From Minisyncoccota bacterium (GTDB lineage: Bacteria > Patescibacteriota > Minisyncoccia > Phycocordibacterales > Phycocordibacteraceae): a stretch of DNA of 64,000 nucleotides. Positions 1 to 64,000 of this stretch are shown here, piece by piece. The notes under the pieces were generated by a model that searched no databases, was not told the DNA's origin, and saw only the letters and a program-made list of their open reading frames with translations. Every line of letters starts with the position of its first letter. Position 1 is the stretch's first letter. Position numbers and translations under genes: made by a program. The stretch is from NCBI GenBank assembly GCA_035438505.1, contig DAORIM010000001.1, forward strand, positions 7,808 to 71,807. Direction: 5' to 3'.

Positions 1-122
1 GTCGCGCTCATGGTATTCGGCGCGATAGCCCGTAATAGCTTTGCGCAGTAGTGCTGCGCGCTCCTGGGCTTCCTGGGGTATCTTTCTTGCCATACCCCTC
101 TACTCTACCTTAATCGCGGGGA

Positions 123-605
123 CTAGTAGAAGACCTTGAGTCCGCGCTCAATCCGACGAGCGTCGTCAGCACTACAGCTGTTATAGCCGTTTGCGTACAT
201 ACAGCTGTTGGCGCTGTCTCCGGTGCATACTGAAGCCCCGTTTGTCTTATAAATAGTCACCGTTGCAGAAATGCCGCCGTCCGCACACGGAATATCAAAC
301 GAGCTCGTTCTCGTTCCGCCACTCACGCTAGTAGTGACAGGAATATTTACGGCACCGCACGTAATAGTAGAGAGCGCCGAACTGTATGAAAATGCATTCT
401 GCTTCTGGTCCCAGTACAGCGCACACTCCATTGCCGAGTCTGCAGCATAAAACGCGTACTGTGACTGCCGTGCCGTAGAAGACAGCACCACCTGCTTGTA
501 CGCGATATCAAGAAGCGCCAATCCGACTGACAAAAGCACCGACGTGAGCACAACGGCGATGAGGAGAGTGAAGCCTCGATGCTGTACGTTGGTGATCATA
601 GCCAA
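123..605 (-). CDS. prepilin-type N-terminal cleavage/methylation domain protein (putative minor pilin)
   Basis: N-terminus ...QHRGFTLLIAVVLTSVLL: Gly-Phe-Thr-Leu class III leader/processing motif plus hydrophobic helix; lies in the pilin/pilD operon. Confidence 0.55.
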   Translation of the reverse strand: MAMITNVQHRGFTLLIAVVLTSVLLSVGLALLDIAYKQVVLSSTARQSQYAFYAADSAMECALYWDQKQNAFSYSSALSTITCGAVNIPVTTSVSGGTRTSSFDIPCADGGISATVTIYKTNGASVCTGDSANSCMYANGYNSCSADDARRIERGLKVFY

Positions 606-1126
606 TTATGTAAACGCTCCGTTATAACGACCGTGCGCGCAACACCCCGCTGTTCCCACGACACCGTAACCGTAAGGACAATTTCGGTGCTTGTTCCTGG
701 AACTGCCGTTACGCGTATGGTGCGCGTAAACGGCGTCTCGTTCCCGTTATTCTGTTGGTTATATAACTTTGTAGAGCTCAGGTAGAGCGGCTCTATTGTG
801 CGGCTTACAGTATTCTGCGTGGGATCTATGACGCAATTCGCCGTAACGCAGTTAGTCGATCCTACCGTGCCATCAATACCATAGAGCCACGAGCGAGGAT
901 TACCCGTGTTTAGCGTGTAAAGATAATTGCTGTCGCGAATCCCGCGCACGTACTCCACCCCTTCCTGCGCAAGCGAAGACGCAATGAGCTGGTCGCGTGC
1001 GCTTCGGGAAGCATTTAGGGACTGCTGAACCGCGTACAAGGGACCCACCATAGCCACTGCAATAACCGTAATCGCTACTAATGTTTCAACCAAGGTAAAC
1101 CCGCGCTGCTCCATGGAGTACATCAT
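596..1126 (-). CDS. prepilin-type N-terminal domain protein (putative minor pilin)
   Basis: N-terminus MEQRGFTLVETLVAITVIAV (G|FTLVE motif) followed by hydrophobic helix; translationally coupled with neighbours. Confidence 0.55.
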   Translation of the reverse strand: MMYSMEQRGFTLVETLVAITVIAVAMVGPLYAVQQSLNASRSARDQLIASSLAQEGVEYVRGIRDSNYLYTLNTGNPRSWLYGIDGTVGSTNCVTANCVIDPTQNTVSRTIEPLYLSSTKLYNQQNNGNETPFTRTIRVTAVPGTSTEIVLTVTVSWEQRGVARTVVITERLHNWL

Positions 1127-1671
1127 AGCTCGATGAGGCGCTGCGTCGCGCCGGACTGAATTGAGAACGAAGCTGACTCTCCTTCGTCAGTCGTCATGGT
1201 GCCCGACACCACGAAGGTAACCTGCGGCTGCGTCGAGTCCCCCGTCCCAACCCCGCGCACATAGAAGCGGAGTGTGTCGACGTCTATGCGTTCGTCCGTA
1301 AGGGCGACCGATGAAGAATCGTTGCACACTCCCGAGCCAATACACTGCCCGATACTTTTGTCAGCACGCAATCGGTACTGCACTTCCTCTCCCTCACTAT
1401 CCAGGAACGAAATAGTTGAGCCTCCCGCTGAACAGTTCGTAGCCCCATTGCAGGAATATTCGCTCCCTGTGCGCATTGAACGCGCCATGCTCTCGACCGC
1501 AAACGAAAGTGTTGCGGCGAGCTGGTTATTCGCCCGCGCCTGCCTATCAAGACTAATGAGCGTTAAGTACGCTCCCGTCACCACGAGCATAACCACGCTG
1601 AAAATACCGAGCGAAACGATAAGCTCTAGGAGGCTATAGCCGCGCTGTGTTGGGGTATGGATCATGGGCAT
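1123..1671 (-). CDS. prepilin-type N-terminal domain protein (putative minor pilin)
   Basis: N-terminus TQRGYSLLELIVSLGIFSVV (G|YSLLE) pilin-like leader and helix; operon context. Confidence 0.55.
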   Translation of the reverse strand: MPMIHTPTQRGYSLLELIVSLGIFSVVMLVVTGAYLTLISLDRQARANNQLAATLSFAVESMARSMRTGSEYSCNGATNCSAGGSTISFLDSEGEEVQYRLRADKSIGQCIGSGVCNDSSSVALTDERIDVDTLRFYVRGVGTGDSTQPQVTFVVSGTMTTDEGESASFSIQSGATQRLIEL

Positions 1672-2369
1672 GCGCTCGTTCCTTTTTGTACCACCGACAC
1701 TTGCCCGGCCTTTGATACCAAGACACAGCGCTCGGCAGTCTCATCCGGCGATGTTATGCGTATCGTTGCGTCCGACAATGCAACGCGATTGCTGCTGCCT
1801 GCACTGACGCCTGTTATGATCGACTGCGTATTGGGACGGAGGTATACGATATGTATCGATTCAAGACGAGTTGTCGTTTGCGCGCTGTCTGAACACTTCT
1901 CTGTACCTGAATCCTTGCCGCAGAAGCTCTTAATCTTAAAGCCATTGTTAAGCGTGCTTCTACGTACAATTTCCGTCGCATTGTTTTGAATACAGTTCCC
2001 TGGCTTCGCTTCTGGATGCGAACTCGCGACGCTTGGGTGCCCTGGACACAAACTAGGATTTCCCGTATCTCCCGGTTTTGCGGGGTTGGTGTCTGCAAAG
2101 AGGACGTAGGACGTTGGCGTTGTACGCGCAAAGCTAATGCCATACCCGGCATTCGTTGTTGCTCCTGCTGCGCGGCTCGAAATGCCGTAGGACTGCGCCT
2201 CGCGTATAGAAAATGCGATGGTATACGCGATATCAGTAAGGACGAGCGAGCGATTAAACGTCGTCTGTCCCAAAAGCGCGATGGCCGTAATGATTACGAT
2301 GATGGCGAGCACCACCAGCATCTCAACGAGTGTAAAGCCTCTTACAGGCCGATTGATAAAGGGTTCCAT
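1662..2369 (-). CDS. prepilin-type N-terminal domain protein (putative minor pilin)
   Basis: N-terminus RPVRGFTLVEMLVVLAIIVIITAIALLG, canonical type IV pilin leader; directly downstream of pilD. Confidence 0.6.
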   Translation of the reverse strand: MEPFINRPVRGFTLVEMLVVLAIIVIITAIALLGQTTFNRSLVLTDIAYTIAFSIREAQSYGISSRAAGATTNAGYGISFARTTPTSYVLFADTNPAKPGDTGNPSLCPGHPSVASSHPEAKPGNCIQNNATEIVRRSTLNNGFKIKSFCGKDSGTEKCSDSAQTTTRLESIHIVYLRPNTQSIITGVSAGSSNRVALSDATIRITSPDETAERCVLVSKAGQVSVVQKGTSACP

Positions 2370-3100
2370 TGTGTGAAAAATGCGAGCAGGTATCCAAGTG
2401 CGAGAAATGGCACGAAGGGAACCTCAATACCCATTCTATGCCCTACCGGGCGGCTAACCAATATAGCGATGCCGACAACAGCGCCGATCCAAAAGGAGAA
2501 TAAAAGTCCTGCAATAGCCTGGTATGGACCAATAAGCAGTGCGAGTGCGAGTGCGACGGGCGCGTCCCCGAGCCCCATAGCCCTGCCCCGCGAAAACGCA
2601 TGAAGTGCCCAGAAACAAAGCCCTATGGCGCCTGCCACGAGAAGCGTAAGTCCCACCTCAGAAACACTACGCGATACCAGAAGAGCGTAGACTCCTGAGA
2701 GGAGTGTGAGCAACGTGGATGCAAGAGGAGGTACAACCGTATGCCGAAGGTCATAGAGCACAATAAACGCAAGAACGCTCAGTGCAGCAAGGAACGCAAC
2801 CAGGGGAAGACCGAGTCCTAGAGAGAGGTACGAAAGTGCAAACAGAACGCCAAGTACCGTCTCCCCCGCTGCGTACATGCCCGTAACCCGCGCGCCGCAA
2901 CAGCGCGCCCTTCCGTTCGCCGTAAGCCACGAAAGCACTGGGATCAGATCACGCGCGCGCAGTGGCTCAGCGCATGAGTTGCAGCGCGAACGATCGCGCA
3001 CCCACGACTGACCGGTGTAAATGCGCTCGCTCATAACAGCAGCGAAGCTCGCAATAATCATGCCGAGGATTAGGAAGGTGAACGCAATGAGCCAGGTCAT
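2342..3100 (-). CDS. pilD: prepilin peptidase (A24 family aspartic peptidase/N-methyltransferase)
   Basis: Polytopic membrane protein; N-terminal CxxC...CC zinc-finger-like segment (CNSCAEP...ARCCGA); conserved GLGDA motif and 8 hydrophobic segments typical of PilD/PulO. Confidence 0.8.
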   Translation of the reverse strand: MTWLIAFTFLILGMIIASFAAVMSERIYTGQSWVRDRSRCNSCAEPLRARDLIPVLSWLTANGRARCCGARVTGMYAAGETVLGVLFALSYLSLGLGLPLVAFLAALSVLAFIVLYDLRHTVVPPLASTLLTLLSGVYALLVSRSVSEVGLTLLVAGAIGLCFWALHAFSRGRAMGLGDAPVALALALLIGPYQAIAGLLFSFWIGAVVGIAILVSRPVGHRMGIEVPFVPFLALGYLLAFFTQWNPLSIGL

Positions 3101-3181
3101 AGAATGTTCTATGAGTATACCGCTCTCGATACAAAAACAGCGCGTAATGCACGCGCTGTTTTTGTGACTACATGTGTATCC

Positions 3182-3652
3182 TTACGGACACGTAACGTCA
3201 CTCGCTGAAATAGCGAACGTAGTGGTTGTTGTTGATACTCCCGTTGAGTCAATGCAGAAATATTGGGTTGAAACGGACTTCAGTGGCACGGATGCGGCCC
3301 ATCCAGATCCGTTCGAGGTTACGAAACACGTTTCTGCAATGGAATCTCGTGCAGCAACGGTCTTCCCTTGTGCTACTAGTGCTGCTTCAATTTTAGGTCC
3401 TGCCTGTCCCGCAGCAGTGCCGCACACGCTGGCATAGCTGTTATTATTGGTGTCATACCAGAGCTCTCCTTCCGTGCGAGCGCTTGAAAGGTTCGACTTG
3501 ATAGCAGCGTCTGCGCCGCGGTTACGCGCGGTGTTGAGAGACGCGAGTACGACGGACGAAAGGATGCCGATGATGGCGATAACCACGAGAAGCTCGATGA
3601 GCGTGAAGCCTCGCGCGGCGGACTGAGAAGTGCGGTCTGCGGTAGTAGTCAT
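3182..3652 (-). CDS. pilA: type IV pilin (major pilin paralog 1)
   Basis: ARGFTLIELLVVIAIIGILSSVVLASLNTARNRG... canonical T4a pilin N-terminus; C-terminal Cys pair (CIDS...DVTCP) for the disulfide-bonded D-region. Confidence 0.8.
   Translation of the reverse strand: MTTTADRTSQSAARGFTLIELLVVIAIIGILSSVVLASLNTARNRGADAAIKSNLSSARTEGELWYDTNNNSYASVCGTAAGQAGPKIEAALVAQGKTVAARDSIAETCFVTSNGSGWAASVPLKSVSTQYFCIDSTGVSTTTTTFAISASDVTCP
3489..3613. repeat. 125-bp direct repeat (copy 1) covering the conserved N-terminal coding region of the tandem pilin genes
   Basis: Sequence aggttcgacttgatagcagcgtctgcgccgcggttacgcg...gagcgtgaagcc is identical here and at 4030-4154. Confidence 0.85.
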
Positions 3653-3754
3653 GTATCTACTATACCGGCAGCGGACGCAATCTCAATGAAAGATGTGGAT
3701 AGTACGAAAGAAAGCCGCAATGCGGCTTTCTTTCGCTTCTAACCGGGCTGTGGG

Positions 3755-4180
3755 TTAGCAGGCGATGTCGTCAGCGGCCGAAATGGTATCGGTGCTTGTT
3801 GTTGTTGCGTTGCCCATGTAGTCAACGCAGAAGAACTGCGTCGTGCTCTTGAGCTGGGCATTTGCTGCCCATCCAGTTGCAGTATCTTCACACTGCACAT
3901 TTGTTCCGCCTGCGTTCGTCGTTGCTGTGATGAGTCCAGCAATGTTGTTGGTGCCGGACGCACAAAGAGTCGTGTAGGTGTTGTTGTTCGAGTCATAGTA
4001 GAGCTCCGCCTGCGCGCGCGCGTTTGCGAGGTTCGACTTGATAGCAGCGTCTGCGCCGCGGTTACGCGCGGTGTTGAGAGACGCGAGTACGACGGACGAA
4101 AGGATGCCGATGATGGCGATAACCACGAGAAGCTCGATGAGCGTGAAGCCGCGGCTGGTCTTTATGTGTCCAAGTGTCAT
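3755..4180 (-). CDS. pilA: type IV pilin (major pilin paralog 2)
   Basis: SRGFTLIELLVVIAIIGILSSVVLASLNTARNRGADAAIKSNL identical to paralog 1 over ~45 aa; divergent Thr/Asn-rich C-terminal domain ending ...DDIAC. Confidence 0.8.
   Translation of the reverse strand: MTLGHIKTSRGFTLIELLVVIAIIGILSSVVLASLNTARNRGADAAIKSNLANARAQAELYYDSNNNTYTTLCASGTNNIAGLITATTNAGGTNVQCEDTATGWAANAQLKSTTQFFCVDYMGNATTTSTDTISAADDIAC
4030..4154. repeat. 125-bp direct repeat (copy 2) in second pilin gene
   Basis: Exact nucleotide identity with 3489-3613. Confidence 0.85.
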
Positions 4181-4278
4181 GAGTATAGGTAAGAATGGTA
4201 ATGCGCAGGAAGGGTACCTATCGCTTTGTGTATTGTACGACAGTACCCCTCTCCCTCCCTGCGTAATGTGGATAACGT

Positions 4279-5487
4279 CTAGGAAATCGAGCCTGCGAGG
4301 TTGTAGATCGGGATAAGCACGGACGCAAGAAGCGTACCCACACCAAGACCAAGAAGTACGATCATCATCGGCTCAATGAGGTCCACAAGCGTATCCACGG
4401 CGGTCGTAACCTCGCGCTGGTAGAACTTCGCAAGGGTCTGAAGAATATTCCCGAGCTCGCCGGTTTCCTCGCCCACGCGCACCATAGCGGTCATGATACC
4501 CGGAATCTCTGCGTGCGCTCCTAGGGCGTCTGAAATGCTCGAGCCTCCCTTCACCGCCTCAGCAACCTCCTTAAGCAGGTTTTCATAGGTCTCGCTTCCA
4601 ACCACGGACGCGGTAATCTCAACCGCCTCAACTACAGGTACACCCGAGACAAGCATTGTTGCGAAGTTGTCAGCGATGCGTGAAAGGTAGAGCTTGCGGT
4701 ACAGGTCCCCTATATACGGCACATCGAGCTTAAGACGATCGAAGAAGAGGCGTCCAGACTCCGTCTGAAGTGCGCGGTACGCGAAGAACGCAGCGACCGC
4801 CATACCGATAAGGAAGAAGAAGCCGTAGCTAACAAGGAAATCAGAGACGGCGATAACAACTGCGGTATACACCGGAATTTCCTGTCCCGAGTCTTTGAGG
4901 ATGCTTGAAATGCGCGGGATCACGAGCGTAAGCATGAGCCCCATAACCACGAAGAACACAGCGATCACGAATGCCGGGTAGATCAGCGCATTCTGCGCCT
5001 TCGTCATCACTTCGTACGTTCTATCAAGGTAGTCTGCGAGATAGCCGAACGTTTCAGAAAGCTTTCCGGACTCTTCGCCGGAACGCACCATGTTTACGTA
5101 AAAGTTTGAGAATACCTTCGGATGTCGCGCGAGCGCTTTGGAAATAGGACTTCCTCCCTGAAGATCGTCCGCAACCTGCGTCATGATCTCCGTGAGGTAC
5201 TTGTTATCAACCTCGCTCGCAAGGAGGCGGAAGATGCGGAGTGCCGAGACCTGTGCCTCGAACAGGGTCGCTATCTGGCGCGAAAGAATAACGATGTCTT
5301 TGTTCGAAACGCGCTTTAAAAAACTAATTTCAATACTGAGCGCTGACTTTTTTTCCGCAGGCTCGATCGAAGACACAATGAGTCCGCGACGCTGCAGCGT
5401 TGACACGGCAACATCCACCGAGAGCGCCTCAACGGTGCCCGCTCGTTCGTGTCCGTCTTTATCAAGTGCGTGGTAGCTGAAGAGCAT
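4279..5487 (-). CDS. pilC: type IV pilus assembly platform protein (GspF/PilC family)
   Basis: 402 aa, duplicated GspF-like domains, three TM segments, typical PilC length and position between pilT and pilA. Confidence 0.85.
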   Translation of the reverse strand: MLFSYHALDKDGHERAGTVEALSVDVAVSTLQRRGLIVSSIEPAEKKSALSIEISFLKRVSNKDIVILSRQIATLFEAQVSALRIFRLLASEVDNKYLTEIMTQVADDLQGGSPISKALARHPKVFSNFYVNMVRSGEESGKLSETFGYLADYLDRTYEVMTKAQNALIYPAFVIAVFFVVMGLMLTLVIPRISSILKDSGQEIPVYTAVVIAVSDFLVSYGFFFLIGMAVAAFFAYRALQTESGRLFFDRLKLDVPYIGDLYRKLYLSRIADNFATMLVSGVPVVEAVEITASVVGSETYENLLKEVAEAVKGGSSISDALGAHAEIPGIMTAMVRVGEETGELGNILQTLAKFYQREVTTAVDTLVDLIEPMMIVLLGLGVGTLLASVLIPIYNLAGSIS

Positions 5488-5543
5488 TACTTACTAGCTT
5501 ACGGCCTAACAAGGCAACCGGAAAGGCCTATCATTTGATAGCC

Positions 5544-6611
5544 CTAGAGATACCGCTCAAACGTCTTCGGATCGTTGGCGCGCTCGTACGCGTGTTCGAT
5601 CGTAACTTCGCCGCGGCGTACGAGTTCCGCAAGCGAACGATCCATGTCGATCATGCCTTCCTGGGAGCTGGTCTGTACCACGGTTGCAATCTCATGGGTG
5701 CGTCCCTCGCGAATAAGGTTCGCGATAGCGCTGTTGTTAATCAACAGTTCGTACGCAGGAAGCTGGCCTCCGGCGATGCGCGGAATAAGTCGCTGGGAGA
5801 AAATGCCGGCAAGGGATCCTGCTAGCTGCACGCGTACCTGGTCCTGCTGGTTTGGCGGGAACATATCGATGATACGGTCGATAGTCTGCGACGCATTGTT
5901 CGTGTGCAGGGTTGAGAGCACGAGGTGACCCGTCTCAGCTGCCGTAACGGCGCTTGAAATAGTCTCCTGGTCGCGCATCTCCCCCACCATGATCACGTTC
6001 ACGTCTTCGCGGAACGCAGACTTGAGTGCAGCTGAGAAGCTTGGCGTATCGATATGCACCTCGCGCTGGTGGATGAGCGACTTCTTCTGGTCAAAAAGAT
6101 ACTCAATAGGGTCCTCAATCGTCACGATGTGCTCTGCACGCGTTTCGTTGATGCGGTCAATAATCGTTGCAAGAGTCGTCGACTTTCCCTGTCCCACAGG
6201 ACCCACCACCAAGAAGAACCCTTGCGACCTCTGGCTGAATACCTCAAGAATCGGCGGGAGATTCAGGTCTTCAAACGATCTAATCTGGCTTGGGATGAGA
6301 CGCATCGCAATTGCGACGCCTCCCTGCACCGTATAGCCGTTAACGCGGAAGCGTGCCTTCGGGCCGTGTGCGTATGAAAAGTCTATCGCCTGCTCGGTTG
6401 AGAAAATAGCGTAGCGGCTTTCTGGAGCGAGCTCCTTGAGCATGCTTGCAGTGTTCTCCGGCGTGAGCACCGGGTGCTGCAACAGGGGCACGAGAGAACC
6501 GGCGATGCGCAGGATCGGATTGTTCCCAACTGAAAGGTGCAGATCCGAAGCACCTTCGGCAACCACAGTGTCGAGAAGCGACTTTATCTGCGGAGAAAGC
6601 TCTGCGCTCAT
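5544..6611 (-). CDS. pilT: twitching motility / pilus retraction ATPase
   Basis: 355 aa; Walker A GPVGQGKSTT, Asp box, His box, and PilT-specific AIANLIREGR motif. Confidence 0.85.
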   Translation of the reverse strand: MSAELSPQIKSLLDTVVAEGASDLHLSVGNNPILRIAGSLVPLLQHPVLTPENTASMLKELAPESRYAIFSTEQAIDFSYAHGPKARFRVNGYTVQGGVAIAMRLIPSQIRSFEDLNLPPILEVFSQRSQGFFLVVGPVGQGKSTTLATIIDRINETRAEHIVTIEDPIEYLFDQKKSLIHQREVHIDTPSFSAALKSAFREDVNVIMVGEMRDQETISSAVTAAETGHLVLSTLHTNNASQTIDRIIDMFPPNQQDQVRVQLAGSLAGIFSQRLIPRIAGGQLPAYELLINNSAIANLIREGRTHEIATVVQTSSQEGMIDMDRSLAELVRRGEVTIEHAYERANDPKTFERYL

Positions 6612-6997
6612 ACCTTTCCTTCAATGATCTTCATCGTCTCGGAAAAGACTTCAGAAGGAATCGCGGACGCCTTGATGATGTAGCCGTCTGCGCCAAACGC
6701 CTTTGCTTGCTCTATATCAGACTCCTGTCCCTGATTGGAAAGAACGATAACCTTCGTTTCCTTCTTAAGACCCTCGCGCTTAATTACCTCGAGAATTTCA
6801 AATCCCGTCATGCCAGGCATAACGATATCGAGGAGAAGCGCATCTGGTACAGGGCTTTCGCGAAGTGCCTTCAGCACTTCTTCTCCGCCCGGGAACGCGG
6901 TTACCTCATGCCCCGCCGCTTTAAACTTCACGGCGTACATGTCGAGAAGAAAGCGATCATCATCAACGAGATAGAGACGGTACGGTGCAGTAGACAT
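6608..6997 (-). CDS. single-domain response regulator (CheY-like receiver)
   Basis: LVDDD...LLLDIVMPGMTGFE...K receiver motifs (phospho-acceptor Asp, conserved Thr/Lys); no output domain; embedded between pilB and pilT. Confidence 0.75.
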   Translation of the reverse strand: MSTAPYRLYLVDDDRFLLDMYAVKFKAAGHEVTAFPGGEEVLKALRESPVPDALLLDIVMPGMTGFEILEVIKREGLKKETKVIVLSNQGQESDIEQAKAFGADGYIIKASAIPSEVFSETMKIIEGKV

Positions 6998-7009
6998 GGA
7001 AATCTAACG

Positions 7010-8758
7010 TTAGGTAGGCTCTTCTTCTTCGAGCAGTGCTTGGCCTCCCAGCGCATTCACCTCCTCGAACGGAATCAGCCCTGCTAATGCTTTCATGATA
7101 GCATCCTCGCGCATGGTCAACATACCCTTGGCGCGGGCTGCCTCATAGACGCTTTCTTCCGTAGGCTTAGTGAGTACTACGTGCTCAAGCTCTGCGTCCA
7201 TGCGCAGGAACTCAAATACCGCGAGACGTCCACGTGTACCGTTCGGACAATCTGCTGTTGGCTCAGCGCGATAGAACGTTTCAAAGGGCGGCAATTGCGC
7301 ATGAAATTCTTGTGGCAAGTCAGAGAACTCGCGCTCAAGAAGTCCGCGCATACTCTCAGTAAGCGGCACCGGCTTCCCCGCTCCCGGGCAAAGCTTGCGT
7401 ACAAGACGCTGGCCGATTGCAGCGATGAGCGTTGGAGCAATAAGGTACGGATCGACACCCATATCCACGAGACGCGGAATAACTCCTGCTGCGGTATTGG
7501 TGTGAATGGTTGAGAACACAAGGTGTCCGGTGAGCGCCGCTTGAATAGCAAGCTGCGCCGTTTCCTTGTCGCGGATCTCTCCCACCATGATGATGTCCGG
7601 GTCCTGGCGAAGAATCGAGCGCAGACCTGACGCAAAGGTGTATCCAATTTCAGGCTTCACCTGCGACTGCGCGACGCCCTTAATCTCGTACTCAACCGGG
7701 TCTTCAATAGAGACCACGTTTGCCGCTTCGCGATCAAGCTCGGAAAGCATCGAGAAGAGCGTGGTCGATTTTCCGGAACCTGTAGGACCGGCAATGAGGA
7801 CGATTCCGTACGGCTGGCGGATGATATCGCGCACCTGCGCGAGGTCTTTCTCAGAAAGGCCGACGGTCTCAAGTGTTGCTACGGACTTCGCACTATCAAG
7901 AATACGCATCACCACCTTCTCGCCTCCCTGCGTCGGGAAGGTAGAGACACGGAAATCAATTCTTCTGCCTTCAACAGTTGCTGAGAAGCGCCCGTCCTGC
8001 GGCTTGCGCTTCTCATCGAGGCGCATCTGCGAAAGGATTTTAATGCGCGCTACAACTGCTGGATGGACTTTTGCAGGAAGCTCAAGCGAGGTGTGCAGCT
8101 CGCCGTCCATACGGAAGCGCACTCGGGTCTTTTCCGGCGAAGGCTCGATATGAATATCGCTCGCACCTCCCTCAACTGCGTAGCGCAGAATCGTTGCCAC
8201 GATCTTGGTAACTGGCGCATCCGCCTTAATGTTTGTTTCGGCAGCTTCTGCAGCTGGCGTCTTCTCCGCATCAACGTCTATTGGTGCTGCAGCAGAACCC
8301 TCAAACTCTGAAAGCGCCTGCCCCACCTCGCCCGAAAGGTTTTCGTATTCCTTAAGAACGCGCTCAAAGTCTGTCTGCGATACGAGCGACAGCGTATACG
8401 GCATACCGACGCGACTTGATATAAATTGCAGTGCGTCGAGCGCTTCAATATTGTCCGGGTCCACAATACCTACTGAAAGCGCGCCGCCCTCTGCGCTCAG
8501 AGGAATGAATTGATAGTGCCGTGCGGATTCCTCAGGAATATACGCCAGCGCCTTATGATCTTTGAGCTCCGCAGGAAGCGAAGTAAATGGCATGCCGTAC
8601 TTCTCACTCGCAATGCCGTATGCCTGCGCTTCCGTTATGCCCCGCTTTTCAAGTGCGGAAAGGAGTGTGCTGCCGGGCGCACGCGACTCCGCGTCGACAC
8701 TTGCCGCGTCTTCAGCGCTGAGCACTCCTTTTTCTGTAAGCAACGCGAGAAGGTTCAT
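7010..8758 (-). CDS. pilB: type IV pilus assembly (extension) ATPase, GspE/PilB family
   Basis: 582 aa; N-terminal GSPII_E_N-like domain, Walker A GPTGSGKSTT, Asp/His boxes; longer than PilT, as expected for PilB. Confidence 0.85.
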   Translation of the reverse strand: MNLLALLTEKGVLSAEDAASVDAESRAPGSTLLSALEKRGITEAQAYGIASEKYGMPFTSLPAELKDHKALAYIPEESARHYQFIPLSAEGGALSVGIVDPDNIEALDALQFISSRVGMPYTLSLVSQTDFERVLKEYENLSGEVGQALSEFEGSAAAPIDVDAEKTPAAEAAETNIKADAPVTKIVATILRYAVEGGASDIHIEPSPEKTRVRFRMDGELHTSLELPAKVHPAVVARIKILSQMRLDEKRKPQDGRFSATVEGRRIDFRVSTFPTQGGEKVVMRILDSAKSVATLETVGLSEKDLAQVRDIIRQPYGIVLIAGPTGSGKSTTLFSMLSELDREAANVVSIEDPVEYEIKGVAQSQVKPEIGYTFASGLRSILRQDPDIIMVGEIRDKETAQLAIQAALTGHLVFSTIHTNTAAGVIPRLVDMGVDPYLIAPTLIAAIGQRLVRKLCPGAGKPVPLTESMRGLLEREFSDLPQEFHAQLPPFETFYRAEPTADCPNGTRGRLAVFEFLRMDAELEHVVLTKPTEESVYEAARAKGMLTMREDAIMKALAGLIPFEEVNALGGQALLEEEEPT

Positions 8759-8825
8759 GCGTATAGTGTAGCGTAGACTCGCGAATTAGCGGTGCGCGTA
8801 TCTCGATGCAACCGAGGACAACGCG

Positions 8826-9140
8826 CTATTCAACAACTCCAGGCAAACGAGCAAACGGATCTTCACGGCCAGCAGCTTCAGGCACGATGATGGTTTGTAT
8901 ATCAACAAGCGCAAGGAACCGAGGGTCAGAAAGAATGCTTGCATCAAAGGCAACTGGCTCCAGCTGCTCCGCAAGGATAAGGAAGCTTGCTTGCGCTTCG
9001 TTCGCAGAACTCAAGGTGTCATCAATCGATACGTTCGGCGTTGCCGGCTCACGCATCCAGATGAAATACACGCCAGCACCCACCACCACGACAACGAGGG
9101 CGATTATGGAAACTGCATTCTTAGGAAGTTTCATGGACAT
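8826..9140 (-). CDS. hypothetical membrane-anchored protein (possible pilus assembly component)
   Basis: Single N-terminal TM helix (AVSIIALVVVVVGAGVYFIW) then soluble domain; located between pilO-like and pilB; no recognisable family. Confidence 0.35.
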   Translation of the reverse strand: MSMKLPKNAVSIIALVVVVVGAGVYFIWMREPATPNVSIDDTLSSANEAQASFLILAEQLEPVAFDASILSDPRFLALVDIQTIIVPEAAGREDPFARLPGVVE

Positions 9141-9144
9141 GTAG

Positions 9145-9717
9145 TTATCGGAGCCAGTAAATACGGAACGTAATGTCGTAGGTATACACGCCTGTTTCAG
9201 AATCCTCGACTGTAAGCTCGATGATATCGAGCGGCCGCAGGCTCTGCTCTACTCCCGTAAGGAAGGTACGGAATGCCTCATAGCTTCCTGTTGCTGCTAC
9301 GGAAAGCTCAAGGGTATCCGTTGGCTCTCCTGAATCGAGGGCGAGCGTCGTCTCTTCTGCCACTGGCGCAGTGTCATCCCCCGCCGCGCTGTCTCCTTCG
9401 ATGCTGAAGTCTGAAAGCGTTACGCCGGAACGCGCAGCGAGAGAGTTGAGATCAACGATGAGCTGCACGTTATCGACGCTGTCCGGAAGAAATGCCTCAA
9501 GGCGCGCCAGCTGCTCTGCACTAAGCGAGTTGCGCTCCTGCGTAAGAGCAATTTCCTTATCCTTGAATGAGCGCGCTGCCTCAAGTGCCGTATCAAGGTC
9601 CTTAATTTCCGTTGAAAGCATCGCGATCGAGCCGCTATACGTTGGCTGCACGTATACCAGGAAGAGCGCAACTGCTGCGATTATGAAAATGACGGGAATG
9701 ATGCGTGAGCCAATCAT
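9145..9717 (-). CDS. PilO-like type IV pilus inner-membrane assembly protein
   Basis: N-terminal TM helix followed by coiled-coil (KDLDTALEAARSFKDKEIALTQERNS...) and C-terminal domain; size and order match pilM-N-O. Confidence 0.5.
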   Translation of the reverse strand: MIGSRIIPVIFIIAAVALFLVYVQPTYSGSIAMLSTEIKDLDTALEAARSFKDKEIALTQERNSLSAEQLARLEAFLPDSVDNVQLIVDLNSLAARSGVTLSDFSIEGDSAAGDDTAPVAEETTLALDSGEPTDTLELSVAATGSYEAFRTFLTGVEQSLRPLDIIELTVEDSETGVYTYDITFRIYWLR

Positions 9718-10409
9718 GGTGTTGTAGTTGTTGCGGTACGCGGTGTAGTTGTAGCTGTTGTGGGCTCGCTCACCTGAATAGGTGACGCGCTTTCAGGCAC
9801 CACAACCGTAGAATCAGGAATTCCCGGAAGCACGTCGCCAGACGTAATGAGGCGCGGATCAAGAACCGCAGTGAGCGTAAAGCCTACGGTGCCGTTCTCA
9901 TTCACCTGAATATCGGTGAAGATAGCGCGCTTGATGCGTTTCTCAGCAGCAATAGCGGCGCTTTGTGCCGCAAGCGCGTTAAAGCTGCGCGCTATGCCGT
10001 TCATCTCAATTCCTGCAGAGCGGTCTGCGTCAACTGTAAGGCCGAGGTTGCTGAAGCGCACTGTCTGGAGCGTGCGCACCTCAAGCGTGTTAAAGAATTC
10101 TGAAAGCGCCACATGGCGATCAAGAATAATCTCAACCGCATTCAAGCGATCGCGCAGTCTGATAAATCCTTCAACCGCGTCGATATCAACTTGCTGCTGC
10201 GCGGTAACCAACTCGGCTTCCTTCGTATCGCGCGCGCTCTTTAGATAGAACTCATAGCCGAACGTCGCGAGAGAAGCGACAATCGCAAGGCCAAGCGCGC
10301 CTGCGCCAAGGAGGAAGAAAATATTCGTACCGCTCTTCTGGCGCCGGAGCGTAGGTGCTACGGGCTGCTTTGGTACGAACGACGTTGGAATGGTTGGAGG
10401 AAGAGCCAC
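9714..10409 (-). CDS. PilN-like type IV pilus inner-membrane assembly protein
   Basis: Short cytoplasmic N-terminus, one TM helix (IFFLLGAGALGLAIVASLATF), coiled-coil periplasmic region; immediately downstream of pilM with 4-nt overlap of next gene. Confidence 0.5.
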   Translation of the reverse strand: MALPPTIPTSFVPKQPVAPTLRRQKSGTNIFFLLGAGALGLAIVASLATFGYEFYLKSARDTKEAELVTAQQQVDIDAVEGFIRLRDRLNAVEIILDRHVALSEFFNTLEVRTLQTVRFSNLGLTVDADRSAGIEMNGIARSFNALAAQSAAIAAEKRIKRAIFTDIQVNENGTVGFTLTAVLDPRLITSGDVLPGIPDSTVVVPESASPIQVSEPTTATTTPRTATTTTP

Positions 10410-10462
10410 AGTACTAGTATACGTAATTACTCTGCACCATGTACGGCCTTATACACAGTGTT

Positions 10463-11551
10463 CTATTCCTCTTCCTCAAGCTTGCGAAGCGCAAGACCAA
10501 CGGCAACCGCGAACTCGGGGCCAATCTGCTCGAGCACCGGACGCATAAAGGCAGGTGTTTGGGTTTTTCCGAACGGATCAGCAATGCGCACCTCGGCACC
10601 GAAGAATGTCTTTGCGTATGCCTGCAGCTCTTTCGTAACACCACCCCCGCCCGTGAGAATAAGACAGGAGACCTTCTTTCCTTTTTCAGTCTCGTACTGG
10701 CTAAGCGCGCGCTTCGCCTCTTCGAAAATGCGAGAGAACACGAGCTCTATAGACCGGCGGTCATAGGTACCCTCTTCGTTCTTAAATCCGTGCTCCTTTT
10801 TAAGCGCCTCGGCGCTCCCAACCGAAATACCAGTTGAGGTTGCAATAGTCCTCGTTACGTCTTGGCCGCCGCGCGGAATATTGTGTGAGAGCGCAACCAC
10901 GCCGTGCTCAACGACATACACCTTCGTTGCGGACGCACCGATATCAAGGACGAGCACAGGCTTCACAGGCTCGTCTACAACCGAGCGAATCGTACTGAAA
11001 ATCTCTATTTCGTAGAAGCTTGCCGCAAGCTCTGCGCCGCGCACCACGCCCTCAAGGAGAGTGAGCTCGTCGTTATGCACAGCAACGAGAAGCACCTGCA
11101 CTTTCTTTGAGGGCTCCGCTCCTTCAGGAATTGCTTCCGGGATAATAAACCAATCGAGTTGCACCTCTGAAACAGGTACCGGAATGTACTTGCGCGCCTC
11201 AAGCTCGATAACGGTCTTCTGTTCTTCAGGATTGTCGCGTCGCGGTAGCTCAACAAGCGTTAGGAGCGAGCGCGAGAACGGAATTGAAATGCCGGCATCT
11301 TTGGTTGTAACATTCGCTTCGCGCAAAAGGTCTATCAGTGTCTCGGCAATCTTTGCTGCAGGCATGTTGGTAGCCTGTCCGACCTCAACGCCTGCATACG
11401 GACCGAGTGCGAGTTCTCCGTAGGTTTCAAGAATAGCCGCGCCGCCGTCACGGCGTAGCTGCACCACCTTAAGCGAAGAAGAGCCGATATCAACACCAAT
11501 AACGCTCTTACTTTTTATGGTGCCGCCGAATAGTTTAGACAGGAACCCCAT
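10463..11551 (-). CDS. pilM: type IV pilus assembly protein PilM (actin-like ATPase fold)
   Basis: VIGVDIGSSSLKVVQL... acetate/sugar kinase-actin fold N-terminus, DIGASATKV second phosphate motif; 362 aa; head of pil operon. Confidence 0.8.
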   Translation of the reverse strand: MGFLSKLFGGTIKSKSVIGVDIGSSSLKVVQLRRDGGAAILETYGELALGPYAGVEVGQATNMPAAKIAETLIDLLREANVTTKDAGISIPFSRSLLTLVELPRRDNPEEQKTVIELEARKYIPVPVSEVQLDWFIIPEAIPEGAEPSKKVQVLLVAVHNDELTLLEGVVRGAELAASFYEIEIFSTIRSVVDEPVKPVLVLDIGASATKVYVVEHGVVALSHNIPRGGQDVTRTIATSTGISVGSAEALKKEHGFKNEEGTYDRRSIELVFSRIFEEAKRALSQYETEKGKKVSCLILTGGGGVTKELQAYAKTFFGAEVRIADPFGKTQTPAFMRPVLEQIGPEFAVAVGLALRKLEEEE

Positions 11552-12174
11552 TGCCGGGATTGTATCATGCAGGTATGGGTGTTTTATCTGCCATCCTCAA
11601 TTTTTTGTTCCCGCCGAGGCGATCTTCTTCACTTGTCGCTACTACAACTCCCCTTTCACTCGCGTCTCTCGTGCGCGAGCAAGAACTTTCGGGAAACATG
11701 GCCGCGCTGCTTCCGTACCGCAACGAGCTGGTTAAGGCATGCGTACTCGAAGCGAAGTTCCATGACAGCGCGCGAGCGCAAGAACTGCTCGGAGGCGTGC
11801 TCGCTAGCTATCTAGCGGATTTAGATGAAGATAGCTCGTCTCTCATTCTTATACCTCTTCCTCTCTCAAAGGAACGCCGAGCGAAGCGCGGATATAACCA
11901 AGCGGAACGCATCGCACGGTATACGGACATCGGTACCCTGCGTACAGACATACTAGTGCGAACTCGCGATACCGCGCCGCAGACTTCTCTGGGGAGAGAA
12001 GAACGGAAACTAAACGTTGTGGGTGCGTTTTCAGTCCAAGGAGCCATCGATCCTTCCTATACCTATATAGTGTTCGACGACGTCCTTACTACCGGCGCCA
12101 CCCTTTCCGCTGCTATGGAGGCCCTTTGGAGCGCTGGGGCGCAAAGGGTTAGAGGTGTCGCGTTGGCGCATTAG
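11551..12174 (+). CDS. comFC: ComF family protein (ComFC-like phosphoribosyltransferase-fold competence protein)
   Basis: C-terminal PRTase motif YIVFDDVLTTGATLSAAMEAL; divergent from pilM; the ORF-track start at 11551 is a TTG, an ATG at 11575 is an alternative; lacks the usual N-terminal Cys zinc finger. Confidence 0.6.
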   Translation: MPGLYHAGMGVLSAILNFLFPPRRSSSLVATTTPLSLASLVREQELSGNMAALLPYRNELVKACVLEAKFHDSARAQELLGGVLASYLADLDEDSSSLILIPLPLSKERRAKRGYNQAERIARYTDIGTLRTDILVRTRDTAPQTSLGREERKLNVVGAFSVQGAIDPSYTYIVFDDVLTTGATLSAAMEALWSAGAQRVRGVALAH

Positions 12175-12202
12175 GGACCAAATGATAAGGTAGTCCGTAC
12201 AG

Positions 12203-12288
12203 GAGACGTGGCTGAGTGGTCGAAAGTACCTCACTGCTAACGAGGCGAGCTGTAAAAGGCTCCGAGGGTTCGAATCCCTCCGTCTCCG
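12203..12288 (+). tRNA. tRNA-Ser (anticodon GCT)
   Basis: Cloverleaf: acceptor ggagacg/cgtctcc, anticodon loop ctGCTaa, long variable arm cgagctgtaaaaggctccg, T-arm gagggttcgaatccctc; CCA not encoded. Confidence 0.8.
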
Positions 12289-12319
12289 CTACACCCGGAC
12301 ACACTAGCGACGCTAGTGC

Positions 12320-12358
12320 TTCTGAAGAAGAGTCTGCCACCTTGGCAGACTCTTCTTC
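12320..12358 (+). terminator. rho-independent terminator after tRNA-Ser
   Basis: gaagaagagtctgccaccttggcagactcttcttcttttc: perfect 14-bp stem followed by T-tract. Confidence 0.6.
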
Positions 12359-12392
12359 TTTTCTACAGATACCTTTTCATACACTTACGAGC

Positions 12393-13064
12393 ATGGAATG
12401 GAACCTCTCTCCTCGCGATGCGGTAGCTCTGCAGAAAGAACTCAGGAGCCAGGTGCAGCTAACACCACTTACCATAGAACCCGAGCTTGTCGGCGGCTGC
12501 GACGTATCGATGAATCGCTTTGCGAAAGAGGGATTCGCTGGATTCGTTACACTGAGCTACCCAGAACTTTTGATTCAGGACAGCTCAGTAGTTAAAGACG
12601 TGATCCCTTTTCCTTACGTACCCGGCCTTCTCTCGTTCCGAGAGATTCCCATGCTGCTTAAAGCGTGGGAGAAGCTTGCAAAGAAACCTGACGTGCTCCT
12701 TGTGGACGGCATCGGCATAGCGCACCCCCGCAGACTCGGCATAGCATCACACCTCGGACTCGTGCTTGCTATACCAACAATTGGCTGCGCCAAGAGTGTG
12801 CTGACAGGTTCGTACGAAGAACCTGGCAACGAGCCTGGCGATTGGTCCCCTCTTGTAGACCCCAAAACGAACGAAACCATCGGCGCTGCGCTGCGCACAA
12901 AACGAAACGTAAAACCCATGTTTATATCTCCCGGACACCAAATAACGCTTACGGACGCGATTCGCGTCGTTATGGGGTGCGTAAGGAAGCACCGCCTCCC
13001 CGAACCTACACGCCAGGCGCACCTGGCTGTAAACGAGCACCGCGTAACAGATAGGGGGATCTAA
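12393..13064 (+). CDS. nfi: endonuclease V (deoxyinosine 3' endonuclease)
   Basis: Conserved motifs GGCDVS...VDGIGIAHPRRLGIASHLGLVLAIPTIGCAKS typical of Nfi; start moved to ATG at 12393 because the upstream part of the ORF overlaps the tRNA. Confidence 0.8.
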   Translation: MEWNLSPRDAVALQKELRSQVQLTPLTIEPELVGGCDVSMNRFAKEGFAGFVTLSYPELLIQDSSVVKDVIPFPYVPGLLSFREIPMLLKAWEKLAKKPDVLLVDGIGIAHPRRLGIASHLGLVLAIPTIGCAKSVLTGSYEEPGNEPGDWSPLVDPKTNETIGAALRTKRNVKPMFISPGHQITLTDAIRVVMGCVRKHRLPEPTRQAHLAVNEHRVTDRGI

Positions 13065-13100
13065 TTCGTCTGAAAGAGAAAGACCTGGTATACAAAAGGC

Positions 13101-13958
13101 ATGCACAAATTTCTTAAGATCGCGCTAATCGCGCTCCTCGTACTATTCGCTGGCATCGGCCTTCTCTTTACGGCCGTATTCGTGGCGATGCAGTTTGGTC
13201 TGCTTAACGTGCGCGGCTCGATTCTTGAGCGCAACGCCTTTTTCGTTGGCGACGCAAAAGAAGCATCCGCAAGCATTCCCGCACAACCCTGCGTTGATAC
13301 AACAAAGACAACCTGCCCTTGGAACGAGACTCCTGAGTGGGATGTAGTTGAAGGCGGCCTTACGAAGGACGCGGCAATCATTACGCGCGTTGCGCAAGAA
13401 ACAGGCGTTGAAGCGCGTCTCATTGCGGCGTCCGTTATTCCCGAGCAAATACGTTTCTTTACCGCAGAGCGCGAAGTATTCAAGCGACACTTCGAGCCGC
13501 TCAAGATCCTTGGCTCTCTTTCGCAGTTTTCCCTAGGCGTCTCGGGCATAAAGCAGGAGACCGCCCGGCTCGTTGAGCAGTACGCAAACGATCCTTCGTC
13601 TGAGTTCTATCCAGGTCCCGACGCAGCAGATCTTCTCGCATACGACAGCTCCATTGCAGACCGCGATGCAGAACTCTTTCGTCGCCTTACAGACGAAGAC
13701 AATCATTACTACTCCTATCTCTACACCGCTCTCTATCTGAAGGAAGTAATGATGCAGTGGGAGCGCGCAGGGTTCCCTGTTGAGAACGATCCGTATGCGC
13801 TCGTTACCCTATTCAACATCGGCTTTGCAAACTCCCGCCCCAACGCGCAGCCGCAGCCTGGTGGAGCTGCTATCTCAGTTGGCGGAATAACGTACACGTT
13901 TGGGCAGCTCGGAGGCGACTTCTACACCTCTACAGAACTCACGTCCGTACTTCCCTAG
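13101..13958 (+). CDS. hypothetical membrane-anchored protein
   Basis: N-terminal TM helix (IALIALLVLFAGIGLLFTAVFVAMQF), 285 aa, no recognised family. Confidence 0.4.
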   Translation: MHKFLKIALIALLVLFAGIGLLFTAVFVAMQFGLLNVRGSILERNAFFVGDAKEASASIPAQPCVDTTKTTCPWNETPEWDVVEGGLTKDAAIITRVAQETGVEARLIAASVIPEQIRFFTAEREVFKRHFEPLKILGSLSQFSLGVSGIKQETARLVEQYANDPSSEFYPGPDAADLLAYDSSIADRDAELFRRLTDEDNHYYSYLYTALYLKEVMMQWERAGFPVENDPYALVTLFNIGFANSRPNAQPQPGGAAISVGGITYTFGQLGGDFYTSTELTSVLP

Positions 13959-14235
13959 CTTCACGTTCTTCTCATGCATGCATGCGTAGTATGCGTGCAT
14001 ATGCCTACACCAAGCATTGAGACATTCCTATCTCGCAAATATCAGGATACGACCCATCCGTTTGCCCGTCGCCTTAACCAGGTGCCGATTCTTGGAGGAT
14101 TTGCACGCGCATGGATACGTACGCGCCAGCAGACCGATACCCAGTCCCTCTGGGCATCCCTGCCACCAATGGCTGCCTAGTGCTGCGAGAGCGGTATAGA
14201 ATGGAGGTAGGCCTGCGCGGCTTAACCCCAAATCT

Positions 14236-14715
14236 ATGAATACGAAGATTGTCCTTGCACTTGTTGCTATCGTGCTTATTGGCGCCCTTGCCTGGTTCGC
14301 CCTTTCACCGAATCCAGCTACCGCTCCTACTGACGGCGCTCTCGAAGAAAACACGACTTCCCAAACGGAAGCAGTTGAGGAAGACGACACGTCTGCAGTT
14401 ACGACCGTTACGCTTACCGACTCAGGATTCTCCCCGAGCTCCGTTACCATTTCCGTTGGCCAGACTGTGCGCTTCGTGAATAACTCTTCGCGCGGCATGT
14501 GGGTTGGTGCAGATGAGCACCCTACACACACTGAGTACGACGGGACCTCAACGCGCGAGCATTGCGCAGATGGCGCGAACACGACGGGAAGTTTTGATCA
14601 GTGCACCTCTGCTCCTGCAGGCGCGTCTTGGGACTACACCTTCCTAAAGTCAGGAACCTTCGGATACCACAACCATGTAGGTGCTTCGAACACGGGTACC
14701 GTGATTGTTCGGTAG
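14236..14715 (+). CDS. cupredoxin-like (plastocyanin/azurin-fold) domain protein, membrane anchored
   Basis: N-terminal TM anchor, acidic linker, C-terminal beta domain with TISVGQTVRFVNNS...H...C...GYHNH arrangement reminiscent of type-1 copper or EfeO-like cupredoxin ligands. Confidence 0.45.
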   Translation: MNTKIVLALVAIVLIGALAWFALSPNPATAPTDGALEENTTSQTEAVEEDDTSAVTTVTLTDSGFSPSSVTISVGQTVRFVNNSSRGMWVGADEHPTHTEYDGTSTREHCADGANTTGSFDQCTSAPAGASWDYTFLKSGTFGYHNHVGASNTGTVIVR

Positions 14716-14716
14716 T

Positions 14717-15088
14717 ATGACGAATCCGCTCCATCTCCCCGCGCCAGAACTTCTTCTGCGCGTTGCGCTCGCGCTTTCCTTTATCTATCCCGCGCTCTCC
14801 GCGCTCGTTGATCCGTATGCGTGGATAGGTTATTTCCCTGGCTTTCTTATTACTGCAGTCGGCGGGCACGAGCTTCTTCTATTGCACGCCTGGGGCGTAT
14901 TTGAAGTACTGCTTGCGGTCTGGGTACTGTTCGGAAAGCGGGTGTTTATTCCAAGCAGCATCATGGCGCTCGCGCTTGTGCTTGTAGTGGTTGCGAATCC
15001 TGGTCAGTTCCCTATTCTCTTCCGTGATCTCTCCATCGCGCTCGCCTCAGGAGCGCTTGCGTGGATGCACCGACCAACCCATGCGTAA
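14717..15088 (+). CDS. DoxX-family small membrane protein
   Basis: ~125 aa, four hydrophobic helices (LLLRVALALSFIYPALSAL...); start trimmed to Met5 to avoid overlapping the upstream stop. Confidence 0.45.
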   Translation: MTNPLHLPAPELLLRVALALSFIYPALSALVDPYAWIGYFPGFLITAVGGHELLLLHAWGVFEVLLAVWVLFGKRVFIPSSIMALALVLVVVANPGQFPILFRDLSIALASGALAWMHRPTHA

Positions 15089-15518
15089 TACGCGCTGCGC
15101 CGGGGGCATTGTGCTCGGAGACCATGGCACCATCGCGCTTGTTCGCCGCGATCAAGGAAGGGGCTGGACCTTTCCGAAGGGCCACATAGACGAAGGCGAG
15201 ACAGACGAGGAAGCGGCGCTTCGGGAAATCAGCGAAGAGACGGGGCTTGCGAACCTTGAATACATCGATGACCTCGGCTCGTACGAGCGGTATCGCATCA
15301 GCGCAGACGGGATTTCGGACGACAAGTCAGAACTTAAGGAAATCCATCTCTATCTCTACGCTGCGCAGCCGCATACAGCACTGTCGGCCGACAACGAAAT
15401 CGGTGCAGCAGAGTGGGTGCCGCTGCCCAAAGTTATTGATACGCTTACACACCCCAAAGACCGCGCATGGTTTACTACCGTGTTTGAGCGTGTGCGCCAA
15501 GCAGTGCAGAGAGACTAA
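15081..15518 (+). CDS. NUDIX hydrolase
   Basis: Nudix box GHIDEGETDEEAALREISEETGL (GX5EX7REUXEEXGU); start at internal ATG 15081 (8-nt overlap with the preceding gene). Confidence 0.75.
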   Translation: MRNTRCAGGIVLGDHGTIALVRRDQGRGWTFPKGHIDEGETDEEAALREISEETGLANLEYIDDLGSYERYRISADGISDDKSELKEIHLYLYAAQPHTALSADNEIGAAEWVPLPKVIDTLTHPKDRAWFTTVFERVRQAVQRD

Positions 15519-15546
15519 GAAAAAGCCCGCTTGATGCGGGCTTTTT
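15519..15546. terminator. bidirectional rho-independent terminator hairpin
   Basis: aaaaagcccgcttgatgcgggcttttt between convergent NUDIX (+) and malic enzyme (-) genes. Confidence 0.7.
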
Positions 15547-15547
15547 C

Positions 15548-16690
15548 TTATCGCACTGCTTTGGCAACTGCAGGAACCACGCGCTTATCAAGCACGTCAG
15601 GGATTATTTTATTCTTCGTTGGCTTTGCTACGAGTGCCGCAAGTGCTTTGGCGGCGCGCAGCTTTGATTCCTCCGTGATACGCGTCACTCCCTTATCAAG
15701 CGCGCCCCGAAATATTCCCGGGAACACGAGCGCGTTATTAATCTGATTCGGGAAATCAGAGCGTCCTGTTGCAACAACAAGCGCGCCTCCCCTCTTCGCC
15801 TCCTCCGGCATAATCTCTGGAATTGGATTTGAGAGCGCGAATACAATAGCGTTCGGCGCCATAGTGCTTATGTCTGCAGCTGAAACAAGATTTGGCCCTG
15901 AAACACCGATAAACACATCGCTTTCAGGGAGCACAGCATCGAGACTTCCTGAAACCTTCCTAGGATTCGTGAGCGCTGCGATTTCTTGCTTGCTCTGATT
16001 AAGATCCGGCCGGCCTTCGTAAATAGCTCCACCCCGGTCAAGCAACACGATGTCGCTAACACCTGAAAGCTTGAGAAGCTTCGCAATTGCAACGCCTGCG
16101 GCGCCTGCGCCTGAAATAACAACTTTAAGTTTCTTAAACGGCTTCCCTGCAACCGCAGCCGCATTAATGAGGCCAGCGAGCACTACGATTGCCGTGCCGT
16201 GCTGGTCGTCATGCATAACGGGAATATTGAGTCCCGCTATAAGGCGCTGCTCAATATCGAAGCATTGCGGTGCCTTAATGTCCTCGAGGTTGATACCGCC
16301 GAATCCAGGAGCAATAGCGAGCACGGTGCGTACGATTTCGTCAGGGTCCTGGGTATCAAGAACAATCGGCCAAGCATCAATGCCAGCGAGCTTGCGGAAT
16401 ATGAGTGCCTTGCCTTCCATAACTGGCAGTGCGCCATAGGGACCGATGTTTCCAAGGCCAAGCACCGCAGATCCGTCTGAAATAACCGCAACGCTGTTTT
16501 TCTTAACGGACATTTTGCGCGCGTCCTCCGGATGCGCGGAAAGATGCGCAGACGCAACGCCCACGCCAGGCGTATAGAAAAGTGAAAACGCTTCTTTTGT
16601 GGAAAGCTTTGCACGACCCTTGGTCTCTATGCGAGCACCAAGCTTTTTAAACGCGGCGAGTATTTGTGCGGATGATTGTTTTTTGGACAT
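15548..16690 (-). CDS. NAD(P)-dependent malic enzyme (short form)
   Basis: Malic-enzyme N-terminal and NAD-binding domains: FSLFYTPGV, dinucleotide fold VISGAGAAGVAIAKLL, ~380 aa. Confidence 0.8.
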   Translation of the reverse strand: MSKKQSSAQILAAFKKLGARIETKGRAKLSTKEAFSLFYTPGVGVASAHLSAHPEDARKMSVKKNSVAVISDGSAVLGLGNIGPYGALPVMEGKALIFRKLAGIDAWPIVLDTQDPDEIVRTVLAIAPGFGGINLEDIKAPQCFDIEQRLIAGLNIPVMHDDQHGTAIVVLAGLINAAAVAGKPFKKLKVVISGAGAAGVAIAKLLKLSGVSDIVLLDRGGAIYEGRPDLNQSKQEIAALTNPRKVSGSLDAVLPESDVFIGVSGPNLVSAADISTMAPNAIVFALSNPIPEIMPEEAKRGGALVVATGRSDFPNQINNALVFPGIFRGALDKGVTRITEESKLRAAKALAALVAKPTKNKIIPDVLDKRVVPAVAKAVR

Positions 16691-16752
16691 AGAAAAGACT
16701 AGAGACGCCGTGAAGCGTCTCTAGTCTATCCCACCTTTATGACATCAGCTAT

Positions 16753-18312
16753 TTATGCGGAGCACTGCTTAAGAAGCGCCGCCTTTGTTGCCGGACCAAC
16801 GAGTCCGTATGCGCTTGAAGCAGGAGTTACGATTGCTTCCTTAACCTGGAATCGCTTAATAGCGGCAAGGGTCGCAGGGCCAAAGTACCCCGTTACTTTC
16901 CCTTCTGGGTATATCTCTTTGTCCTTCGCAAGAAGAGTCTGCAGGCGCGTAACTTCGCCATTGGTTGCTTCGTCTGTTGCATCAACTGCAAGTTCGCCGG
17001 TAAACGCGGAGCAACCAGGCGCCGCAGCAACGGGTGCAGTCGGAGTTAGGGCCGCAGGAGCCGGTACTGTCGCAAGCACGGGTGTTGCAAGACCAAACGA
17101 AGCGTTAAGAGCTGTACGCGTCTGTGGACCGAACGTAGCTGCCTGCGCGAGACCCTTTGAAGCCTGGAACGCCTTAAGTGCTTCTACAGTGCACGGATTC
17201 ATGATTCCTGACACAGGGCAGACGCCAAGCGAAGCTTCGGTTCCCGGATAGAATCCAAGCTCTCGTAGTGCTGCCTGAAGTGCATAGATATCGCGAGCAG
17301 CATCGGGAGAGGTGCTTGCGGTTGATGTGGCGAGCACGTCGGTTGAGAACGTGTGTGGAAGCACCTTGCTCTCGTAGCGAGGCCTTCCCGCGGAACCGAA
17401 GAAGTCCTTTACACCAAGCGCTGTCTGGTACGCAAAGTCGTCGAAGACTTCGTTGCGTGCAGGACCGTCAGCAATACGCGGCTCATAAATGTACCCGTAC
17501 TCAACAAGAAGGCTCGGTGCCTCGCTCGTATTAAAGGCACCAACGGCAATGAGTTCCCGGCTCTCAACAATTCCCTCTGTCTCTAGTCCGAAGGAAGAGA
17601 TTGCGTTCGTTGCCTTGAGCCGCTCAAAAATTGGCTCCGCTATAGCAAGCGAGACTTCAGCGTTTCCATACATTTCGTCAGGCACGTAGATAGCTGCGCC
17701 CGAGTGCGCGCCGCGCTGGTTCGAGCCGTGTCCAAGCTCGTCGTTAAGATGGAGATGCAGTACGAGATCTACATCATTCTCGTTTGACCACTTCGATACG
17801 CCATAGAGGCGAAGCGCGACGTCTCGCGCCGCTTCGTTATGTGCCGACTGCTCTTTATCCTCGTCAACGCGTCCACGATCAAGAAGCTTGTCGTACGTCT
17901 TCTTAGCACTGTCGACGAATCGCTCGATCTTCGCTCCCTGGCGATCAAAGTATTTCTCAAAGTTGCTGTTCCAGCCTTGGTTCCCTCGTGCAACAAGCAC
18001 TTCTAAGTTGCTGTCGGTTGAAAGTTCCTTTTGGAGCCGATTCGCAATATCAACCACGAGCTCTCGCTCGTAGTACCCCATGAATTCAGCGCCGCCCTGG
18101 GAAGGTTCGTGACCGGGCATGATGAGGATGCGGACCTTCTCTCCCCCGGCTTGTGCGTCTGCATACGCTTCGGCGAGATCGTCTGCACTCATGGTTTGTT
18201 TATACGCATCGCGCGACGAACGCGACGCAGCCTCAAGGCTTGGGGCGCTGCTTGAAAACACAATGCCCGCTATAAGAGCTACAGAAAGGAGGGAGAAAAG
18301 ATTAGTACGCAT
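16753..18312 (-). CDS. N-acetylmuramoyl-L-alanine amidase (Amidase_3-like) with C-terminal peptidoglycan-binding repeats; secreted
   Basis: Signal peptide; catalytic region ILIMPGHEPSQGGAE...DLVLHLHLNDE; two PG_binding_1-like repeats (LQAALRELGFYPG..., LKAFQASKGL..., IKRFQVKEAIV). Confidence 0.6.
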   Translation of the reverse strand: MRTNLFSLLSVALIAGIVFSSSAPSLEAASRSSRDAYKQTMSADDLAEAYADAQAGGEKVRILIMPGHEPSQGGAEFMGYYERELVVDIANRLQKELSTDSNLEVLVARGNQGWNSNFEKYFDRQGAKIERFVDSAKKTYDKLLDRGRVDEDKEQSAHNEAARDVALRLYGVSKWSNENDVDLVLHLHLNDELGHGSNQRGAHSGAAIYVPDEMYGNAEVSLAIAEPIFERLKATNAISSFGLETEGIVESRELIAVGAFNTSEAPSLLVEYGYIYEPRIADGPARNEVFDDFAYQTALGVKDFFGSAGRPRYESKVLPHTFSTDVLATSTASTSPDAARDIYALQAALRELGFYPGTEASLGVCPVSGIMNPCTVEALKAFQASKGLAQAATFGPQTRTALNASFGLATPVLATVPAPAALTPTAPVAAAPGCSAFTGELAVDATDEATNGEVTRLQTLLAKDKEIYPEGKVTGYFGPATLAAIKRFQVKEAIVTPASSAYGLVGPATKAALLKQCSA

Positions 18313-18383
18313 ATAGGTCTACCGTATCACGATACGAATATCCCCAGTCTTGCAGACCGGGGATGATTTGCGTGTGAAGGCTA

Positions 18384-18797
18384 TTAGCGAATCTTCTTTG
18401 GCTTCACAAACACCTTTGCGGTGCAGGTGGCAGTGGTGCCATTCTTCCCTGTGAAGGTGAGTGGGAAGAGGTGCTTTCCTGGTACTGCGATGGAAATGCG
18501 CTGGCGGCCGTCTGCTGGCCACTCCTGATCTCCTTGTACAAGACCGGTCATCTTAACTGCGTCGTCGCTCTTCCAAACAATGGAGAGCGTGCCGCCTGAG
18601 CGCATGTGCTTTTTGGTTGCGCGCACCTCACAGGTTGGAGGAATCGGCACCATAGTGATGTTCTTAATCGAAAGCTGCACAGGTTCTGCTGCGCGTGCGG
18701 GCGATGCGACACCCAAAAGAAGAAGCGGGAGCACGAGGACGATGCTTAGGCGCATAGCGGTCTTTGTAGTCATATGTTCTATGAGAACATTCTTCAT
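18384..18797 (-). CDS. hypothetical secreted protein
   Basis: Cleavable signal peptide (LSIVLVLPLLLLGVASPARAAEP), 137 aa, no family assignment. Confidence 0.4.
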   Translation of the reverse strand: MKNVLIEHMTTKTAMRLSIVLVLPLLLLGVASPARAAEPVQLSIKNITMVPIPPTCEVRATKKHMRSGGTLSIVWKSDDAVKMTGLVQGDQEWPADGRQRISIAVPGKHLFPLTFTGKNGTTATCTAKVFVKPKKIR

Positions 18798-21026
18798 CCA
18801 AAAAGGCTAGATGCCCTCCGGAAAGCGCCAGCGCTATACTGTATGCACATGCTTCCCGAGGATCTCTTAGCAAAGCACTTTACGCGCCTTAAGCCCGACC
18901 AGAAGAAGGCGCTTGAGCGGCTTCAGATTACAACCATTCGCGACCTCCTCTACCACTTCCCTGCGCGCTACGAAGCAACGGGCCCCACGGGCACTATCGG
19001 AAGCGCAACGCCCGGGAGCGAAGTTACGCTCTACGGCACAATCCGAAAGCCTGAAGCGAAGAAGGCGTGGAAATCTAAGCGTCCTATGGGCGAAGCGTGG
19101 CTCGAAGACGCAAGCGGGCGCATGAAGCTGCGCTGGTTTTCGCAGCCCTACATAGCTAAGTCCCTTGCAGACGGGATGGTGGTGAAAGCGAGCGGCAAGA
19201 TCGCAGGGACTGAAGGAAAGATCTATCTCGCGAACCCAGAGATCGACCGCTCTCCCGTAGCACCCGAAGACGTGCACGAGTCCCTCTTCTCAGATCCTGA
19301 GTCCGGTGCGTCAATCCTCGACGATACGCTCTACGCTATCTATCCAGAATCGAAAGGCATCTCTTCGCTCTGGCTGCTGCATGCGGTTAAGCGAGCATTC
19401 GAAGCCGGGGTCCACGAAAAAATCACGGATCCTATTCCGAAAGCGATGCTTGATCGCTACAACCTACCTACGCTCGCAACCGCACTCATCTGGATGCACG
19501 CGCCCCGGAAGCTTCCGGACGCGCAAGCCGCACGTAAGCGCTTTGCCTTTGAAGAAGTTCTCGCTATCCAGCTGACCACCCAGCGACGACGCCTTGAAGC
19601 AACGCACGAGCGTGCGCTTCCCGTGCATGCAGACCGTGCGCGCCTCAAGGAATTCATGGACTCCTTCCCCTTCCCGCCAACGGATGCGCAAGCAAAATCC
19701 ATTGAGCACATTGTTGCGGACTTCGAGCGCCCGCATCCTATGCGCAGACTTCTTGAAGGAGACGTTGGAAGTGGCAAGACTGCGGTAGCGGCAGCAACGG
19801 CGTACATGGTGGCAACCTCAAAGCCGCCAGGGAGAAAAGCAGGCGCGCTTCAAGTGGCGTACATGTGCCCTACTGAAATCCTCGCAAAGCAGCACTTCTC
19901 TACCTTTGTCTCGTACTTTAAGGATCACCCAATTCCTATCGGCCTCATAACCGGGAGCGAGTGCCGGAAGTTCCCTTCAAAGGTTCCGTACGAAGAGTCA
20001 GCGAAAGTATCGCGCGCGCAGTTTGCGAAATGGGTAGCCAACGGCGAGATTCCGATTGTTATCGGCACGCATGCGCTCGTCTATAAATCGCTCGCATTTC
20101 AGAACCTCGCATACGCGATTATCGACGAGCAGCACCGCTTTGGAAAAGCGCACCGCCAAAAGCTCACCCGTAAAGACGGCGAGCTCATGCCGCACCTGCT
20201 TTCGATGACGGCGACACCTATTCCGCGCACCCTTGCACTCTCCATCTACGGCGACCTCGATCTTTCTCTTCTTGATCAGATGCCCTTGGGACGCAAACCT
20301 ATCATTACTGAAATCCTGGGTCCTGAGAAACGAGATACCGCGTATGACCGCGTTCGCGCAGAGCTCGCTCTTGGGCACCAGGCATATGTTATTTGTCCCC
20401 GGATTAACGAACCTGATCCCGCAAAGGAATTTGCCGTGCAGGCGAAGTCCGTTAAGGCGGAAGCGGAGCGGCTATCGAGGGATATCTTCCCTACCGCCTC
20501 TATCGATATCCTGCACAGCAAAATGACGCCGAAGGAAAAGGAGGATGTTATGAAGCGCTTTGAGAATAACGATGTGCAAATACTCGTCGCAACGTCCGTG
20601 GTTGAGGTTGGTGTGAATGTTCCGAACGCAACCGTAATCCTCATCGAAGGCGCAGAGCGCTTTGGTCTCGCACAGCTGCATCAGCTGCGCGGTCGCGTTA
20701 TCCGCTCTTCTAACCAGGCGTACTGCTACGTGCTCCCCGAGTCATATGGACCCGTTACCAAGGAGCGTCTCACCGCCCTCACTACTGCCAAGAATGGGTT
20801 CGAACTTGCGGAGTACGACTTAGCGCTCCGCGGAGCGGGAGAATTGTATGGCGCGCGCCAGTGGGGCGTGTCAGACATCGCCATGGAAGCTCTGAAGAAC
20901 ATAAAGATGGTTGAGGCTGCGCGCATCGAAGCCCAGCAACTCGTTGAAAAGGATCCTACCCTTTCAAAACACCCACTGCTTGCGGCGCTCGCGAAGCAAG
21001 TGGACGAGGAAGTGCATCCGGAATAG
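18774..21026 (+). CDS. recG: ATP-dependent DNA helicase RecG
   Basis: Wedge-domain N-terminus, helicase motifs GDVGSGKTAVAA, DEQHRFG, SMTATPIPRTLALSIYGDLDLS, QLHQLRGRV; true start may be an internal Met at 18843/18849 because the ORF head overlaps the upstream convergent gene. Confidence 0.85.
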   Translation: MFYENILHPKRLDALRKAPALYCMHMLPEDLLAKHFTRLKPDQKKALERLQITTIRDLLYHFPARYEATGPTGTIGSATPGSEVTLYGTIRKPEAKKAWKSKRPMGEAWLEDASGRMKLRWFSQPYIAKSLADGMVVKASGKIAGTEGKIYLANPEIDRSPVAPEDVHESLFSDPESGASILDDTLYAIYPESKGISSLWLLHAVKRAFEAGVHEKITDPIPKAMLDRYNLPTLATALIWMHAPRKLPDAQAARKRFAFEEVLAIQLTTQRRRLEATHERALPVHADRARLKEFMDSFPFPPTDAQAKSIEHIVADFERPHPMRRLLEGDVGSGKTAVAAATAYMVATSKPPGRKAGALQVAYMCPTEILAKQHFSTFVSYFKDHPIPIGLITGSECRKFPSKVPYEESAKVSRAQFAKWVANGEIPIVIGTHALVYKSLAFQNLAYAIIDEQHRFGKAHRQKLTRKDGELMPHLLSMTATPIPRTLALSIYGDLDLSLLDQMPLGRKPIITEILGPEKRDTAYDRVRAELALGHQAYVICPRINEPDPAKEFAVQAKSVKAEAERLSRDIFPTASIDILHSKMTPKEKEDVMKRFENNDVQILVATSVVEVGVNVPNATVILIEGAERFGLAQLHQLRGRVIRSSNQAYCYVLPESYGPVTKERLTALTTAKNGFELAEYDLALRGAGELYGARQWGVSDIAMEALKNIKMVEAARIEAQQLVEKDPTLSKHPLLAALAKQVDEEVHPE

Positions 21027-21048
21027 GTCTGCGATACAGTACAAGAAG

Positions 21049-21125
21049 CCACCCTTAGCTCAGTTGGTTAGAGCACGGAGCTTATACCTCCGCGGTCCTT
21101 GGTTCGAGTCCAAGAGGGTGGACCA
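21049..21125 (+). tRNA. tRNA with anticodon TAT (tRNA-Ile, UAU), CCA encoded
   Basis: Cloverleaf: acceptor ccaccct/agggtgg, D-arm gctc-agttggtta-gagc, anticodon stem cggag/ctccg with loop cTTATAc, T-arm cttgg-ttcgagt-ccaag, discriminator A + CCA. Confidence 0.6.
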
Positions 21126-21130
21126 ATGAA

Positions 21131-21162
21131 AGAAGCCGGAATCGTTTGATTCCGGCTTCTTT
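21131..21162. terminator. bidirectional terminator hairpin
   Basis: gaagccggaatcgtttgattccggcttc + T-tract, between the tRNA (+) and the end of ftsH (-). Confidence 0.65.
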
Positions 21163-21176
21163 CTATTTACGCCCTG

Positions 21177-23132
21177 CTACTTGTGCCCTGCCCCAACAAG
21201 CGACGCATCAAGGTCCGCATCAACTTCAGGAGCCTTCGGCGTAATGCCGTTCGCGATAAGAATCTTCTCGAACTCTTCGCGCTCTAGCGTCTCCACTTCG
21301 ACGAGGCGATTCGCGATAGCATCAAGCGCTCCACGGTGCTCTTCAAGCACTACGCGCGCGCGTCCCTTTGCCTCTTCAATGATGCGCGCTACTTCAGCAT
21401 CAATCTTCCCGGCAATGTCTTGGGAGTACGATGCGTCTCCGAACCGGTCAGCGGCGTATGCCACAGGACCAAGCGCGTCGCTCATGCCGTAGCGGGCAAC
21501 CATATCTCGCGCAAGCGCTGCGATAACGGCTAGGTCGTTTGAAGGACCGGTCGTAAGGTCGCCGAAGATCATTTCTTCTGCGACGTAGCCGCCGAGCGTT
21601 CCGGCGATGTCGTCGAGGAAGGACTTCCTGGATTGCATCTTCTTGTCGTCAAACGGAAGCTTGAGGGTGTATCCCGCTGCGCGTCCGCGACTAATGATCG
21701 AGATCTTATGCACTGGGTCAGCGTGCTCAAGCACGGAGCCAACGAGCGCGTGTCCCGCCTCGTGGTACGCCGTAACGCGCTTCTCCTTCTTTCCGAGGAG
21801 ATGGCTCTTGCGCTCGGGACCGAGCATAACCTTTTCAATGGAGCGAATAAGATCATACTGCGTAATCTCCTTGCGGTTCTCGCGCGCGGCAAGAATCGCG
21901 CCCTCGTTCATAAGCGAGTAGAGCTCTGCACCGGAGAATCCTGGAGTGCGCTCAGCAATTACGTCGAGCACAACGTCAGGACCAAGCGGTTTCTTGCGCG
22001 CATGCACGCCAAGAATCTCAAGACGGTCTTTGCGATCTGGAAGATCAATCGTTACGCGGCGATCAAAGCGTCCGGGACGAAGAAGTGCCGGATCAAGAAC
22101 ATCAGGACGGTTCGTTGCGGCCATAACGATAACCTTTTCAGTTGGGTCAAAGCCGTCCATCTCCACGAGGATCTGGTTGAGCGTCTGCTCGCGCTCGTCG
22201 TTCCCGCCGCCGATGCCCGTACCACGTACGCGACCCACAGCGTCGATCTCGTCAACGAAAATAATCGCGGGCGACGTGCGCTTGGCCATAAGGAAGAGGT
22301 CGCGCACGCGCGAGGCACCCACACCAACGAACATCTCCACAAACTCAGAGCCTGAGATGGAGAAGAACGGTACGCCTGCTTCGCCCGCAACTGCGCGTGC
22401 AAGAAGCGTCTTTCCCGTACCTGGCGCTCCCATAAGAAGGATGCCCTTTGGGATACGTGCGCCGATATCAAGGAACTTCTTTGGGTTCTTGAGGAAGTCG
22501 ACAATCTCAAGAAGCTCTTCCTTTGCTTCTTTCGCGCCCGCCACGTCTGAGAACATCACACGCTGAGACGTATCAGCCGGATCAATCATGCGCGCCTTCG
22601 ACTGTCCGAAGGAGAACGCCTGCATGCCGGCTCCCTTAACCTGGCGCGTTAGGAACCAGAAGAGTGCGCCGAGGAAGAGGATTGGGAGAAGAATTGGTGC
22701 GAGGTTGAAGAACCAGTACGCAAACCCGCTCTCCTTTTCAATCGTGGTGCCAACGGCAGAAAGCTGCTCGGGAGTAACGCCGTACGCCGCAAGCGTCTCC
22801 GGGAGCGCGGCTTCCGGGTCCTTCATGGACTTTCGCTCCGTGCCGTCTGCGTACGTAAGGGTAATCTCGTTCCCGCTGATATGGAGCGCAGTGATGAGCC
22901 CCGCCTTCATATCGCCCGCTATCTGCGAGAGCGGTACCTGTTCAGGCTTGTCTCCCTGCCCTACCAAGAAGGAGTACAGGCTCGTAAGGACAATGAGAAT
23001 AAGAACGGTGGAAATGAGGTTCGCGGTGAATCCTCCTCCGCCGGGCATAGGGACCTTGCCAGGGATTTTTGGTGCGCCCGGTTTCTGCTTCTTTGCTGCG
23101 GGCTTTGGAGCCGGCTTTTTGGTTGGTGCCAT
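21177..23132 (-). CDS. ftsH: ATP-dependent zinc metalloprotease FtsH
   Basis: Two N-terminal TM helices, AAA module (GPPGTGKT-like [16 protein letters not shown]), HEAGHAL zinc-binding motif. Confidence 0.9.
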
Positions 23133-23191
23133 AGTCCTCTGAGTATACGTCAGAGGCGCATTTGCCCAAATCCTGGTACCTTTTCCTATAT

Positions 23192-23638
23192 ATGAGCACG
23201 CTCATAGAAAACAAGAAGGCCCGACTTCGCTTTGAGACGCTTGAAACCTATCAAGCGGGCATTGAGCTATTTGGGTACGAGGTGAAGTCAGTCCGGAGCA
23301 AGCTCGGGAGTCTTGAGGGCGCCCGGGTGCTCGTGCGCGGGGGCGAAGCCTTCCTTGTAGGTATGACGGTGCCCGCGTATCAGCTTGCGAACGCGCCTGC
23401 GGACTACGATCCTGAGCGTCCACGCAGACTCCTCCTTTCTCGCAAGGAAATCGCGGAATTGCTTGATGCTGAATCAAAGAAGGGCTTGACAGTTGTGCCT
23501 TTTGAGGTGTATACTAGTGGGAGATACGTGAAGGCGCGCATCAATATTGTGCGCGGTAAAGGCAAAGCTGACAGACGCGAGGATCTCAAACGTCTGGAAG
23601 CAAAGAAGGATGCCGATCGCGCCATGCGCCAGAAGTAG
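23192..23638 (+). CDS. smpB: SsrA-binding protein
   Basis: IENKKARLRFETLETYQAGIELFGYEVKSVR... canonical SmpB; basic C-terminal tail; start set at Met11 of the ORF. Confidence 0.85.
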   Translation: MSTLIENKKARLRFETLETYQAGIELFGYEVKSVRSKLGSLEGARVLVRGGEAFLVGMTVPAYQLANAPADYDPERPRRLLLSRKEIAELLDAESKKGLTVVPFEVYTSGRYVKARINIVRGKGKADRREDLKRLEAKKDADRAMRQK

Positions 23639-23684
23639 TCGATCGTTCGCGTTCTGGAACCACTCTCCTGATTGGTTCCAGAAC

Positions 23685-24094
23685 GGGGGTGACCGGCTTT
23701 GACGGTCCTGTACCTTGAGAGACGTGCGACGCGGTGGAAGTGTGCTGACCACCTAAAAACGTACACACAAATACTTGCAAAGAACACTCTTGCAAGCGTG
23801 AAGTCCCCATACTTCGGTACTAAGGACTTTGCGTTCGCTTACGCGTAAAAGCTTTGCGCTTTCGCCTAAGCGACGTTCATATATTCCCGTTTCTTCAGGG
23901 GGATGTATGGGCGGAATCTTCTGAAGAATCGGTATCAAAGCTCTCCTAGGCTTTGGCTTAAAAGACAGGATTAGGCAGGAGCGTTTTCGCTGACGTTCCT
24001 ATTCTCCTGCTGAAACTTCAACGTTAGCTACGCGTCGTAGACTCGCTCTGAAGACGGGATTCGGACCGGAGTTCGACTCTCCGCACCTCCACCT
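23685..24094 (+). ncRNA. ssrA: transfer-messenger RNA (tmRNA, ssrA)
   Basis: 5' end gggggtgaccggctttgacgg pairs with 3' end cacctccacc giving a tRNA-Ala-like acceptor stem with G3:U70; 3' T-arm ccggagttcgactctccg; internal Ala-rich tag-like frame ...gac ttt gcg ttc gct tac gcg taa; directly downstream of smpB. Confidence 0.65.
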
Positions 24095-25753
24095 CATTTC
24101 ATCGGAAGGCACGAAAGTGCCTTTTCGTGTTTTATCTGTTGGCTTTTTCGAGGTTCTAACTTTTTCTAGAGTTGCAGAGAGGTCCCTTCCTTCGGTTAGA
24201 ACTTGAATTGGCTTCTCTAGCTGTAAAGTCAGTATTCCCTGCTCTAAAACATGTTCCGTACCAAGAGCTGCAATTATTGACCTTCGCTTTTGTAAGCCGC
24301 CCTCAAGAAACTCCTCTCTTGCTCTCTCAGCGAAGGTTAGAAGTCGTTCTGCATCATCAATCCAGGTCTTGAACCTCACCTCAGTAGCTTCAATGCGGTT
24401 TTTAAGCGCTCTTTCATCATCTTCAAGGCGACTGCGCTCAGTTTTATATTCATCTGAACCAATGTCTCCAACTAGTCTCATTTCGAAAAGTCTTTGGAGT
24501 CTTTCAGCCACATCCTTTCGTCTCAGTTCATGAGCATAAAGTATGGAGTCCTTGTCAGTAGCCTCCTTTTCATATTCCTTCTTGAGTTCCGCAATTGCCC
24601 ATGCGTGGAATGCAGGGGCAATTTTTATCGATGATAGAAAGTCTATAAATAGTTCCTCAAGCTTCTTCTCTTCAATTGCCTTCTGCTTGCATGTACGGAT
24701 TTTTCCAGTGCATCGGTAATACGAGTACTCATGGATATTGCCATTCTGTTGCCGTTTTATCTTCTTCTCACACGTGATTCGTGCACCACATCCTCCGCAA
24801 CGCATGAGTCCGACATAAGTGTGCATGTGCTTCTGTGGTTTGGCTGATTTGCGATCAATTATCTGCTGAACCTCATCAAACTGCTCCTTGGTTATCATTG
24901 GGGTGTGCAGACCTTTGTACCATTGGGCTATTTCTGGGTACTTTGCGGGGTATAAGTACCATCCATAGTAGAAAGGATTCCTTAATATGTTGTAGAAGCC
25001 GTGGAGTGAAATGGGCCTCGAAGAAGGGTTTCTTCTGGTCTTCTTGGCCTTTAGCCCCCACTCATTAACAGCAAGGTCATATACCTGATGAGGGGTGTAC
25101 TGACGCGAGAGTATTGCATCGAAGATCTTGCTAACGATTGTGAAGTTTGGCTCGTCAACCTCGCACTGTTCCGGACGGTCATCACGGTATTTTGTGTTTC
25201 TGTATCCTATTGGAGCAAGACACGGCCTGAAGCCTCTAAGTGCTGCTCCTCCTTGACCACGCTTAATATTTTCCCTTAGCTTTCGTATGTACTCGGTTGC
25301 CATTGCTGTTTCAATGGTTCCCATTAGCGAATTCTCTTCAGCAGAGTATTCCCGACTTGGTGTCTTAATGAGCTTTATCGCTCCAGCAATACGCAAGTCT
25401 CCGATTTTCCCTCCTTCCTCGAGATTTCTTGCAAGACGATCATAGTCCCAGCATAAAATTGCATTGGCTTTTCCAGCCTTGATGAACTCGACCATCTCCG
25501 TGAATACGGTGCGTTTGCCTGAAGTAGCAGCCGATTTCTCTTCCGAGAATTCCTTCACTACGTTATAGCCTAAATCGAAGGCTATCTTTCTCATCACACG
25601 GAGCTGGTCTTGTGTCGATTCTACAAACTCATCCTTATCTCTAGCTTCAATCGAGCGACGAGCATAGATAACGAACTTAAAGCTCGCTCTTTCATCCTCC
25701 CTCTTTAGTTTTTGGTTGTATCCAACGTCCGACATATTCTTTTTTGAAAGCAA
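23999..25753 (-). CDS. large serine recombinase (site-specific integrase)
   Basis: N-terminal resolvase catalytic domain (FVIYARRSIEARDKDEF...TQDQ), recombinase domain, Cys4 zinc ribbon (CGGCGARITC...YYRC) and coiled coil; C-terminal ~30 codons run antisense through the tmRNA 3' end. Confidence 0.8.
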   Translation of the reverse strand: MLSKKNMSDVGYNQKLKREDERASFKFVIYARRSIEARDKDEFVESTQDQLRVMRKIAFDLGYNVVKEFSEEKSAATSGKRTVFTEMVEFIKAGKANAILCWDYDRLARNLEEGGKIGDLRIAGAIKLIKTPSREYSAEENSLMGTIETAMATEYIRKLRENIKRGQGGAALRGFRPCLAPIGYRNTKYRDDRPEQCEVDEPNFTIVSKIFDAILSRQYTPHQVYDLAVNEWGLKAKKTRRNPSSRPISLHGFYNILRNPFYYGWYLYPAKYPEIAQWYKGLHTPMITKEQFDEVQQIIDRKSAKPQKHMHTYVGLMRCGGCGARITCEKKIKRQQNGNIHEYSYYRCTGKIRTCKQKAIEEKKLEELFIDFLSSIKIAPAFHAWAIAELKKEYEKEATDKDSILYAHELRRKDVAERLQRLFEMRLVGDIGSDEYKTERSRLEDDERALKNRIEATEVRFKTWIDDAERLLTFAERAREEFLEGGLQKRRSIIAALGTEHVLEQGILTLQLEKPIQVLTEGRDLSATLEKVRTSKKPTDKTRKGTFVPSDEMRWRCGESNSGPNPVFRASLRRVANVEVSAGE

Positions 25754-25895
25754 GCAGTTCGTTTGCGTCCATCTGTTCGAGAGGTGTTGTGCAGATCATG
25801 ATGAGAATCTGCACCACCTCCTCTCGTGACATGGACTCAATTTGCTTAATCATGTCTCCAACTACATAGTCTCTTAGTTCTTCGAGACTATTCAT
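25692..25895 (-). CDS. hypothetical small protein
   Basis: 67-aa ORF just upstream of the integrase; no family. Confidence 0.25.
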   Translation of the reverse strand: MNSLEELRDYVVGDMIKQIESMSREEVVQILIMICTTPLEQMDANELLAFKKEYVGRWIQPKTKEGG

Positions 25896-26156
25896 ACCTA
25901 GCAGTAGTCATGTTGTACCTTGTGGAATCGCACGACGAGCTTGCCTCCCCTATCCTTCACGAATGTCCTCTTCCTTTTCGGGAATCCAGACTCCATGAGC
26001 AGACGTTCGACAAATAGCTTCTGTGCGTTTCGTGTTAAGTGATTAGATTCTTTTGGTAAGCGTTTCATATGGAGTTTTTGGTACTCTTGACAAGTCCTGA
26101 TATTTCTATCGTATTAGGCTCGTCTCAAAAGTACATATAGTTCCATATGAATGTGT

Positions 26157-26339
26157 TCACATCTTTTCGAGGTCATACCTTAGCTCTTCAAGACGCTCCT
26201 TGGGGTCCCCATAAATGGCTTTGTAGAGGTTCAGTATGAGCAAAGCCTTGCGGTGGAGTTCCTCATCCGTTAGCTCTTCCCCAAATTCTTGGAGATAGAT
26301 TTGGTGGAAGTCGTTGAGACTGTTAGCGTCCAGTGCCAT
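26157..26339 (-). CDS. hypothetical small protein
   Basis: 60-aa acidic ORF, stop overlaps the primase-helicase start (translational coupling). Confidence 0.3.
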   Translation of the reverse strand: MALDANSLNDFHQIYLQEFGEELTDEELHRKALLILNLYKAIYGDPKERLEELRYDLEKM

Positions 26340-28279
26340 TAGAAGATTGGCTCAGTGTCCTCCTGCACGAAGTTCACCTCTTCAAGGTGGTACTTGTTCT
26401 TCTTCCCCTCCTTGTAGACTGAGAGCGAACCTTCCTCGACCATGCTTCGCAGAGCCTCTCCGATGTTGCGGCTACCCACACCAGTCTCCTCACGGACGGC
26501 CTGGATGATTTCCTCATTCGTATAGTCCTGAATTTGGAGCATGGCGGTGATTGCATCGCGAGCCTCTTCCTTCTTAGTAGTTCGCTCATCGATACTCTCG
26601 TAGCGAAGCTCTACCGGACTTCCGATAACATCTGGGTCTTGAGCAAGTACTACACGAAACTTATTCGTGTTCCGTCCACGTCTCGACTTAACGTGTTCAA
26701 CTTCCAGATTCTGTTCGGACGTCGTGCAGTCCTTCTTCTCCACGGTAATGTGTGAATCGAGACGCCCAGAGTATGCTGACGATCCGCGAAGGCTCTGTGC
26801 TCCTCCACTAGAAGCACCCATGCCGCTTTTACGATGGTGGTGAATGAACAACACAGTTGCTCCTGCTTTCGTGAATCTTTGCATGGCCTCAAGTACCTTT
26901 TGCGCTCCCTCGGCAGAGTTCTCATCTTGGGAGTGCATGGCTGCGAATGGGTCAATGATAACCAAAGCAATATTCTGCTCCTTCACAGTCTGGAGCAGAG
27001 CCTCCATGTCTTCCTTCTTGTCTACCTTGAAGCCGTTAAGGCTGTAGAAGTAAATGGGCAGGTCTTCCGAATAGCCCATCACCTCCATGCGGCGGCGTAG
27101 CTCCCACGCTCCCTGTTCTTCGTCCACGATGAGGACACTGCCTTGCTTCGTCACGAAGTTATCGAGGAAGCTTTCTCCAGCAGCCACACACTTGGCCAAG
27201 TGGAGGAGAATCCAACTCTTGCCGCAACCTGGATGGCCGCTCAGCGCAGTAATGCCTTTCTCCGGTATGAGTCCGTACACGAGAAACTCAGGACGTTCTG
27301 ACTCCGGCATGTTGAGAATGGAAGAGACTGACAGAAGCTGTCGTGTTGGAGTCGTATCAGACACTTCCTTATCAACATAGGTAGTCCCCTCACCTCCCTG
27401 GGCATGTTGCTTCTGGGCGATACCGCGAAAGATAGACTTCACCTCACTGTCTGGAAGAGGTGGATCGTTCGCTTTATCGTTCCAAGCAAGTACCGTAGGA
27501 AGTACGAAAGTGTCCCAGTCTTTGGACGGCAAGTGGTGCAGGAGCTTGCCGACATACTTCACGGTAGAGTCGTGCCTGTTCCCCTCCTTCGCTCCTCCAA
27601 CGATAGCCTCCCAATCTGTAGCCTCCTCATACTTGGCTTGTCGCCTCTCTTCGATGTCTGCAAGCCACTTCGGCATTTGCGGCAGGTCTTCCGTGATATC
27701 GAGAGGCTTAATCCATTCGTACGCTTTGCCCGTCTTCGGATGAATTGAAGGAGGGACAACCACATAACCTCCATCAGCCTTCATGTCTCCATGAATGCCG
27801 TATGCTCCGAGCGGACCAGATTTAATCTCGTCCACGAGGTATGGATAGTCGTAGAAGTAGTGCCAGCCTCCTCCGCCCGTCCTGCTAATCGCAGTTGGTG
27901 GCAGTTCGTACTTAGACGGGTCTTCATCCGATTCGAGGTCAAGCACGGCAAGGCCATGAACATATCCCGTAATCATCCCCAAGCCAGTTATTCTGTCTCC
28001 GTAGGTCTTAAACCACTGACGCATCTCATCCGGCGTGGGTGCCTTACCCTGCTGAAAGTCCTTCCATGATGGAATGACTGGGACCTTGCCATTGAGCGGG
28101 ATGACCGTTCTGCAGTCATCTAGGTATGCGAGTGCTGCTTCTAGCAATGTTTCAGAATGGGAGGTCATCTTCTGTCTTGTTATCGGCACCCTCATCCTGC
28201 TTCTCGATGATGCGCTGGATAAGATCTGATACCACTTGAGAGTTTTCCTCTCCCCAGAGAGCAGGTACCAGCACCACAC
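26339..28279 (-). CDS. bifunctional primase-polymerase (Prim-Pol) / RecA-like (RepA/AAA_25) replicative helicase
   Basis: N-terminal Prim-Pol motifs (LDLESDED acidic triad region, GGGWHYFY); central P-loop ATPase SGHPGCGKSWILLHLA with VLIVDEEQG Walker B; C-terminal winged-helix-like tail. Confidence 0.7.
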   Translation of the reverse strand: MWCWYLLSGERKTLKWYQILSSASSRSRMRVPITRQKMTSHSETLLEAALAYLDDCRTVIPLNGKVPVIPSWKDFQQGKAPTPDEMRQWFKTYGDRITGLGMITGYVHGLAVLDLESDEDPSKYELPPTAISRTGGGGWHYFYDYPYLVDEIKSGPLGAYGIHGDMKADGGYVVVPPSIHPKTGKAYEWIKPLDITEDLPQMPKWLADIEERRQAKYEEATDWEAIVGGAKEGNRHDSTVKYVGKLLHHLPSKDWDTFVLPTVLAWNDKANDPPLPDSEVKSIFRGIAQKQHAQGGEGTTYVDKEVSDTTPTRQLLSVSSILNMPESERPEFLVYGLIPEKGITALSGHPGCGKSWILLHLAKCVAAGESFLDNFVTKQGSVLIVDEEQGAWELRRRMEVMGYSEDLPIYFYSLNGFKVDKKEDMEALLQTVKEQNIALVIIDPFAAMHSQDENSAEGAQKVLEAMQRFTKAGATVLFIHHHRKSGMGASSGGAQSLRGSSAYSGRLDSHITVEKKDCTTSEQNLEVEHVKSRRGRNTNKFRVVLAQDPDVIGSPVELRYESIDERTTKKEEARDAITAMLQIQDYTNEEIIQAVREETGVGSRNIGEALRSMVEEGSLSVYKEGKKNKYHLEEVNFVQEDTEPIF

Positions 28280-28373
28280 GGACCTTGCCGTCCGGCATTA
28301 TTACGTGGGCTACTGTCACATCGTCGTTCGCGTCGAGGAAGGCCTGGACTCTGTCTGGAAACTGAATTTTCAT
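28152..28373 (-). CDS. hypothetical small protein
   Basis: 73-aa ORF overlapping the 5' end of the primase gene; weak. Confidence 0.25.
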   Translation of the reverse strand: MKIQFPDRVQAFLDANDDVTVAHVIMPDGKVRVVLVPALWGEENSQVVSDLIQRIIEKQDEGADNKTEDDLPF

Positions 28374-28531
28374 AAGACGTTATCTTTACGGAGCAGGAGC
28401 TAATTCGTCCTGAATCCTGCATTAATCGTCTCGTTAAAATGAATCGAGGTACAAAATGAAAAACCAGATTTGGAAATGAAAAATGGCTCAGTTGAGCCAT
28501 TAATTTGCTTCAGTAATTCTTGCTGTTTTCA

Positions 28532-29323
28532 TTATTTCCTATAAGGCGCTTCGTCGGTCGTAGGGTTGTAGAATCTGTATCCCTTACCAGGAACGAGCAT
28601 AAATAATTCAGTCCCTTCGATCTTTCTGGGGAGCTGGAGTTTTGTTGCATTTCGAATGAGAGATTTCGCAACCGCATCACGAATCCTCTGTTGTCCCTCC
28701 TCTCCAGGCTTCGGATTCTGCCCCATCCTTACTATGGATGCCTCTATAGCTTCGTATGGCACATAGTCCTTATGGTGTGGAGCCAGCTCATAAAGACTCC
28801 GAAAGACGGCGTAATACAGAGACTTCCTGCTTTTGAATTTGATTTCCTTTATCTTGCCAGTGGTCCCGTATTCAAATGCCCCATCTTCTCTCATTCGAAT
28901 ATACCTGTATGGAGCATATTCATCCTTCTGGCTGAACATCGTACCTGGGACTTTGGACTCGTTCTCTACGCGAACGACTGGCCGTATATCGCGGACTCGC
29001 ACGTAAAAATAATTTGGATATAGAACTACATCATCCTCATCCATGCCTGTTGGCACAAATCCATTCTTACCCTCATCCTCATTTTGGAGGTACGTAATTG
29101 CATGCTGGGATTCGAGCCAACTCAGGTAAGCAAGCCTGTTCGATTCCATGTCTTGCTCTTCTGGCTCATTGATTTCGTGAGTCCTCACAGGCAAAGGGTC
29201 GTGAGTGCCAATTTCATGCTCAGGCATATGCTGTCTGCACGAATTCCAGTACCGAACCATTTCGGCATTGTATCTACGTATATGCTCCGTGTACCTGAAT
29301 GGAATATCCATGCAATTGTGCAA
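28532..29323 (-). CDS. hypothetical protein (island)
   Basis: 263 aa, no recognisable family; intact ORF with moderate GC. Confidence 0.4.
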   Translation of the reverse strand: MHNCMDIPFRYTEHIRRYNAEMVRYWNSCRQHMPEHEIGTHDPLPVRTHEINEPEEQDMESNRLAYLSWLESQHAITYLQNEDEGKNGFVPTGMDEDDVVLYPNYFYVRVRDIRPVVRVENESKVPGTMFSQKDEYAPYRYIRMREDGAFEYGTTGKIKEIKFKSRKSLYYAVFRSLYELAPHHKDYVPYEAIEASIVRMGQNPKPGEEGQQRIRDAVAKSLIRNATKLQLPRKIEGTELFMLVPGKGYRFYNPTTDEAPYRK

Positions 29324-29454
29324 GTACTATATAGATTGCCACTTTGCACAGGAAAAAGCACCCGTGAGGGGTGCCTGTTCCGTTGAGCCATATGAAACCA
29401 TTACCGTACCCTTAAACGTCCCACGTAGAGGCACGTGGAACCTCACAAGAGGTC

Positions 29455-29916
29455 TTATGCCTCCTCTGCTGGTGGTGCTTTGGTCTTTAAGGTTCCTCCC
29501 ATGAGTTCCTTGAACTCGACTTGGCATTTCGACATGGCTGGATTGAGGGTCATCATGACCGTAAACGGTGATGTCTGACCAGCCATTATCGGGTTGTACT
29601 CTGTGAGAGCTTCCGAAGAGTTCACGAACTGTCCGTCTTCCGTGAAGGTGGTACCCACTGCCGTGACGTTCTCGATGGACTTATCACTGATGTTCTTTAC
29701 CTGGCCAGTGATATGGAAATAGCCATACTCCTTGTAGCAACGGTAGCTGATGAGTTCGAGCTTGTCTGCTCCAGTAGGTGCCGAAGCACTAGGAGTGGAT
29801 GTGGAATCGCCCATGCTTCCGAGGAAGCCAAGGACAATAAGAATGGCTACTGTAATAAGAAGTATTTTCCCTATCCGATGTTTCTTCTTCGGCTCGGGAT
29901 TAGCGGTGTCAGTCAT
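29455..29916 (-). CDS. hypothetical membrane-anchored protein
   Basis: N-terminal TM helix (ILLITVAILIVLGFLG), Ser/Thr linker, beta-rich C-terminal domain. Confidence 0.4.
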   Translation of the reverse strand: MTDTANPEPKKKHRIGKILLITVAILIVLGFLGSMGDSTSTPSASAPTGADKLELISYRCYKEYGYFHITGQVKNISDKSIENVTAVGTTFTEDGQFVNSSEALTEYNPIMAGQTSPFTVMMTLNPAMSKCQVEFKELMGGTLKTKAPPAEEA

Positions 29917-30029
29917 AATTTAAGAGGCTAAGGATTATATGGATTATTTAGCCGTCTTAGGGCTATGTGGAAAAATATATAACAATATTGAAAATTTGGA
30001 TATTGGCTTCTTGGATACACGCTTTGTGT

Positions 30030-30251
30030 ATGAAGAAGTCCACCCACACTAAAGAATATGCCGTGTTTGTGGAACGACTTAAGAATGCTCGTTTGGAGGC
30101 AGGACTGACTCAAGTACAGGTAGCGAAAAGGATTGGTCGCCCTCAATCCCATATTTCAAATATCGAAAGTGGCCAGCAGAGAGTGGATGTAATTGAACTT
30201 AAGCGATTCGCTAAGTTGTATAGAAAGGCGATGGATTACTTCTTGAAGTAG
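30030..30251 (+). CDS. XRE-family helix-turn-helix transcriptional regulator
   Basis: Cro/C1-type HTH LTQVQVAKRIGRPQSHISNIESGQQRVDVIEL; start set at internal Met (MKKSTH...). Confidence 0.65.
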   Translation: MKKSTHTKEYAVFVERLKNARLEAGLTQVQVAKRIGRPQSHISNIESGQQRVDVIELKRFAKLYRKAMDYFLK

Positions 30252-30253
30252 AA

Positions 30254-30724
30254 CTAACTTTTGATAAATTCCACCAAAAGTGATCGGTACTTGTCTTGTA
30301 ATTCTCTACTTATAAGTGAGTCTGGAATTTCTGTTAATGAGGCTTCTTCGTTGAGTAGGTCGCTACATCTATCAAAATAAAAGGCTTCTGGCGTAGCTAT
30401 AAACATATATGCGAGCTTCCATCGCTCACATATTGCTGCTGCCGTTCTCCTAATCTCATCGCTATCTAGACGAGAACGATACTTTACCTCTACCAGGAAG
30501 ACCTCTTTCGGGTCATGGGATACGAGAGCAAAGTCTGGAGCGTTTCGAATATTATCCAGTAGCTCACGATCATTTATTTGCCTGGTGTATTGCTGGAGTT
30601 CAGATACGACAGACTCATACCCAAAAGGAATGACTGTGTACTTCTCAGCATCGCGAAACATCTGCTCAAAAACCAATTCCGCAATCTTCCCTTTAATTAA
30701 CTGTTTCGAGAAGTCCTTCTGCAT
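30254..30724 (-). CDS. hypothetical protein, possible PD-(D/E)xK nuclease fold
   Basis: Motif arrangement D...DFALVSHDPKEVFLVEVKYR resembles the D-(x)n-E-x-K restriction-endonuclease-like core; downstream partner of the giant helicase operon. Confidence 0.35.
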   Translation of the reverse strand: MQKDFSKQLIKGKIAELVFEQMFRDAEKYTVIPFGYESVVSELQQYTRQINDRELLDNIRNAPDFALVSHDPKEVFLVEVKYRSRLDSDEIRRTAAAICERWKLAYMFIATPEAFYFDRCSDLLNEEASLTEIPDSLISRELQDKYRSLLVEFIKS

Positions 30725-30726
30725 AC

Positions 30727-31611
30727 CTACTTACTCTTGAAGTTATTGATGGCATAGGACAGGATGGCACCAATAATGTCTTGATTCCCTGGTTGTGTGT
30801 ACTTAACCATTTTCTGCTTAGCTTTGTTGATTTCCGAGAAATAAACTCCGTTGCTCAAGACTTGAACATCAAGGAGCTTATTGAGCTTTATGGAGAACGT
30901 CTTTCCGTCTCCCCTAAAGACAACTCTCTTATTCGTTATCACCAATTCACCAGTACCAACGGGTACGAGTCCAGTCTCGCTAACAAGGTGTCCCCTAGAA
31001 CCTCCTACCCTATAGCTAACTCCCTTTGCGATTCTAAGACTCACTCCCTGCGATCCTCCTTCGTAACGGCGCTTGATGACTTTCTCCTCAATAAGCTGCG
31101 CTGGCTCTGCCCAATAAACCTTTTCGTCCTTTTCAGTTATCAGGTTAGGCACGAAAACTTCGGGAATATTTCCCAATTGAATCTCGTTCAATAGACGAAG
31201 TCGAGCTAGCTCCTTCTTATTTTGTGCAATCTCAACATCAGATATTCCCAGATGCTTCTGGATTCGAATCAGCTCTTCTTCCTCTTCCTTCGTAATCTGC
31301 CCGTCTGACTTCGCACTCACAAGTGCGGTCTGGTATGCACCAATCTTTGCGCGCTTTGTTTCTTCGTCAGTTAAGCCCAAATCACTTTGCCTTTTCTTAA
31401 GCTCTTCGACTTCCTTATCATCCAGTACCCCATCGGCAGCCGCCTCAACAAGAGACATTTCAAATTCCTTTTTATTCAAAGACCGCTGCTTTGATTCTTT
31501 ATATTTATCTGCAATCACTTGAAATATTTTCATGGTTTTAATGTTAAGTGTTTCTAGTCCCACGGCAATACGGGAATCGAGAGCATCCATAGAACTTGCC
31601 GAGACGGCCAC
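30727..31611 (-). CDS. hypothetical protein with N-terminal acidic helical repeats and C-terminal beta domain
   Basis: Repeats KEVEELKKRQSDLGLTDEE / KEEEEELIRIQKHLGISDVE; C-terminal GVSYRVGGSRGHLVSETGLVPVGTGELVITNKRVVF... possibly bPH-like; alternative start at 31533 would remove the overlap with the upstream gene. Confidence 0.4.
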   Translation of the reverse strand: MAVSASSMDALDSRIAVGLETLNIKTMKIFQVIADKYKESKQRSLNKKEFEMSLVEAAADGVLDDKEVEELKKRQSDLGLTDEETKRAKIGAYQTALVSAKSDGQITKEEEEELIRIQKHLGISDVEIAQNKKELARLRLLNEIQLGNIPEVFVPNLITEKDEKVYWAEPAQLIEEKVIKRRYEGGSQGVSLRIAKGVSYRVGGSRGHLVSETGLVPVGTGELVITNKRVVFRGDGKTFSIKLNKLLDVQVLSNGVYFSEINKAKQKMVKYTQPGNQDIIGAILSYAINNFKSK

Positions 31612-34600
31612 TTCTTAGAATCATTCTGGAACTGCAGCGAGGACAAACCTTATCGCTTAAAACAGGCTCAGGCTTGTTAGCTCTCTCAATAATTCTTTTA
31701 CCCTTACATTGCCTACAGAACCTCCCATAGCCAGTGATAAGGGAAGAATCTCTGAAATCCTGGTCCTCTCTCACCTCCTTACACTTCGGACAGACTTTCA
31801 TCTTTCCGTTCTGCAATCCCTGAACAGTTTCGTGAATAGTATGCAGGAGAGGATTCATTCCCGACTCCTCTTTGACTAACCTGCCAAGTCGTTGATTCAG
31901 AGTCTCAATCGGGTTCTCGCCTACATTAAAGCGATTGATGCGGAGGAATTTGTATCCATAGCTCTCAAGAACTTTCTGACGATATACATCTTCGTCCGAA
32001 TAATAATTCTGATAGTTAAACTCATTGATGACATCAACATCCTTGAAATGCTCCTTGAAGCCGTCATATTCGATAACGATCTTATGTTCTCTCCCCTGTT
32101 CGCTTTGGTACGACACCAAGAAATCAACTTTATATGCTGGATGAGAATACGTTGGGTCCAATTGCTTCAAGTACTTCCCAATTTCAAATTGAGGCACGAA
32201 TTCAATTCGTTCTTTGTTGTCATTCCAGAAACTCGTTTGGTAGAACCAGTTTAAGACTTCGGCTTCCTTACCTGACTTCTGGTCTGTTTCTTCAATACCC
32301 TTCTCCTTCTTAGCCTCTTCAAGAAGGTTAAAGTAATGCCTTAGAGCATCTCCTATGGAGCCATTGAATTTATCAAGAGGCTTACTAAGTACAAAGTGTA
32401 CGCATTCTTTTCCACGACTAAAGCCCACATTCAATCGCTGAGCTTTAATCTGACCGTCCTCTTCCACATCAACATTATTGAGGTCTTTTATGAAAATGCC
32501 CCAGAGTCTATCACTATGCTCCGAAGCTACCATTGGGTAGTAGATAATGTCCCTTTCCTCACCCTGACAGGTATCAAAAGTCATTATCTTCAAATCCAGC
32601 TTCTCGAAGTAGAAATCACGTTCTGGAAGCTTATTTATCATCTCGACCAATAGTTTTTGCTGGTTGGTATGTGGGGTAATGATTCCAACGCTCATTTCTT
32701 GCCCCTCTTCCTTCATCCGTTCCAATTCGGAAATGATGAACTCTACTTCTGCCTTGTTGGAGTTTGGGTAGACTTCGTCCTCTGGGGCGGCCTCTATGTA
32801 GGAAAACTTGATTACGTCGTCAATATTCTTGCCGCGTATCTTCATTACCTGGAGACTCTCTTGATAGAAGTACTTGTTCGAGTACGAGATTATTTCCTTG
32901 TAGCCACGGAAGTGTTTCCGGAGCTGGGTCCTGTAATTGCTTATGAACTCTACAAACTCAAGAATAGATGTCTTGATATTGAACTTTTCTAGCTTAACGA
33001 GCTTTGTACCCTCCGTTGAAACGTTCTCCTTAAATGAACGCTCAAGCATATTAAGGTACTCACGATTCGTATCTGAGCGAGCTTGAGCTGCCTTGATGTT
33101 GCTGAACTGCTTCTTATCTCCAAGGATAAGTACCTTCTTTGCTCGAAGAAGTGCCGGAAATGCCTGAGCAATGCTTACCTGCGAGGCCTCATCTATGATG
33201 ACCAGGTCAAACATTTCCTCTTCAAGAGGAATATATTCTGCATAGTCTCTGATACCAGCGAGGATACACGGGAAGGCCTTCTGAAGTTTGCGGAACTGCT
33301 CTTTAGGAAACTTCTGCTTATTCTTAATAACAGCCCTTAATGCCTCAGCATCGGTTCGATTGTGCTCATAGAAATCAATAAGCCTTCCATCCAGAAGATA
33401 TGCAACCTGCGTGATTACCAATTCTTCAATATTCTTCTTCCTCAATGCGTAGTTAAGGTCAGGGATCTCTGAGAATTCTTTTGTGAGCTTCTGCCTGAGG
33501 CTTAAATATCTCAATTGCTTATCAAACAAGAATTCGTCAGAAGAAATAATCAGGTTGCTAAAGAGGCTGGAGAATTCAGCAAAATCCAGACCTGCTTTCT
33601 CAGCTGTTCTCGTGTACTTCTGGGTGAAATCTCTCAGATAAGTAGTCTCCTCTCCGGCTTTTACAAACTCTTTAAGATATTCAGTTCCGCCTTCTTCTTT
33701 CAAAAGGCGGTGAACTATTCCCACGTAATCTAATCCCGTGGAAAGTTTTGTGTTCACTTCCTCTCCAAGGGAATGTATGTAATCGAAAATGGCATATGCG
33801 TCTTTCAGTCTCTGAATTTCCTGATGAGCCATTGCTACCGGGGTGCGGAATGCTTGCCTGAAACGTAGGTCTACTTCTCCAACTTTCTTTTTCTCGAACA
33901 AAAAGCCTACGAGAAAAGCCTTAAGGCTCTCATACTCTTTAATGAAGTCAGCCAACTTCTCTATTTCTTTCTTTGAGAAGGAATCAAAAATGGCTATTGA
34001 ATCAAGTTTCTCTTTGTATATATCCTTTAGCTTCTCGATACTCTCAGAGGCGAGAGAGAGGAAGCGAATCACATTCTCATAATCCTCAACTGTACCGATA
34101 TCTTTGGAATTGACTCCAATTATTTCGAACAGCTCCTTCCCTACTTCCGAGTCGTAAGCTCCCTTAAGGAGGTTGAGCGAAGACCGTGCTTCACTAATTT
34201 CAATAGGAGCCTCTTCAAATGGAAGGGCTTCGTTAATATCAAAGGTAAGTTCTTCTGTATTTATAGAACTCTCTAGGGCGACGAGTTCTTTTACTTCTTG
34301 AATATCAATGTCTTCACAGGCCACTACTTCAGCCTCCAGGTCTTCTCTCAGTGAATTTATAGACTTCTCGATATTCCCCACGATCACCTCATGATTCTTT
34401 CTTACCGCGTGATGGTGGGTCTTAATATCCTGGTAAGTACCTTGAGCAAGAATCTTAGCGTAAGTGTTTCCTGTCTTACCGAGTCGAAGAATTGGGTTCT
34501 GGAAGTTTTCAGCATTCCTGACCTTATTAATCGTCTGGGTAATATTATTTTCAACGACATCCAGAGCTTCTTTCTTATCAGACAAAACGAGTACGGATTG

Positions 34601-36106
34601 CTCTCGAAGAACGGCATCGAAGATAATGGCCGTAATAGTGTGGCTCTTACCAGTACCAGGAGGTCCCTCAATGACTAGATACCGGCATGAGTCTTTCCTT
34701 ATTGCAGAGAGAATTTGAAGCTGTTCTGCATTAAGTGGGATAGGGCTTGAAACTACAAGCCTCTCGGTTATGTCAGTATCATCCCATTCTTTCTCTACCT
34801 CTGGATTACAGGGTTCAGGGTTGTTATAGAGGAAGTCTCCAAGCAGCTTGTTGAAAGATTCGGATAGCAATCCCCCCTCCTCGCCAAGCTGTTTAAGAAT
34901 GTCCTCGTAGTCATTTACAAGAGCCTCATCAGACTTATCGAAGAGCGCTATATAGCAGGAGTTGGTAATCCGTACAGTTGGCCCTTTCGCCACCTGGGCT
35001 TTTTCCTCAACAAATGAGACATTACCCTTCGCTTCAAAGAAGTTGATTATCTCCGTTAATATGACGGAAAGAACTTCTTGAAGGTCAGTCGTGTGCTGAG
35101 CCAGATAAATGATTCGCTCTGTAATTGTTTGAAGGTTCCCCTTTTTCCCACTAAGAACATTGTTCTCCTGGACTATATATTCCAGAGCCTTCTTGTTTAT
35201 GTATATTTGTGAATCAAACTCTAGCGAAAGCACCTCATCCTGTCTCGTTATACTTATCGGCACGTAAAATATTGGGTACTTTGCGTTACCAAAAGCAATA
35301 TCGCCAAAATAAAGGTAGAAGTCCTGCTTTTCTAAAATGCTCCTATTGCGAGACATCTCAAATATCTCCGCAAACAAATCGGCAACCTGTAGACTCTCAA
35401 AAAAGGAATTGAGTGTGCTCTTAACTTCTGAGAGTGCGAAAACGCTCTTTAGTTCTTTCTCAAGATTTACTTTCTCCTTTGCAATAAAAAGATTAAGGGT
35501 CTCAGAAACCCTGCTCTCCACTAGACGCAAGAGCACCTCGGAAAGCTCCTCTTCAACCAGAAAAATATTCCCTTCATCCCCCAATGTGAGGTTCTGTAGT
35601 GGCTTATCAAGCTTTTCAATAAACGGGTCTACCAATTCGACACGGATTGTTGCTCGTGCTGAATCAATTGCCGTATTTAAGGCAATATCGTATTCCGTTT
35701 CGTAAAGTGTACCGAGCCTCTCAATATCCTCCGCGATATTCTTTATTATTTTGTTTATCTGAGCAGCACTTATTTTTTCGACCTGAAGCTTGACCAAGTC
35801 GAGTAAATTCTTAGGTAGCTTTGTTTGATAAACACCCTTCTCTATCTTACTGAGTACATCTCTATCAAAATTCTTATTAACTAAAGACCAGACTAGCTTA
35901 TTGAAAGTTTCGTACTTTTGAAGATTCAAACCGACAAGTAAGTTGTCATTGTTCCTAAATTTAATAGCCCTACGCGGCAATTTCTTCTTGTGAAAATCGG
36001 ACTCCAAGAAGTCCATGAAGTACTTTGCTACATCCTTAAAGAAAAGGAGTCCGTTCTCGGCCGATGGAGTAGGAGTTGTTTGCATGTCTTGAGTTAATAG
36101 TACCAA
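31544..36106 (-). CDS. giant SF1 (Upf1/DNA2-like) helicase with N-terminal DUF4011-like region, C-terminal restriction-endonuclease-like (DUF559/Vsr-like) domain and topoisomerase-type C4 zinc ribbons
   Basis: 1520 aa; Walker A GPPGTGKSHT, LIIDEASQV (AAA_11), TFDTCQGEERDIIYY (AAA_12); C-terminal HKIVIEYDGFKEHF nuclease-like core; CPKCKEV...CRQCKG and CPRCSSRMILRSGRLGKFYGCSRFPYCRGT zinc ribbons; AT-rich codon usage. Confidence 0.75.
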   Translation of the reverse strand: MVLLTQDMQTTPTPSAENGLLFFKDVAKYFMDFLESDFHKKKLPRRAIKFRNNDNLLVGLNLQKYETFNKLVWSLVNKNFDRDVLSKIEKGVYQTKLPKNLLDLVKLQVEKISAAQINKIIKNIAEDIERLGTLYETEYDIALNTAIDSARATIRVELVDPFIEKLDKPLQNLTLGDEGNIFLVEEELSEVLLRLVESRVSETLNLFIAKEKVNLEKELKSVFALSEVKSTLNSFFESLQVADLFAEIFEMSRNRSILEKQDFYLYFGDIAFGNAKYPIFYVPISITRQDEVLSLEFDSQIYINKKALEYIVQENNVLSGKKGNLQTITERIIYLAQHTTDLQEVLSVILTEIINFFEAKGNVSFVEEKAQVAKGPTVRITNSCYIALFDKSDEALVNDYEDILKQLGEEGGLLSESFNKLLGDFLYNNPEPCNPEVEKEWDDTDITERLVVSSPIPLNAEQLQILSAIRKDSCRYLVIEGPPGTGKSHTITAIIFDAVLREQSVLVLSDKKEALDVVENNITQTINKVRNAENFQNPILRLGKTGNTYAKILAQGTYQDIKTHHHAVRKNHEVIVGNIEKSINSLREDLEAEVVACEDIDIQEVKELVALESSINTEELTFDINEALPFEEAPIEISEARSSLNLLKGAYDSEVGKELFEIIGVNSKDIGTVEDYENVIRFLSLASESIEKLKDIYKEKLDSIAIFDSFSKKEIEKLADFIKEYESLKAFLVGFLFEKKKVGEVDLRFRQAFRTPVAMAHQEIQRLKDAYAIFDYIHSLGEEVNTKLSTGLDYVGIVHRLLKEEGGTEYLKEFVKAGEETTYLRDFTQKYTRTAEKAGLDFAEFSSLFSNLIISSDEFLFDKQLRYLSLRQKLTKEFSEIPDLNYALRKKNIEELVITQVAYLLDGRLIDFYEHNRTDAEALRAVIKNKQKFPKEQFRKLQKAFPCILAGIRDYAEYIPLEEEMFDLVIIDEASQVSIAQAFPALLRAKKVLILGDKKQFSNIKAAQARSDTNREYLNMLERSFKENVSTEGTKLVKLEKFNIKTSILEFVEFISNYRTQLRKHFRGYKEIISYSNKYFYQESLQVMKIRGKNIDDVIKFSYIEAAPEDEVYPNSNKAEVEFIISELERMKEEGQEMSVGIITPHTNQQKLLVEMINKLPERDFYFEKLDLKIMTFDTCQGEERDIIYYPMVASEHSDRLWGIFIKDLNNVDVEEDGQIKAQRLNVGFSRGKECVHFVLSKPLDKFNGSIGDALRHYFNLLEEAKKEKGIEETDQKSGKEAEVLNWFYQTSFWNDNKERIEFVPQFEIGKYLKQLDPTYSHPAYKVDFLVSYQSEQGREHKIVIEYDGFKEHFKDVDVINEFNYQNYYSDEDVYRQKVLESYGYKFLRINRFNVGENPIETLNQRLGRLVKEESGMNPLLHTIHETVQGLQNGKMKVCPKCKEVREDQDFRDSSLITGYGRFCRQCKGKRIIERANKPEPVLSDKVCPRCSSRMILRSGRLGKFYGCSRFPYCRGTRNT

Positions 36107-36222
36107 GTTTCTTCATAATTTAACTGGGTTCTTAACATACCACTTATCCAAAAAGGCCTTATTTAAAGGCTCTCTTTAGATTTCTTTGAGGTTTTCTTTA
36201 GAAAATATCCAGATTTTCTATA

Positions 36223-36741
36223 TCAATTCTCTGGCTTCCAGGTACCTAAAACAATGTAGTAGAAGAGGCGACGTCCGAATTCAAAAAGAAGAGCTACTGC
36301 AATTAAGTAAGCGACACTATAGAGCAACACTTCAATCCAACTACCCCTTGTTAGGGCAATATCTTCAATCTCTACTGAGGGCAGAGTGTCATTGTTATAT
36401 TTCGCGTCCAGTATTTCTCTTGGTGAACTTCTTACCTCTTCCTCCCCGCACGCTATCCGTAGTGTATATCGCTGAGCATTGCTAAGGGATTCAAGGCCAA
36501 GACTCGAGCTGTACCCTGAGAGATCGATTCGCTTATCTCTAGAGGCTTGGAAAGTAGAATGGTTCCCTCCTGTGCAAATAATCCTATGGTCCACGACGAG
36601 AGAGTCAGGCTCATTCTCGTCATAGATAGCTATGAGCATTACCAGAGTCATGATTCCAAAAAGACCGATATAACCGACTTTCAAAAGTCGATACCACCAC
36701 TTTGAATTCAGGTCTGCTAATGAATGAGGCTGTTTGTTCAT
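36223..36741 (-). CDS. hypothetical membrane protein
   Basis: Two TM helices (N- and C-terminal) flanking a soluble domain; 172 aa. Confidence 0.35.
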   Translation of the reverse strand: MNKQPHSLADLNSKWWYRLLKVGYIGLFGIMTLVMLIAIYDENEPDSLVVDHRIICTGGNHSTFQASRDKRIDLSGYSSSLGLESLSNAQRYTLRIACGEEEVRSSPREILDAKYNNDTLPSVEIEDIALTRGSWIEVLLYSVAYLIAVALLFEFGRRLFYYIVLGTWKPEN

Positions 36742-36879
36742 ATCCTTGATAACTAGGATACCAAATTTCTACTTGTTAAAGCTTGTAAACGTTTATAAAC
36801 GAAAGAGGTTCAAACCAGAGAGGTGGTTTTGACGTCGTTATGATTGAATCATTGGCTTTTACGCTTTGACACCCCCTAC

Positions 36880-37020
36880 CAGCTATCCACCAAATGTAAA
36901 AAATGTGAGGCTCTGCTTTCCAGTAATGAGGTTCTAACCTCGTGAAGCCACCTCCACCGACATAGAACTATATGGCGACATATAGAAGCATAGGAGAACC
37001 GCCTCATGGGCGGTTTTCTG
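36880..37020. repeat. island repeat unit A (GAGGTTCTAACC core + downstream hairpin)
   Basis: atccaccaaatgtaaaaaatgtgagg...gaggttctaacctcgtgaagccacctccaccgacatagaactatatggcgacatatagaa then hairpin gaaccgcctcatgggcggttttc; near-identical 3' half at 37705-37770, homologous 5' half at 41176-41235. Confidence 0.7.
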
Positions 37021-37046
37021 ATTGTCTAACTACGCACATATCATTC

Positions 37047-37607
37047 CTACTCAAAGCGATGGAATGTGAACCATTTCATGGTACCTACCGGAATTCCATA
37101 CACCTCTTCAATCACAGTTCTGGGACTTCGGAGCTCAACCGAATTCCAATCCAGCCCGAGTGAGTTTGCTGTTGTCTTTAGCGCATCTTCGCTGGGACCC
37201 TCCAATTCGACATATGTTGGTATCTTCGGCCATGTATCGATATCCACCACCACGTCACCCATATGAAACGTGTACCGCTTCTTCTCCTGATGTCGGTACG
37301 CAACATAGCCAAGGCGTTCTAAGAGTGCCTCAGCGGCATCAGCGTTATCTACCTCGAACTCAATCTCTTCCGTACCTTCAGCGGTTATTTCTGTCCGGTG
37401 CTTATAGGTGAGCTTCGTTTTCCCATCACACGTACGCAGTCGGAGAATTTTATGCGCACCGTCGCGCCAGGTCATCGCATTGTCATAAATTATGCGTTCT
37501 TGAAGGAGGTATTCTCCCTTGTCCTCAGCGCCTAACTCCTCGAGTTTCTTGATAAGTTCCTCCTTATCGATCTCGAGAAACCTGACCTCGATTTCTCTGT
37601 AATTCAT
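37047..37607 (-). CDS. CYTH-domain protein (CyaB/thiamine-triphosphatase-like)
   Basis: N-terminal YREIEVRF (ExExK) motif and further acidic residues typical of CYTH triphosphate tunnel enzymes; 186 aa. Confidence 0.7.
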   Translation of the reverse strand: MNYREIEVRFLEIDKEELIKKLEELGAEDKGEYLLQERIIYDNAMTWRDGAHKILRLRTCDGKTKLTYKHRTEITAEGTEEIEFEVDNADAAEALLERLGYVAYRHQEKKRYTFHMGDVVVDIDTWPKIPTYVELEGPSEDALKTTANSLGLDWNSVELRSPRTVIEEVYGIPVGTMKWFTFHRFE

Positions 37608-37649
37608 GTCGTTAGTATAACCCTGGCTGATGGTGGCCCGAAACTATCT

Positions 37650-37795
37650 CCTACCACCCATCCACGATCCGTAAGAAGTTAGGCGAGCTGTCCTGAATCA
37701 GACAGGTTCTAACCTCGTGAAGCCACTTCCACCGACATAGAACTATATGGCGATATATAGAACAGTAGAAACCGCCTTTGAGGCGGTTTCTACCT
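37650..37795. repeat. island repeat unit B
   Basis: ...caggttctaacctcgtgaagccacttccaccgacatagaactatatggcgatatatagaa then hairpin gaaaccgcctttgaggcggtttc. Confidence 0.7.
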
Positions 37796-37816
37796 ATCTC
37801 TCGTATTGCATTAGCT

Positions 37817-38113
37817 CTACAGGTACGCCGTTTCTTCAATAAACGCCACGACAAGGCCCGGTGACGGAGAGTTCGGCTCTATAATCACTTTCTTCCCCTT
37901 TAGGGCTGCTGATAAATCATCCACTTCAAACGCAACATGCGGTGTCGTGAGGACCAGGGCGGGATACGTAGCATCAGGGTCAAACCGCATCCATTGAAGT
38001 CGGTATGGATTCGCTTCATGATCTGTAACTGTCATCTTGAGGTGAGCAAGATACATTTCATCTTTTTGTATTTCTTTCGTGGGGATCCCTGTGTGGTTGT
38101 ACTTCACCATCAA
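37817..38113 (-). CDS. VOC (glyoxalase/bleomycin-resistance) family protein
   Basis: Single beta-alpha-beta-beta-beta module, PHVAFEVDDL motif; 98 aa. Confidence 0.4.
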   Translation of the reverse strand: MMVKYNHTGIPTKEIQKDEMYLAHLKMTVTDHEANPYRLQWMRFDPDATYPALVLTTPHVAFEVDDLSAALKGKKVIIEPNSPSPGLVVAFIEETAYL

Positions 38114-38218
38114 AGTATACCAATTGCTTACGAATACCGGTTAACGCATCAAACCGCCGGAATTGGCGGTTTGATGCAACTGACAGTCCAGGGTGCCATC
38201 CCTACACGTAGCTGTTTG

Positions 38219-38881
38219 CTACATAGTGAGGTAGATCTCTCCTGCTAGTGTTTTGATTCTGTACGATTCCATTTTCGGTCCAGGCATGCCGGGCGTTCCA
38301 GATGGCATGCCAGGGAGTGCGATTCCTGATATCTCGGGTTTCTCGGTAGTGAGTGTAGCGATGACTTCGAGAGGAACGTGTCCCTCTACCACATACCCAT
38401 CGATGATAGTCGTGTGGCAGCTTTCAAGCTCTGGTCCTATGCCGTGCGTTGCTTTAATTGAAGCCAGTTCTTCGTCAGATACATTATTAACTACGACATC
38501 TGCCGACTGTGCTTCCAGTTCCGCAATGAAGCCGCCACAGCAGCTACACCCTGGCGACTTGTATACCTCCATACGCTTGCCGGCGAGTTCAGGATGATTG
38601 TCAGCGACAGTCTTTCGTTCAGGCTGCTGTGCGAAGAGCGCCAGCGACCCACTCACAAGAACTGCAGCAACAAGCCCCGCCATGATTGGTCCCCTTAATT
38701 TCTTTTGCCTGCCGTACAGGAACCAGCCGATGGCAACACCAACTACTGCCCCTATAAGGAGCATCATGGCTAATGAAAGTAGGTCATTCCCCACTGCTTC
38801 CGGATGGTCTCCGGTATGTGCAAGCGTGATGAACGGGAGCGCGTACGAGACTGCGCCTCCCAGTAGTACTTTTGCTTTCAT
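38219..38881 (-). CDS. DUF411-family metal-binding protein (CopG-like copper-resistance associated)
   Basis: N-terminal TM anchor; KSPGCSCCGGF...SCHTTIIDGYVVEGHVP signature of DUF411; start set at MKAKVLLGG. Confidence 0.7.
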   Translation of the reverse strand: MKAKVLLGGAVSYALPFITLAHTGDHPEAVGNDLLSLAMMLLIGAVVGVAIGWFLYGRQKKLRGPIMAGLVAAVLVSGSLALFAQQPERKTVADNHPELAGKRMEVYKSPGCSCCGGFIAELEAQSADVVVNNVSDEELASIKATHGIGPELESCHTTIIDGYVVEGHVPLEVIATLTTEKPEISGIALPGMPSGTPGMPGPKMESYRIKTLAGEIYLTM

Positions 38882-38882
38882 G

Positions 38883-39434
38883 CTACTGAGGCCAGACTGA
38901 AAGCCAGTCGCGCATCGTCTCAATCTCGCGCGTCTGCGAGGAGACAATATTCTTAGCAAGCTCCTTCATCTCAGTGCGTGAGGTACCGGACTCAAGCATC
39001 TGCGCCATCATCACCGCCATCTCGTGATGGACGATCATTTGCGCGATGAACTCGCGATCGAAGTCAGATGCAGCTTGGAGGGCATCTACATCCCCTTCCA
39101 TTCCCTGCATGTGCATACCACCATGGCCCATGCTTTCGGTCGGTGCCCTATCGAACCATTCCTGGTACCACTGCTGCATCTTGCCGATCTCATCCGTCTG
39201 CGCGTCGATGATCTCTTGTGAGAGCGTACGCACGCGCTCATCCTTTGAGCGTTCAAGCGCGAGCTCTGCCATCTCGATCGCCCCTTCATGGTGCGGAATC
39301 ATCTGCTCGATAAAGTGAGCGTCTACATTGCCCATACCCATGTTATTACCCGGCATGCGTGGTGCGAATGTGTAGCCGAGGACGAGTCCCGCGATTAGTG
39401 CGACTCCCGCTATCAGTACTGTTTTATTCTCCAT
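38883..39434 (-). CDS. DUF305-family protein (copper-resistance associated, periplasmic)
   Basis: Signal/anchor then duplicated HH motifs (FIEQMIPHHEGAI..., FIAQMIVHHEMAV) and Met/His-rich linker MGHGGMHMQGMEG. Confidence 0.7.
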   Translation of the reverse strand: MENKTVLIAGVALIAGLVLGYTFAPRMPGNNMGMGNVDAHFIEQMIPHHEGAIEMAELALERSKDERVRTLSQEIIDAQTDEIGKMQQWYQEWFDRAPTESMGHGGMHMQGMEGDVDALQAASDFDREFIAQMIVHHEMAVMMAQMLESGTSRTEMKELAKNIVSSQTREIETMRDWLSVWPQ

Positions 39435-39469
39435 AGTTGATACTTATCTAATAAGCAAACTAAGGAATG

Positions 39470-39859
39470 CTATGGAGCCTTCGGGTTCAAAATGCCTTGC
39501 GAGAATAGGAGGGTATACAGAGGAACGGGTACTGGTTGAGCCGAGGGAAAAGCCCGATGTCTTTTCCTCGGCGGATGAAGAAGCAAAAGTCCAGACACGA
39601 GCACCGGCACGACAAGCAAGAGCGTGATGGAGTCGAGTGTAGGCTGTGCCTGCGAAAAGCTGCCGATCAAAAGGTCCATGTCGCTGTACGACATGGTGCA
39701 AAGCGACATACCAGCTACCGACACTTCGCATCCGGAGCCATGGTCTCCGTGTACAAGGGGAAAAGCGAAGGAAAAGGTGCCGATATACAGCAGTGCTCCG
39801 AGAAGGAGGAGGCTCGTAATACGTCTTAGCCCTAGTCCCGACATGCGCATAGTGTACAC
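39470..39859 (-). CDS. hypothetical small membrane protein
   Basis: Two hydrophobic segments, HGDHGSG and Cys/Met residues; sits between DUF4396 and DUF305 genes; overlaps an alternative longer ORF in another frame, so coding status uncertain. Confidence 0.3.
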   Translation of the reverse strand: MYTMRMSGLGLRRITSLLLLGALLYIGTFSFAFPLVHGDHGSGCEVSVAGMSLCTMSYSDMDLLIGSFSQAQPTLDSITLLLVVPVLVSGLLLLHPPRKRHRAFPSAQPVPVPLYTLLFSQGILNPKAP

Positions 39860-40318
39860 CTAGTGCCCATGGTGAGCATGCACAACCGCATGCCCCTTCC
39901 CTCTGGCAATGAGCCAACGGTTGACCGGAAACGCGAACATCCCCGCGACGACTAGCGCAAGCACCATGCTCCCCCAGAACAACGGGCTCGTAAGTCCAGC
40001 ATCCATAGCGCCTGGAATAAGGAGCATGACCGCATTGTCGACAACCTCCATGATTGCTATAGAGACTGTGTCTGCAGCGAACGCTAATCCAATGGCGGCA
40101 CCGAGTGTCATCCCATGCCGTAGGAGCGGAACCATCGTGAAGAGATACCCGAAGAAGAAGGCGAGTACCACAGCGAGCAGGATAGTTTGCCCTGTTCCCC
40201 ACCCAAGTGCCGTACCGATAACAAGACCGAGTACCTCGCCAGTCGCGCAGCCAGTTAGACAGTGGAGTGTGGCACTAAAGGCTACTTTGTTGAGGCTCTG
40301 CCCATGATTGTGATCCAT
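39860..40318 (-). CDS. DUF4396-family membrane protein (metal-homeostasis associated)
   Basis: HCLTGCATGE motif at first TM helix, four TM segments, His-rich C-terminus HAVVHAHHGH. Confidence 0.6.
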   Translation of the reverse strand: MDHNHGQSLNKVAFSATLHCLTGCATGEVLGLVIGTALGWGTGQTILLAVVLAFFFGYLFTMVPLLRHGMTLGAAIGLAFAADTVSIAIMEVVDNAVMLLIPGAMDAGLTSPLFWGSMVLALVVAGMFAFPVNRWLIARGKGHAVVHAHHGH

Positions 40319-40319
40319 A

Positions 40320-40586
40320 CTAAGCGCGCTTTAGTGAGTAAACCTTCAAGATCTCCTTCGTTGCCTTACCTTCCTGTCCCTTTTTCATCTGCCCGATGAC
40401 GCAGGTACCAAGATGGCTTTCCAGGAGCTGGTCTTCTACGCCTGACAGCGCACGCTTCACGGCCGAAGTCTGCGTGATGATATCAACGCAGTAAATATCC
40501 TCTTCAATCATTTTCTTTAAACCTCGTACTTGTCCCTCTATGCGATTTAGTCGGTTTAATACCTGCTTCTTTGCTTCTGTCTTCAT
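40320..40586 (-). CDS. csoR: CsoR/RcnR-family metal-sensing transcriptional repressor
   Basis: 88 aa; LNRLNRIEGQVRGL helix, conserved Cys (YCVD) and His (ESHL, GTC) ligand positions typical of copper-sensing CsoR. Confidence 0.8.
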   Translation of the reverse strand: MKTEAKKQVLNRLNRIEGQVRGLKKMIEEDIYCVDIITQTSAVKRALSGVEDQLLESHLGTCVIGQMKKGQEGKATKEILKVYSLKRA

Positions 40587-40593
40587 GCACTCA

Positions 40594-40614
40594 ATATACC
40601 CCCATGGGGTATAT
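40594..40614. promoter_or_regulatory. CsoR-type operator (GC-tract inverted repeat) in divergent promoter region
   Basis: atataccccCATggggtatat: arms ATATACCCC / GGGGTATAT match the known CsoR operator style (TACCC...GGGTA); located between csoR (-) and the DUF305 membrane gene (+). Confidence 0.6.
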
Positions 40615-40630
40615 TGTCAAAGTCTACACA

Positions 40631-41116
40631 ATGAGTATCCTAAACACTATGGATCATCACAAAAATTACGGTCGTCTTCTTCTCATGTTCGTCCTGCACC
40701 TCATTGCCATGTACGTGCTCATGTACGCCATGGTGGATGCCTTCGGAAATATCCACCCAAACCATAATCAGTTCTATATGGCGGCGCTCATGGCAGCGCC
40801 AATGGTGGTACTCGAACTTCTCATCATGGGTTCTATGTATCCGAAAAAGAGACAGAATGTGGGGATTATTGCAGTTGGTGTATTCCTGCTAGTTTGTTCA
40901 TTCATTTTCATCAGACAGCAGGTTGCCATTGGAGATGAGCAGTTTCTTAAGTCCATGATTCCTCACCACGCTGGGGCGATACTTATGTGCGAGAAGGCAC
41001 ACCTAGAAGATCCCCAGATTAAGGAACTCTGCGGGAATATCCTTTCGGGTCAGCAGACAGAGATTGAGTGGATGACGACCAAACTCCAATCTTTAGAAAG
41101 AGGTTCTAACCAATAG
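40631..41116 (+). CDS. DUF305-family membrane protein
   Basis: Three TM helices then KSMIPHHAGAILMCEK DUF305 motif; start at ATG 40631; last six codons (gaa aga ggt tct aac caa) are a copy of the island GAGGTTCTAACC motif. Confidence 0.55.
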   Translation: MSILNTMDHHKNYGRLLLMFVLHLIAMYVLMYAMVDAFGNIHPNHNQFYMAALMAAPMVVLELLIMGSMYPKKRQNVGIIAVGVFLLVCSFIFIRQQVAIGDEQFLKSMIPHHAGAILMCEKAHLEDPQIKELCGNILSGQQTEIEWMTTKLQSLERGSNQ

Positions 41117-41169
41117 TTCACGTCCGGACTCAAAATACGTGCGCTGATTGGCTTTTGACCTCTTTCCCC

Positions 41170-41290
41170 ACTACCACTCATCCACCACTTTTAAGAAATG
41201 TGAGGACGTGCCTTGCAAGAGTGAGGTTCTAAGCTCATGAACCCAATTCCACATGGTTTCATGAAAAGGCCCTAACGGGCCTTTTTGTAT
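41170..41290. repeat. island repeat unit C
   Basis: atccaccacttttaagaaatgtgaggacgtgccttgcaagagtgaggttctaagctcatgaacccaa then hairpin aaaaggccctaacgggcctttttg. Confidence 0.6.
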
Positions 41291-41362
41291 ATACACGTCC
41301 TTATCGAGGGGAGGTTCTATTATTCTGCAGCAACCTCTCAGAATTCCCCCACCTCTCGCCTC

Positions 41363-42034
41363 TTAAGATTTATCGAGCTGGGCCAAATGATGCGAGATGT
41401 CCTCTTCTGAGGTGACTTGGTAGGCAATACCTCCAACAGCTCTAAAGGTCTCACAAGCTCCCGTGGAGTCATCTATAAGGATGCTACGTTCTACTGGGGC
41501 TGAATATTTGTTTATGTAATCTCGAAATACTTCCCCTTCGTTATCACTTTTGAACTTACCTTCGTAGTAAGAGTTACTAATATCGTCGAAGTAGTCTTTC
41601 AACTTCAAGGCAGGGACAGTAAATCGGGCGAAACTATCCATATTCACAGTTATCAAAATAGTTGTATATATCTCTCGAAGATTCCCTACAGTTTCAAGGA
41701 CATTTTTTGAAACATTCATAGTTTCTGCATCCCTTACAAAGACTTCTCATATCTCTTCGAATGGAATTCTTAGCTGCTCAGACAGGAACTGATTTACTTC
41801 TTCTGCAGTATGTTTCCCTTTCATCCACTCCTCTGCATAGCTTTTCCTTTCTTTAAAAAGGAGTGTTTGTACCTTCTCATACTGTTCTGCAGGAAGACTT
41901 CGCCAAAACCGATCATGGCAAAGTGTTCCATCAAAATCTATAAAAAGAATCGGTTTCATTTGAGTATCAAGAATATTATACAATATACTCGCTCTAGGTG
42001 GATAAACTGCTGAGATTTTCAGCAGTTTATCCAC
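41363..42034 (-). pseudogene. HAD-superfamily hydrolase interrupted by an in-frame TGA (two ORF fragments in the same frame)
   Basis: Fragment 41747-42034 has motif I ILFIDFDGTL; fragment 41363-41719 has SILIDDSTG (motif IV-like); they are in the same frame separated by TGA at 41744-41746 and 8 sense codons. Confidence 0.5.
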
Positions 42035-42166
42035 CTAGAGTTATCCTGTCAAATTCATTGCTTTTACAGGTAAACCTGTGTACATTTACTAATAGCTCAT
42101 CTACCTAGTCGCAGAAGGAGTAAAGAGACCGCCATTTATGTGGCGGTCTCGGCTTTTATACTGGTA

Positions 42167-42658
42167 CTAAATACCGTGAAAGCTCTTATATTCCTTTTCA
42201 AGCTTCCTTTTTGTGTGCGAATAAGTGACCGGGTACGCAGTCCAAGGAATTAAGTATTCTTTTCTCTTTGCGAGAACTACCAGATACTCCCAGTCTCCGA
42301 AACAGATGCAAATCCTACCTTCTGTAACTCCGTCCTTATTGACTCTCGTGTTTTCCCAAACTTTTACATATTCAGGGTAAGAGTCGCAATCATCGATAAT
42401 AGGCTTTGGCCACTTTATCCTTTCGCATCGTGATTCATCTTTAACCCGCTCAACCTCTATCTTCCCTTCTGATATGAGGTGCCAAAATGTGGCCTCCTTT
42501 CCTTCTACTTGAGGATGCTTTTTAAGACCAAGTCGAGTACCGCGAAATACTGGTCTTTTGTGCACAAAATCTGCTTGGAAAAGTTCGTAAACGGCCTCTA
42601 AATAAACATCCCAGTCGTTTCCATGGTCAACTAGCCTGATTAATTCTGGTAACTTCAT
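42167..42658 (-). CDS. hypothetical protein (partner of DUF3800 gene)
   Basis: 163 aa, 11-nt gap to upstream DUF3800 gene; no family recognised. Confidence 0.4.
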   Translation of the reverse strand: MKLPELIRLVDHGNDWDVYLEAVYELFQADFVHKRPVFRGTRLGLKKHPQVEGKEATFWHLISEGKIEVERVKDESRCERIKWPKPIIDDCDSYPEYVKVWENTRVNKDGVTEGRICICFGDWEYLVVLAKRKEYLIPWTAYPVTYSHTKRKLEKEYKSFHGI

Positions 42659-42669
42659 GATGAGAGAAA

Positions 42670-43371
42670 TTAGCCCTCAGAGTGCCAGACAAAAAGATTG
42701 AACTTATCTTCACTAGGCAGTGTCGACTTTGTGAGAGAATATTTTGACCTCTCCTGAATTCTTTCAATTACTCGCTGTTTTGCTTCGCTAGATTTAATGC
42801 CTCGATTTAGGTGAGAGACAGCGCCTATTAGCAGATCCGCTAATTGCATAATTCCAACCTCCTCTGATCTTATGATCTGCATATTTTGAACAATACGCGA
42901 ATTAAAATCATACATATTTCTTCCCAACACCTTATGTAGTTGTTTAACCTTTGCGCCGCCACGAGTATCTTTTATATCAATATAAATGTCGTAGGTATCC
43001 TGAGGACTTAAAACGGCTTTTATCATTGTGAAATACATCCTGTAGTAAAAGTCGTCATGACTCATCTCGAACTTTTGGTGATCGAGAGCCATCTTATTAG
43101 GCACAACAAGTCCCCGAAAATGCAGGTCTGGCGAATCGAAGAAATAATCTACAAGATGCAGATACATCGGAAGTTTCTTTGGAGAAATCTTGGTCCACTT
43201 GATTTCAGTCCAAGGAGATAGCCCGTATTGCGTCTTTATCTCTCTTATTCGGGTCAAAATCTCCTGCGCTGAATCCTTTGGACACCACACAGCACCCAGC
43301 ACCATCGCTGTTTGGTGATCATTTTCGAGATGACAGCTCTCATCGCAATACAGGTTGTATTTAACGGCCAT
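42670..43371 (-). CDS. DUF3800-family protein
   Basis: N-terminal YNLYCDESCH motif (DUF3800 hallmark D-E-S), 233 aa, AT-rich. Confidence 0.55.
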   Translation of the reverse strand: MAVKYNLYCDESCHLENDHQTAMVLGAVWCPKDSAQEILTRIREIKTQYGLSPWTEIKWTKISPKKLPMYLHLVDYFFDSPDLHFRGLVVPNKMALDHQKFEMSHDDFYYRMYFTMIKAVLSPQDTYDIYIDIKDTRGGAKVKQLHKVLGRNMYDFNSRIVQNMQIIRSEEVGIMQLADLLIGAVSHLNRGIKSSEAKQRVIERIQERSKYSLTKSTLPSEDKFNLFVWHSEG

Positions 43372-43621
43372 TGGGATAATGATACAGGAAATCCCATCTT
43401 GTTGCTGGTTTTAGATAAGGAGGTTCTAATCTCCCAGCCCAGTTCTGGGTACCCCGTAGGCACGTATTGGCTTTCGTGTACTCATGGTGATACCCGACTC
43501 TGGTTCGTTTGATGAGCTCCTGAATAGAAATGTCTCCTTTAAAGAGGCCTGGACTCAATTCGTTGCGACGCATAAACCGGATTAGGAACGTCTTTTCATT
43601 TGCCCATAGCGCATACAACAA
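43361..43621 (-). CDS. hypothetical small protein at distal island edge
   Basis: 86-aa ORF spanning the GC transition; weak. Confidence 0.2.
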   Translation of the reverse strand: MLYALWANEKTFLIRFMRRNELSPGLFKGDISIQELIKRTRVGYHHEYTKANTCLRGTQNWAGRLEPPYLKPATRWDFLYHYPNGR

Positions 43622-43641
43622 AACCGCCCAACGGCGGTTTT
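43618..43641. terminator. hairpin at distal island boundary
   Basis: aaaaccgcccaacggcggttttgc, same accgcc/ggcggt stem family as the hairpins following repeat units A and B. Confidence 0.5.
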
Positions 43642-43662
43642 GCTACACTCCCTATTCTTAAA

Positions 43663-44103
43663 TTATTTCTCCGCAATCTCCTTGAGCTTCTCAAGCGCCT
43701 TCGGCCACATGTCGTTAAACATATCGGCGTACTCGTCAGGAAGTCCGGAAAGGTCAACGGAGACTTCTGTACTCCCGTCCTTGTCTGTAAGGGTGTAGTT
43801 CTCAAACCCTGACGTTCCTTCCCAAGGAATCTCTTCGCCGTTCCGTATCTCCGCCTGATGCTGAAGAGAAATAAATTCCTGCGGACGATTCTCCTTTACG
43901 AGCGCTGCCATTCCGCCCTCCTTCCCTCCCTCAGGATCGGGACCAAGAAACTCCATGCGGGATCCCTCGCTCCAGTCGCCGACGAAGTAGGAACCGTGCG
44001 AGAATACTTCCGACCATTGGCGGTATGTCTCGTCTCCGAGCATAGCGTCCCACACCTTCTGGCGTGGCGCGTTGATCTGAATTTTGTAGTGTAGATCAGT
44101 CAT
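43663..44103 (-). CDS. SRPBCC-superfamily protein (AHSA1/activator-of-Hsp90-ATPase-like domain)
   Basis: ~146 aa, helix-grip fold pattern INAPRQKVWDAM...YRQW; typical stand-alone AHSA1-domain size. Confidence 0.55.
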   Translation of the reverse strand: MTDLHYKIQINAPRQKVWDAMLGDETYRQWSEVFSHGSYFVGDWSEGSRMEFLGPDPEGGKEGGMAALVKENRPQEFISLQHQAEIRNGEEIPWEGTSGFENYTLTDKDGSTEVSVDLSGLPDEYADMFNDMWPKALEKLKEIAEK

Positions 44104-44203
44104 ATGCGAAAAGCGTTAAGAGTAATCTGTAGTAAGTGTACCTGCCTCAGCATGCACTGCAATGCATACGCGCTTTCTAACTCTCTGGCCTATACTAAGA
44201 CTC

Positions 44204-45037
44204 ATGAAACTCGCCACCCTCTTCCTTGCAGTCCTCATCGGCGCTCTATCCCTCTACCTCCTGTTAAAGGAGCCGAGTAGCGACCGCGTCTGGATTCCTG
44301 AGCAGTCACGCATGGCGACGGTTACGCACGCAACGAGCTCGGTAACAATTCATAACGTGAGGAATTGGACCTACGACGAGTCATCCGTCCTTGATGCTGC
44401 ATGGACAGATCTCAAGGTTGATCCCTCTACTATTACGCGCGCATGGTTTCTTGTGGAGCCTTTCTCTGAGTTTGAAGCGGTTGGCCACACCTTCCTCTCT
44501 TTTGAGTTTAGCGACGGCACAGCCGTGTCTTTCTCAGTAGAAGCGCGCCGGGAAGAGGGCGAATCATACTCGGCAACGAAGGGCGTCTTTCGCGAGTACG
44601 AACTCTCATACCAATGGGGTCTTGAGCGCGACTTCGTAACGCGCCGTCTCGTATACCTCAACCACCCATTGCGCCTCTACCCGCTCGAGCTCTCTCCGGA
44701 AGCCGCACAGTCCCTATTCCTCTCGCTCACCCACGAGACGAACACGCTCGCACTGAGTCCACGCTTCTACAACACCCTTACGGCCAACTGTACGAACGTA
44801 CTCGCCACTATCGTTAACCGAAACTACCCCGGTACGCTTCCCTACAACATCGCCTGGAACGCAACGGGATACGCGGACCGGTACTTGATGGACCAGGGAC
44901 TGATTGCCGCTCCGAACTCTCCCGAAGAAACTATGGCCGCGCACGATCTAACCCCACACAAAGCGGATGTGGCAGCGAAGGCTACAAGCGGCCCCAAGGA
45001 CTTCAGCGCCTATCTCAGAACCCTCGTAGGTACATAA
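44204..45037 (+). CDS. DUF4105-like (Lnb N-terminal domain) membrane-anchored protein
   Basis: N-terminal TM anchor then ~250-aa domain with WFLVEPFSEF...GHTFLSFEF pattern; start set at MKLATLFLAV. Confidence 0.45.
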   Translation: MKLATLFLAVLIGALSLYLLLKEPSSDRVWIPEQSRMATVTHATSSVTIHNVRNWTYDESSVLDAAWTDLKVDPSTITRAWFLVEPFSEFEAVGHTFLSFEFSDGTAVSFSVEARREEGESYSATKGVFREYELSYQWGLERDFVTRRLVYLNHPLRLYPLELSPEAAQSLFLSLTHETNTLALSPRFYNTLTANCTNVLATIVNRNYPGTLPYNIAWNATGYADRYLMDQGLIAAPNSPEETMAAHDLTPHKADVAAKATSGPKDFSAYLRTLVGT

Positions 45038-45038
45038 G

Positions 45039-45068
45039 AAAACGGCCGCATGAATGCGGCCGTTTTCT
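45039..45068. terminator. bidirectional terminator
   Basis: gaaaacggccgcatgaatgcggccgttttctt perfect hairpin. Confidence 0.7.
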
Positions 45069-45083
45069 TAAACTCTGAGTAGC

Positions 45084-45335
45084 TTATACGCGGCGCACCA
45101 TCTTCACGATGGCAAGAAGCACAACGGCACCAAGAACGGCAACAAGGAAGCTGTAGAGGTTAAAGCCTTCAACGCCCTGCTGTCCGAAGAGGCTCATGAT
45201 CCATCCGCCAAGGACGGCACCCACGATACCGACAATAATGTCGAGAAGAAGGCCCTGCTGGCCATTCGTCTTCATGATCATTGACGCGATCCAACCTGCT
45301 AGAGCACCAAATACAATCCAGATAAGAAATTCCAT
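45084..45335 (-). CDS. GlsB/YeaQ/YmgE-family stress-response membrane protein
   Basis: 83 aa, three glycine-zipper TM helices (IVFGALAGWIASMIM..., IIVGIVGAVLGGWIMSLF). Confidence 0.65.
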   Translation of the reverse strand: MEFLIWIVFGALAGWIASMIMKTNGQQGLLLDIIVGIVGAVLGGWIMSLFGQQGVEGFNLYSFLVAVLGAVVLLAIVKMVRRV

Positions 45336-45356
45336 AGTAGTTTTTACGATTAGCTC

Positions 45357-45560
45357 TTATTGCGCACCTTCGCTACCACCCATGTCGGGTGTCGGCACTT
45401 CAACATTCACCTGCGTTGCAGGCGTGTTTCCGCCACCGTTCCCGTAGCCCGGCCACACGAAGATGGCGATGAGGGCAATTACGATAAGAAGCCCTACCGC
45501 AAGAATCCAACCGCCTGCTCCGTTATCTCCCGATCCGGGATTGTTAACGACTGTTGCCAT
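45357..45560 (-). CDS. hypothetical small membrane protein
   Basis: 67 aa, one TM helix, Gly-rich termini. Confidence 0.3.
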   Translation of the reverse strand: MATVVNNPGSGDNGAGGWILAVGLLIVIALIAIFVWPGYGNGGGNTPATQVNVEVPTPDMGGSEGAQ

Positions 45561-45699
45561 TACATTAGTGATTAGCTTCTATGCCCGTTAGTGTACGGAT
45601 CGTGCGTGAGGCCTTCATGAAGGAGACTCGTTCCCTGCTTCATGAAAGCGTCAGGACTATTTCTATATCGTTTCGAAGTACGTAATTAACGCATCACTT

Positions 45700-46125
45700 A
45701 TGAACCGAACTGGACTTATTTGGGTTGTGCTCGGCATTGTTGCCATCCTTATCCTTATCTTCGCCCTTAACCGGCCCGTAACAGAGGAAGCGATGGAGAA
45801 CACCGCGACTACGACGGCAGCCGCCTTCGACCGCGAAGCAGCACGCGCAGAAGCAGCAACTGACCTTGCAGCACTTCGCGTACGCGCAGAAGCGGGCGAA
45901 AGCTATGACGACCTCTCAACGGAGTACGCTGAGGTACGCGCAGACCTCGCCGCAGCGTATGACAACGCTGAAGGTGCTGCAGCAGAAGAATGGGCTGAGA
46001 TCCGCGCAGATTTTGACGCCTTTGAGGCTTCAGCGCGCGAAGGCACCGGAAACCTGCTTGAGGCGTTTGCTAACCTCATCTCCCGCCTTTCGGCTGATGT
46101 ACGGGTAGAAACCTCTACTGAGTAG
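45700..46125 (+). CDS. hypothetical membrane-anchored Ala/Glu-rich protein
   Basis: N-terminal TM helix (IWVVLGIVAILILIFAL) then low-complexity acidic helical region. Confidence 0.35.
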   Translation: MNRTGLIWVVLGIVAILILIFALNRPVTEEAMENTATTTAAAFDREAARAEAATDLAALRVRAEAGESYDDLSTEYAEVRADLAAAYDNAEGAAAEEWAEIRADFDAFEASAREGTGNLLEAFANLISRLSADVRVETSTE

Positions 46126-46150
46126 AAACCCATCATTTTCATGGCATTGA

Positions 46151-46176
46151 GCCCGGCGAAAGCCGGGCTTTGTGCT
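46151..46176 (+). terminator. terminator hairpin
   Basis: gagcccggcgaaagccgggctttgtgc. Confidence 0.55.
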
Positions 46177-46799
46177 TGAGTACGGCCTATTTACGTGCTA
46201 GAATCACCAATACACCACAAACCTTGAGCACACCAACTGATCGAATTCGCATAAACCGGGAGATTAGAGCCGCCCAACTCCGGGTTATAGGCGCCGAGGG
46301 AGAGAACCTCGGCGTCATAAGTACGGAAGACGCCCTTAAAGCGGCTCAAAACCTCGGTCTCGACCTCATTGAGATCTCGCCGAACGCGGTTCCGCCCGTT
46401 GCGAAAATCATGGATTATGGTAAATTCGAGTACGAGCGAAGCAAGAAAGAGAGTGCCGCCAGGGCCAAGGTAAAGGTTTCTGAAACCAAGGAGGTCCAGA
46501 TAAAGGTAGGCACAGGAGAGAACGACATGCGCCTCAAAGCCAAGAAGGCAGCCGAATGGCTCGCCGACGGGCACCGGGTGCGTGTCGAGCTCTTCCTCAA
46601 GGGCCGCTACAAGGGTATGGAGGAAGCGTTCCTCAAGACCCGGCTCGAAAAGTTCGTGCTCCTCATTCCCTATCCGTACAAGATAGCCGAGCCTATCGCG
46701 CGAGCCCCGAAGGGATTCGCCGGCATCCTCGAACGTGACGCGAAGGCAGTTGCCACCGGAACGAAGAAACCAGACAGTCCTGAACCCGAAACTACGTAA
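46170..46799 (+). CDS. infC: translation initiation factor IF-3
   Basis: INREIRAAQLRVIGAEGENLGVISTEDALKAAQNLGLDLIEISPNAVPPVAKIMDYGKFEYE... canonical IF3 N- and C-domains; true start probably a non-ATG codon near 46224 (TTG), as is common for infC. Confidence 0.8.
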   Translation: MCLSTAYLRARITNTPQTLSTPTDRIRINREIRAAQLRVIGAEGENLGVISTEDALKAAQNLGLDLIEISPNAVPPVAKIMDYGKFEYERSKKESAARAKVKVSETKEVQIKVGTGENDMRLKAKKAAEWLADGHRVRVELFLKGRYKGMEEAFLKTRLEKFVLLIPYPYKIAEPIARAPKGFAGILERDAKAVATGTKKPDSPEPETT

Positions 46800-46802
46800 A
46801 AC

Positions 46803-46994
46803 ATGAAAACGAACAAGTCATACACGAAGCGCATCAAGGTAACCCGTAACGGGGTGCTTGTTGCCCGCAAGCCGGGTCAGGACCATTTCAATGCCAAGGA
46901 GCGCGGACGCACCAAGGGCGTGAAAAGGCGTGCAAACCTCATCACGGTTCCAAAGCGCATCATCCGCCAGTTCCTCAGCAAGACAAGCGCATAA
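46803..46994 (+). CDS. rpmI: 50S ribosomal protein L35
   Basis: MKTNKSYTKRIKVTRNGVLVARKPG... basic 63-aa protein, conserved infC-rpmI-rplT order. Confidence 0.85.
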   Translation: MKTNKSYTKRIKVTRNGVLVARKPGQDHFNAKERGRTKGVKRRANLITVPKRIIRQFLSKTSA

Positions 46995-47015
46995 CTTTTA
47001 AGTAATTAATTCCGT

Positions 47016-47366
47016 ATGGCACGAGTAAAAGGAGGAGTAGCATCGGCAAAGCGCCGCCGCAACATATTGGTACGCGCCAAGGGCTTCCGTCATGGCCGCT
47101 CTACCAAGGTGCGCCTCGCGAAGGAGTCGCTGGTGCATGCGGGAAAGAACGCGTTTAACCACCGCCGCGACAAGAAGACTGACTTCCGTCAGCTTTGGAT
47201 TGTCCGCCTTAACGCGGCTATCCGCGAGCTCGGCTTCAAGTCCTACAGCACGTTTATCGCCGCAAAAGCAAAGGCAGGTGTAGAGCTCGACCGCAAGGTA
47301 CTTGCCACCCTTGCCGCTCAGGAGCCTGAGGTATTCGCTCGCGTTGCGAACAAGATTCAGGGATAA
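47016..47366 (+). CDS. rplT: 50S ribosomal protein L20
   Basis: MARVKGGVASAKRRRNILVRAKGFRHGRSTKVRLAKESL... canonical L20. Confidence 0.9.
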   Translation: MARVKGGVASAKRRRNILVRAKGFRHGRSTKVRLAKESLVHAGKNAFNHRRDKKTDFRQLWIVRLNAAIRELGFKSYSTFIAAKAKAGVELDRKVLATLAAQEPEVFARVANKIQG

Positions 47367-47382
47367 GGATTTCCCTCGAACA

Positions 47383-47411
47383 AAAAGCCCCGCATCTGCG
47401 GGGCTTTTTGT
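47383..47411. terminator. terminator hairpin (member of the conserved gccc(c)gcatctgcggg(g)c family)
   Basis: aaaaagccccgcatctgcggggctttttg between rplT (+) and the RNase J-like gene (-). Confidence 0.7.
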
Positions 47412-48800
47412 TTATATCTTCGTGACACCGTCTTTCCGAATCTCCCAAACTTCGCCCTGACTCGGCACGATAGCCTTCGCTCCAAGGAAGTCATGAATCC
47501 GCTGCGCAAGGAATCGCTGCGCTGCCGGCTCTCCTATGGAAACGAATATGGCTTTGGCGCGCGGAAGCGAACCTTGAGCGAACGCGAGCAGCCCTTCCCT
47601 ATCAGCGTGCGCAGACCAGCTCGTAAGGCTCTCAACCTTCGCGCGAACCTTAACCTCGTGTCCATCGAGCTTAACCTTCGTTGCGCCGTCTTGAAGCAGG
47701 CGACCCGGAGAGCCTGGAGCCTGGTACCCAACGATAAGGAGCGTAGTTGTAGGATCTGGAAGGTACTTCGCCTCCCACTTCCCGATACGGCCGCCATGGC
47801 TCATACCCGCGCCCGCGATAATAAGCTTCGGGCTCGGCTCTCCCGCTATAGTTTCTGAATCCTCGCGACTTGGCGTCATAGTGAGGAATGGGAAGCGGAA
47901 AATGCTCTGCTCCTTCTTCATCTCAGCCTTCGCTGCCTCGTTGAAGTATTCGCTCGCCCACTTCTCATAAATAGCCGTAACGTTAATCGCAAGCGGCGAA
48001 TCAAGGAAGACAGGAATCTTCGGAAGCTCTCCTGCTTCCATAAGGTTTGAAATTTCGTACAGCATGAGCTGCGTGCGCTCCATGGAGAATGCCGGCATGA
48101 GAATGGTTCCGCCGCGCTCTATAGCGCGCTTCAATGTGTCGCGCAGCTGCGGCACGCGCTGATCCACGTGCTCGTGCAGACGGTCTCCGTATACCGCCTC
48201 CATGATAAGTGCATCTGCGTCAGGAACCGGATCCGCGTCCCTGAGGTATGGATTTGGCGAGTTGCCAATGTCTCCCGTAAACGCAGCTGTGGTGCCGTCT
48301 GCGTCTTTCACACGCACGCTTCCGGCGCCGAGGATATGCCCGGTATCGCGCATATATATCGAAAGCCCGGGCGCTATGGTGCGCTCTTCGTTGTACGGAA
48401 TCGTCTCCACGAGTGTCAAAAGACGCTCAACATCCTCGACGCTATAAAGCGGGAGCTGGCCATAGCGCTTGGCTTCCTGCGCAAGCAAGTTAACGCTATC
48501 GCTGAGCATAAGCGCCATAAGATCGCGCGTTGCCTCGGTCATGTACGCTTTTCCTTTGAAGCCTTCTCGCACAAGCTTCGGTGCGCGGCCTATATGGTCA
48601 AGGTGCGCGTGCGTAATAACGAGCGCATCGATAGTAGAGGCGTCGTAGGGGAACGATGCGTACATACACTTAGCGCAGAAGTCTCTTCCCTGCTCAAGTC
48701 CGCAGTCTATTAAAATCTTGCCGCCTTCCGTTCCCTCAACGAGGAAATTCGAGCCAGTAACGGCTCCAGCGCCCCCATGAAATGTTACGCGGATCGCCAT
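47412..48800 (-). CDS. MBL-fold metallo-hydrolase of the beta-CASP family (RNase J-like ribonuclease)
   Basis: HAHLDHIG (HxHxDH) motif, beta-CASP insertion and C-terminal RNA-metabolising domain; 462 aa. Confidence 0.75.
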   Translation of the reverse strand: MAIRVTFHGGAGAVTGSNFLVEGTEGGKILIDCGLEQGRDFCAKCMYASFPYDASTIDALVITHAHLDHIGRAPKLVREGFKGKAYMTEATRDLMALMLSDSVNLLAQEAKRYGQLPLYSVEDVERLLTLVETIPYNEERTIAPGLSIYMRDTGHILGAGSVRVKDADGTTAAFTGDIGNSPNPYLRDADPVPDADALIMEAVYGDRLHEHVDQRVPQLRDTLKRAIERGGTILMPAFSMERTQLMLYEISNLMEAGELPKIPVFLDSPLAINVTAIYEKWASEYFNEAAKAEMKKEQSIFRFPFLTMTPSREDSETIAGEPSPKLIIAGAGMSHGGRIGKWEAKYLPDPTTTLLIVGYQAPGSPGRLLQDGATKVKLDGHEVKVRAKVESLTSWSAHADREGLLAFAQGSLPRAKAIFVSIGEPAAQRFLAQRIHDFLGAKAIVPSQGEVWEIRKDGVTKI

Positions 48801-49144
48801 ATCGTAAATCGAGCAGCGGTGTACCCGAGCGTCATACCCAGTGCGTCCATAAGCAGATCAAGCGAGGTATCGAACGCAAAATTCGCTTCCCGTTGCGCGT
48901 TAATACCAAGCTCAAACAATTCCCACCCTATCGCAATCCCAAACATAGCGCCGAGGAATACGAGCGCACGTCGCTTATCAAGCAGTGCAACGCCAAACAC
49001 CGCGACTGTAAGCCCACCGAGGAAGTGCACGAACGTATCAAGCCAGGTGTACGTCCAGTAGAGCCAGTACTCAAGCGCAACGTACTGTATGTACGCTACG
49101 AGCGAAGCGAGAACAAGAGCTGCAAGGAGCCATGCAAGACGCAT
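48785..49144 (-). CDS. hypothetical membrane protein (VanZ-like?)
   Basis: 119 aa, four hydrophobic helices; overlaps the RNase J-like gene start by 16 nt. Confidence 0.3.
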   Translation of the reverse strand: MRLAWLLAALVLASLVAYIQYVALEYWLYWTYTWLDTFVHFLGGLTVAVFGVALLDKRRALVFLGAMFGIAIGWELFELGINAQREANFAFDTSLDLLMDALGMTLGYTAARFTIWRSA

Positions 49145-49366
49145 AATACGACCACTTTAGCATGAGAAAAGCCGAGGATTTCTCCTCGGCTTTTCTCATA
49201 GAGCCGTCCCGGTGTGGCAACTTTTGTATGCCACGTGGGTGCCCGCATCGTAAGAAGCAAAGCCGCCTACGGGATATAAGGCTCCCTGGTTGAAAGCAAG
49301 TTGCGTTTATAGGACGGCTCTACACGTAGTATACCAAAATCCGGCCAGAGGCCGGATTGGTGTGGA

Positions 49367-49975
49367 CTACTCGAGAATGCCGTCGAGATTCACGTCGTAG
49401 AGGATCTGATCGCCTACGAGACGGTAGCTAATGATCTCTTCCGGAGTGAACCAGAGACTGATCTCCGTTTCCGCATTCTCGGGAGTGTCGGAGCAGTGGA
49501 TGAGGTTGCGCACTGCGCGATCATCAACTGCAGAGATTCCGTAAGAATCGATCGTGAAGTCGCCGCGGATAGTTCCGACGTCAGACGTCGATGGCTCAGT
49601 GCCTCCCGTGATCTTGGTGATTACGCCGACTGCCTGGTTTCCTTCCCACGCCATCATCACAACAGGACCCGAGGTCATGTAGCGCTCAAGCGCGCGGATA
49701 ATATCCTTTCCGTACTCAATAGGCTCCTTCTCCGCAGAAAGGCCTGCTGCAGCACGCTCAGCCGCGATGTTGGTTCCCTTCTTGATGAACCATTCGTCGT
49801 CCTTGTTGTAGTGCTTCCAGATGCGGTCGCTATCAGGAACCGCAAGCTTAAGCCCGATAAGCTTAAGGCCGGTGCGCTCAAAGCGCTTGATGATCTCTCC
49901 TACGAGAGAGCGCTGAATGCCGTCTGGCTTGATAATGACGAAGCTGCGTTCGAGTTTTGGGTGCGGAATTGGCAT
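49367..49975 (-). CDS. ndk: nucleoside diphosphate kinase (extended form)
   Basis: ERSFVIIKPDGIQRSLVGEIIKRFE... and NLIHCSD active-site His region; 202 aa with insertion/C-terminal extension. Confidence 0.7.
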   Translation of the reverse strand: MPIPHPKLERSFVIIKPDGIQRSLVGEIIKRFERTGLKLIGLKLAVPDSDRIWKHYNKDDEWFIKKGTNIAAERAAAGLSAEKEPIEYGKDIIRALERYMTSGPVVMMAWEGNQAVGVITKITGGTEPSTSDVGTIRGDFTIDSYGISAVDDRAVRNLIHCSDTPENAETEISLWFTPEEIISYRLVGDQILYDVNLDGILE

Positions 49976-50073
49976 GGAAAGTGATACTAAAAATCGCCCG
50001 AAGGCGAACTAATGGGCTGAGTATAGCGTACCCAAAGGGCCAGCACCAGGCTTCGGGACAAACGCCTTCTTCC

Positions 50074-50856
50074 TTAAAATCGCTCTGTCGGCCTCCGAGT
50101 CACAACCGTTACGCCACTCTCCTCAATGAGGATGGTGTGCTCAGAATGGGACGAAATCGAGCCGTCCTTTGAGCGGTACGTGTATCCGTCGGGCGCAAGT
50201 ATAATCGTTCCCTTGCCTGCGTTTGCGATAGGCTCAAGCGCGAGCACCATACCCTCCTTAATCTCTTCCCCGGTCCCAGGGTACCCGTAGTTTGCGATGT
50301 ACGGCTCTTCATGGACGCGCTTCCCTACGGCGTGCCCGCCGAGCACCTTTACGATAGAAACCCCGGTACCCTTGAAGGATTCGCCGATTGCGTGAGAGAT
50401 GTCGCCAATCCGTCCGCCAACGCGTGCGGCACTAATCCCGGCTTCAAGCGCGCGCTCCGTGGCTGCAATAAGGTTCTGCGCCTCCTTCGACACCTTCCCC
50501 ACGGGAACCGTAACGGCGGAGTCCGTGATGAAGCCTTTGTGCACGATGCCGAAGTCGAGCGAAACAATATCGCCTTCCTTAAGAATCCGTGCGTCCTCAT
50601 TCGGAATGCCGTGCACCACCTCTTCGTTAACAGAAACGCACAGCGCTGCAGGAAACGGACGGCGTGCACCCTCAGGCGTATAGCCCTTAAACGCTGGCTC
50701 GTCCCCGCCTTCGAGAATAAGGCGAAGCGCCTCGTCCTCAAGTGCCTGCGTAGAAACTCCTGGAGCAACCATGCGCTCAAGCTTCTCAAGGATAACGCCG
50801 AGCCTGCGACCAGACTCGATGATTCCCTCTCGCTCTTCAGGAGTGTACGCAACCAT
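50074..50856 (-). CDS. map: type I methionine aminopeptidase
   Basis: Pita-bread fold motifs VVHGIPN, DIVSLDFG, HAVG...HEEP, metal ligands D/D/H/E/E conserved; follows adk as in spc operon tail. Confidence 0.9.
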   Translation of the reverse strand: MVAYTPEEREGIIESGRRLGVILEKLERMVAPGVSTQALEDEALRLILEGGDEPAFKGYTPEGARRPFPAALCVSVNEEVVHGIPNEDARILKEGDIVSLDFGIVHKGFITDSAVTVPVGKVSKEAQNLIAATERALEAGISAARVGGRIGDISHAIGESFKGTGVSIVKVLGGHAVGKRVHEEPYIANYGYPGTGEEIKEGMVLALEPIANAGKGTIILAPDGYTYRSKDGSISSHSEHTILIEESGVTVVTRRPTERF

Positions 50857-50858
50857 AC

Positions 50859-51437
50859 TTATGCAAGTGTCGCACGAATATCAGCCTCCACTTCCTCCGG
50901 CGTCTTCGTGCCGTCGAGCGTCGTGAGGAGTCCGCGCTCCTTGAAGAACTCAAGCACGGGCGCAGTGTATGCGTCATACACGCCAAGACGTGCGGCGATC
51001 TTCTCGGGCGTAGCACTATCTGGACGGTGCTCGCTTTCCGCACGCTTTAACATTCGTGTTGTTACTTCCTCGTTCGGCACCATAAGATCAATAACCCGGT
51101 ACGGGCGCTCGAGCCAGTCCATGACGCTCGCAAAGCGCTCTGCCTGCGCAAGCGTGCGCGGATACCCGTCACACACCATACCCGCATCAGGAGCGAGTGA
51201 AAGCGCTACGTCTTCAAAGATGTAGTTAGCAAACCAGTCAGGAAGGAGCTCCCCTGCGTCATACGCTTCGCGCACGTGAGCGGCAATTGGTCCCTCGCCG
51301 TCCCGCAGCGTCTTAAAACGCTCGCCAGTTGAAAAGTGCGCCCATCCGCGCGCCTCAGCGAGGCGTTTTGCCTGGGTTCCCTTTCCTGAGCCCGGACGGC
51401 CGGTAAGGATAATAGTATTTGAAAGTGATTCTTGCAT
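50859..51437 (-). CDS. adk: adenylate kinase
   Basis: P-loop GRPGSGKGTQ, NMP-binding STGERFK, short LID; start set at internal Met (MQESLSN...). Confidence 0.8.
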   Translation of the reverse strand: MQESLSNTIILTGRPGSGKGTQAKRLAEARGWAHFSTGERFKTLRDGEGPIAAHVREAYDAGELLPDWFANYIFEDVALSLAPDAGMVCDGYPRTLAQAERFASVMDWLERPYRVIDLMVPNEEVTTRMLKRAESEHRPDSATPEKIAARLGVYDAYTAPVLEFFKERGLLTTLDGTKTPEEVEADIRATLA

Positions 51438-51476
51438 AGATATTCCTACTGTATCAGTAATGAAAGATGCGCGCAT

Positions 51477-52046
51477 TTATGCGAGCCCCAGGATCTTCGC
51501 GACCTCTTCTGAGACCTCTTCAGGGGTACGCTCCCCGTCAATATCCACGCAAGCATTCCCCTTCCTAAAGACCTCTAGGGCTTTCTCCGTAAAGCGATTG
51601 TATTCGTCGAGACGCATCTGCACACAGTGATCATCAGCACGGCCAGACTCCCCTTTGCGTGAATCGAGCCTGCGATGCACCTCTTCATCCGATATCGCGA
51701 TATTAATAACCGTAAACGGACGTTCCAAAAATTCCGACGCAGCGAAGATAAGCTCTGCTTCTTCGATCTTTCTGTTGAATCCGTCGAAGATAACGCTTTG
51801 CGCATCAGGATGCGAGAGTGCAATGCGTAGGTACAAGTACTCAACAAACCAAGGAGGCGACAACAGCCCCTGATCCATTTCAAGCCTTGTTCTTCGCCCT
51901 GCTGGAGTGTCTTCAGCAGCAATGGCGCGGAACTGGTCTCCAGAGCCGTACATCGGCCACCCAGTCCGTGCAGCAAGGATCTTGGCCTGCGTGCCCTTTC
52001 CGCTACCAGGCTTTCCGAGAAAGAATACCGTCTGCGGCGATTCCAT
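51477..52046 (-). CDS. adenylate kinase paralog (second NMP kinase directly after secY)
   Basis: P-loop GKPGSGKGTQAKILA, GSGDQFR NMP-site, short LID; ~30% identical to the downstream adk; start set at MESPQTV. Confidence 0.7.
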   Translation of the reverse strand: MESPQTVFFLGKPGSGKGTQAKILAARTGWPMYGSGDQFRAIAAEDTPAGRRTRLEMDQGLLSPPWFVEYLYLRIALSHPDAQSVIFDGFNRKIEEAELIFAASEFLERPFTVINIAISDEEVHRRLDSRKGESGRADDHCVQMRLDEYNRFTEKALEVFRKGNACVDIDGERTPEEVSEEVAKILGLA

Positions 52047-52096
52047 ACTGATTACTCTAGCATTAACGAGCAAAGCCTCCCGGAGGAGGCTTTTTT

Positions 52097-53365
52097 CTAA
52101 TACTCCCGAAGGGACGCCTGCGCGTCGATCTTCCGAATGAGGTCGAGCACCACGTTAACCACGATGAGAAGCGCGGTACCGCCGATAAGGACGGCTGTAA
52201 TGCCGGTAAGGCCCTGGATGATGAATGGGACAACCGCAACCAAGCCGAGGAAGAGCGCTCCAGGGAGCGTCACGCGGTTAACCACGTTTCCAATGAAGGT
52301 CTCGGTCTCGCGTCCTGGGCGCACGCCAGGAACAAAGGCTCCAGACTTCTGAAGATTGTCAGCCACGCGCTTGGGTTCGAAGGTGATGGAGGTGTAGAAG
52401 TACGTAAACATAACCACGAGCACGAAGTACACCGCGCCGTGCCAGTACGGGTTTGCGCTGAAAGCCTGGTATCCGGCAAGCGCACCAGCGGCTCCTGCTA
52501 CACCAACTGCCGCAAGTCCGGTAAGGACCATCTGCGGAAGAAGAAGGAGCGAGAGCGCAAAGATAATCGGCATAACACCGGCCTGCAGAAGGCGAATAGG
52601 AAGGTACGTTGGCGCAGCTGATACAGCGCCGCGTGTTGCACGGGCGTAGTTGATTGGAATCGAGCGCTCTGCCTCAGACACCAGAACAACGGCGAAGATA
52701 ATCGCAATTCCAAGAAGTGCGAAGCCTACGTATGCCGGAATGTTTGCGGCCGTTGCCGTAAACAGAAGCTGGGAAAGGCCAGCAGGAAGCGCTGCCACGA
52801 TACCAGCGAAGATAATGAGGGAAACACCGTTGCCGATGCCGAACTCGGTGATAAGCTCGCCGATCCACATAAGGAGCAATGAGCCCGCGGTAATAAGGAA
52901 TACGTTAACAGCAAAATCAAACGGTGTAAGCGTGCGCACGATTCCCTGGCTCTCCAGGAGCGAGAGGAATGCGATACCCTGAAGAATTGCGAACGGTACC
53001 GTGATAGCGCGCGCAATCGAAGTGAACTTCGTGCGTCCTGCGTCTCCTTCCTCGCTGTACATCGCCTTAACCTTTGGAATAAGGACAGTAGCGAGCTGCA
53101 TAACGATAGAAGCCGTAATGTACGGACCAACGCCGAGCATCACGATAGAAAGGTTTGCGAGCCCGCCTCCGGAGAAGATGTTGAGGAGACCGAGGAACTG
53201 ATTGTTATTGAAAAACTGTGCAAGCGCGATTGGGTCAACGCCAGGAATTGGCACCGCCGCGAGGAAGCGGAAGACTACAAAGGCACCCAGGATGAAGAGG
53301 ATCCGGTTCCTGATGACCCGATCCGAGAAGACGACCTTGAGCTTGTGAATCGCCTTTCCAATCAT
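52097..53365 (-). CDS. secY: preprotein translocase subunit SecY
   Basis: 10 TM helices, conserved plug/hinge regions; start set at MIGKAIHKLK 4 nt after the rplO stop (the longer ORF would overlap rplO). Confidence 0.9.
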   Translation of the reverse strand: MIGKAIHKLKVVFSDRVIRNRILFILGAFVVFRFLAAVPIPGVDPIALAQFFNNNQFLGLLNIFSGGGLANLSIVMLGVGPYITASIVMQLATVLIPKVKAMYSEEGDAGRTKFTSIARAITVPFAILQGIAFLSLLESQGIVRTLTPFDFAVNVFLITAGSLLLMWIGELITEFGIGNGVSLIIFAGIVAALPAGLSQLLFTATAANIPAYVGFALLGIAIIFAVVLVSEAERSIPINYARATRGAVSAAPTYLPIRLLQAGVMPIIFALSLLLLPQMVLTGLAAVGVAGAAGALAGYQAFSANPYWHGAVYFVLVVMFTYFYTSITFEPKRVADNLQKSGAFVPGVRPGRETETFIGNVVNRVTLPGALFLGLVAVVPFIIQGLTGITAVLIGGTALLIVVNVVLDLIRKIDAQASLREY

Positions 53366-53369
53366 AGGA

Positions 53370-53819
53370 CTAGAGGACGGAGCCGCCTGCGGCTTCGATT
53401 GCGGTCTTCGCAACGACCGATACGTCGCAGTCAGTAACCTTAAGCGCCTTCGTAAGGCTGCCAGCACCGAGAATCTTTACGTAGGCAATGCGGCCACCCT
53501 TCGCGCTGATGAGACCCTTCTTGTAGAGCGTCTCTGGCGTGATTGCGTCTCCTGCGGAGAATGCAGCCTCGAGCGTAGCGAGGTTAACTGGCTCGTACTC
53601 GCGGCGCTTTGCGCGCACGGTGCGGGCACGGTTCTTTCCGTGACCACGAAGCTTCGGAAGCTTCTTAAGGATGTCGCGCATCTCCGGGCGCTTCTTGTGT
53701 CCGGCACGAGCGTTCTGCCCCTTGGTACCACGACCAGAGGTCTTACCACGCTTGCCACCACGTCCTACACGAGGAGTGGTGATGCGCTGGGTCTTGGGTG
53801 CGAGAGTGTTGGACTGCAT
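53370..53819 (-). CDS. rplO: 50S ribosomal protein L15
   Basis: Gly/Arg-rich N-terminus RVGRGGKRGKTSGRGTKGQNARAG and conserved C-terminal fold. Confidence 0.85.
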   Translation of the reverse strand: MQSNTLAPKTQRITTPRVGRGGKRGKTSGRGTKGQNARAGHKKRPEMRDILKKLPKLRGHGKNRARTVRAKRREYEPVNLATLEAAFSAGDAITPETLYKKGLISAKGGRIAYVKILGAGSLTKALKVTDCDVSVVAKTAIEAAGGSVL

Positions 53820-53830
53820 AGTAAAGAGAA

Positions 53831-54460
53831 TTATCGAGCGCCTGCAGACGCAAGAGCGGCAACGGTAGCGCGCGCAATGGTGAGCTTGTTCTTGGTGCGG
53901 GTGAGGATCTTTGCAATCACGTTCGTAACACCAGCGTGCTCAAGCACGGAGCGCATTGCAGATCCTGCAACAACACCGCGGCCGGGAGACGGGATGATAG
54001 TAACAATCGAAGACGAGTACTTCACTGACACGTCGTGCGCAATGGAACCTTCTGGAGTGCGCTTAACAGTTACGAGGTGCTTCTTCGCATCGCGAACCGC
54101 CTTATCAATAGCAAGCGCGGTATCTGCACCCTTTCCAAGGCCAACGCCAACACGTCCCTTCTTGTCGCCGATAACAACCGTTACGGAGAAGGAGAAGCGG
54201 CGACCGCCGGCCATAACGCGGGCCACGCGACGAACCTCAAGCGTTGCCTGCTCAAACTCTGAGCGCTCGCGAGGGGCGCGAGGCCCGCGTCCGCGACCAC
54301 CATCACGTCCACCCGGGCCCCGTCCGCGACCACCAGGACCTCCGCTGCGGAATCCGCCACGACCGCCATCGCGGGCAGGTGCAGCAGCAGCGTCAACAAC
54401 AGGAGCTTCTGCCTCTGGTGCCTTTGCGTCGGTATTCGTGTCGAGTGTTGTATCAGTCAT
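53831..54460 (-). CDS. rpsE: 30S ribosomal protein S5 with Arg/Gly-rich N-terminal extension
   Basis: Core RVARVMAGGRRFSFSVTVVIGDKKGRVGVGLGKGADTALAIDKAV...; no rpmD (L30) between rpsE and rplO. Confidence 0.85.
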   Translation of the reverse strand: MTDTTLDTNTDAKAPEAEAPVVDAAAAPARDGGRGGFRSGGPGGRGRGPGGRDGGRGRGPRAPRERSEFEQATLEVRRVARVMAGGRRFSFSVTVVIGDKKGRVGVGLGKGADTALAIDKAVRDAKKHLVTVKRTPEGSIAHDVSVKYSSSIVTIIPSPGRGVVAGSAMRSVLEHAGVTNVIAKILTRTKNKLTIARATVAALASAGAR

Positions 54461-54463
54461 GTA

Positions 54464-54808
54464 TTAGAAAGTAAGCCCTGCTTCGCGTGCCGCGTCCGCA
54501 AGACCCTTGACCTGGCCTGCGTATCCGTAGCCTCCGCGATCAAAGACCACGGCGGTGATGCCAGCCTTCTGGGCCTTCTCCGCAATGCTCTTGCCCACGC
54601 CTGCTGCCTGCGCAGTAAGAGTGCCGCCAACCTCGCGTCCGTGTGATGCAGCAACAGTCTTTCCTGCCTCGTCGTCGATAAGCTGTGCGGACACGAACTT
54701 GTTGCTCTTAAACACCGCGAGGCGAGGACGCGCTGCGGTACCTGAAATGCGTGCGCGCACACGGTTGTGGCGGCGGTCGCGGAGTTCCTTTTTAGTGAGA
54801 GTTGCCAT
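54464..54808 (-). CDS. rplR: 50S ribosomal protein L18
   Basis: [34 protein letters not shown]... canonical L18. Confidence 0.85.
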
Positions 54809-54817
54809 ACGTAAATA

Positions 54818-55363
54818 CTAGACGGCCTTCTTGCCCTGCTTGCGGCGGATAACCTCGTTGTCGTACGCGATACCCTTTCCAAGGTATGGCTCCGGTGGCT
54901 TTACCGCGCGTACTTCAGCGGCAAACTGACCAACCTTCTGCTTGTCCGCGCCTTCAATCGTAATCGTAAGCTTCTCAACCTTAGCCTCAAGACCCTCAGG
55001 AACGGGAAGCGTAACCTGATGCGAGAAGCCGACGTTAAGCACGAGCTCGCGTCCGCGAAGCTCTGCCTTAAAGCCCACACCCTTCATAACGAGAACGCGC
55101 TTGAATGGCGTCTCAACGCCCGAGATCATCGCGCGTGCGTGCGCAGCGTAGGTTCCTGTAAGCGCGCGTGCGAGCTTGGTGTCGTTGGATGGCGTGATCA
55201 TGAGACCCTCCGGAGTAATCGCAATGGCGATTGCCTGGTGGATTGGCATCGCAAGCTGTGCCTGCGTACCCTTCACCGAAAGCACTCCACCGTCCGTAGA
55301 AACGGTTACTTTGGAAGGGATAGCGATTGGCTTCTTTGCAAGGCGGGACATAATAGAAAGCAT
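54818..55363 (-). CDS. rplF: 50S ribosomal protein L6
   Basis: Duplicated L6 alpha/beta domains; start overlaps rpsH stop (TAATG). Confidence 0.85.
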   Translation of the reverse strand: MLSIMSRLAKKPIAIPSKVTVSTDGGVLSVKGTQAQLAMPIHQAIAIAITPEGLMITPSNDTKLARALTGTYAAHARAMISGVETPFKRVLVMKGVGFKAELRGRELVLNVGFSHQVTLPVPEGLEAKVEKLTITIEGADKQKVGQFAAEVRAVKPPEPYLGKGIAYDNEVIRRKQGKKAV

Positions 55364-55752
55364 TACCAGATCTCAAAGAGATTCTCTCCGCCGCTGCGCA
55401 CCTTACGTGCTTCAGCATCCGTGAGTACACCCTTCGGTGTTGAAAGGAGGCGTGCGCCCATACCGTTCTTCACTGAGTGCGCCTCAGCTGAAGGCGTGTA
55501 AAGGCGACGTCCTGGCTTAGAAATGCGCTTTACGCCGTTGATCTTGTGGCGGCCGCGCTCGTCGTACGCGAGGACAACCTCAAACTCGTAGGGACCCTTT
55601 CCCTTCTTAACCTCAGCAACGTAGCCAAGACTCTTGAGCTTGTGTGCAATCTCCTCAACGTGCTTTGAAAACGGTACAGACACGGTGGGCTTGTTAATAG
55701 CGCCAGCGTTCTTAAGACGAATGATGAAATCTCCTACGCGATCAGTAACCAT
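55363..55752 (-). CDS. rpsH: 30S ribosomal protein S8
   Basis: MVTDRVGDFIIRLKNAG... canonical S8. Confidence 0.9.
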   Translation of the reverse strand: MVTDRVGDFIIRLKNAGAINKPTVSVPFSKHVEEIAHKLKSLGYVAEVKKGKGPYEFEVVLAYDERGRHKINGVKRISKPGRRLYTPSAEAHSVKNGMGARLLSTPKGVLTDAEARKVRSGGENLFEIW

Positions 55753-55767
55753 ACAAAAATACTGGAT

Positions 55768-56037
55768 TTACCAGGAAGCTTTCTTAACGCCCGGGATCTT
55801 GCCCTCAAGTGCGAGCTCGCGGAAAGCGATGCGGGAAAGACCGAAATCACGCATGTAGCCACGACCGCGGCCGGTAATAGCGCAGCGGTTCTTAACACGA
55901 ACCGGAGACGCATTCTTCGGAAGCTTCTGAAGACCGTCCCAATCGCCAGCAGCCTTAAGCTCCGTGCGCTTTGCAGCGTACTTGTCGGCGAGCTTAATGC
56001 GCTTTGCGTTGCGGGCGAGTTGGGATGTTTTGGCCAT
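55768..56037 (-). CDS. rpsN: 30S ribosomal protein S14 (long, non-zinc type)
   Basis: 89 aa, [13 protein letters not shown]...[25 protein letters not shown]. Confidence 0.85.
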
Positions 56038-56111
56038 AAGAAAAAAGCTCCGGGGAGCCGTTCCACCAATCTATCAGCCAGGAAGTAGGCTGTCAAATCA
56101 ATGTGGAGACC

Positions 56112-56135
56112 CCGCAGATTGCTCCGCGGGGTCAT
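56112..56135 (-). terminator. hairpin between inserted gene and rpsN
   Basis: gaccccgcagattgctccgcggggtc. Confidence 0.5.
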
Positions 56136-56139
56136 TGGT

Positions 56140-56688
56140 TTAGGCAGCGTCCTGCTTCGGGATTTGGAGGTACTTGTACACCTGGTTTGGAGGCAGGAAG
56201 TAGTTCGCAGCCCAGAATGGCTTGGTTCCTTGCTGCAGCACGAGCTGAACCCAGTACTTTTTCGCCCTCCCCTGTCCCACCATGCCCCGAAACAAAACAT
56301 GGGACGTGTGGCAGTGGGTAGCGAGTATGTCCGTGGCAAGCTCAGTGAGCTTGCTGTTGAACGCCTCCTGAATCGTGTAGGCGTCCTCTTCGGCCAGGTT
56401 AGACAGCTGAAGAAGCTCACCGTGAGTCAGATACCGCCTTTCTGGCGACACCAGCTCAAAGAGACGCTCGGCATCAATACCAGTCCCCCGCGCCTCAGCG
56501 GTGAGCGTTTCCTTCCTGGGCATCCAGAGCCGCAACTTGAAGTCTACGCGCTGCGTCTCTCGAACCCAGGAGGCTGAGAAGGCAACGCGAGCGTCGTCGA
56601 TGAGTTCTTCGACGTGACTGTGTTCGTATCCCACATCGCGGCTCGCAAACTCAAGCCACGCAGGATCGCTTTTCATCGGAGTTAACAT
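56140..56688 (-). CDS. hypothetical protein inserted within the spc ribosomal operon (between rplE and rpsN)
   Basis: 182-aa ORF with no ribosomal-protein similarity, bracketed by hairpins at 56112-56135 and 56755-56781. Confidence 0.45.
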   Translation of the reverse strand: MLTPMKSDPAWLEFASRDVGYEHSHVEELIDDARVAFSASWVRETQRVDFKLRLWMPRKETLTAEARGTGIDAERLFELVSPERRYLTHGELLQLSNLAEEDAYTIQEAFNSKLTELATDILATHCHTSHVLFRGMVGQGRAKKYWVQLVLQQGTKPFWAANYFLPPNQVYKYLQIPKQDAA

Positions 56689-56754
56689 TCGAGGTCCTTC
56701 CTGAACAAAACGTTCCTCCCCGATACTTCACCATCGAGCGGCATATGTCAAAGA

Positions 56755-56781
56755 AAAAGCCCGCATCTGCGGGCTTTTTCT
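56755..56781 (-). terminator. terminator/attenuator hairpin of the conserved family, directly after rplE
   Basis: aaaaagcccgcatctgcgggctttttc. Confidence 0.6.
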
Positions 56782-56795
56782 TTGAGTGAAGCGTA

Positions 56796-57332
56796 TTACG
56801 CCTCTTTCTTAAATGGAATGCCGAGGTGGCGGAAGAAGGCTTCTGCCTCTGGCTTGGTCTTCGCTGTTGATACAAGCGTGATAGCCATACCGAATACGTC
56901 CTTGAGGTCTTCTTCTGCAGTCTCAGGGAAGATCGTGTGATCCTTGATGCCGATGGTGAGGTTGCCCATCTCATCAACGCCCGAAATGTTGAGTCCGCGG
57001 AAGTCGCGCGTACGAGGAAGCGTGATGTGGATGAGCTTGTCGAGGAACTCGTGCATGCGTGCGCCGCGAAGTGTTACCTGAAAGCCAATGATGTCGCCTT
57101 CGCGCATCTTGAACTGGGCAATGGACTGCTTTGCTGCGCGAGGCGCTGCCTTCTGTCCGGTAACCCGGGAAAGACGATCCTCTACGAGTGCCTTCTTTGT
57201 CTTGTCAGCCTTGCCGACGCCTGAGGACACCACGATCTTCATAAGACGCGGAGATGCGTTTACGTTCGTGTAGCCAAACGACTCCTTGAGAGTGTCGAAT
57301 GCGTTTGCAAGCTTTTCTTTAGTCATCATCAT
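56796..57332 (-). CDS. rplE: 50S ribosomal protein L5
   Basis: Canonical L5 core (SPRLMKIVVSSGVG..., GLNISGVDEMGNLTIGIKDH). Confidence 0.9.
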   Translation of the reverse strand: MMMTKEKLANAFDTLKESFGYTNVNASPRLMKIVVSSGVGKADKTKKALVEDRLSRVTGQKAAPRAAKQSIAQFKMREGDIIGFQVTLRGARMHEFLDKLIHITLPRTRDFRGLNISGVDEMGNLTIGIKDHTIFPETAEEDLKDVFGMAITLVSTAKTKPEAEAFFRHLGIPFKKEA

Positions 57333-57343
57333 ACCTAAATGCG

Positions 57344-57688
57344 TTATGCGAGCGTGGAACCGCTCTTAACCGTGACGCGAACCTTCTTCCCGTCCTTGTT
57401 GGTCTCCTGCTTTACGCGGGTTCCCTTCTTCTCCTTAGGATCCTGGAGCATGACGTTTGAGATTGCGATTGCGCGTGGCTTCTCGACGATGCGGCCGGTC
57501 TGTCCGCGAGTACCGCGGCTATGGCGCTTTACGAGTGCAACACCCTCAACCACGATCTTCGCGTCTTCGCGAATCACGCGCTCAACCGTACCGGTCTTAC
57601 CCTTATCTTTTCCGGAGATAACAACGACGGTGTCGCCTTTCTTGATTTTAAACTTTGCGGTCTGGAGACCCTTTGATGCCTTGGACAT
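57344..57688 (-). CDS. rplX: 50S ribosomal protein L24
   Basis: KOW motif KIKKGDTVVVISGKDKGKTGTV. Confidence 0.85.
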   Translation of the reverse strand: MSKASKGLQTAKFKIKKGDTVVVISGKDKGKTGTVERVIREDAKIVVEGVALVKRHSRGTRGQTGRIVEKPRAIAISNVMLQDPKEKKGTRVKQETNKDGKKVRVTVKSGSTLA

Positions 57689-57699
57689 AATCGTTGCGG

Positions 57700-58077
57700 T
57701 TAGACTACTTCAGGCGCGATAGACGCGATGTTCTGCCAGCCGCGCTCGACGAGGTCGCGGGGTACAGGACCGAAGACGCGGTTCCCCTTGGGACCCATCT
57801 CCTTACCCTGCTTTTCAATAAGCACGACGGCGTTGTCGTCGAAGCGGACGTAGATGCCAGACGCACGGCGGAACGCCTTCTTCTGGCGTACGACGACTGC
57901 CTTGTAAATATCTTTCTTCTTTACTGCCTTGCGGGGCTCTGCAGTCTGGATGGATACGACTACCACGTCGCCAATCTCCGCATAGCGGCGCTTTGAGCCT
58001 CCGAGTACCTTGAACACGCGAGCGACTTTGCCGCCTGAGTTGTCGGTAACGGTGACGATTGACTGTGGCTGTACCAT
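57700..58077 (-). CDS. rplN: 50S ribosomal protein L14
   Basis: MVQPQSIVTVTDNSGGKVARVFKVLGGS... canonical L14. Confidence 0.9.
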   Translation of the reverse strand: MVQPQSIVTVTDNSGGKVARVFKVLGGSKRRYAEIGDVVVVSIQTAEPRKAVKKKDIYKAVVVRQKKAFRRASGIYVRFDDNAVVLIEKQGKEMGPKGNRVFGPVPRDLVERGWQNIASIAPEVV

Positions 58078-58088
58078 AAATAAAGAGA

Positions 58089-58331
58089 TTACTTAGCGAT
58101 CTTGAATGACTTCATCTTAGAAATCGGCGCGCACGCAACAATCGTTACCTGATCCCCCACCTTTGCCGTGTTGCCCTCGTCGTGGGCGAGGAACTTCTGG
58201 CTGCGGGTCTGGTACTTCTTGTACTTCGGGTGCTTTACGTACCGAGAGACCGAGACGGTGGCCGTGTCCTTCATCGCCGTTTTAACAACGGTTCCGCGGA
58301 ACGACTGGGGCTTTGGGGTTTTGGTATCCAT
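58089..58331 (-). CDS. rpsQ: 30S ribosomal protein S17
   Basis: FRGTVVKTAMKDTATVSV...HDEGNTAKVGDQVTIVACAPISKMKSF. Confidence 0.85.
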   Translation of the reverse strand: MDTKTPKPQSFRGTVVKTAMKDTATVSVSRYVKHPKYKKYQTRSQKFLAHDEGNTAKVGDQVTIVACAPISKMKSFKIAK

Positions 58332-58336
58332 GGTAA

Positions 58337-58537
58337 TTATGCAGCTTTGTTCTTCTGTGCGGTCTTCTCAGTGAGAAGGCGCGCGATATCCTTGCGAGTC
58401 TTAGTAAGTGCCGAAGGATCCTTTGCGCGAGCGCCTGCAGCTTCAAAGCGAAGCTTGCGAAGCTCTTCGCGCTTCTCCACGAGGAGCTTGGTGATCTCCT
58501 CTGGCTTGGTGTCCTTGAATGAAAGTTTCTTGGCCAT
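58337..58537 (-). CDS. rpmC: 50S ribosomal protein L29
   Basis: 66-aa helical protein, EELRKLRFEAA... typical L29. Confidence 0.8.
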   Translation of the reverse strand: MAKKLSFKDTKPEEITKLLVEKREELRKLRFEAAGARAKDPSALTKTRKDIARLLTEKTAQKNKAA

Positions 58538-58541
58538 AGTA

Positions 58542-58961
58542 TTAGCGGGTTATGACCGTGGTCTTAAGCGGAAGCTTTGCACCAGCGCGGCGAAGTGCAT
58601 CGCGGGCCTTAGCATCGTCCACACCATCGAGCTCAAAGAGGATGCGTCCTGGACGTACCTCGAACACGAAGTGCTTCGGATCTCCCTTACCCTTACCCAT
58701 GCCCACCTCGGCAGGCTTGTTCGTAATAGGACGGTCCGGGAAGATGCGGATCCAAAGCTTACCACCTTTACCCGTAACGCGGGTAAGCACCTTACGGGCA
58801 GCCTCGATCTGGTTTGAGGTAATGCGCGAAGGAGTCGTAGCACGTAGGCCGTAGGAACCGAACGCAACCGTAATGCCGCGAGTATCAGGACGCGCAAGAC
58901 GCTCCGGGGACTTTCGTCCGGTCTGCCACTTGCGGTGCTTAACTTTCTTTGGAAAAAGCAT
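58542..58961 (-). CDS. rplP: 50S ribosomal protein L16
   Basis: MLFPKKVKHRKWQTGR... canonical L16. Confidence 0.9.
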   Translation of the reverse strand: MLFPKKVKHRKWQTGRKSPERLARPDTRGITVAFGSYGLRATTPSRITSNQIEAARKVLTRVTGKGGKLWIRIFPDRPITNKPAEVGMGKGKGDPKHFVFEVRPGRILFELDGVDDAKARDALRRAGAKLPLKTTVITR

Positions 58962-58972
58962 AGTACGTAAAT

Positions 58973-59686
58973 TTAGCGGCGTGGGCCGTTAGTCGCAGGG
59001 CGCTCAGATGCAGGACGTGCTGCGCTCTCTGCGTTGAAGGTCTCGCCGAGGTAGATCCACACCTTGATACCGATTACGCCGTATGGAAGAAGTGCCTCCG
59101 TGTGTGCGTAGTCGATGTTTGCACGGAAGGTCTGAAGCGGAATGCGGCCGCGCTTGATCTGCTCGGTGCGGCTCATCTCAGCGCCGCCAAGGCGACCTGA
59201 AACCACGATGCGCACACCAGCAACCTCGCGAACTGCCATAACCTTTTCAACCGTCTGCTTCAGCACGCGGCGGAACGGCATGCGCTTCTCAAGACCCTCA
59301 GCAACCATGTATCCCACCACCTGGGCGCTGGTCTCCGGCTGGCGGATCTCCATGATGTCGAGCTTCACGACGGGCTTTGCTCCCGAGGCCTTTGCATGCA
59401 CGAGCTTTGTTACTTCTGTACGAAGCTTCGTTGCATTCTCGCCTGAGCGGCCGATTACGAGACCTGGGCGGGCGGTGTGAAGGATCACACGCACCTCAGC
59501 AGCACCGCGCTCGATTTCAATGTCCGAAATGTGCATCGCCTTGCCGCGCTTCTTGAAGAAGGCGCGGATCGTTGCGTCAGCCGCAAGATTATCGCGGTAT
59601 GACTTCTTATCTGCAGCGAACCAGCGGCTCTTCCAATCACGGATGATGCCGAGGCGGTGGGCGTACGGGTGGACAGTGTGAGTCAT
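58973..59686 (-). CDS. rpsC: 30S ribosomal protein S3
   Basis: KH domain and S3 C-terminal domain; Arg/Pro-rich tail. Confidence 0.9.
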   Translation of the reverse strand: MTHTVHPYAHRLGIIRDWKSRWFAADKKSYRDNLAADATIRAFFKKRGKAMHISDIEIERGAAEVRVILHTARPGLVIGRSGENATKLRTEVTKLVHAKASGAKPVVKLDIMEIRQPETSAQVVGYMVAEGLEKRMPFRRVLKQTVEKVMAVREVAGVRIVVSGRLGGAEMSRTEQIKRGRIPLQTFRANIDYAHTEALLPYGVIGIKVWIYLGETFNAESAARPASERPATNGPRR

Positions 59687-59691
59687 GGTAA

Positions 59692-60084
59692 TTACTTGGA
59701 ATCGTTCGAAAGGCGCACGATGATGCGGCTGCGGCGCTTCCGGATAGGAGCGGCACGGCCCATGGCACGAGGCATGAAGCGCACGATCATACCGGCTGAA
59801 TCAACGCGGATATCCTCGATGCGGAGGTTCTCCGTGCTCTCGCCGCGGTTCTTCGCGTTGGCAACCGCTGACTGAATAAGCTTCTTAACCGGCTCTGCGG
59901 CGCGCTTGGAAAGGAACGAAAGCTCAGCGATCGCATCTACAGCCTTCTTTCCCTTCACAAGGTCCGTTACGAGACGCACCTTGCGAGGCGACTGGTTGTA
60001 GGTATCGATAGACGCACGGATAGCCTTCTTTGCCTCCTCCTTGCGTGCCTTTGCTGGCTGCTTATGTGTTCCTACCGATGCCAT
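59692..60084 (-). CDS. rplV: 50S ribosomal protein L22
   Basis: SPRKVRLVTDLVKGKKAVDAIAELSF... with basic beta-hairpin. Confidence 0.85.
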   Translation of the reverse strand: MASVGTHKQPAKARKEEAKKAIRASIDTYNQSPRKVRLVTDLVKGKKAVDAIAELSFLSKRAAEPVKKLIQSAVANAKNRGESTENLRIEDIRVDSAGMIVRFMPRAMGRAAPIRKRRSRIIVRLSNDSK

Positions 60085-60086
60085 AC

Positions 60087-60434
60087 TTATTTCTTCTTAG
60101 GCGCTGCAGGAGCGGCCTTAGCTGCCTTAGCGGCGGTGATCTCAGCCTGCTTCTTCTTCTCTTCAAGCTGCTTCTGCATCTTACCTCCGTGGCGTACGAA
60201 CTTCTTGGTTGGCGAGAACTCGCCAAGGCGGTGTCCTACCATTTCCTCGGATACGAGGACGTCTACATGGCTCTTGCCGTTGTGCACGCCAAACGTAAAC
60301 CCAACGAACTCCGGAGGGATCTGGCTTGCGCGTGCCCACGTCTTAATGACGCCGGCATCTGACGGCTTTTTGTCCTGAATCTTCTTCATGAGCTTCAGGT
60401 CAACGTATGGGCCTTTCTTGAGTGAGCGGGACAT
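60087..60434 (-). CDS. rpsS: 30S ribosomal protein S19 with Lys/Ala-rich C-terminal extension
   Basis: [19 protein letters not shown]...[24 protein letters not shown] core; tail ...[23 protein letters not shown]. Confidence 0.85.
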
Positions 60435-60471
60435 GGATAGACAATGGAAAGCCCGCCAAGCGGGATAGATA

Positions 60472-60501
60472 GAATCTATAGGAAACGGGAGTCTATGTCA
60501 A
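60472..60501 (-). promoter_or_regulatory. candidate sigma70-type promoter for rpsS and downstream genes
   Basis: Minus strand reads TTGACA-(18 nt)-TAGATT ending ~35 nt upstream of the rpsS start. Confidence 0.3.
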
Positions 60502-60560
60502 ATAAAGGGCCAGCGTGCTAGGGTTTCCGCAGAATTGAATTCAACCCTGGGAGACTGGTT

Positions 60561-61073
60561 ATGCTGCTCAGACGAGATCTGTACCGGGTCATTACTGACG
60601 AAGACGAGCAGGAGATCGAAAGACTCTTTAAATTGGCGCTCGATCTCCGCTTTAGACTCCCTGCGTACTTGGAGGAAGTTTGGCTGGTGGCTGGAAGGAA
60701 GTACTACCCCGAATGCCACGAAACAGCTCATGCTTTTGCCCAAATCGCTGGAATTGAGGCGGTAGATGGAGAACATGTTGTGCTTACCAAGACCAACTGC
60801 TCTTCGGAGGAAGGTGATTTTGGAGCTAATTACACAACGGTTCTTCACTCTTGGAACGTGTTTGAGGTTCCGAGCGGACAAAAGTTCATTCTCGACGTTC
60901 TACCTGTATACGACTCCTCTATACTGCCCATCGTGCTTCAGGCTCCGAATCCTGCCTACTGGATTCCTAAAGACGCGCTGAGAGTTAATGCGCTCAAACA
61001 AATCCAGGAGCCGCGCATGCAACACCGAATTAAGAACCTGGCTGAGGCAATGCAAAAGGTGCTCGAGAGTTGA
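60561..61073 (+). CDS. hypothetical protein (first gene of the opposite-strand insertion in the S10 operon)
   Basis: 170 aa, no recognised family, host-like GC. Confidence 0.4.
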   Translation: MLLRRDLYRVITDEDEQEIERLFKLALDLRFRLPAYLEEVWLVAGRKYYPECHETAHAFAQIAGIEAVDGEHVVLTKTNCSSEEGDFGANYTTVLHSWNVFEVPSGQKFILDVLPVYDSSILPIVLQAPNPAYWIPKDALRVNALKQIQEPRMQHRIKNLAEAMQKVLES

Positions 61074-61936
61074 CCCCGCTCCGGCGGGGTCTTTTCCTTA
61101 GGCTATACTTCTTCTATATGATCGACCTCAACTCCCCCTCTGCCCGACGCATGGAGCTTATCGGCGCGAGCGTTCTTATTGTTATCGTCCTCGGCTTTAC
61201 CATCTGGTACATGGCCACGCACCAGGCTCCTGAGCCATACGCGCCCTTCCCGGGAACCGTTGAAGAGGTTGTAGAGACGCTTCCGCCTGAAGTGTACGAA
61301 GAACACGGCACCTACTTTGATATAGAGGCCACCTACCCCGCAGAAACGCCCCTTAAGGCGAGCGCGAGCGCTGAGGCAGATGCAGAGGCCGTATCCCTCA
61401 TGGAGGACTTCGTAGACGAGACTATTGCCGACTTCAAGCGCCAGGGCGACTTCGACAATCTCACTCCTGCTGATATCGAGCTTATGGGCCTTTCTGACAC
61501 CCGCAAGGAAAGCATCATGATCTCGTACGAAGAGTACGCAGGAGCGGATACCGTCTCCTACGTGTACACCCTCTACGTTGATACGCTTGGCGCGCATCCA
61601 AACGCCTTCTTCCGCACCTTCACCTTTGACCGCCTTTCGGGAGAAGAGCTGAAAATAAACGAGCTCTTCGTTTCCGGCTCCGACTATCTCGGGCGCCTCT
61701 CCGCTATCGCAGAGTTTGAGCTTTCAAAGTCTCTTGGAGAGTTTGCCGACATCGAGTACATCCGCCAGGGCGTCGCCAAGGATGCTATTAACTTCCAAAG
61801 CTTTGCTATAGACGGCGAGAATCTTGTTCTCGTCTTCCCGCCGTACCAGGTAGCGCCCTACGCAGCTGGCACGCAGGAAGTATCCATTCCTCTTTCTCAG
61901 CTTTCGGAGATTCTGAAGCTGGAATACCTTCCTTAA
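61070..61936 (+). CDS. membrane-anchored protein, possibly DUF4163/DUF3298 (RsiV/PdaC-like) two-domain fold
   Basis: N-terminal TM helix (LIGASVLIVIVLGFTIWYMA), acidic linker, ~230-aa extracytoplasmic region; family assignment tentative. Confidence 0.4.
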   Translation: MTPLRRGLFLRLYFFYMIDLNSPSARRMELIGASVLIVIVLGFTIWYMATHQAPEPYAPFPGTVEEVVETLPPEVYEEHGTYFDIEATYPAETPLKASASAEADAEAVSLMEDFVDETIADFKRQGDFDNLTPADIELMGLSDTRKESIMISYEEYAGADTVSYVYTLYVDTLGAHPNAFFRTFTFDRLSGEELKINELFVSGSDYLGRLSAIAEFELSKSLGEFADIEYIRQGVAKDAINFQSFAIDGENLVLVFPPYQVAPYAAGTQEVSIPLSQLSEILKLEYLP

Positions 61937-61995
61937 GTTGCGCACGGGGTACCAACAAGATACGGTACCCATAGACAGCACAGAGGAGACGAATT

Positions 61996-62202
61996 ATGTG
62001 TGAAGGATGTGGATGTGGAGACCCAGAGCCGCGCGTAAATCCTGCAAAGCTTGCGCAGGCTCGTATCAACCTCCGGAACCGCGGCATCGACACGAATGCC
62101 ATCTCCGACCCTGACTGCTACGGAACGCGTAGCCAGAAAATCGGCCGATGGTTCGGGAGACTCTGGTTCAACTTCAAGATTGCTGCCGGTTGGACCTGGT
62201 AG
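61996..62202 (+). CDS. hypothetical small Cys-rich protein
   Basis: 68 aa beginning MCEGCGCG, further Cys at DPDCYG; Trp-rich C-terminus. Confidence 0.3.
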   Translation: MCEGCGCGDPEPRVNPAKLAQARINLRNRGIDTNAISDPDCYGTRSQKIGRWFGRLWFNFKIAAGWTW

Positions 62203-62207
62203 CGAAA

Positions 62208-62279
62208 GAAAAGGCCGGAACCCTCAGGTTCCGGCCTTATCTCAATTTAAAGAAAAGCCCCGCATTCGCGGGGCTTTTC
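62208..62279. terminator. tandem terminator hairpins (second is a member of the conserved family), bidirectional between the insertion (+) and rplB (-)
   Basis: aaaaggccggaaccctcaggttccggcctt followed by gaaaagccccgcattcgcggggcttttc. Confidence 0.65.
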
Positions 62280-62280
62280 T

Positions 62281-63123
62281 TTATCGCTTCTTTCCAACCT
62301 TGCGGCGAGAAACAATAAACTTGTTCGAGTACTTCTTCGGTGTGCGGGTCTTCTGGCCCTTGCCGGTTGGACGGCCCCAGATGGACTTTGCGCGACGGAG
62401 ACCGCGTCCCTGGCGTCCTTCACCACCGCCGTGTGGGTGATCAACCGGATTCATGGCAGTACCACGCACGGTAGGGCGGATACCCTTCCAACGGCTCTTG
62501 CCGGCCTTTCCGTAGTTCTGCAGGCGCTGCTCCTCGTTGCCAACAGCACCAACGGATGCCCATGCAGACTCGATGATCTTGCGGATCTCGCTCGATGGCA
62601 TCTTTACCTGCGCGTATCCAGCGTCATGCGCAACGATCTCGCAGTAGTTTCCTGCTGAGCGTGCGATGCGTGCTCCTGCTCCTGGACGAAGCTCTACGTT
62701 GTAGATAAATGTTCCTGCTGGAATCTTCGCAAGCGGAAGGCGGTTACCCGTCTTGATCGGTGCCTTCTCAGAGATGAGGAAGGTGTCGCCAACCTTCATG
62801 TCCTTCGGAACGGTTACGTAGCGGCGCTCGCCATCAGCAAATACCGTAAGCGCAATGAATGCGGTGCGGTATGGATCGTACTCGATGGTCTCGATGCGCG
62901 CTGGAATGTCGCGCTTCTCGAGCTTGAAGTCCACGTCGCGAAGGCGGCGCTTATGGCCTCCACCCTGGTGGCGCATGGTGATGCGTCCGGCGTTGTTGCG
63001 GCCGGCCTGGTTCTTCTTCGTTGAAAGAAGCGCCTTATGTGGCTTGTCGCCTGAGAGTACGCCACGGTACGTGACGACAGTCATTGAGCGACGAGACTTT
63101 GAGGTTGGCTTGAAAGACTTCAT
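62281..63123 (-). CDS. rplB: 50S ribosomal protein L2
   Basis: Canonical L2 (GRNNAGRITMRHQGGGHKR..., RGTAMNPVDHPHGGGEG) with basic C-terminal tail. Confidence 0.9.
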   Translation of the reverse strand: MKSFKPTSKSRRSMTVVTYRGVLSGDKPHKALLSTKKNQAGRNNAGRITMRHQGGGHKRRLRDVDFKLEKRDIPARIETIEYDPYRTAFIALTVFADGERRYVTVPKDMKVGDTFLISEKAPIKTGNRLPLAKIPAGTFIYNVELRPGAGARIARSAGNYCEIVAHDAGYAQVKMPSSEIRKIIESAWASVGAVGNEEQRLQNYGKAGKSRWKGIRPTVRGTAMNPVDHPHGGGEGRQGRGLRRAKSIWGRPTGKGQKTRTPKKYSNKFIVSRRKVGKKR

Positions 63124-63134
63124 GGTAATAGAGG

Positions 63135-63509
63135 TTATGCGAGCGTGAGGGTGTCACCCTTCTTGAGGTAGACGTATGCCTTATGGCGGCGAGCGCGCGT
63201 ACCGACGCCGCGGCGTGTGCGAAGCGATACCTTCTTTGCAGGAAGATTCGCCATGCGCACCTTCGAAGGAATCACATTGAATGCCTTCTCGATAGCGTTT
63301 GCTACGTCGAGCTTGGTTGCCGTTGCCGGAACCTCAAAGACGTAAACGCCGTTCTCAGTGCCGATAAGAGCCTTTTCTGAGAACCATGGGCGCTTCAGGA
63401 TGTTCGCAATGCGCGCGTCATCCTTCTTTAGCAGACCCTCGCCCCAGGTGCGTACCCCGGACTTCTCCTTCTTTGGAGCCTTCTTGTTGTCGTTAGAGAA
63501 AAGTGCCAT
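63135..63509 (-). CDS. rplW: 50S ribosomal protein L23 with N-terminal Lys-rich extension
   Basis: Core ...LKRPWFSEKALIGTENGVYVFEV...KKGDTLT. Confidence 0.8.
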   Translation of the reverse strand: MALFSNDNKKAPKKEKSGVRTWGEGLLKKDDARIANILKRPWFSEKALIGTENGVYVFEVPATATKLDVANAIEKAFNVIPSKVRMANLPAKKVSLRTRRGVGTRARRHKAYVYLKKGDTLTLA

Positions 63510-63520
63510 AGATACGTATG

Positions 63521-64000
63521 TTATGCCTTCTTCGTAAGGCGCGCGGAGAGCTGCGGTAGCGCCTCAGCCGGATTCTCAATAACGAGGTACTTCTTCGTTA
63601 CGAGATCAACCGGGTTAAGGTTGCGCGCTTCCTCAAGCGTGAGGCTGCCAATGTTGCGGAACGACTTCGCGACGTTCGCATCCTTCTTCGCGAAGGCAAC
63701 GATTGCTGCGTTCTTGCGCTTGGTTGCGAGCTTTGCGGCACCGGAACCTGCAGCGATAGCAACGAGCATTGCCTTTGCGTCCTTAGTCTTTGGTGTTGCA
63801 AAGGAAAGCGTGTTCACGAAGAGCACCTCGCCGTCCTTCCACTTCTTCGAAAGCACTGAGGCAAACGCTGCTGCACGCATCTTGCGGTTGATCTTCACCG
63901 AGTAGTCCTTATCTGCACGAGGACCGTGGGTCACACCGCCGCCCTTCCAGATTGGAGAGCGAGTGGAGCCGTGGCGGGCGCGTCCTGTTCCCTTCTGCTT
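63521..64000 (-). CDS. rplD: 50S ribosomal protein L4 (5'-truncated by window end)
   Basis: Contains conserved SPIWKGGGVTHGPR region reading through position 63934 to the window edge. Confidence 0.8.
   Translation of the reverse strand, partial: KQKGTGRARHGSTRSPIWKGGGVTHGPRADKDYSVKINRKMRAAAFASVLSKKWKDGEVLFVNTLSFATPKTKDAKAMLVAIAAGSGAAKLATKRKNAAIVAFAKKDANVAKSFRNIGSLTLEEARNLNPVDLVTKKYLVIENPAEALPQLSARLTKKA

Follow-up and report, generated by a model that had tools for sequence, protein, structure and literature searches.

A probable insulated slot for gene turnover between rplE and rpsN in the ribosomal protein gene cluster of a Paceibacteria lineage

We found that the rplE-rpsN junction in the ribosomal protein cluster of this Paceibacteria (Parcubacteria/OD1-type Patescibacteria) lineage is probably an insulated, lineage-wide slot for gene turnover, and that a 182-aa open reading frame (ORF182), present at this junction in the 64,000-nucleotide stretch of DNA analyzed here (the window), is its probable current occupant in this species. 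The S10-spc cluster is a textbook invariant, co-transcribed block of genes, and the marker sets used in the phylogenomics of uncultured bacteria are built around it; one exact junction in it is open, holding a different and mostly orphan gene in ~70% of the species of this Patescibacteria clade. According to the mechanism that we propose, the ribosomal protein cluster of this lineage would be cut between rplE and rpsN, with a strong intrinsic terminator ending the upstream unit and a conserved sigma-70-type promoter and 5' stem-loop restarting transcription at rpsN. Because a terminator lies on one side and a promoter on the other, the stretch between the two genes would be transcriptionally insulated, and in such a spacer the gain, loss or exchange of a gene would have no polar effect on essential genes, giving rise to a fixed slot whose content changes from one species to the next.

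On the minus strand of the window, the genes run in the order ...rplP-rpmC-rpsQ-rplN-rplX-rplE, then ORF182, then rpsN-rpsH-rplF-rplR-rpsE-rplO-secY-adk. The spacer between rplE (ribosomal protein L5; 56796-57332, minus strand; NCBIfam L5 equivalog, E 5e-57) and rpsN (ribosomal protein S14, 89 aa; 55768-56037, minus strand; NCBIfam S14, E 2e-33), the first gene of the downstream unit, is 758 nt long, and inside it lies one ORF of 182 aa on the same strand (56140-56688, minus strand; pI 6.1, without a hydrophobic segment). The initial annotation of this DNA had described a 182-aa ORF between rplE and rpsN, in the orientation of the operon and with a hairpin on each side, and all of these elements were recovered on the minus strand where it had placed them. 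The cluster in the window is also missing rpmD (L30, uL30) between rpsE and rplO, an absence that is the usual state in CPR/Patescibacteria (PMC9297842). A second break of the same kind, with a terminator and promoter pair, was found at rplB|rpsS of the same cluster. The locus is not a chimera or an assembly artefact, since five assemblies, made independently from different samples, have the same gene in a context that is identical down to the base. Two long assemblies were 99.8% identical, so that about one SNP is expected in ORF182, too few for dN/dS.

The upstream border of the spacer is hairpin 1 (56748-56785, minus strand; arms 56748-56765 and 56768-56785), which starts 14 nt after the rplE stop codon. 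This hairpin, AAAGAAAAAGCCCGC-AGAU-GCGGGCUUUUUCUUU, is an 18-nt perfect inverted repeat that folds into a 17-bp stem with a 4-nt loop; it has a GCCCGC/GCGGGC core, an A tract upstream and a U tract downstream, the U tract (UUUUUCUUU) coming 3' of the GC core. The predicted fold has a dG of −28.4 kcal/mol and a z-score of −8.7, and 0 of 200 shuffles were equally stable. Judged by sequence and fold, the terminator-like hairpin that the initial annotation had noticed after rplE is thus a canonical intrinsic (Rho-independent) terminator, and rplE, as predicted from it, closes the upstream transcription unit. Because the U tract is base-paired with the A tract on the other side of the stem, hairpin 1 escaped a consensus terminator scanner; being symmetric, it is possibly a bidirectional terminator. 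A hairpin with a dG of −15 or lower follows rplE in 72 of the 83 relatives with an expanded gap, compared to 28 of 106 coding control windows. The suggestion that hairpin 1 belongs to a conserved family was borne out as well: the motif CCCGC-N3-8-GCGGG is present in six copies in the window against 0.6 expected, at sites shaped like intrinsic terminators.

As regards the ORF itself, a Shine-Dalgarno-like sequence (AGGAAGGA; 56695-56702, minus strand) lies 6 nt 5' of its ATG. Scored with the host codon table, ORF182 has a per-codon log-odds of 0.128, compared to 0.162 ± 0.107 in host ORFs, while the five other frames over it score from −0.38 to 0.02. The GC content of ORF182 is 0.57-0.58, against ~0.55 in its surroundings, and its codon usage is typical of the host. 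It could be argued that ORF182 is spurious, a frame that arose by chance at 57% GC in a 758-nt non-coding spacer (a leader, an sRNA, or padding around a promoter or terminator). In keeping with this, ORF182 has no homologue and hence is without comparative support, its AlphaFold2 single-sequence model, built with no alignment, was unusable (pLDDT 38), long antisense ORFs are common here, with overlapping frames of 158 aa and 228 aa, and an ORF of at least 182 codons appeared in 36 of 2,000 dinucleotide shuffles of the gap (1.8%). However, the codon score lies inside the host distribution and only 0.4% of off-frame reads of real host genes reach it, the Shine-Dalgarno sequence is good and at the proper distance, and the equivalent slot ORFs of relatives are conserved at the protein level (alignment A3). 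In addition, Rfam searches of the gap returned only sub-threshold amino-acid-leader and sRNA models, all of them on the terminator hairpin, and thus no family besides terminator look-alikes. We therefore regard a spurious frame as extremely improbable; together, the codon score, the Shine-Dalgarno sequence and the rarity of such frames in shuffles indicate that ORF182 is likely a genuine protein-coding gene.

The search for relatives of ORF182 was extensive. There was no family match in Pfam, NCBIfam, PHROGs, PADLOC or PDB sequences, where only insignificant hits were returned, and no match to phage genomes by tblastn. In a word-indexed search of 5.8e9 protein clusters ORF182 matched itself alone, and an exhaustive HMMER scan of 1.84e9 representatives returned ORF182 itself and one spurious match (P0002), which was rejected as a homologue because it is a translated tandem repeat whose score was the sum of six weak stretches. 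Among related genomes, tblastn gave zero matches in 160 loci, phmmer --max against all gap ORFs gave none below an E value of 0.2, and kinship with c1, the best-populated cargo family at this junction, was rejected at an hhalign probability of 0.7%. A role as an anti-phage defence gene was likewise dismissed, there being no match in PADLOC. The initial annotation had held the ORF to be unrelated to ribosomal proteins, and indeed it matched no ribosomal protein family; this, together with its lack of conservation across the lineage, led us to reject ORF182 as a ribosomal protein or an ancestral member of the spc operon. An ancestral member, as the annotation itself had pointed out, would be the same gene at this position across the whole lineage, and ORF182 was found in no relative's junction. 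In terms of its sequence, ORF182 is a strict orphan with host-like composition, and we infer that it encodes a soluble, non-ribosomal, species-specific protein with an accessory or niche-specific role rather than a component of the ribosome.

ORF182 would be expressed from an insulated monocistronic unit, by a weak promoter of its own and/or by read-through of hairpin 1. A putative weak promoter, TTGACA-17-AAGTAT (56723-56751, minus strand), was picked out by reading the sequence and by a regex match; its −35 element overlaps the descending arm of hairpin 1 and its −10 element matches the consensus at 3 of 6 positions. When the first 130 nt of the gap were scanned in 74 relatives, a relaxed form of this pattern turned up in 8, compared to 8 of 420 control windows. 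Since the pattern is rare in the gaps of relatives, the ORF182 promoter is a tentative assignment, and a universal cassette promoter, recognisable in those 8 of 74 gaps only, was rejected.

The downstream border is more elaborate. The second hairpin that the initial annotation had placed before rpsN (hairpin 2; 56106-56133, minus strand, 8 nt 3' of the ORF182 stop codon) is present and stable, with an 11-bp stem, a GCAA tetraloop (GNRA type), a dG of −23 and a z-score of −5.6, but there is no U tract, the stem being followed by CUCCACAUUGAUUUGACA, and for this reason it is not a canonical terminator. Hairpin 2 recurs with compensatory changes in three relatives (L007, L009 and L011), all of which carry other cargo, and because it is common to relatives with different cargo it is part of the conserved right border of the slot and not of the inserted gene. 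In relatives whose flanks are 97-99% identical, nucleotide identity recovers at hairpin 2, ~100 nt before rpsN.

Between hairpin 2 and rpsN, a promoter scan predicted the promoter of the rpsN-rpsH-rplF-...-secY-adk unit, TTGACA-17-(TG)ATAGATT (56068-56096, minus strand). Written as TTGACA-17-TAGATT plus the TG of an extended −10 element, it has 10 of 12 matches; two such sites were found in the 64 kb, where 0.22 are expected, and both precede ribosomal protein units. Of 118 related loci, ~70 have an equivalent site at a distance of 28-34 nt from the start codon of rpsN. When 61 of these were aligned, the promoter columns that showed no variation were the TTGAC of the −35 element, the G of the TG, and the first, second and sixth positions of the −10 element; the start codon contributes one more invariant column, its G, and the 5' hairpin three, while the promoter spacer and flanks vary. 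Invariance at the promoter-critical columns is the signature from which we predict a functional sigma-70-type promoter, and the alignment points to purifying selection at its critical positions. The in silico evidence supports the terminator that the initial annotation had expected in mid-operon, and it strongly backs the expectation that rpsN-rpsH-rplF and the genes that follow have their own promoter.

The promoter was also present in the empty junctions of 68-72 nt (L024, L028, L030, L038, L039, L059, L107 and L152), where it directly adjoins rplE without a terminator, and it was missing from the 36-45-nt junctions of a more distant Kaiserbacteria-like group. Its presence in empty junctions and its absence from the tight Kaiserbacteria-like ones suggest that the promoter is older than the cargo and preceded it, an order read from a neighbor-joining ordering of the loci. 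The proposed sequence of events would thus begin with the internal promoter, which would make read-through from rplE dispensable and would leave the spacer free to acquire terminators and genes.

Immediately downstream of the promoter is a small 5'-proximal stem-loop, GCUC-CCCG-GAGC (56046-56059, minus strand), followed by a U-rich run and then the rpsN ATG. Across the 61 relatives this stem-loop is paired in 92% of cells, and sliding the partner lowers the figure to 29-53%; one of the pairs shows covariation, and the loop in relatives is of the YYCG or GNRA type. Taken alone, the copy in the window is of ordinary stability (z 0.1). The stem-loop may protect the 5' end of the mRNA or serve as a regulatory site.

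In order to place the window among its relatives, we used one genome per species, comprising 66 Paceibacteria/Parcubacteria-type MAGs with L5 identities of 52-88% and 14 outgroups, and a metagenome scan added 80 rplE loci. In the 14 outgroup genomes the raw tblastn distance between L5 and S14 was just 27-208 nt, from which it follows that the junction is normally tight; this agrees with the statement of the initial annotation that the spc operon is normally uninterrupted here. Among 106 distinct loci, by contrast, the distance between rplE and rpsN was at least 400 nt in 75 and at least 1,000 nt in 23, with a maximum of 3,157 nt, and it was 80 nt or less in 23. In ~60 related genomes, the L5-S14 distance had a median of 702 nt and exceeded 400 nt in 44 of 60, whereas the 13 remaining junctions between rplV and secY had medians of −4 to 15 nt and never exceeded 223 nt. 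The expansion is therefore specific to L5-S14 among the 14 adjacent junctions from rplV to secY. As 75 of the 106 loci hold something different at rplE|rpsN, the junction is a variable slot throughout the lineage. Every relative with a different or an empty slot has an L5 identity of ~90% or less, and since no closer relative differs, cargo replacement in the window species is extrapolated from other pairs of species.

These comparisons bear directly on the claim of the initial annotation that ORF182 is foreign, a reading under which it entered a previously intact spc operon in one recent horizontal event, with a mobile element or a distant donor as its source. That ORF182 is unlike its neighbors, is absent from every relative examined and is bracketed by hairpins would fit such an event. 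On the other hand, its GC content and codon usage match those of the host, no donor was found in any database searched, phages included, and there are neither direct repeats nor an integrase or transposase. The junction is, moreover, already open and occupied across the clade, with different content at most loci, and hairpin 2 and the promoter are common to relatives with other cargo. The clade-wide occupancy largely refutes a one-off insertion, which we consider very unlikely. A genomic island, prophage or transposon was rejected along the same lines, for want of integrase or transposase genes, direct repeats or deviant composition.

A single ORF of 110-300 aa on the same strand is the usual content of the slot; in some loci there are two or three genes, or the opposite strand is used. 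The 116 gap ORFs fell into 85 blastp clusters, 65 of them singletons, with the reservation that calling the longest ORF is error-prone in DNA of 55-58% GC, as shown by a strand conflict among L015, L016 and L045, and somewhat inflates the cluster counts. By tblastx, a grouping independent of ORF calling, the 83 expanded gaps formed 50 components with 33 singletons, and the gap of the window had no partner. The Pfam matches of the cargo were mutually unrelated and each was confined to a single genome: GGDEF, thioredoxin/DsbA, a C39-like peptidase, a SAM methyltransferase, a PaaX/Cas2-like protein, UPF0150, PRTase and DUF6524. Among 59 cargo ORFs, Pfam and PADLOC revealed no integrase or other mobile-element gene. 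The PADLOC matches were limited to a marginal one to PglZ and to Cas2-like ones, each in a single member and plausibly all due to the one PaaX/Cas2-like protein, and defence genes are not enriched among these 59 ORFs. Neither was there a property common to the cargo, a hydrophobic segment being present in 27 of 90 proteins and pI values ranging from 4 to 12. No direct repeats or attachment sites flank the gap of the window.

Cargo families are common only to near neighbors in the ribosomal protein tree. The family c1 is a true protein family whose slot ORFs are conserved at the protein level (alignment A3); it has seven members among the 5.8e9 clusters, and every member checked sits between rplE and rpsN. 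Because c1 is restricted to the slot, an origin in situ followed by fast divergence fits this family about as well as exchange. More generally, and as the main rival to exchange, ORF182 and the other slot genes may have arisen or diverged in place, the insulated spacer beside very highly transcribed genes acting, with no import of DNA, as a nursery of orphans whose evolution is so rapid that homology between species disappears. In addition to the limitation of c1 to the slot and the clade, such an origin would account for the lack of any homologue of ORF182 in 1.84e9 representatives in spite of its host-like codon usage, for cargo families that track the ribosomal protein tree over short distances, and for the comparison of L009 with L091, in which conserved and diverged patches form a mosaic within one gene.

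The divergence of closely related slots speaks in the other direction. Cargo proteins were only 26-63% identical where the flanking L5, S14 and S8 were 97-99% identical. In two pairs (L007/L009 and L007/L091), nucleotide identity is ~90-98% in rplE, falls from the rplE stop codon to ~25-50%, an unalignable level, and is back to 98-100% ~100 nt before rpsN; in the remaining pairs, identity declines more gradually or in patches. What turns over is the spacer upstream of rpsN, S14 itself having been conserved by vertical descent (72-99% identity). Fourfold sites were compared in the five closest pairs, from c1 and L026/L027: in four of them the cargo differs by 54-73% and the flanks by 33-34%, and in the fifth the values are 44% and 28%. 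This higher divergence of the cargo suggests that the cargo alleles had separated before the species did and hence were exchanged; since codon bias constrains the fourfold sites of highly expressed ribosomal protein genes, the comparison suggests this early separation rather than establishing it. Furthermore, the GGDEF, thioredoxin, methyltransferase and C39 peptidase proteins belong to known families that cannot have been born in the slot, and several slots hold two or three genes on either strand. An origin in place is thus a possible but unlikely explanation for the cargo as a whole.

We favor instead exchange by recombination among relatives, a process that does not exclude origin in situ. 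Turnover would occur mainly by double homologous recombination in the conserved flanks, with rplE as the arm on one side and hairpin 2, the promoter and rpsN as the arm on the other; few stretches of these genomes are as well conserved as these flanks, which provide long regions of homology. The source of the cargo may be DNA of relatives taken up by natural competence. Precedents exist for both steps. Many hotspots of horizontal gene transfer are without mobile elements, their flanking core genes show elevated homologous recombination, and such hotspots are enriched in naturally transformable species (PMC5635113). In Patescibacteria, ComEC-dependent natural transformation has been demonstrated, with insertion of cassettes via ~1-kb homology arms, and conservation of the com genes extends throughout CPR (PMC10633639). 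It is the absence of integrases, transposases and repeats, the conservation of the flanks, and these hotspot and competence precedents that lead us to favor exchange.

A bolder reading is that rplE|rpsN and rplB|rpsS are dedicated hypervariable loci, in which slot-restricted orphans are born or exchanged under diversifying or frequency-dependent selection. This reading is doubtful in our judgment. If it were true, the hypervariable slots might serve, for example, host or phage specificity in these episymbiotic, ultra-small bacteria, the slot genes would profit from lying in an actively transcribed ribosomal cluster, and ORF182 would be an allele-like member of a fast-cycling functional class of proteins and no incidental cargo.

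The probable turnover slot described here has several implications. Even the most conserved gene neighborhood may host gene turnover once an internal terminator and promoter remove polarity. The slot would provide a defined sample of lineage-specific genes, which make up the bulk of the CPR 'dark matter', with exact borders and matched empty sites, and such a sample would lend itself to studies of how genes are born, exchanged and lost. It is also a possible landing site for engineering, being insulated and having long conserved homology arms in a group that is transformable (PMC10633639). Finally, the findings call for caution in annotation, as neither the operon predictions nor the models of ribosomal protein regulation derived from E. 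coli would hold for this lineage. In the searchable literature, we found no earlier description of the rplE-rpsN junction in CPR or Parcubacteria; a Pseudomonas gene beside rpsF-rpsR, at a different junction, is the subject of PMC9132574. Turnover hotspots flanked by core genes and the splitting of operons by an internal promoter are known already. What is new is the location inside the S10-spc cluster, the single-gene size, the clade-wide persistence and the predominance of orphans.

The spc operon of E. coli has the order rplN-rplX-rplE-rpsN-rpsH-..., as quoted in PMC9297842 from Cerretti et al. 1983. Between rplV and secY-adk, the genes of the window are ordered and oriented as in the canonical S10-spc-alpha cluster; unlike the canonical cluster, that of the window is split at rplE|rpsN and at rplB|rpsS, is missing uL30 and holds an unrelated gene in the break. 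Integron cassettes are likewise small, mostly promoter-poor, single-gene units with no assigned function that differ at a fixed chromosomal site. Unlike integrons, the slot showed no integrase domain among its cargo ORFs and no attC-like repeats at the cassette borders, usually holds one gene and has a terminator and a promoter as its borders; no repeated border element was found between the cassettes of different genomes beyond this terminator and promoter. Repeated horizontal replacement of rpsN, with Zn and non-Zn forms of S14, was reportedly described by Brochier et al. in 2000 and by Makarova et al. in 2001. In those cases recombination likewise would have taken place repeatedly at the rplE-rpsN boundary, but there it is the S14 gene itself that was replaced. 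A close parallel is with the mobile-element-free hotspots of Oliveira, Touchon, Cury & Rocha 2017 (PMC5635113), which likewise combine a fixed interval between core genes with diverse, rapidly changing accessory content and no integrase, and for which the mechanism proposed is double homologous recombination in the core genes on either side, as we infer for the rplE|rpsN slot. Those hotspots were delimited within single species, on the basis of complete genomes, and hold tens of genes, whereas the rplE|rpsN slot varies between species of a family-level, uncultured clade and usually holds one small gene, inside the most conserved gene cluster of bacteria.

The core CCCGC-N3-8-GCGGG, usually situated within AAAAAG...CUUUUU, was observed six times in the window compared to 0.6 expected. 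These copies were located at 15526-15540, 47389-47402, 56760-56773, 60452-60464, 61075-61088 and 62259-62272, and the copy at 47389 is identical in core and loop to the hairpin that follows rplE. The hairpins of this genome-wide family appear to be the standard intrinsic terminators of the organism.

When the rplE-rpsN spacer was compared among related loci, the rpsN promoter of about 12 loci was found 102-116 nt upstream of the ATG instead of 28-34 nt. In these relatives only, the displaced promoter and the ATG are separated by an extra element of ~80 nt, composed of GCGAGUGAGGAUAAC, a variable hairpin and GUUCCCGAGCGAGC, in that order (for example L013:5395-5480, L036:4967-5052, L047:4678-4763, L118:4146-4231 and L144:1757-1842). 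RNAalifold predicted 12 pairs in the element, with compensatory changes in 8 of the 12, and no match to it was found in Rfam. In the ~12 relatives, the element is a candidate leader that would regulate the rpsN-rpsH unit in cis.

The gene slot between rplE and rpsN was also occupied in the related loci L015, L016 and L045, whose spacers (~725-731 nt) are mutually related by tblastx and have near-identical borders. The longest ORF of these spacers is called on conflicting strands (+184 aa in L015 versus -185 aa in L016 and L045), and between L016 and L045 the amino-acid identity (44%) is far under the nucleotide identity (68%), which suggests that the frame or strand was mis-called or that frameshifts are present. 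As this case illustrates, some of the 'genes' in the slot may be decaying or mis-annotated.

Elsewhere in the cluster, two adenylate kinase genes (189/198 aa and ~205 aa) lie in tandem directly after secY on the minus strand (50859-52073), and for both of them this contig's precomputed annotation lists an ADK Pfam match. The product of rpsE (S5, 209 aa; 53831-54460, minus strand) carries an N-terminal extension of ~60 residues with many Gly/Arg repeats (GGRGGFRSGGPGGRGRGPGGRDGGRGRGPR), and the region encoding this extension is the GC peak of the cluster (0.64-0.66).

A second break in the ribosomal cluster was observed at 60435-62280, between rpsS (60087-60434) and rplB (62281-63084/63123). 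This interval holds three genes on the strand opposite to the cluster, encoding 170 aa (60561-61073), a DUF3298 protein of 272 aa (61118-61936) and 68 aa (61996-62202). Beyond these genes, rpsS is preceded by a 5' hairpin, CCCGC-UUG-GCGGG, and by a promoter, TTGACA-17-TAGATT (60501-60473), of the same type as that of rpsN. A 96-aa ORF between rpsJ (S10) and rplC (L3), just past the high end of the window on the same contig (L001:1350-1640), has no Pfam match and may represent a third small interruption. With respect to the rplB-rpsS break, the L2 gene was absent from the available ~230-1200 nt upstream of S19 in nearly all Paceibacteria relatives, whereas in the outgroups L2 and S19 are only 3-89 nt apart.

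Follow-up and report, generated by a model that had tools for sequence, protein, structure and literature searches.

In the 64-kb stretch of DNA that was analyzed as a whole (the window) the genes rplW-rplB-rpsS-rplV-rpsC-rplP-rpmC-rpsQ follow each other in the conserved order and on one strand, as judged from the ORF list and Pfam. Between rplB and rpsS this S10 gene order is interrupted by genes of the opposite strand, as the original prediction had stated, and positions 60435-62280 span exactly the gap between the start of rpsS (60434) and the stop of rplB (62281). The gap comprises 1,846 bp and contains three plus-strand ORFs (Table 1). The unit downstream of it reads rpsS-rplV-rpsC-rplP-rpmC-rpsQ-rplN-rplX-rplE.

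Table 1. Genes and predicted sequence elements at the rplB-rpsS and rplE-rpsN junctions, in descending order of window position.
Feature	Positions	Strand	Description
rplB (ribosomal protein L2)	62281-63123	-	Closes the upstream half of the S10 cluster; Pfam L2_N 1.6e-30, L2_C 8.2e-49
Predicted terminator T1	62248-62283	both	Perfect 16-bp stem, A-tract before, T-tract after
Predicted terminator T2	62211-62238	-	12-bp GC-rich hairpin, then TTTTCTTT; in tandem with T1
ORF3	61996-62202	+	68 aa, Cys-rich, begins MCEGCGCG; slot B
ORF2	61118-61936	+	272 aa; conserved core of the insertion
Terminator-like hairpin	61072-61091	+	Overlaps the ORF1 stop codon; 8-bp stem, then TTTTCCTT
ORF1	60561-61073	+	170 aa, cytoplasmic; slot A
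Extended -10, TGcTAGGGT	60516-60524	+	Putative divergent promoter for the plus-strand cassette
Predicted rpsS promoter	60473-60501	-	TTGACA, 17-nt spacer, TAGATT; 10/12 matches
rpsS leader	60435-60466	-	Hairpin CCCGC-UUG-GCGGG (60452-60464), then CUUUCCAUUGUCUAUCC, then AUG
rpsS (S19)	60087-60434	-	Opens the downstream unit; Pfam S19 2.8e-32 and ORF list
Terminator-like hairpin	56748-56785	-	Strong, directly after rplE; z -7.7, equalled by 0/200 shuffles
orfX	56140-56688	-	182 aa, same-strand insertion at the rplE-rpsN junction; ORF list
rpsN promoter-leader module (predicted)	56038-56096	-	TTGACA, 17 nt, (TGa)TAGATT, hairpin 56046-56059, U-run, AUG

The S10-spc cluster is among the most conserved gene orders of prokaryotes. 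With regard to the order and orientation of the ribosomal genes the locus matches the canonical S10 operon of E. coli and B. subtilis (rpsJ-rplC-rplD-rplW-rplB-rpsS-rplV-rpsC-rplP-rpmC-rpsQ). It differs from it in being cut between rplB and rpsS by putative terminators, antisense non-ribosomal genes and a putative internal promoter, and its genes are predicted not to be transcribed together from the rpsJ promoter. A second difference concerns E. coli, in which the border between rpsQ and rplN separates the S10 from the spc operon: in the window no break is visible at this point, and a further one occurs between rplE and rpsN instead. No description of a split S10 operon in Parcubacteria, Patescibacteria or CPR was found in the searchable literature, which by itself does not prove novelty.

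To place the arrangement among relatives we used 80 Paceibacteria loci, the best-scoring rplB relatives of one scan rather than a balanced sample of the class, whose rplB genes are 60-95% identical to the one studied. The closest group consists of the 24 species-representative genomes with an rplB at least 74% identical (74-95%) and with both rplB and rpsS in the locus. Twenty-three of these carry the split with an antisense ORF2 orthologue, in gaps of 1.0-2.7 kb (L001-L019, L021-L023 and L029 by tblastn), and the minimal form is found in L003, where this orthologue stands alone. Four more metagenome contigs (L081-L083, L091) show the same architecture, and ORF2 orthologues occupy the matching antisense position in L081, L083, L091-L093 and one further listed context. 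Homologues of 43-53% identity sit at the same place as well, including that of the published genome of Parcubacteria bacterium C7867-004. The split between rplB and rpsS is thus a trait of the clade and not a peculiarity of a single genome. Its proposed age is borne out by this distribution; an arrangement universal in the clade was also the very finding that the original prediction had named as speaking against itself.

The break point as such reaches even further than the clade. Most neighboring Paceibacteria are broken between rplB and rpsS too, with other cargo: the two genes are adjacent (within 202 nt) in only 14 of 69 informative species, and 12 species lack rpsS over a distance of at least 4 kb from rplB, seven of them with L19 directly after rplB. 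That the sequence comes from a metagenome-assembled genome would leave room for a chimeric join or a binning error that placed foreign genes into the operon. Dozens of independent assemblies, produced in different studies and with different assemblers, show the same architecture and the same junction sequences, and we regard the chance of such an artefact as negligible.

Conservation within the gap is uneven. DNA similarity to the closest relatives ends at 60525-60533, returns at 61093-61941, and is lost again until approximately 62245, so that the DNA shared with L001, L010 and L012 is limited to rplB with T1, to ORF2, and to rpsS with its promoter block. Because the similarity breaks on either side of ORF2, ORF1 and ORF3 lie in two separately variable slots, A and B. 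Both slots differ even from L001, the closest relative (rplB 95% identical), and in species with rplB genes 88-95% identical no fewer than three unrelated families were found in slot A. Cargo in other genomes includes a 2OG-Fe(II) oxygenase, HIT and NUDIX proteins, SAICAR synthase and OMP decarboxylase. The three ORFs of the original prediction do exist; as a single three-gene insertion they do not hold together, since only ORF2 is conserved.

Composition separates the three ORFs in a similar manner. The codon log-likelihood ratio per codon is 0.33 for ORF2 and 0.38 for rpsS, compared to 0.03 for ORF1 and -0.04 for ORF3. The claim that the GC content is host-like is only partly correct: it fits ORF2 (0.55) better than ORF1, which combines a GC content of 0.50 with its low codon score; for ORF3 the codon score is low as well. 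Across the gap, with a GC content of 0.50-0.57, atypical codon usage is confined to ORF1 and ORF3, and no signature of a mobile element emerged. One could still read these two ORFs as the outer genes of a three-gene cassette, a mobile element or islet, that this genome acquired horizontally in recent time: ORF1 is patchy in its distribution, ORF3 is unique, and the slots differ from those of L001. The middle gene of such a cassette has host-like codons and is syntenic in 23 species-level relatives and beyond, and the split, the promoter and the terminators are shared by relatives. In the ORF list and by repeat search we found no integrase or transposase, no terminal (inverted) repeats and no target duplications at the insertion. 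A recent cassette is accordingly very unlikely; at most ORF1 and ORF3 may be recent individually. A genuine low-GC island (0.39-0.48) adjoins the tmRNA gene in the same 64-kb window.

The turnover of gene content between close species within fixed flanks resembles that of hypervariable slots and genomic islets. In contrast to these, the slots described here are without recombinase, attachment repeats or known defence genes, and they are sited inside a ribosomal-protein cluster. The PADLOC defence models gave no match for ORF1-3, for orfX, or for six slot proteins of relatives, and a defence island was rejected.

ORF2 was predicted as a membrane-anchored protein of about 290 residues. The anchor is predicted here as well, and the length is corrected: the ORF list begins at a TTG (61070, 288 aa), and the alignment of the orthologues moves the start to the ATG at 61118. 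The protein is laid out as a short cytoplasmic N-tail, a single transmembrane helix (residues 7-34 in the model, with a hydrophobic core of approximately 13-32 from the sequence), and an extracytoplasmic two-lobed domain of the DUF4163/DUF3298 (RsiV/MPT64-like) type, which is predicted from the model to face outward from the membrane. Pfam assigns DUF3298 (PF11738) with 6.7e-15 and 56.2 bits against a gathering threshold of 24.1, and sequence matches in the PDB are 3cyg, MPT64 and 3s5t. In agreement with this, the AF2 model (pLDDT 92) retrieves by Foldseek 3cyg (TM 0.79-0.82; E 2.5e-12 at TM 0.79), PA4972, the RsiV-lysozyme complex 5jen (1.8e-9) and MPT64. The whole ectodomain superposes on 3cyg, 4e72, 5jen, 3s5t and 2hhi, that is on the RsiV/MPT64/PA4972/BF2082 family.

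NCBI names ORF2 an "RsiV family protein". In comparison to RsiV it lacks the anti-sigma N-terminal domain and has only about 12 residues ahead of the transmembrane helix; with 21.9 bits in NCBIfam against a cut-off of 250 it was rejected as an anti-sigma-V factor RsiV. An esterase of the Rv3036c type was dismissed likewise (54.7 bits against a cut-off of 200, C-terminal half only). The biochemical role of ORF2, like that of ORF1, is one that we can only infer.

For ORF1 the structural model predicts a transglutaminase/papain-like fold with a Cys52-His96-Asp112 triad, the cysteine at the N-terminus of helix 52-63 and the histidine and aspartate on strands 88-102 and 108-112. Its family is small (31 clusters, members of about 170 aa). 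Among 30 family sequences H96 and D112 are invariant and C52 is found in 28, with serine in the other two. No curated family such as Transglut_core or BTLCP was matched in Pfam, NCBIfam or the PDB sequences. In comparison to TglA, protein-glutaminase, LapG-type BTLCP, arylamine N-acetyltransferases and PNGase, ORF1 is much smaller and has helical N- and C-terminal extensions of its own. We considered an HExxH zinc metalloprotease and rejected it, as the HETAH motif is unconserved in the 30 members (position 54 is variable, and H57 is not kept in all of them). A diverged form of the proteins found in slot A of relatives was rejected as well (profile search, best E approximately 0.2). None of the 80 species representatives has ORF1, its remote relatives stand in other contexts, and a metagenome scan for further ORF1 loci returned a single one.

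ORF3 is preceded at 7 nt by a GAGGAG Shine-Dalgarno sequence. Among 5.8 billion proteins its only match is itself, neither Pfam, NCBIfam nor PADLOC recognizes it, and no relative has similar DNA at this place. We regard it as an orphan candidate ORF, which may not be a gene.

The two tandem hairpins claimed after rplB are present and far above chance. The T1/T2 region folds with z-scores of -9.2 (minus strand) and -10.9 (plus strand), equalled by none of 200 shuffles, and what follows rplB has the form of an intrinsic terminator, a GC-rich hairpin and then a U-run. T1, being flanked by A- and T-tracts, would be able to act in both directions, and it looks like an element that serves rplB on the minus strand as well as the cassette on the plus strand. 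This likens it to the bidirectional intrinsic terminators between convergent genes, as rplB and the cassette converge here; the only oddity compared to these is the second terminator in tandem. A hairpin with a T-run was recognized by eye after the rplB stop in most of 25 close relatives, weak or unclear in L011 and L020. T1 belongs to the DNA shared with L001, L010 and L012, and T2 lies in the non-conserved slot B. The hairpin at the ORF1 stop codon (z -2.4; 6 of 200 shuffles fold as well) probably separates the transcription of ORF1 and ORF2 in part.

On the other side of the gap, the TTGACA and TAGATT hexamers proposed as rpsS promoter were found again and are conserved in relatives; the spacer measures 17 nt and not 18. 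No other match of such quality is present on the minus strand of the region. Shuffled sequence gives about as many promoter-like sites (mean 1.7), and the case for the rpsS promoter is consequently made by its conservation. The two hexamers and the distance between them are unchanged or nearly so in every close relative as well as in L081-L083 and L091-L093, and together with the leader they are almost invariant in the clade, in contrast to the neighboring intergenic DNA. At a threshold of 9 of 12 matches, a promoter was recognized no more than 120 nt from rpsS in the window and in 49 of 57 related loci. A near-consensus promoter stands ahead of rpsS even in distant Paceibacteria in which rplB and rpsS are still adjacent: at the same threshold it was present in each of the nine spacers of 56-80 nt and in 13 of the 14 loci with adjacent genes.

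A hint towards the expression of the antisense gene arises from the putative extended -10 element, which lies inside the conserved DNA block ending at 60525-60533 and whose notional -35 overlaps that of rpsS. Of 25 close relatives, 17 share the pattern TGnTAnnnT, at a fixed distance of 13-14 nt from the -35 of rpsS. From this spacing the two start sites are predicted to be about 65 bp apart, so that the footprints of RNA polymerase would overlap. Such back-to-back promoters invite the explanation that the inserted genes are linked to the ribosome and co-regulated with it, either by an ORF1-type modification of ribosomal proteins or by an expression of ORF2 inverse to ribosome synthesis through promoter competition. 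This would fit the retention of ORF2 at one site across deep divergence, and transglutaminase, protein-glutaminase and N-acetyltransferase folds are protein-modifying. The contents of the slots are nevertheless unrelated housekeeping or uncharacterized genes, and the patchy occurrence of ORF1 described above tells against a ribosomal task. ORF2 itself, predicted to face outward from the membrane, would be far from the ribosomes, and its synteny may reflect no more than the inertia of a gene enclosed by two essential units. We therefore consider a ribosomal link improbable.

A small hairpin begins 9 nt past the -10 hexamer of rpsS, where the mRNA is predicted to start. Its loop varies across the clade and its stem does not, which leaves no true compensatory covariation, and folding is not better than in shuffled sequence (z -1.1 for rpsS, +0.2 for the other leader hairpin). 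Support was taken instead from its recurrence at the same position, with other stems, in distant species: the architecture of a hairpin and a U-rich tail, with unrelated stem sequences, appears in 15 of 16 distinct leader types, compared to 0.2-8% of shuffles. Rfam gave no match at gathering threshold in the window, and only noise at E up to 10 for 60380-60600; a known ribosomal-protein leader RNA family was accordingly rejected. The absence of a Shine-Dalgarno sequence ahead of rpsS is unremarkable, as no ribosomal-protein gene of the cluster has one.

A second copy of this design is found at the other break. Between rplE and rpsN a strong hairpin follows rplE, orfX is inserted, and rpsN is preceded by a module built like that of rpsS. 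For orfX we obtained no significant family match, and the 80 loci contain no homologue of it. The rpsN module is kept in L003, L016, L023, L026, L069 and L070, even with a gap of only 62-72 nt between rplE and rpsN. Across the 64-kb window and seven 12-kb loci of relatives, on both strands, the combination of promoter and hairpin occurs only before rpsS and rpsN; the window's rpsN copy shows the tail defined for the scan only in part, and a strict scan of the 12-kb window segment returns the rpsS copy alone.

The 5' hairpin may stabilize the mRNA, or attenuate its transcription. Like the ompA leader of E. coli, the Bacillus 5' stabilizers and the L4-responsive S10 attenuator, it would lie at most about 2 nt from the predicted 5' end of the transcript, with U-rich sequence after it, in front of a unit of ribosomal-protein genes. 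It differs from these in its stem of only 5-7 bp, in having no Rfam family and a function that is only predicted, and in its position before rpsS and rpsN rather than rpsJ. An attenuator or autoregulatory ribosomal-protein operator, comparable to the control of the E. coli S10 leader by L4, would account for the terminator-like appearance of hairpin and U-tract, which is strong in L037, L066, L069, L075 and before rpsN. The 16 nt past the hairpin, almost invariant in the clade beyond what a stabilizer needs, point the same way. We hold this active role to be possible and still doubtful. Only three U residues follow the rpsS hairpin in this clade, and some species have leaders of about 8 nt without a hairpin. 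The rpsS and rpsN hairpins differ in sequence, which makes a shared protein or DNA operator unlikely. The hairpin always starts 8-12 nt past the -10, at the extreme 5' end, as would a protective 5' stem-loop; this is the placement expected of 5' stabilizers of the ompA and Bacillus type.

Taken as promoters and terminators, which we infer from their sequence, these motifs suggest the following history. In this Paceibacteria lineage rplB would be the last gene of the S10 operon, closed off by bidirectional intrinsic terminators. From rpsS to rplE a second unit would follow, started from its own near-consensus promoter of the sigma-70 type with the small hairpin behind it, and a third would start at rpsN in the same way. 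As rpsS would then be independent of read-through from rplB, the junction could tolerate the traffic of genes. An ancestor may have gained one antisense gene, ORF2, kept ever since and probably driven by the extended -10 promoter back to back with that of rpsS. Next to it the contents of the slots would turn over between close species, with ORF1 in slot A and the orphan ORF3 in slot B as the present occupants. The spacer promoter in distant relatives with adjacent genes makes it plausible that the promoter is older than the insertions; this polarity is read from the distribution of states in 69 loci without a tree, and loss of inserts would give the same pattern. Altogether we think it quite probable that the ribosomal-protein supercluster was re-partitioned long ago and clade-wide, with internal promoters that made its junctions permissive for insertion.

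A bolder proposal is that both junctions are "cargo docks", slots bracketed by conserved bidirectional promoter/terminator modules, through which streamlined CPR genomes cycle fast-evolving accessory genes in the neighborhood of their strongest housekeeping promoters. The leader would then be a new ribosomal-protein regulatory RNA, and ORF1 and ORF2 possibly linked envelope or host-interaction factors. In this full form we judge the proposal rather unlikely. The locus does offer a case from nature in which putative internal promoters would open an essential operon to inserted genes. Further leads are the widespread leader element before rpsS and rpsN, a new family of predicted Cys-His-Asp enzymes of about 170 aa, and an RsiV-like surface protein that is conserved in these presumably host-attached organisms. 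There is also a practical aspect. L2, S19, L22, S3 and others form the syntenic marker block that is concatenated for phylogenies of candidate phyla. The break between rplB and rpsS affects the recovery of this block from fragmented assemblies, and the antisense DUF3298 gene can be used as a synapomorphy of one clade.

The window belongs to a metagenome-assembled genome of Candidatus Paceibacterota (Parcubacteria, CPR). The gap between rplB and rpsS holds predicted terminators, a conserved antisense gene (ORF2) flanked by two variable slots, and an apparently bidirectional promoter in front of rpsS, and a twin of this arrangement is found at rpsN. As the original prediction described, three plus-strand ORFs lie in the gap. 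The second exists, its length being 272 aa after orthologue alignment and not about 290 aa, and the spacer of the rpsS promoter was measured as 17 nt instead of 18. Two tandem hairpins after rplB, T1 and T2, were likewise found; the pair folds at -55 to -57 kcal/mol, with z values of -9 to -11 against shuffles. Overall the observation was confirmed and its interpretation was supported in part.

Features of the interrupted ribosomal protein cluster (window coordinates)
Feature	Position	Strand	Remarks
rplD	63521-63934	minus	ORF list, Pfam
rplW	63135-63509	minus	ORF list, Pfam
rplB	62281-63123	minus	ORF list, Pfam
Conserved segment, rplB and first terminator	62245-63200		blastn
rplB-rpsS gap	60435-62280		1,846 bp
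T1	62248-62283		perfect 16-bp hairpin directly after rplB stop; A-tract and T-tract flanks
T2	62211-62238	minus	second hairpin, then TTTTCTTT on minus strand
ORF3	61996-62202	plus	in gap
Conserved segment, ORF2	61093-61941		blastn
ORF2	start ATG 61118	plus	272 aa; start set by orthologue alignment (ORF lister: TTG 61070)
Weaker terminator-like hairpin	61072-61091		overlaps ORF1 stop codon
ORF1	60561-61073	plus	in gap; exact match to PK609_00480
Conserved segment, rpsS and upstream block	up to 60525-60533		blastn
Extended -10, TGcTAGGGT	60516-60524	plus	oriented towards ORF1
rpsS promoter, TTGACA-17-TAGATT	60501..60473	minus	38 nt upstream of rpsS ATG
Leader hairpin, CCCGC-UUG-GCGGG	60452-60464	minus	begins nine bases past -10 hexamer
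rpsS	60087-60434	minus	ORF list, Pfam
rplV-rpsC-rplP-rpmC-rpsQ-rplN-rplX	between rpsS and rplE	minus	ORF list, Pfam
rplE	56796-57332	minus	ORF list, Pfam
rplE-rpsN break region	56038-56795		terminator, orfX, rpsN module
Strong terminator ending rplE	56748-56785		z -7.7
orfX	56140-56688	minus	ORF list
rpsN module, TTGACA-17-(TGa)TAGATT	hairpin 56046-56059		hairpin, U-run, ATG; directly before rpsN
rpsN	55768-56037	minus	ORF list, Pfam
rpsH-rplF-rplR	after rpsN	minus	ORF list, Pfam

The rplB protein was scanned against one genome per GTDB species, and 80 Paceibacteria loci were returned. If rplB was at least 74% identical and the locus contained both rplB and rpsS (24 loci), a gap of 1.0-2.7 kb was found in every case, and the split is therefore no peculiarity of the window genome. 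The synteny check in these relatives placed an ORF2 orthologue (37-76% identity) in 23 of the 24 species, always antisense between rplB and rpsS. It is the sole gene of the gap in locus L003, and in L017 it is broken into three ORFs (5606-6900), which may represent a pseudogene or sequencing frameshifts. The gap of L020 is filled by other genes and has no ORF2 orthologue. Homologues of only 43-53% identity occupy the same position elsewhere, for example in the published genome of Parcubacteria bacterium C7867-004; genomes with the split have been public since at least that assembly. The constant placement of ORF2 in 23 of 24 species and of these homologues largely excludes both an assembly artefact and a recent insertion of the whole block.

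Whether the three ORFs represent one insertion is a different matter. When the window was compared by blastn to its three nearest relatives, only three segments aligned, ORF2 among them, whereas slot A (60526-61092, with ORF1) and slot B (61936-62244, with ORF3 and T2) had no counterpart in these relatives. The notion of a single three-gene insertion was thus not upheld. That it is not a recent mobile insertion agrees with the lack of a recombinase, an inverted terminal repeat or a target duplication at the gap, and the slot proteins gave no match to defence models.

ORF1 has four homologues (44-65% identity) among 5.8 billion proteins, and those with available flanks (contigs L081, L082 and L083) are found in the same position, with rpsS on one side and a DUF3298 gene after ORF1. 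A 39%-identical family member is oriented divergently to a DUF3298 gene, and remote members occur in different gene contexts. None of the 80 species representatives contains ORF1, ORF3 or orfX, the ORF between rplE and rpsN. Their slot A harbors an OMP decarboxylase or uncharacterised proteins from two or more other, unrelated families. The cargo of slot B or of other parts of the gap includes a 2OG-Fe(II) oxygenase, HIT and NUDIX proteins, SAICAR synthase and small uncharacterised proteins. In L005, L007, L009, L010 and L012, slot A, next to the rpsS promoter, contains proteins of 154-188 aa without a Pfam match that form a loosely related and rapidly diverging family. A third slot A family is present in L002, L011, L092 and L093, with homologues elsewhere in the gap of L069 and L070.

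ORF3 matched only itself and its codon statistics were indistinguishable from non-coding sequence, and we therefore regard it as an unverified candidate ORF with a good Shine-Dalgarno sequence. Such a sequence precedes the accessory ORF1 (GGGAG) and ORF3 (GAGGAG), unlike the ribosomal protein genes of the cluster: none is recognisable for rplW, rplB, rpsS, rplV, rpsC, rplP, rpmC, rpsQ, rplN, rplX, rplE, rpsH, rplF and rplR.

The conserved ORF2 scores above the Pfam threshold for DUF3298, and its sequence matches 3cyg, MPT64 and 3s5t. In the structural model (pLDDT 92) a single long N-terminal helix, residues 7-34, holds a hydrophobic transmembrane segment, and the ectodomain superposes on 3cyg (TM 0.79-0.82), PA4972, the RsiV-lysozyme complex and MPT64. 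As ORF2 has no anti-sigma domain and scores far under the NCBIfam cut-offs for RsiV and for the Rv3036c esterase, the protein is classed only as a predicted surface protein of the DUF3298/RsiV fold.

The predicted rpsS promoter is the best-conserved element of the region. In close relatives the block reads TTGACA, 17 nt, TAGATT, (C/T)TA(T/C)CTATCCCGC, three variable bases, GCGGGCTTTCCATTGTCTATC(T/C)ATG; it is nearly invariant with the hairpin loop as the main variable spot, and the DNA immediately upstream diverges freely. L081-L083 and L091, which are independent contigs, contain the same promoter-leader string. In 17 of 25 relatives an opposite-strand extended -10 (TGnTAnnnT) keeps a constant distance of 13-14 nt to the rpsS -35. 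The block therefore resembles a bidirectional promoter with its two halves back to back, and the predicted start sites are approximately 65 bp apart. At the other end of the gap, T1 resembles an intrinsic terminator on both strands.

Beyond the clade, 49 of 57 related loci have a promoter matching at least 9 of 12 positions no more than 120 nt from rpsS, and they include all nine species with rplB-rpsS spacers of 56-80 nt. In these nine just 8-12 nt separate the end of the -10 from the rpsS ATG, so that the messages would be nearly leaderless. For L034, L036, L040-L042, L045 and L050, where TTGACT-17-TAAATT ends 8 nt before the ATG, the rpsS mRNA would be leaderless or nearly so. Of 16 distinct types of longer leader, 15 have a hairpin starting 8-12 nt past the -10 and then a stretch rich in U. 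Their stems represent at least eight unrelated sequences, and 0.2-8% of shuffled leaders fit the same definition. The hairpins are small, and folding energy by itself does not reach significance (z -1.1 and +0.2). Compensatory covariation is absent within the clade because the stem never changes there, and no Rfam family matches the leader. We propose that rpsS to rplE could be read from their own strong promoter and that the mRNA would start with a protective hairpin, the alternative being that the hairpin is an attenuator or operator.

The second break, between rplE and rpsN, parallels this arrangement. The 182-aa orfX would form its own unit after the rplE terminator, on the same strand. 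The rpsN module is kept in L003, L016, L023, L026, L069 and L070 even at rplE-rpsN spacers of 62-72 nt, the range among relatives being 62-1,010 nt. Across both strands of the whole window and of seven 12-kb relative loci, the strong promoter with hairpin occurs only at rpsS and rpsN.

Judged from gene order, the rplB|rpsS junction is apparently a break point across the class. Its state was readable in 69 loci: the genes are 56-202 nt apart in 14, split with an antisense DUF3298 gene in 23 and split with other cargo (0.7-5.2 kb) in 20, and rpsS is absent within 4 kb or more in 12. rplS (L19) directly follows rplB in ten distant loci, of which seven belong to the last group. The distance is 2-100 nt in L043, L044, L049, L053, L054, L058, L059, L063, L064 and L078 (positions ~6843-7400). 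No rpsS was found in these ten, in which the sequence downstream spans 6 kb (six loci) or 0.7-2 kb (the others); here the cluster appears fully dispersed at rplB|rpsS, with rplS as the new ribosomal neighbour of rplB.

Mechanistically, rplB transcripts would end at T1 and T2, and the divergent extended -10 would drive the cassette, of which ORF2 would be the long-term resident. As rpsS would never have depended on read-through from rplB, genes could be inserted, replaced or even dispersed at the junction without harm, which would account for the break in most Paceibacteria examined. Taken singly, the features are of known kinds: ribosomal clusters with breaks or insertions, internal promoters, terminators that work in both directions, stem-loops at 5' ends and proteins with DUF3298. 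What appears to be new is their combination: one specific site at which breaks recur, rpsS and rpsN each preceded by a conserved promoter-leader module, and an RsiV-like gene that is antisense and fixed within the S10 cluster throughout a clade, with turnover slots on either side. A search of the accessible literature found no description of it.

Three further observations concern the rest of the window. A low-GC block of approximately 20 kb (24000-43900; 0.39-0.48 compared to ~0.55), which contains a 1,520-aa ORF (31544-36106), begins just past the tmRNA gene (23685-24094) and probably represents a genomic island that integrated at ssrA. AUA is usually read in bacteria by a lysidine-modified CAU tRNA and a UAU tRNA-Ile is uncommon; ARAGORN reports a tRNA-Ile with anticodon TAT (UAU) at 21049-21125. 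By eye, and from N-terminal motifs only, a type IV pilus-like cluster lies on the minus strand at 100-11551, with several prepilin-type proteins and prepilin-peptidase-like, ATPase, platform and PilM-like ORFs.
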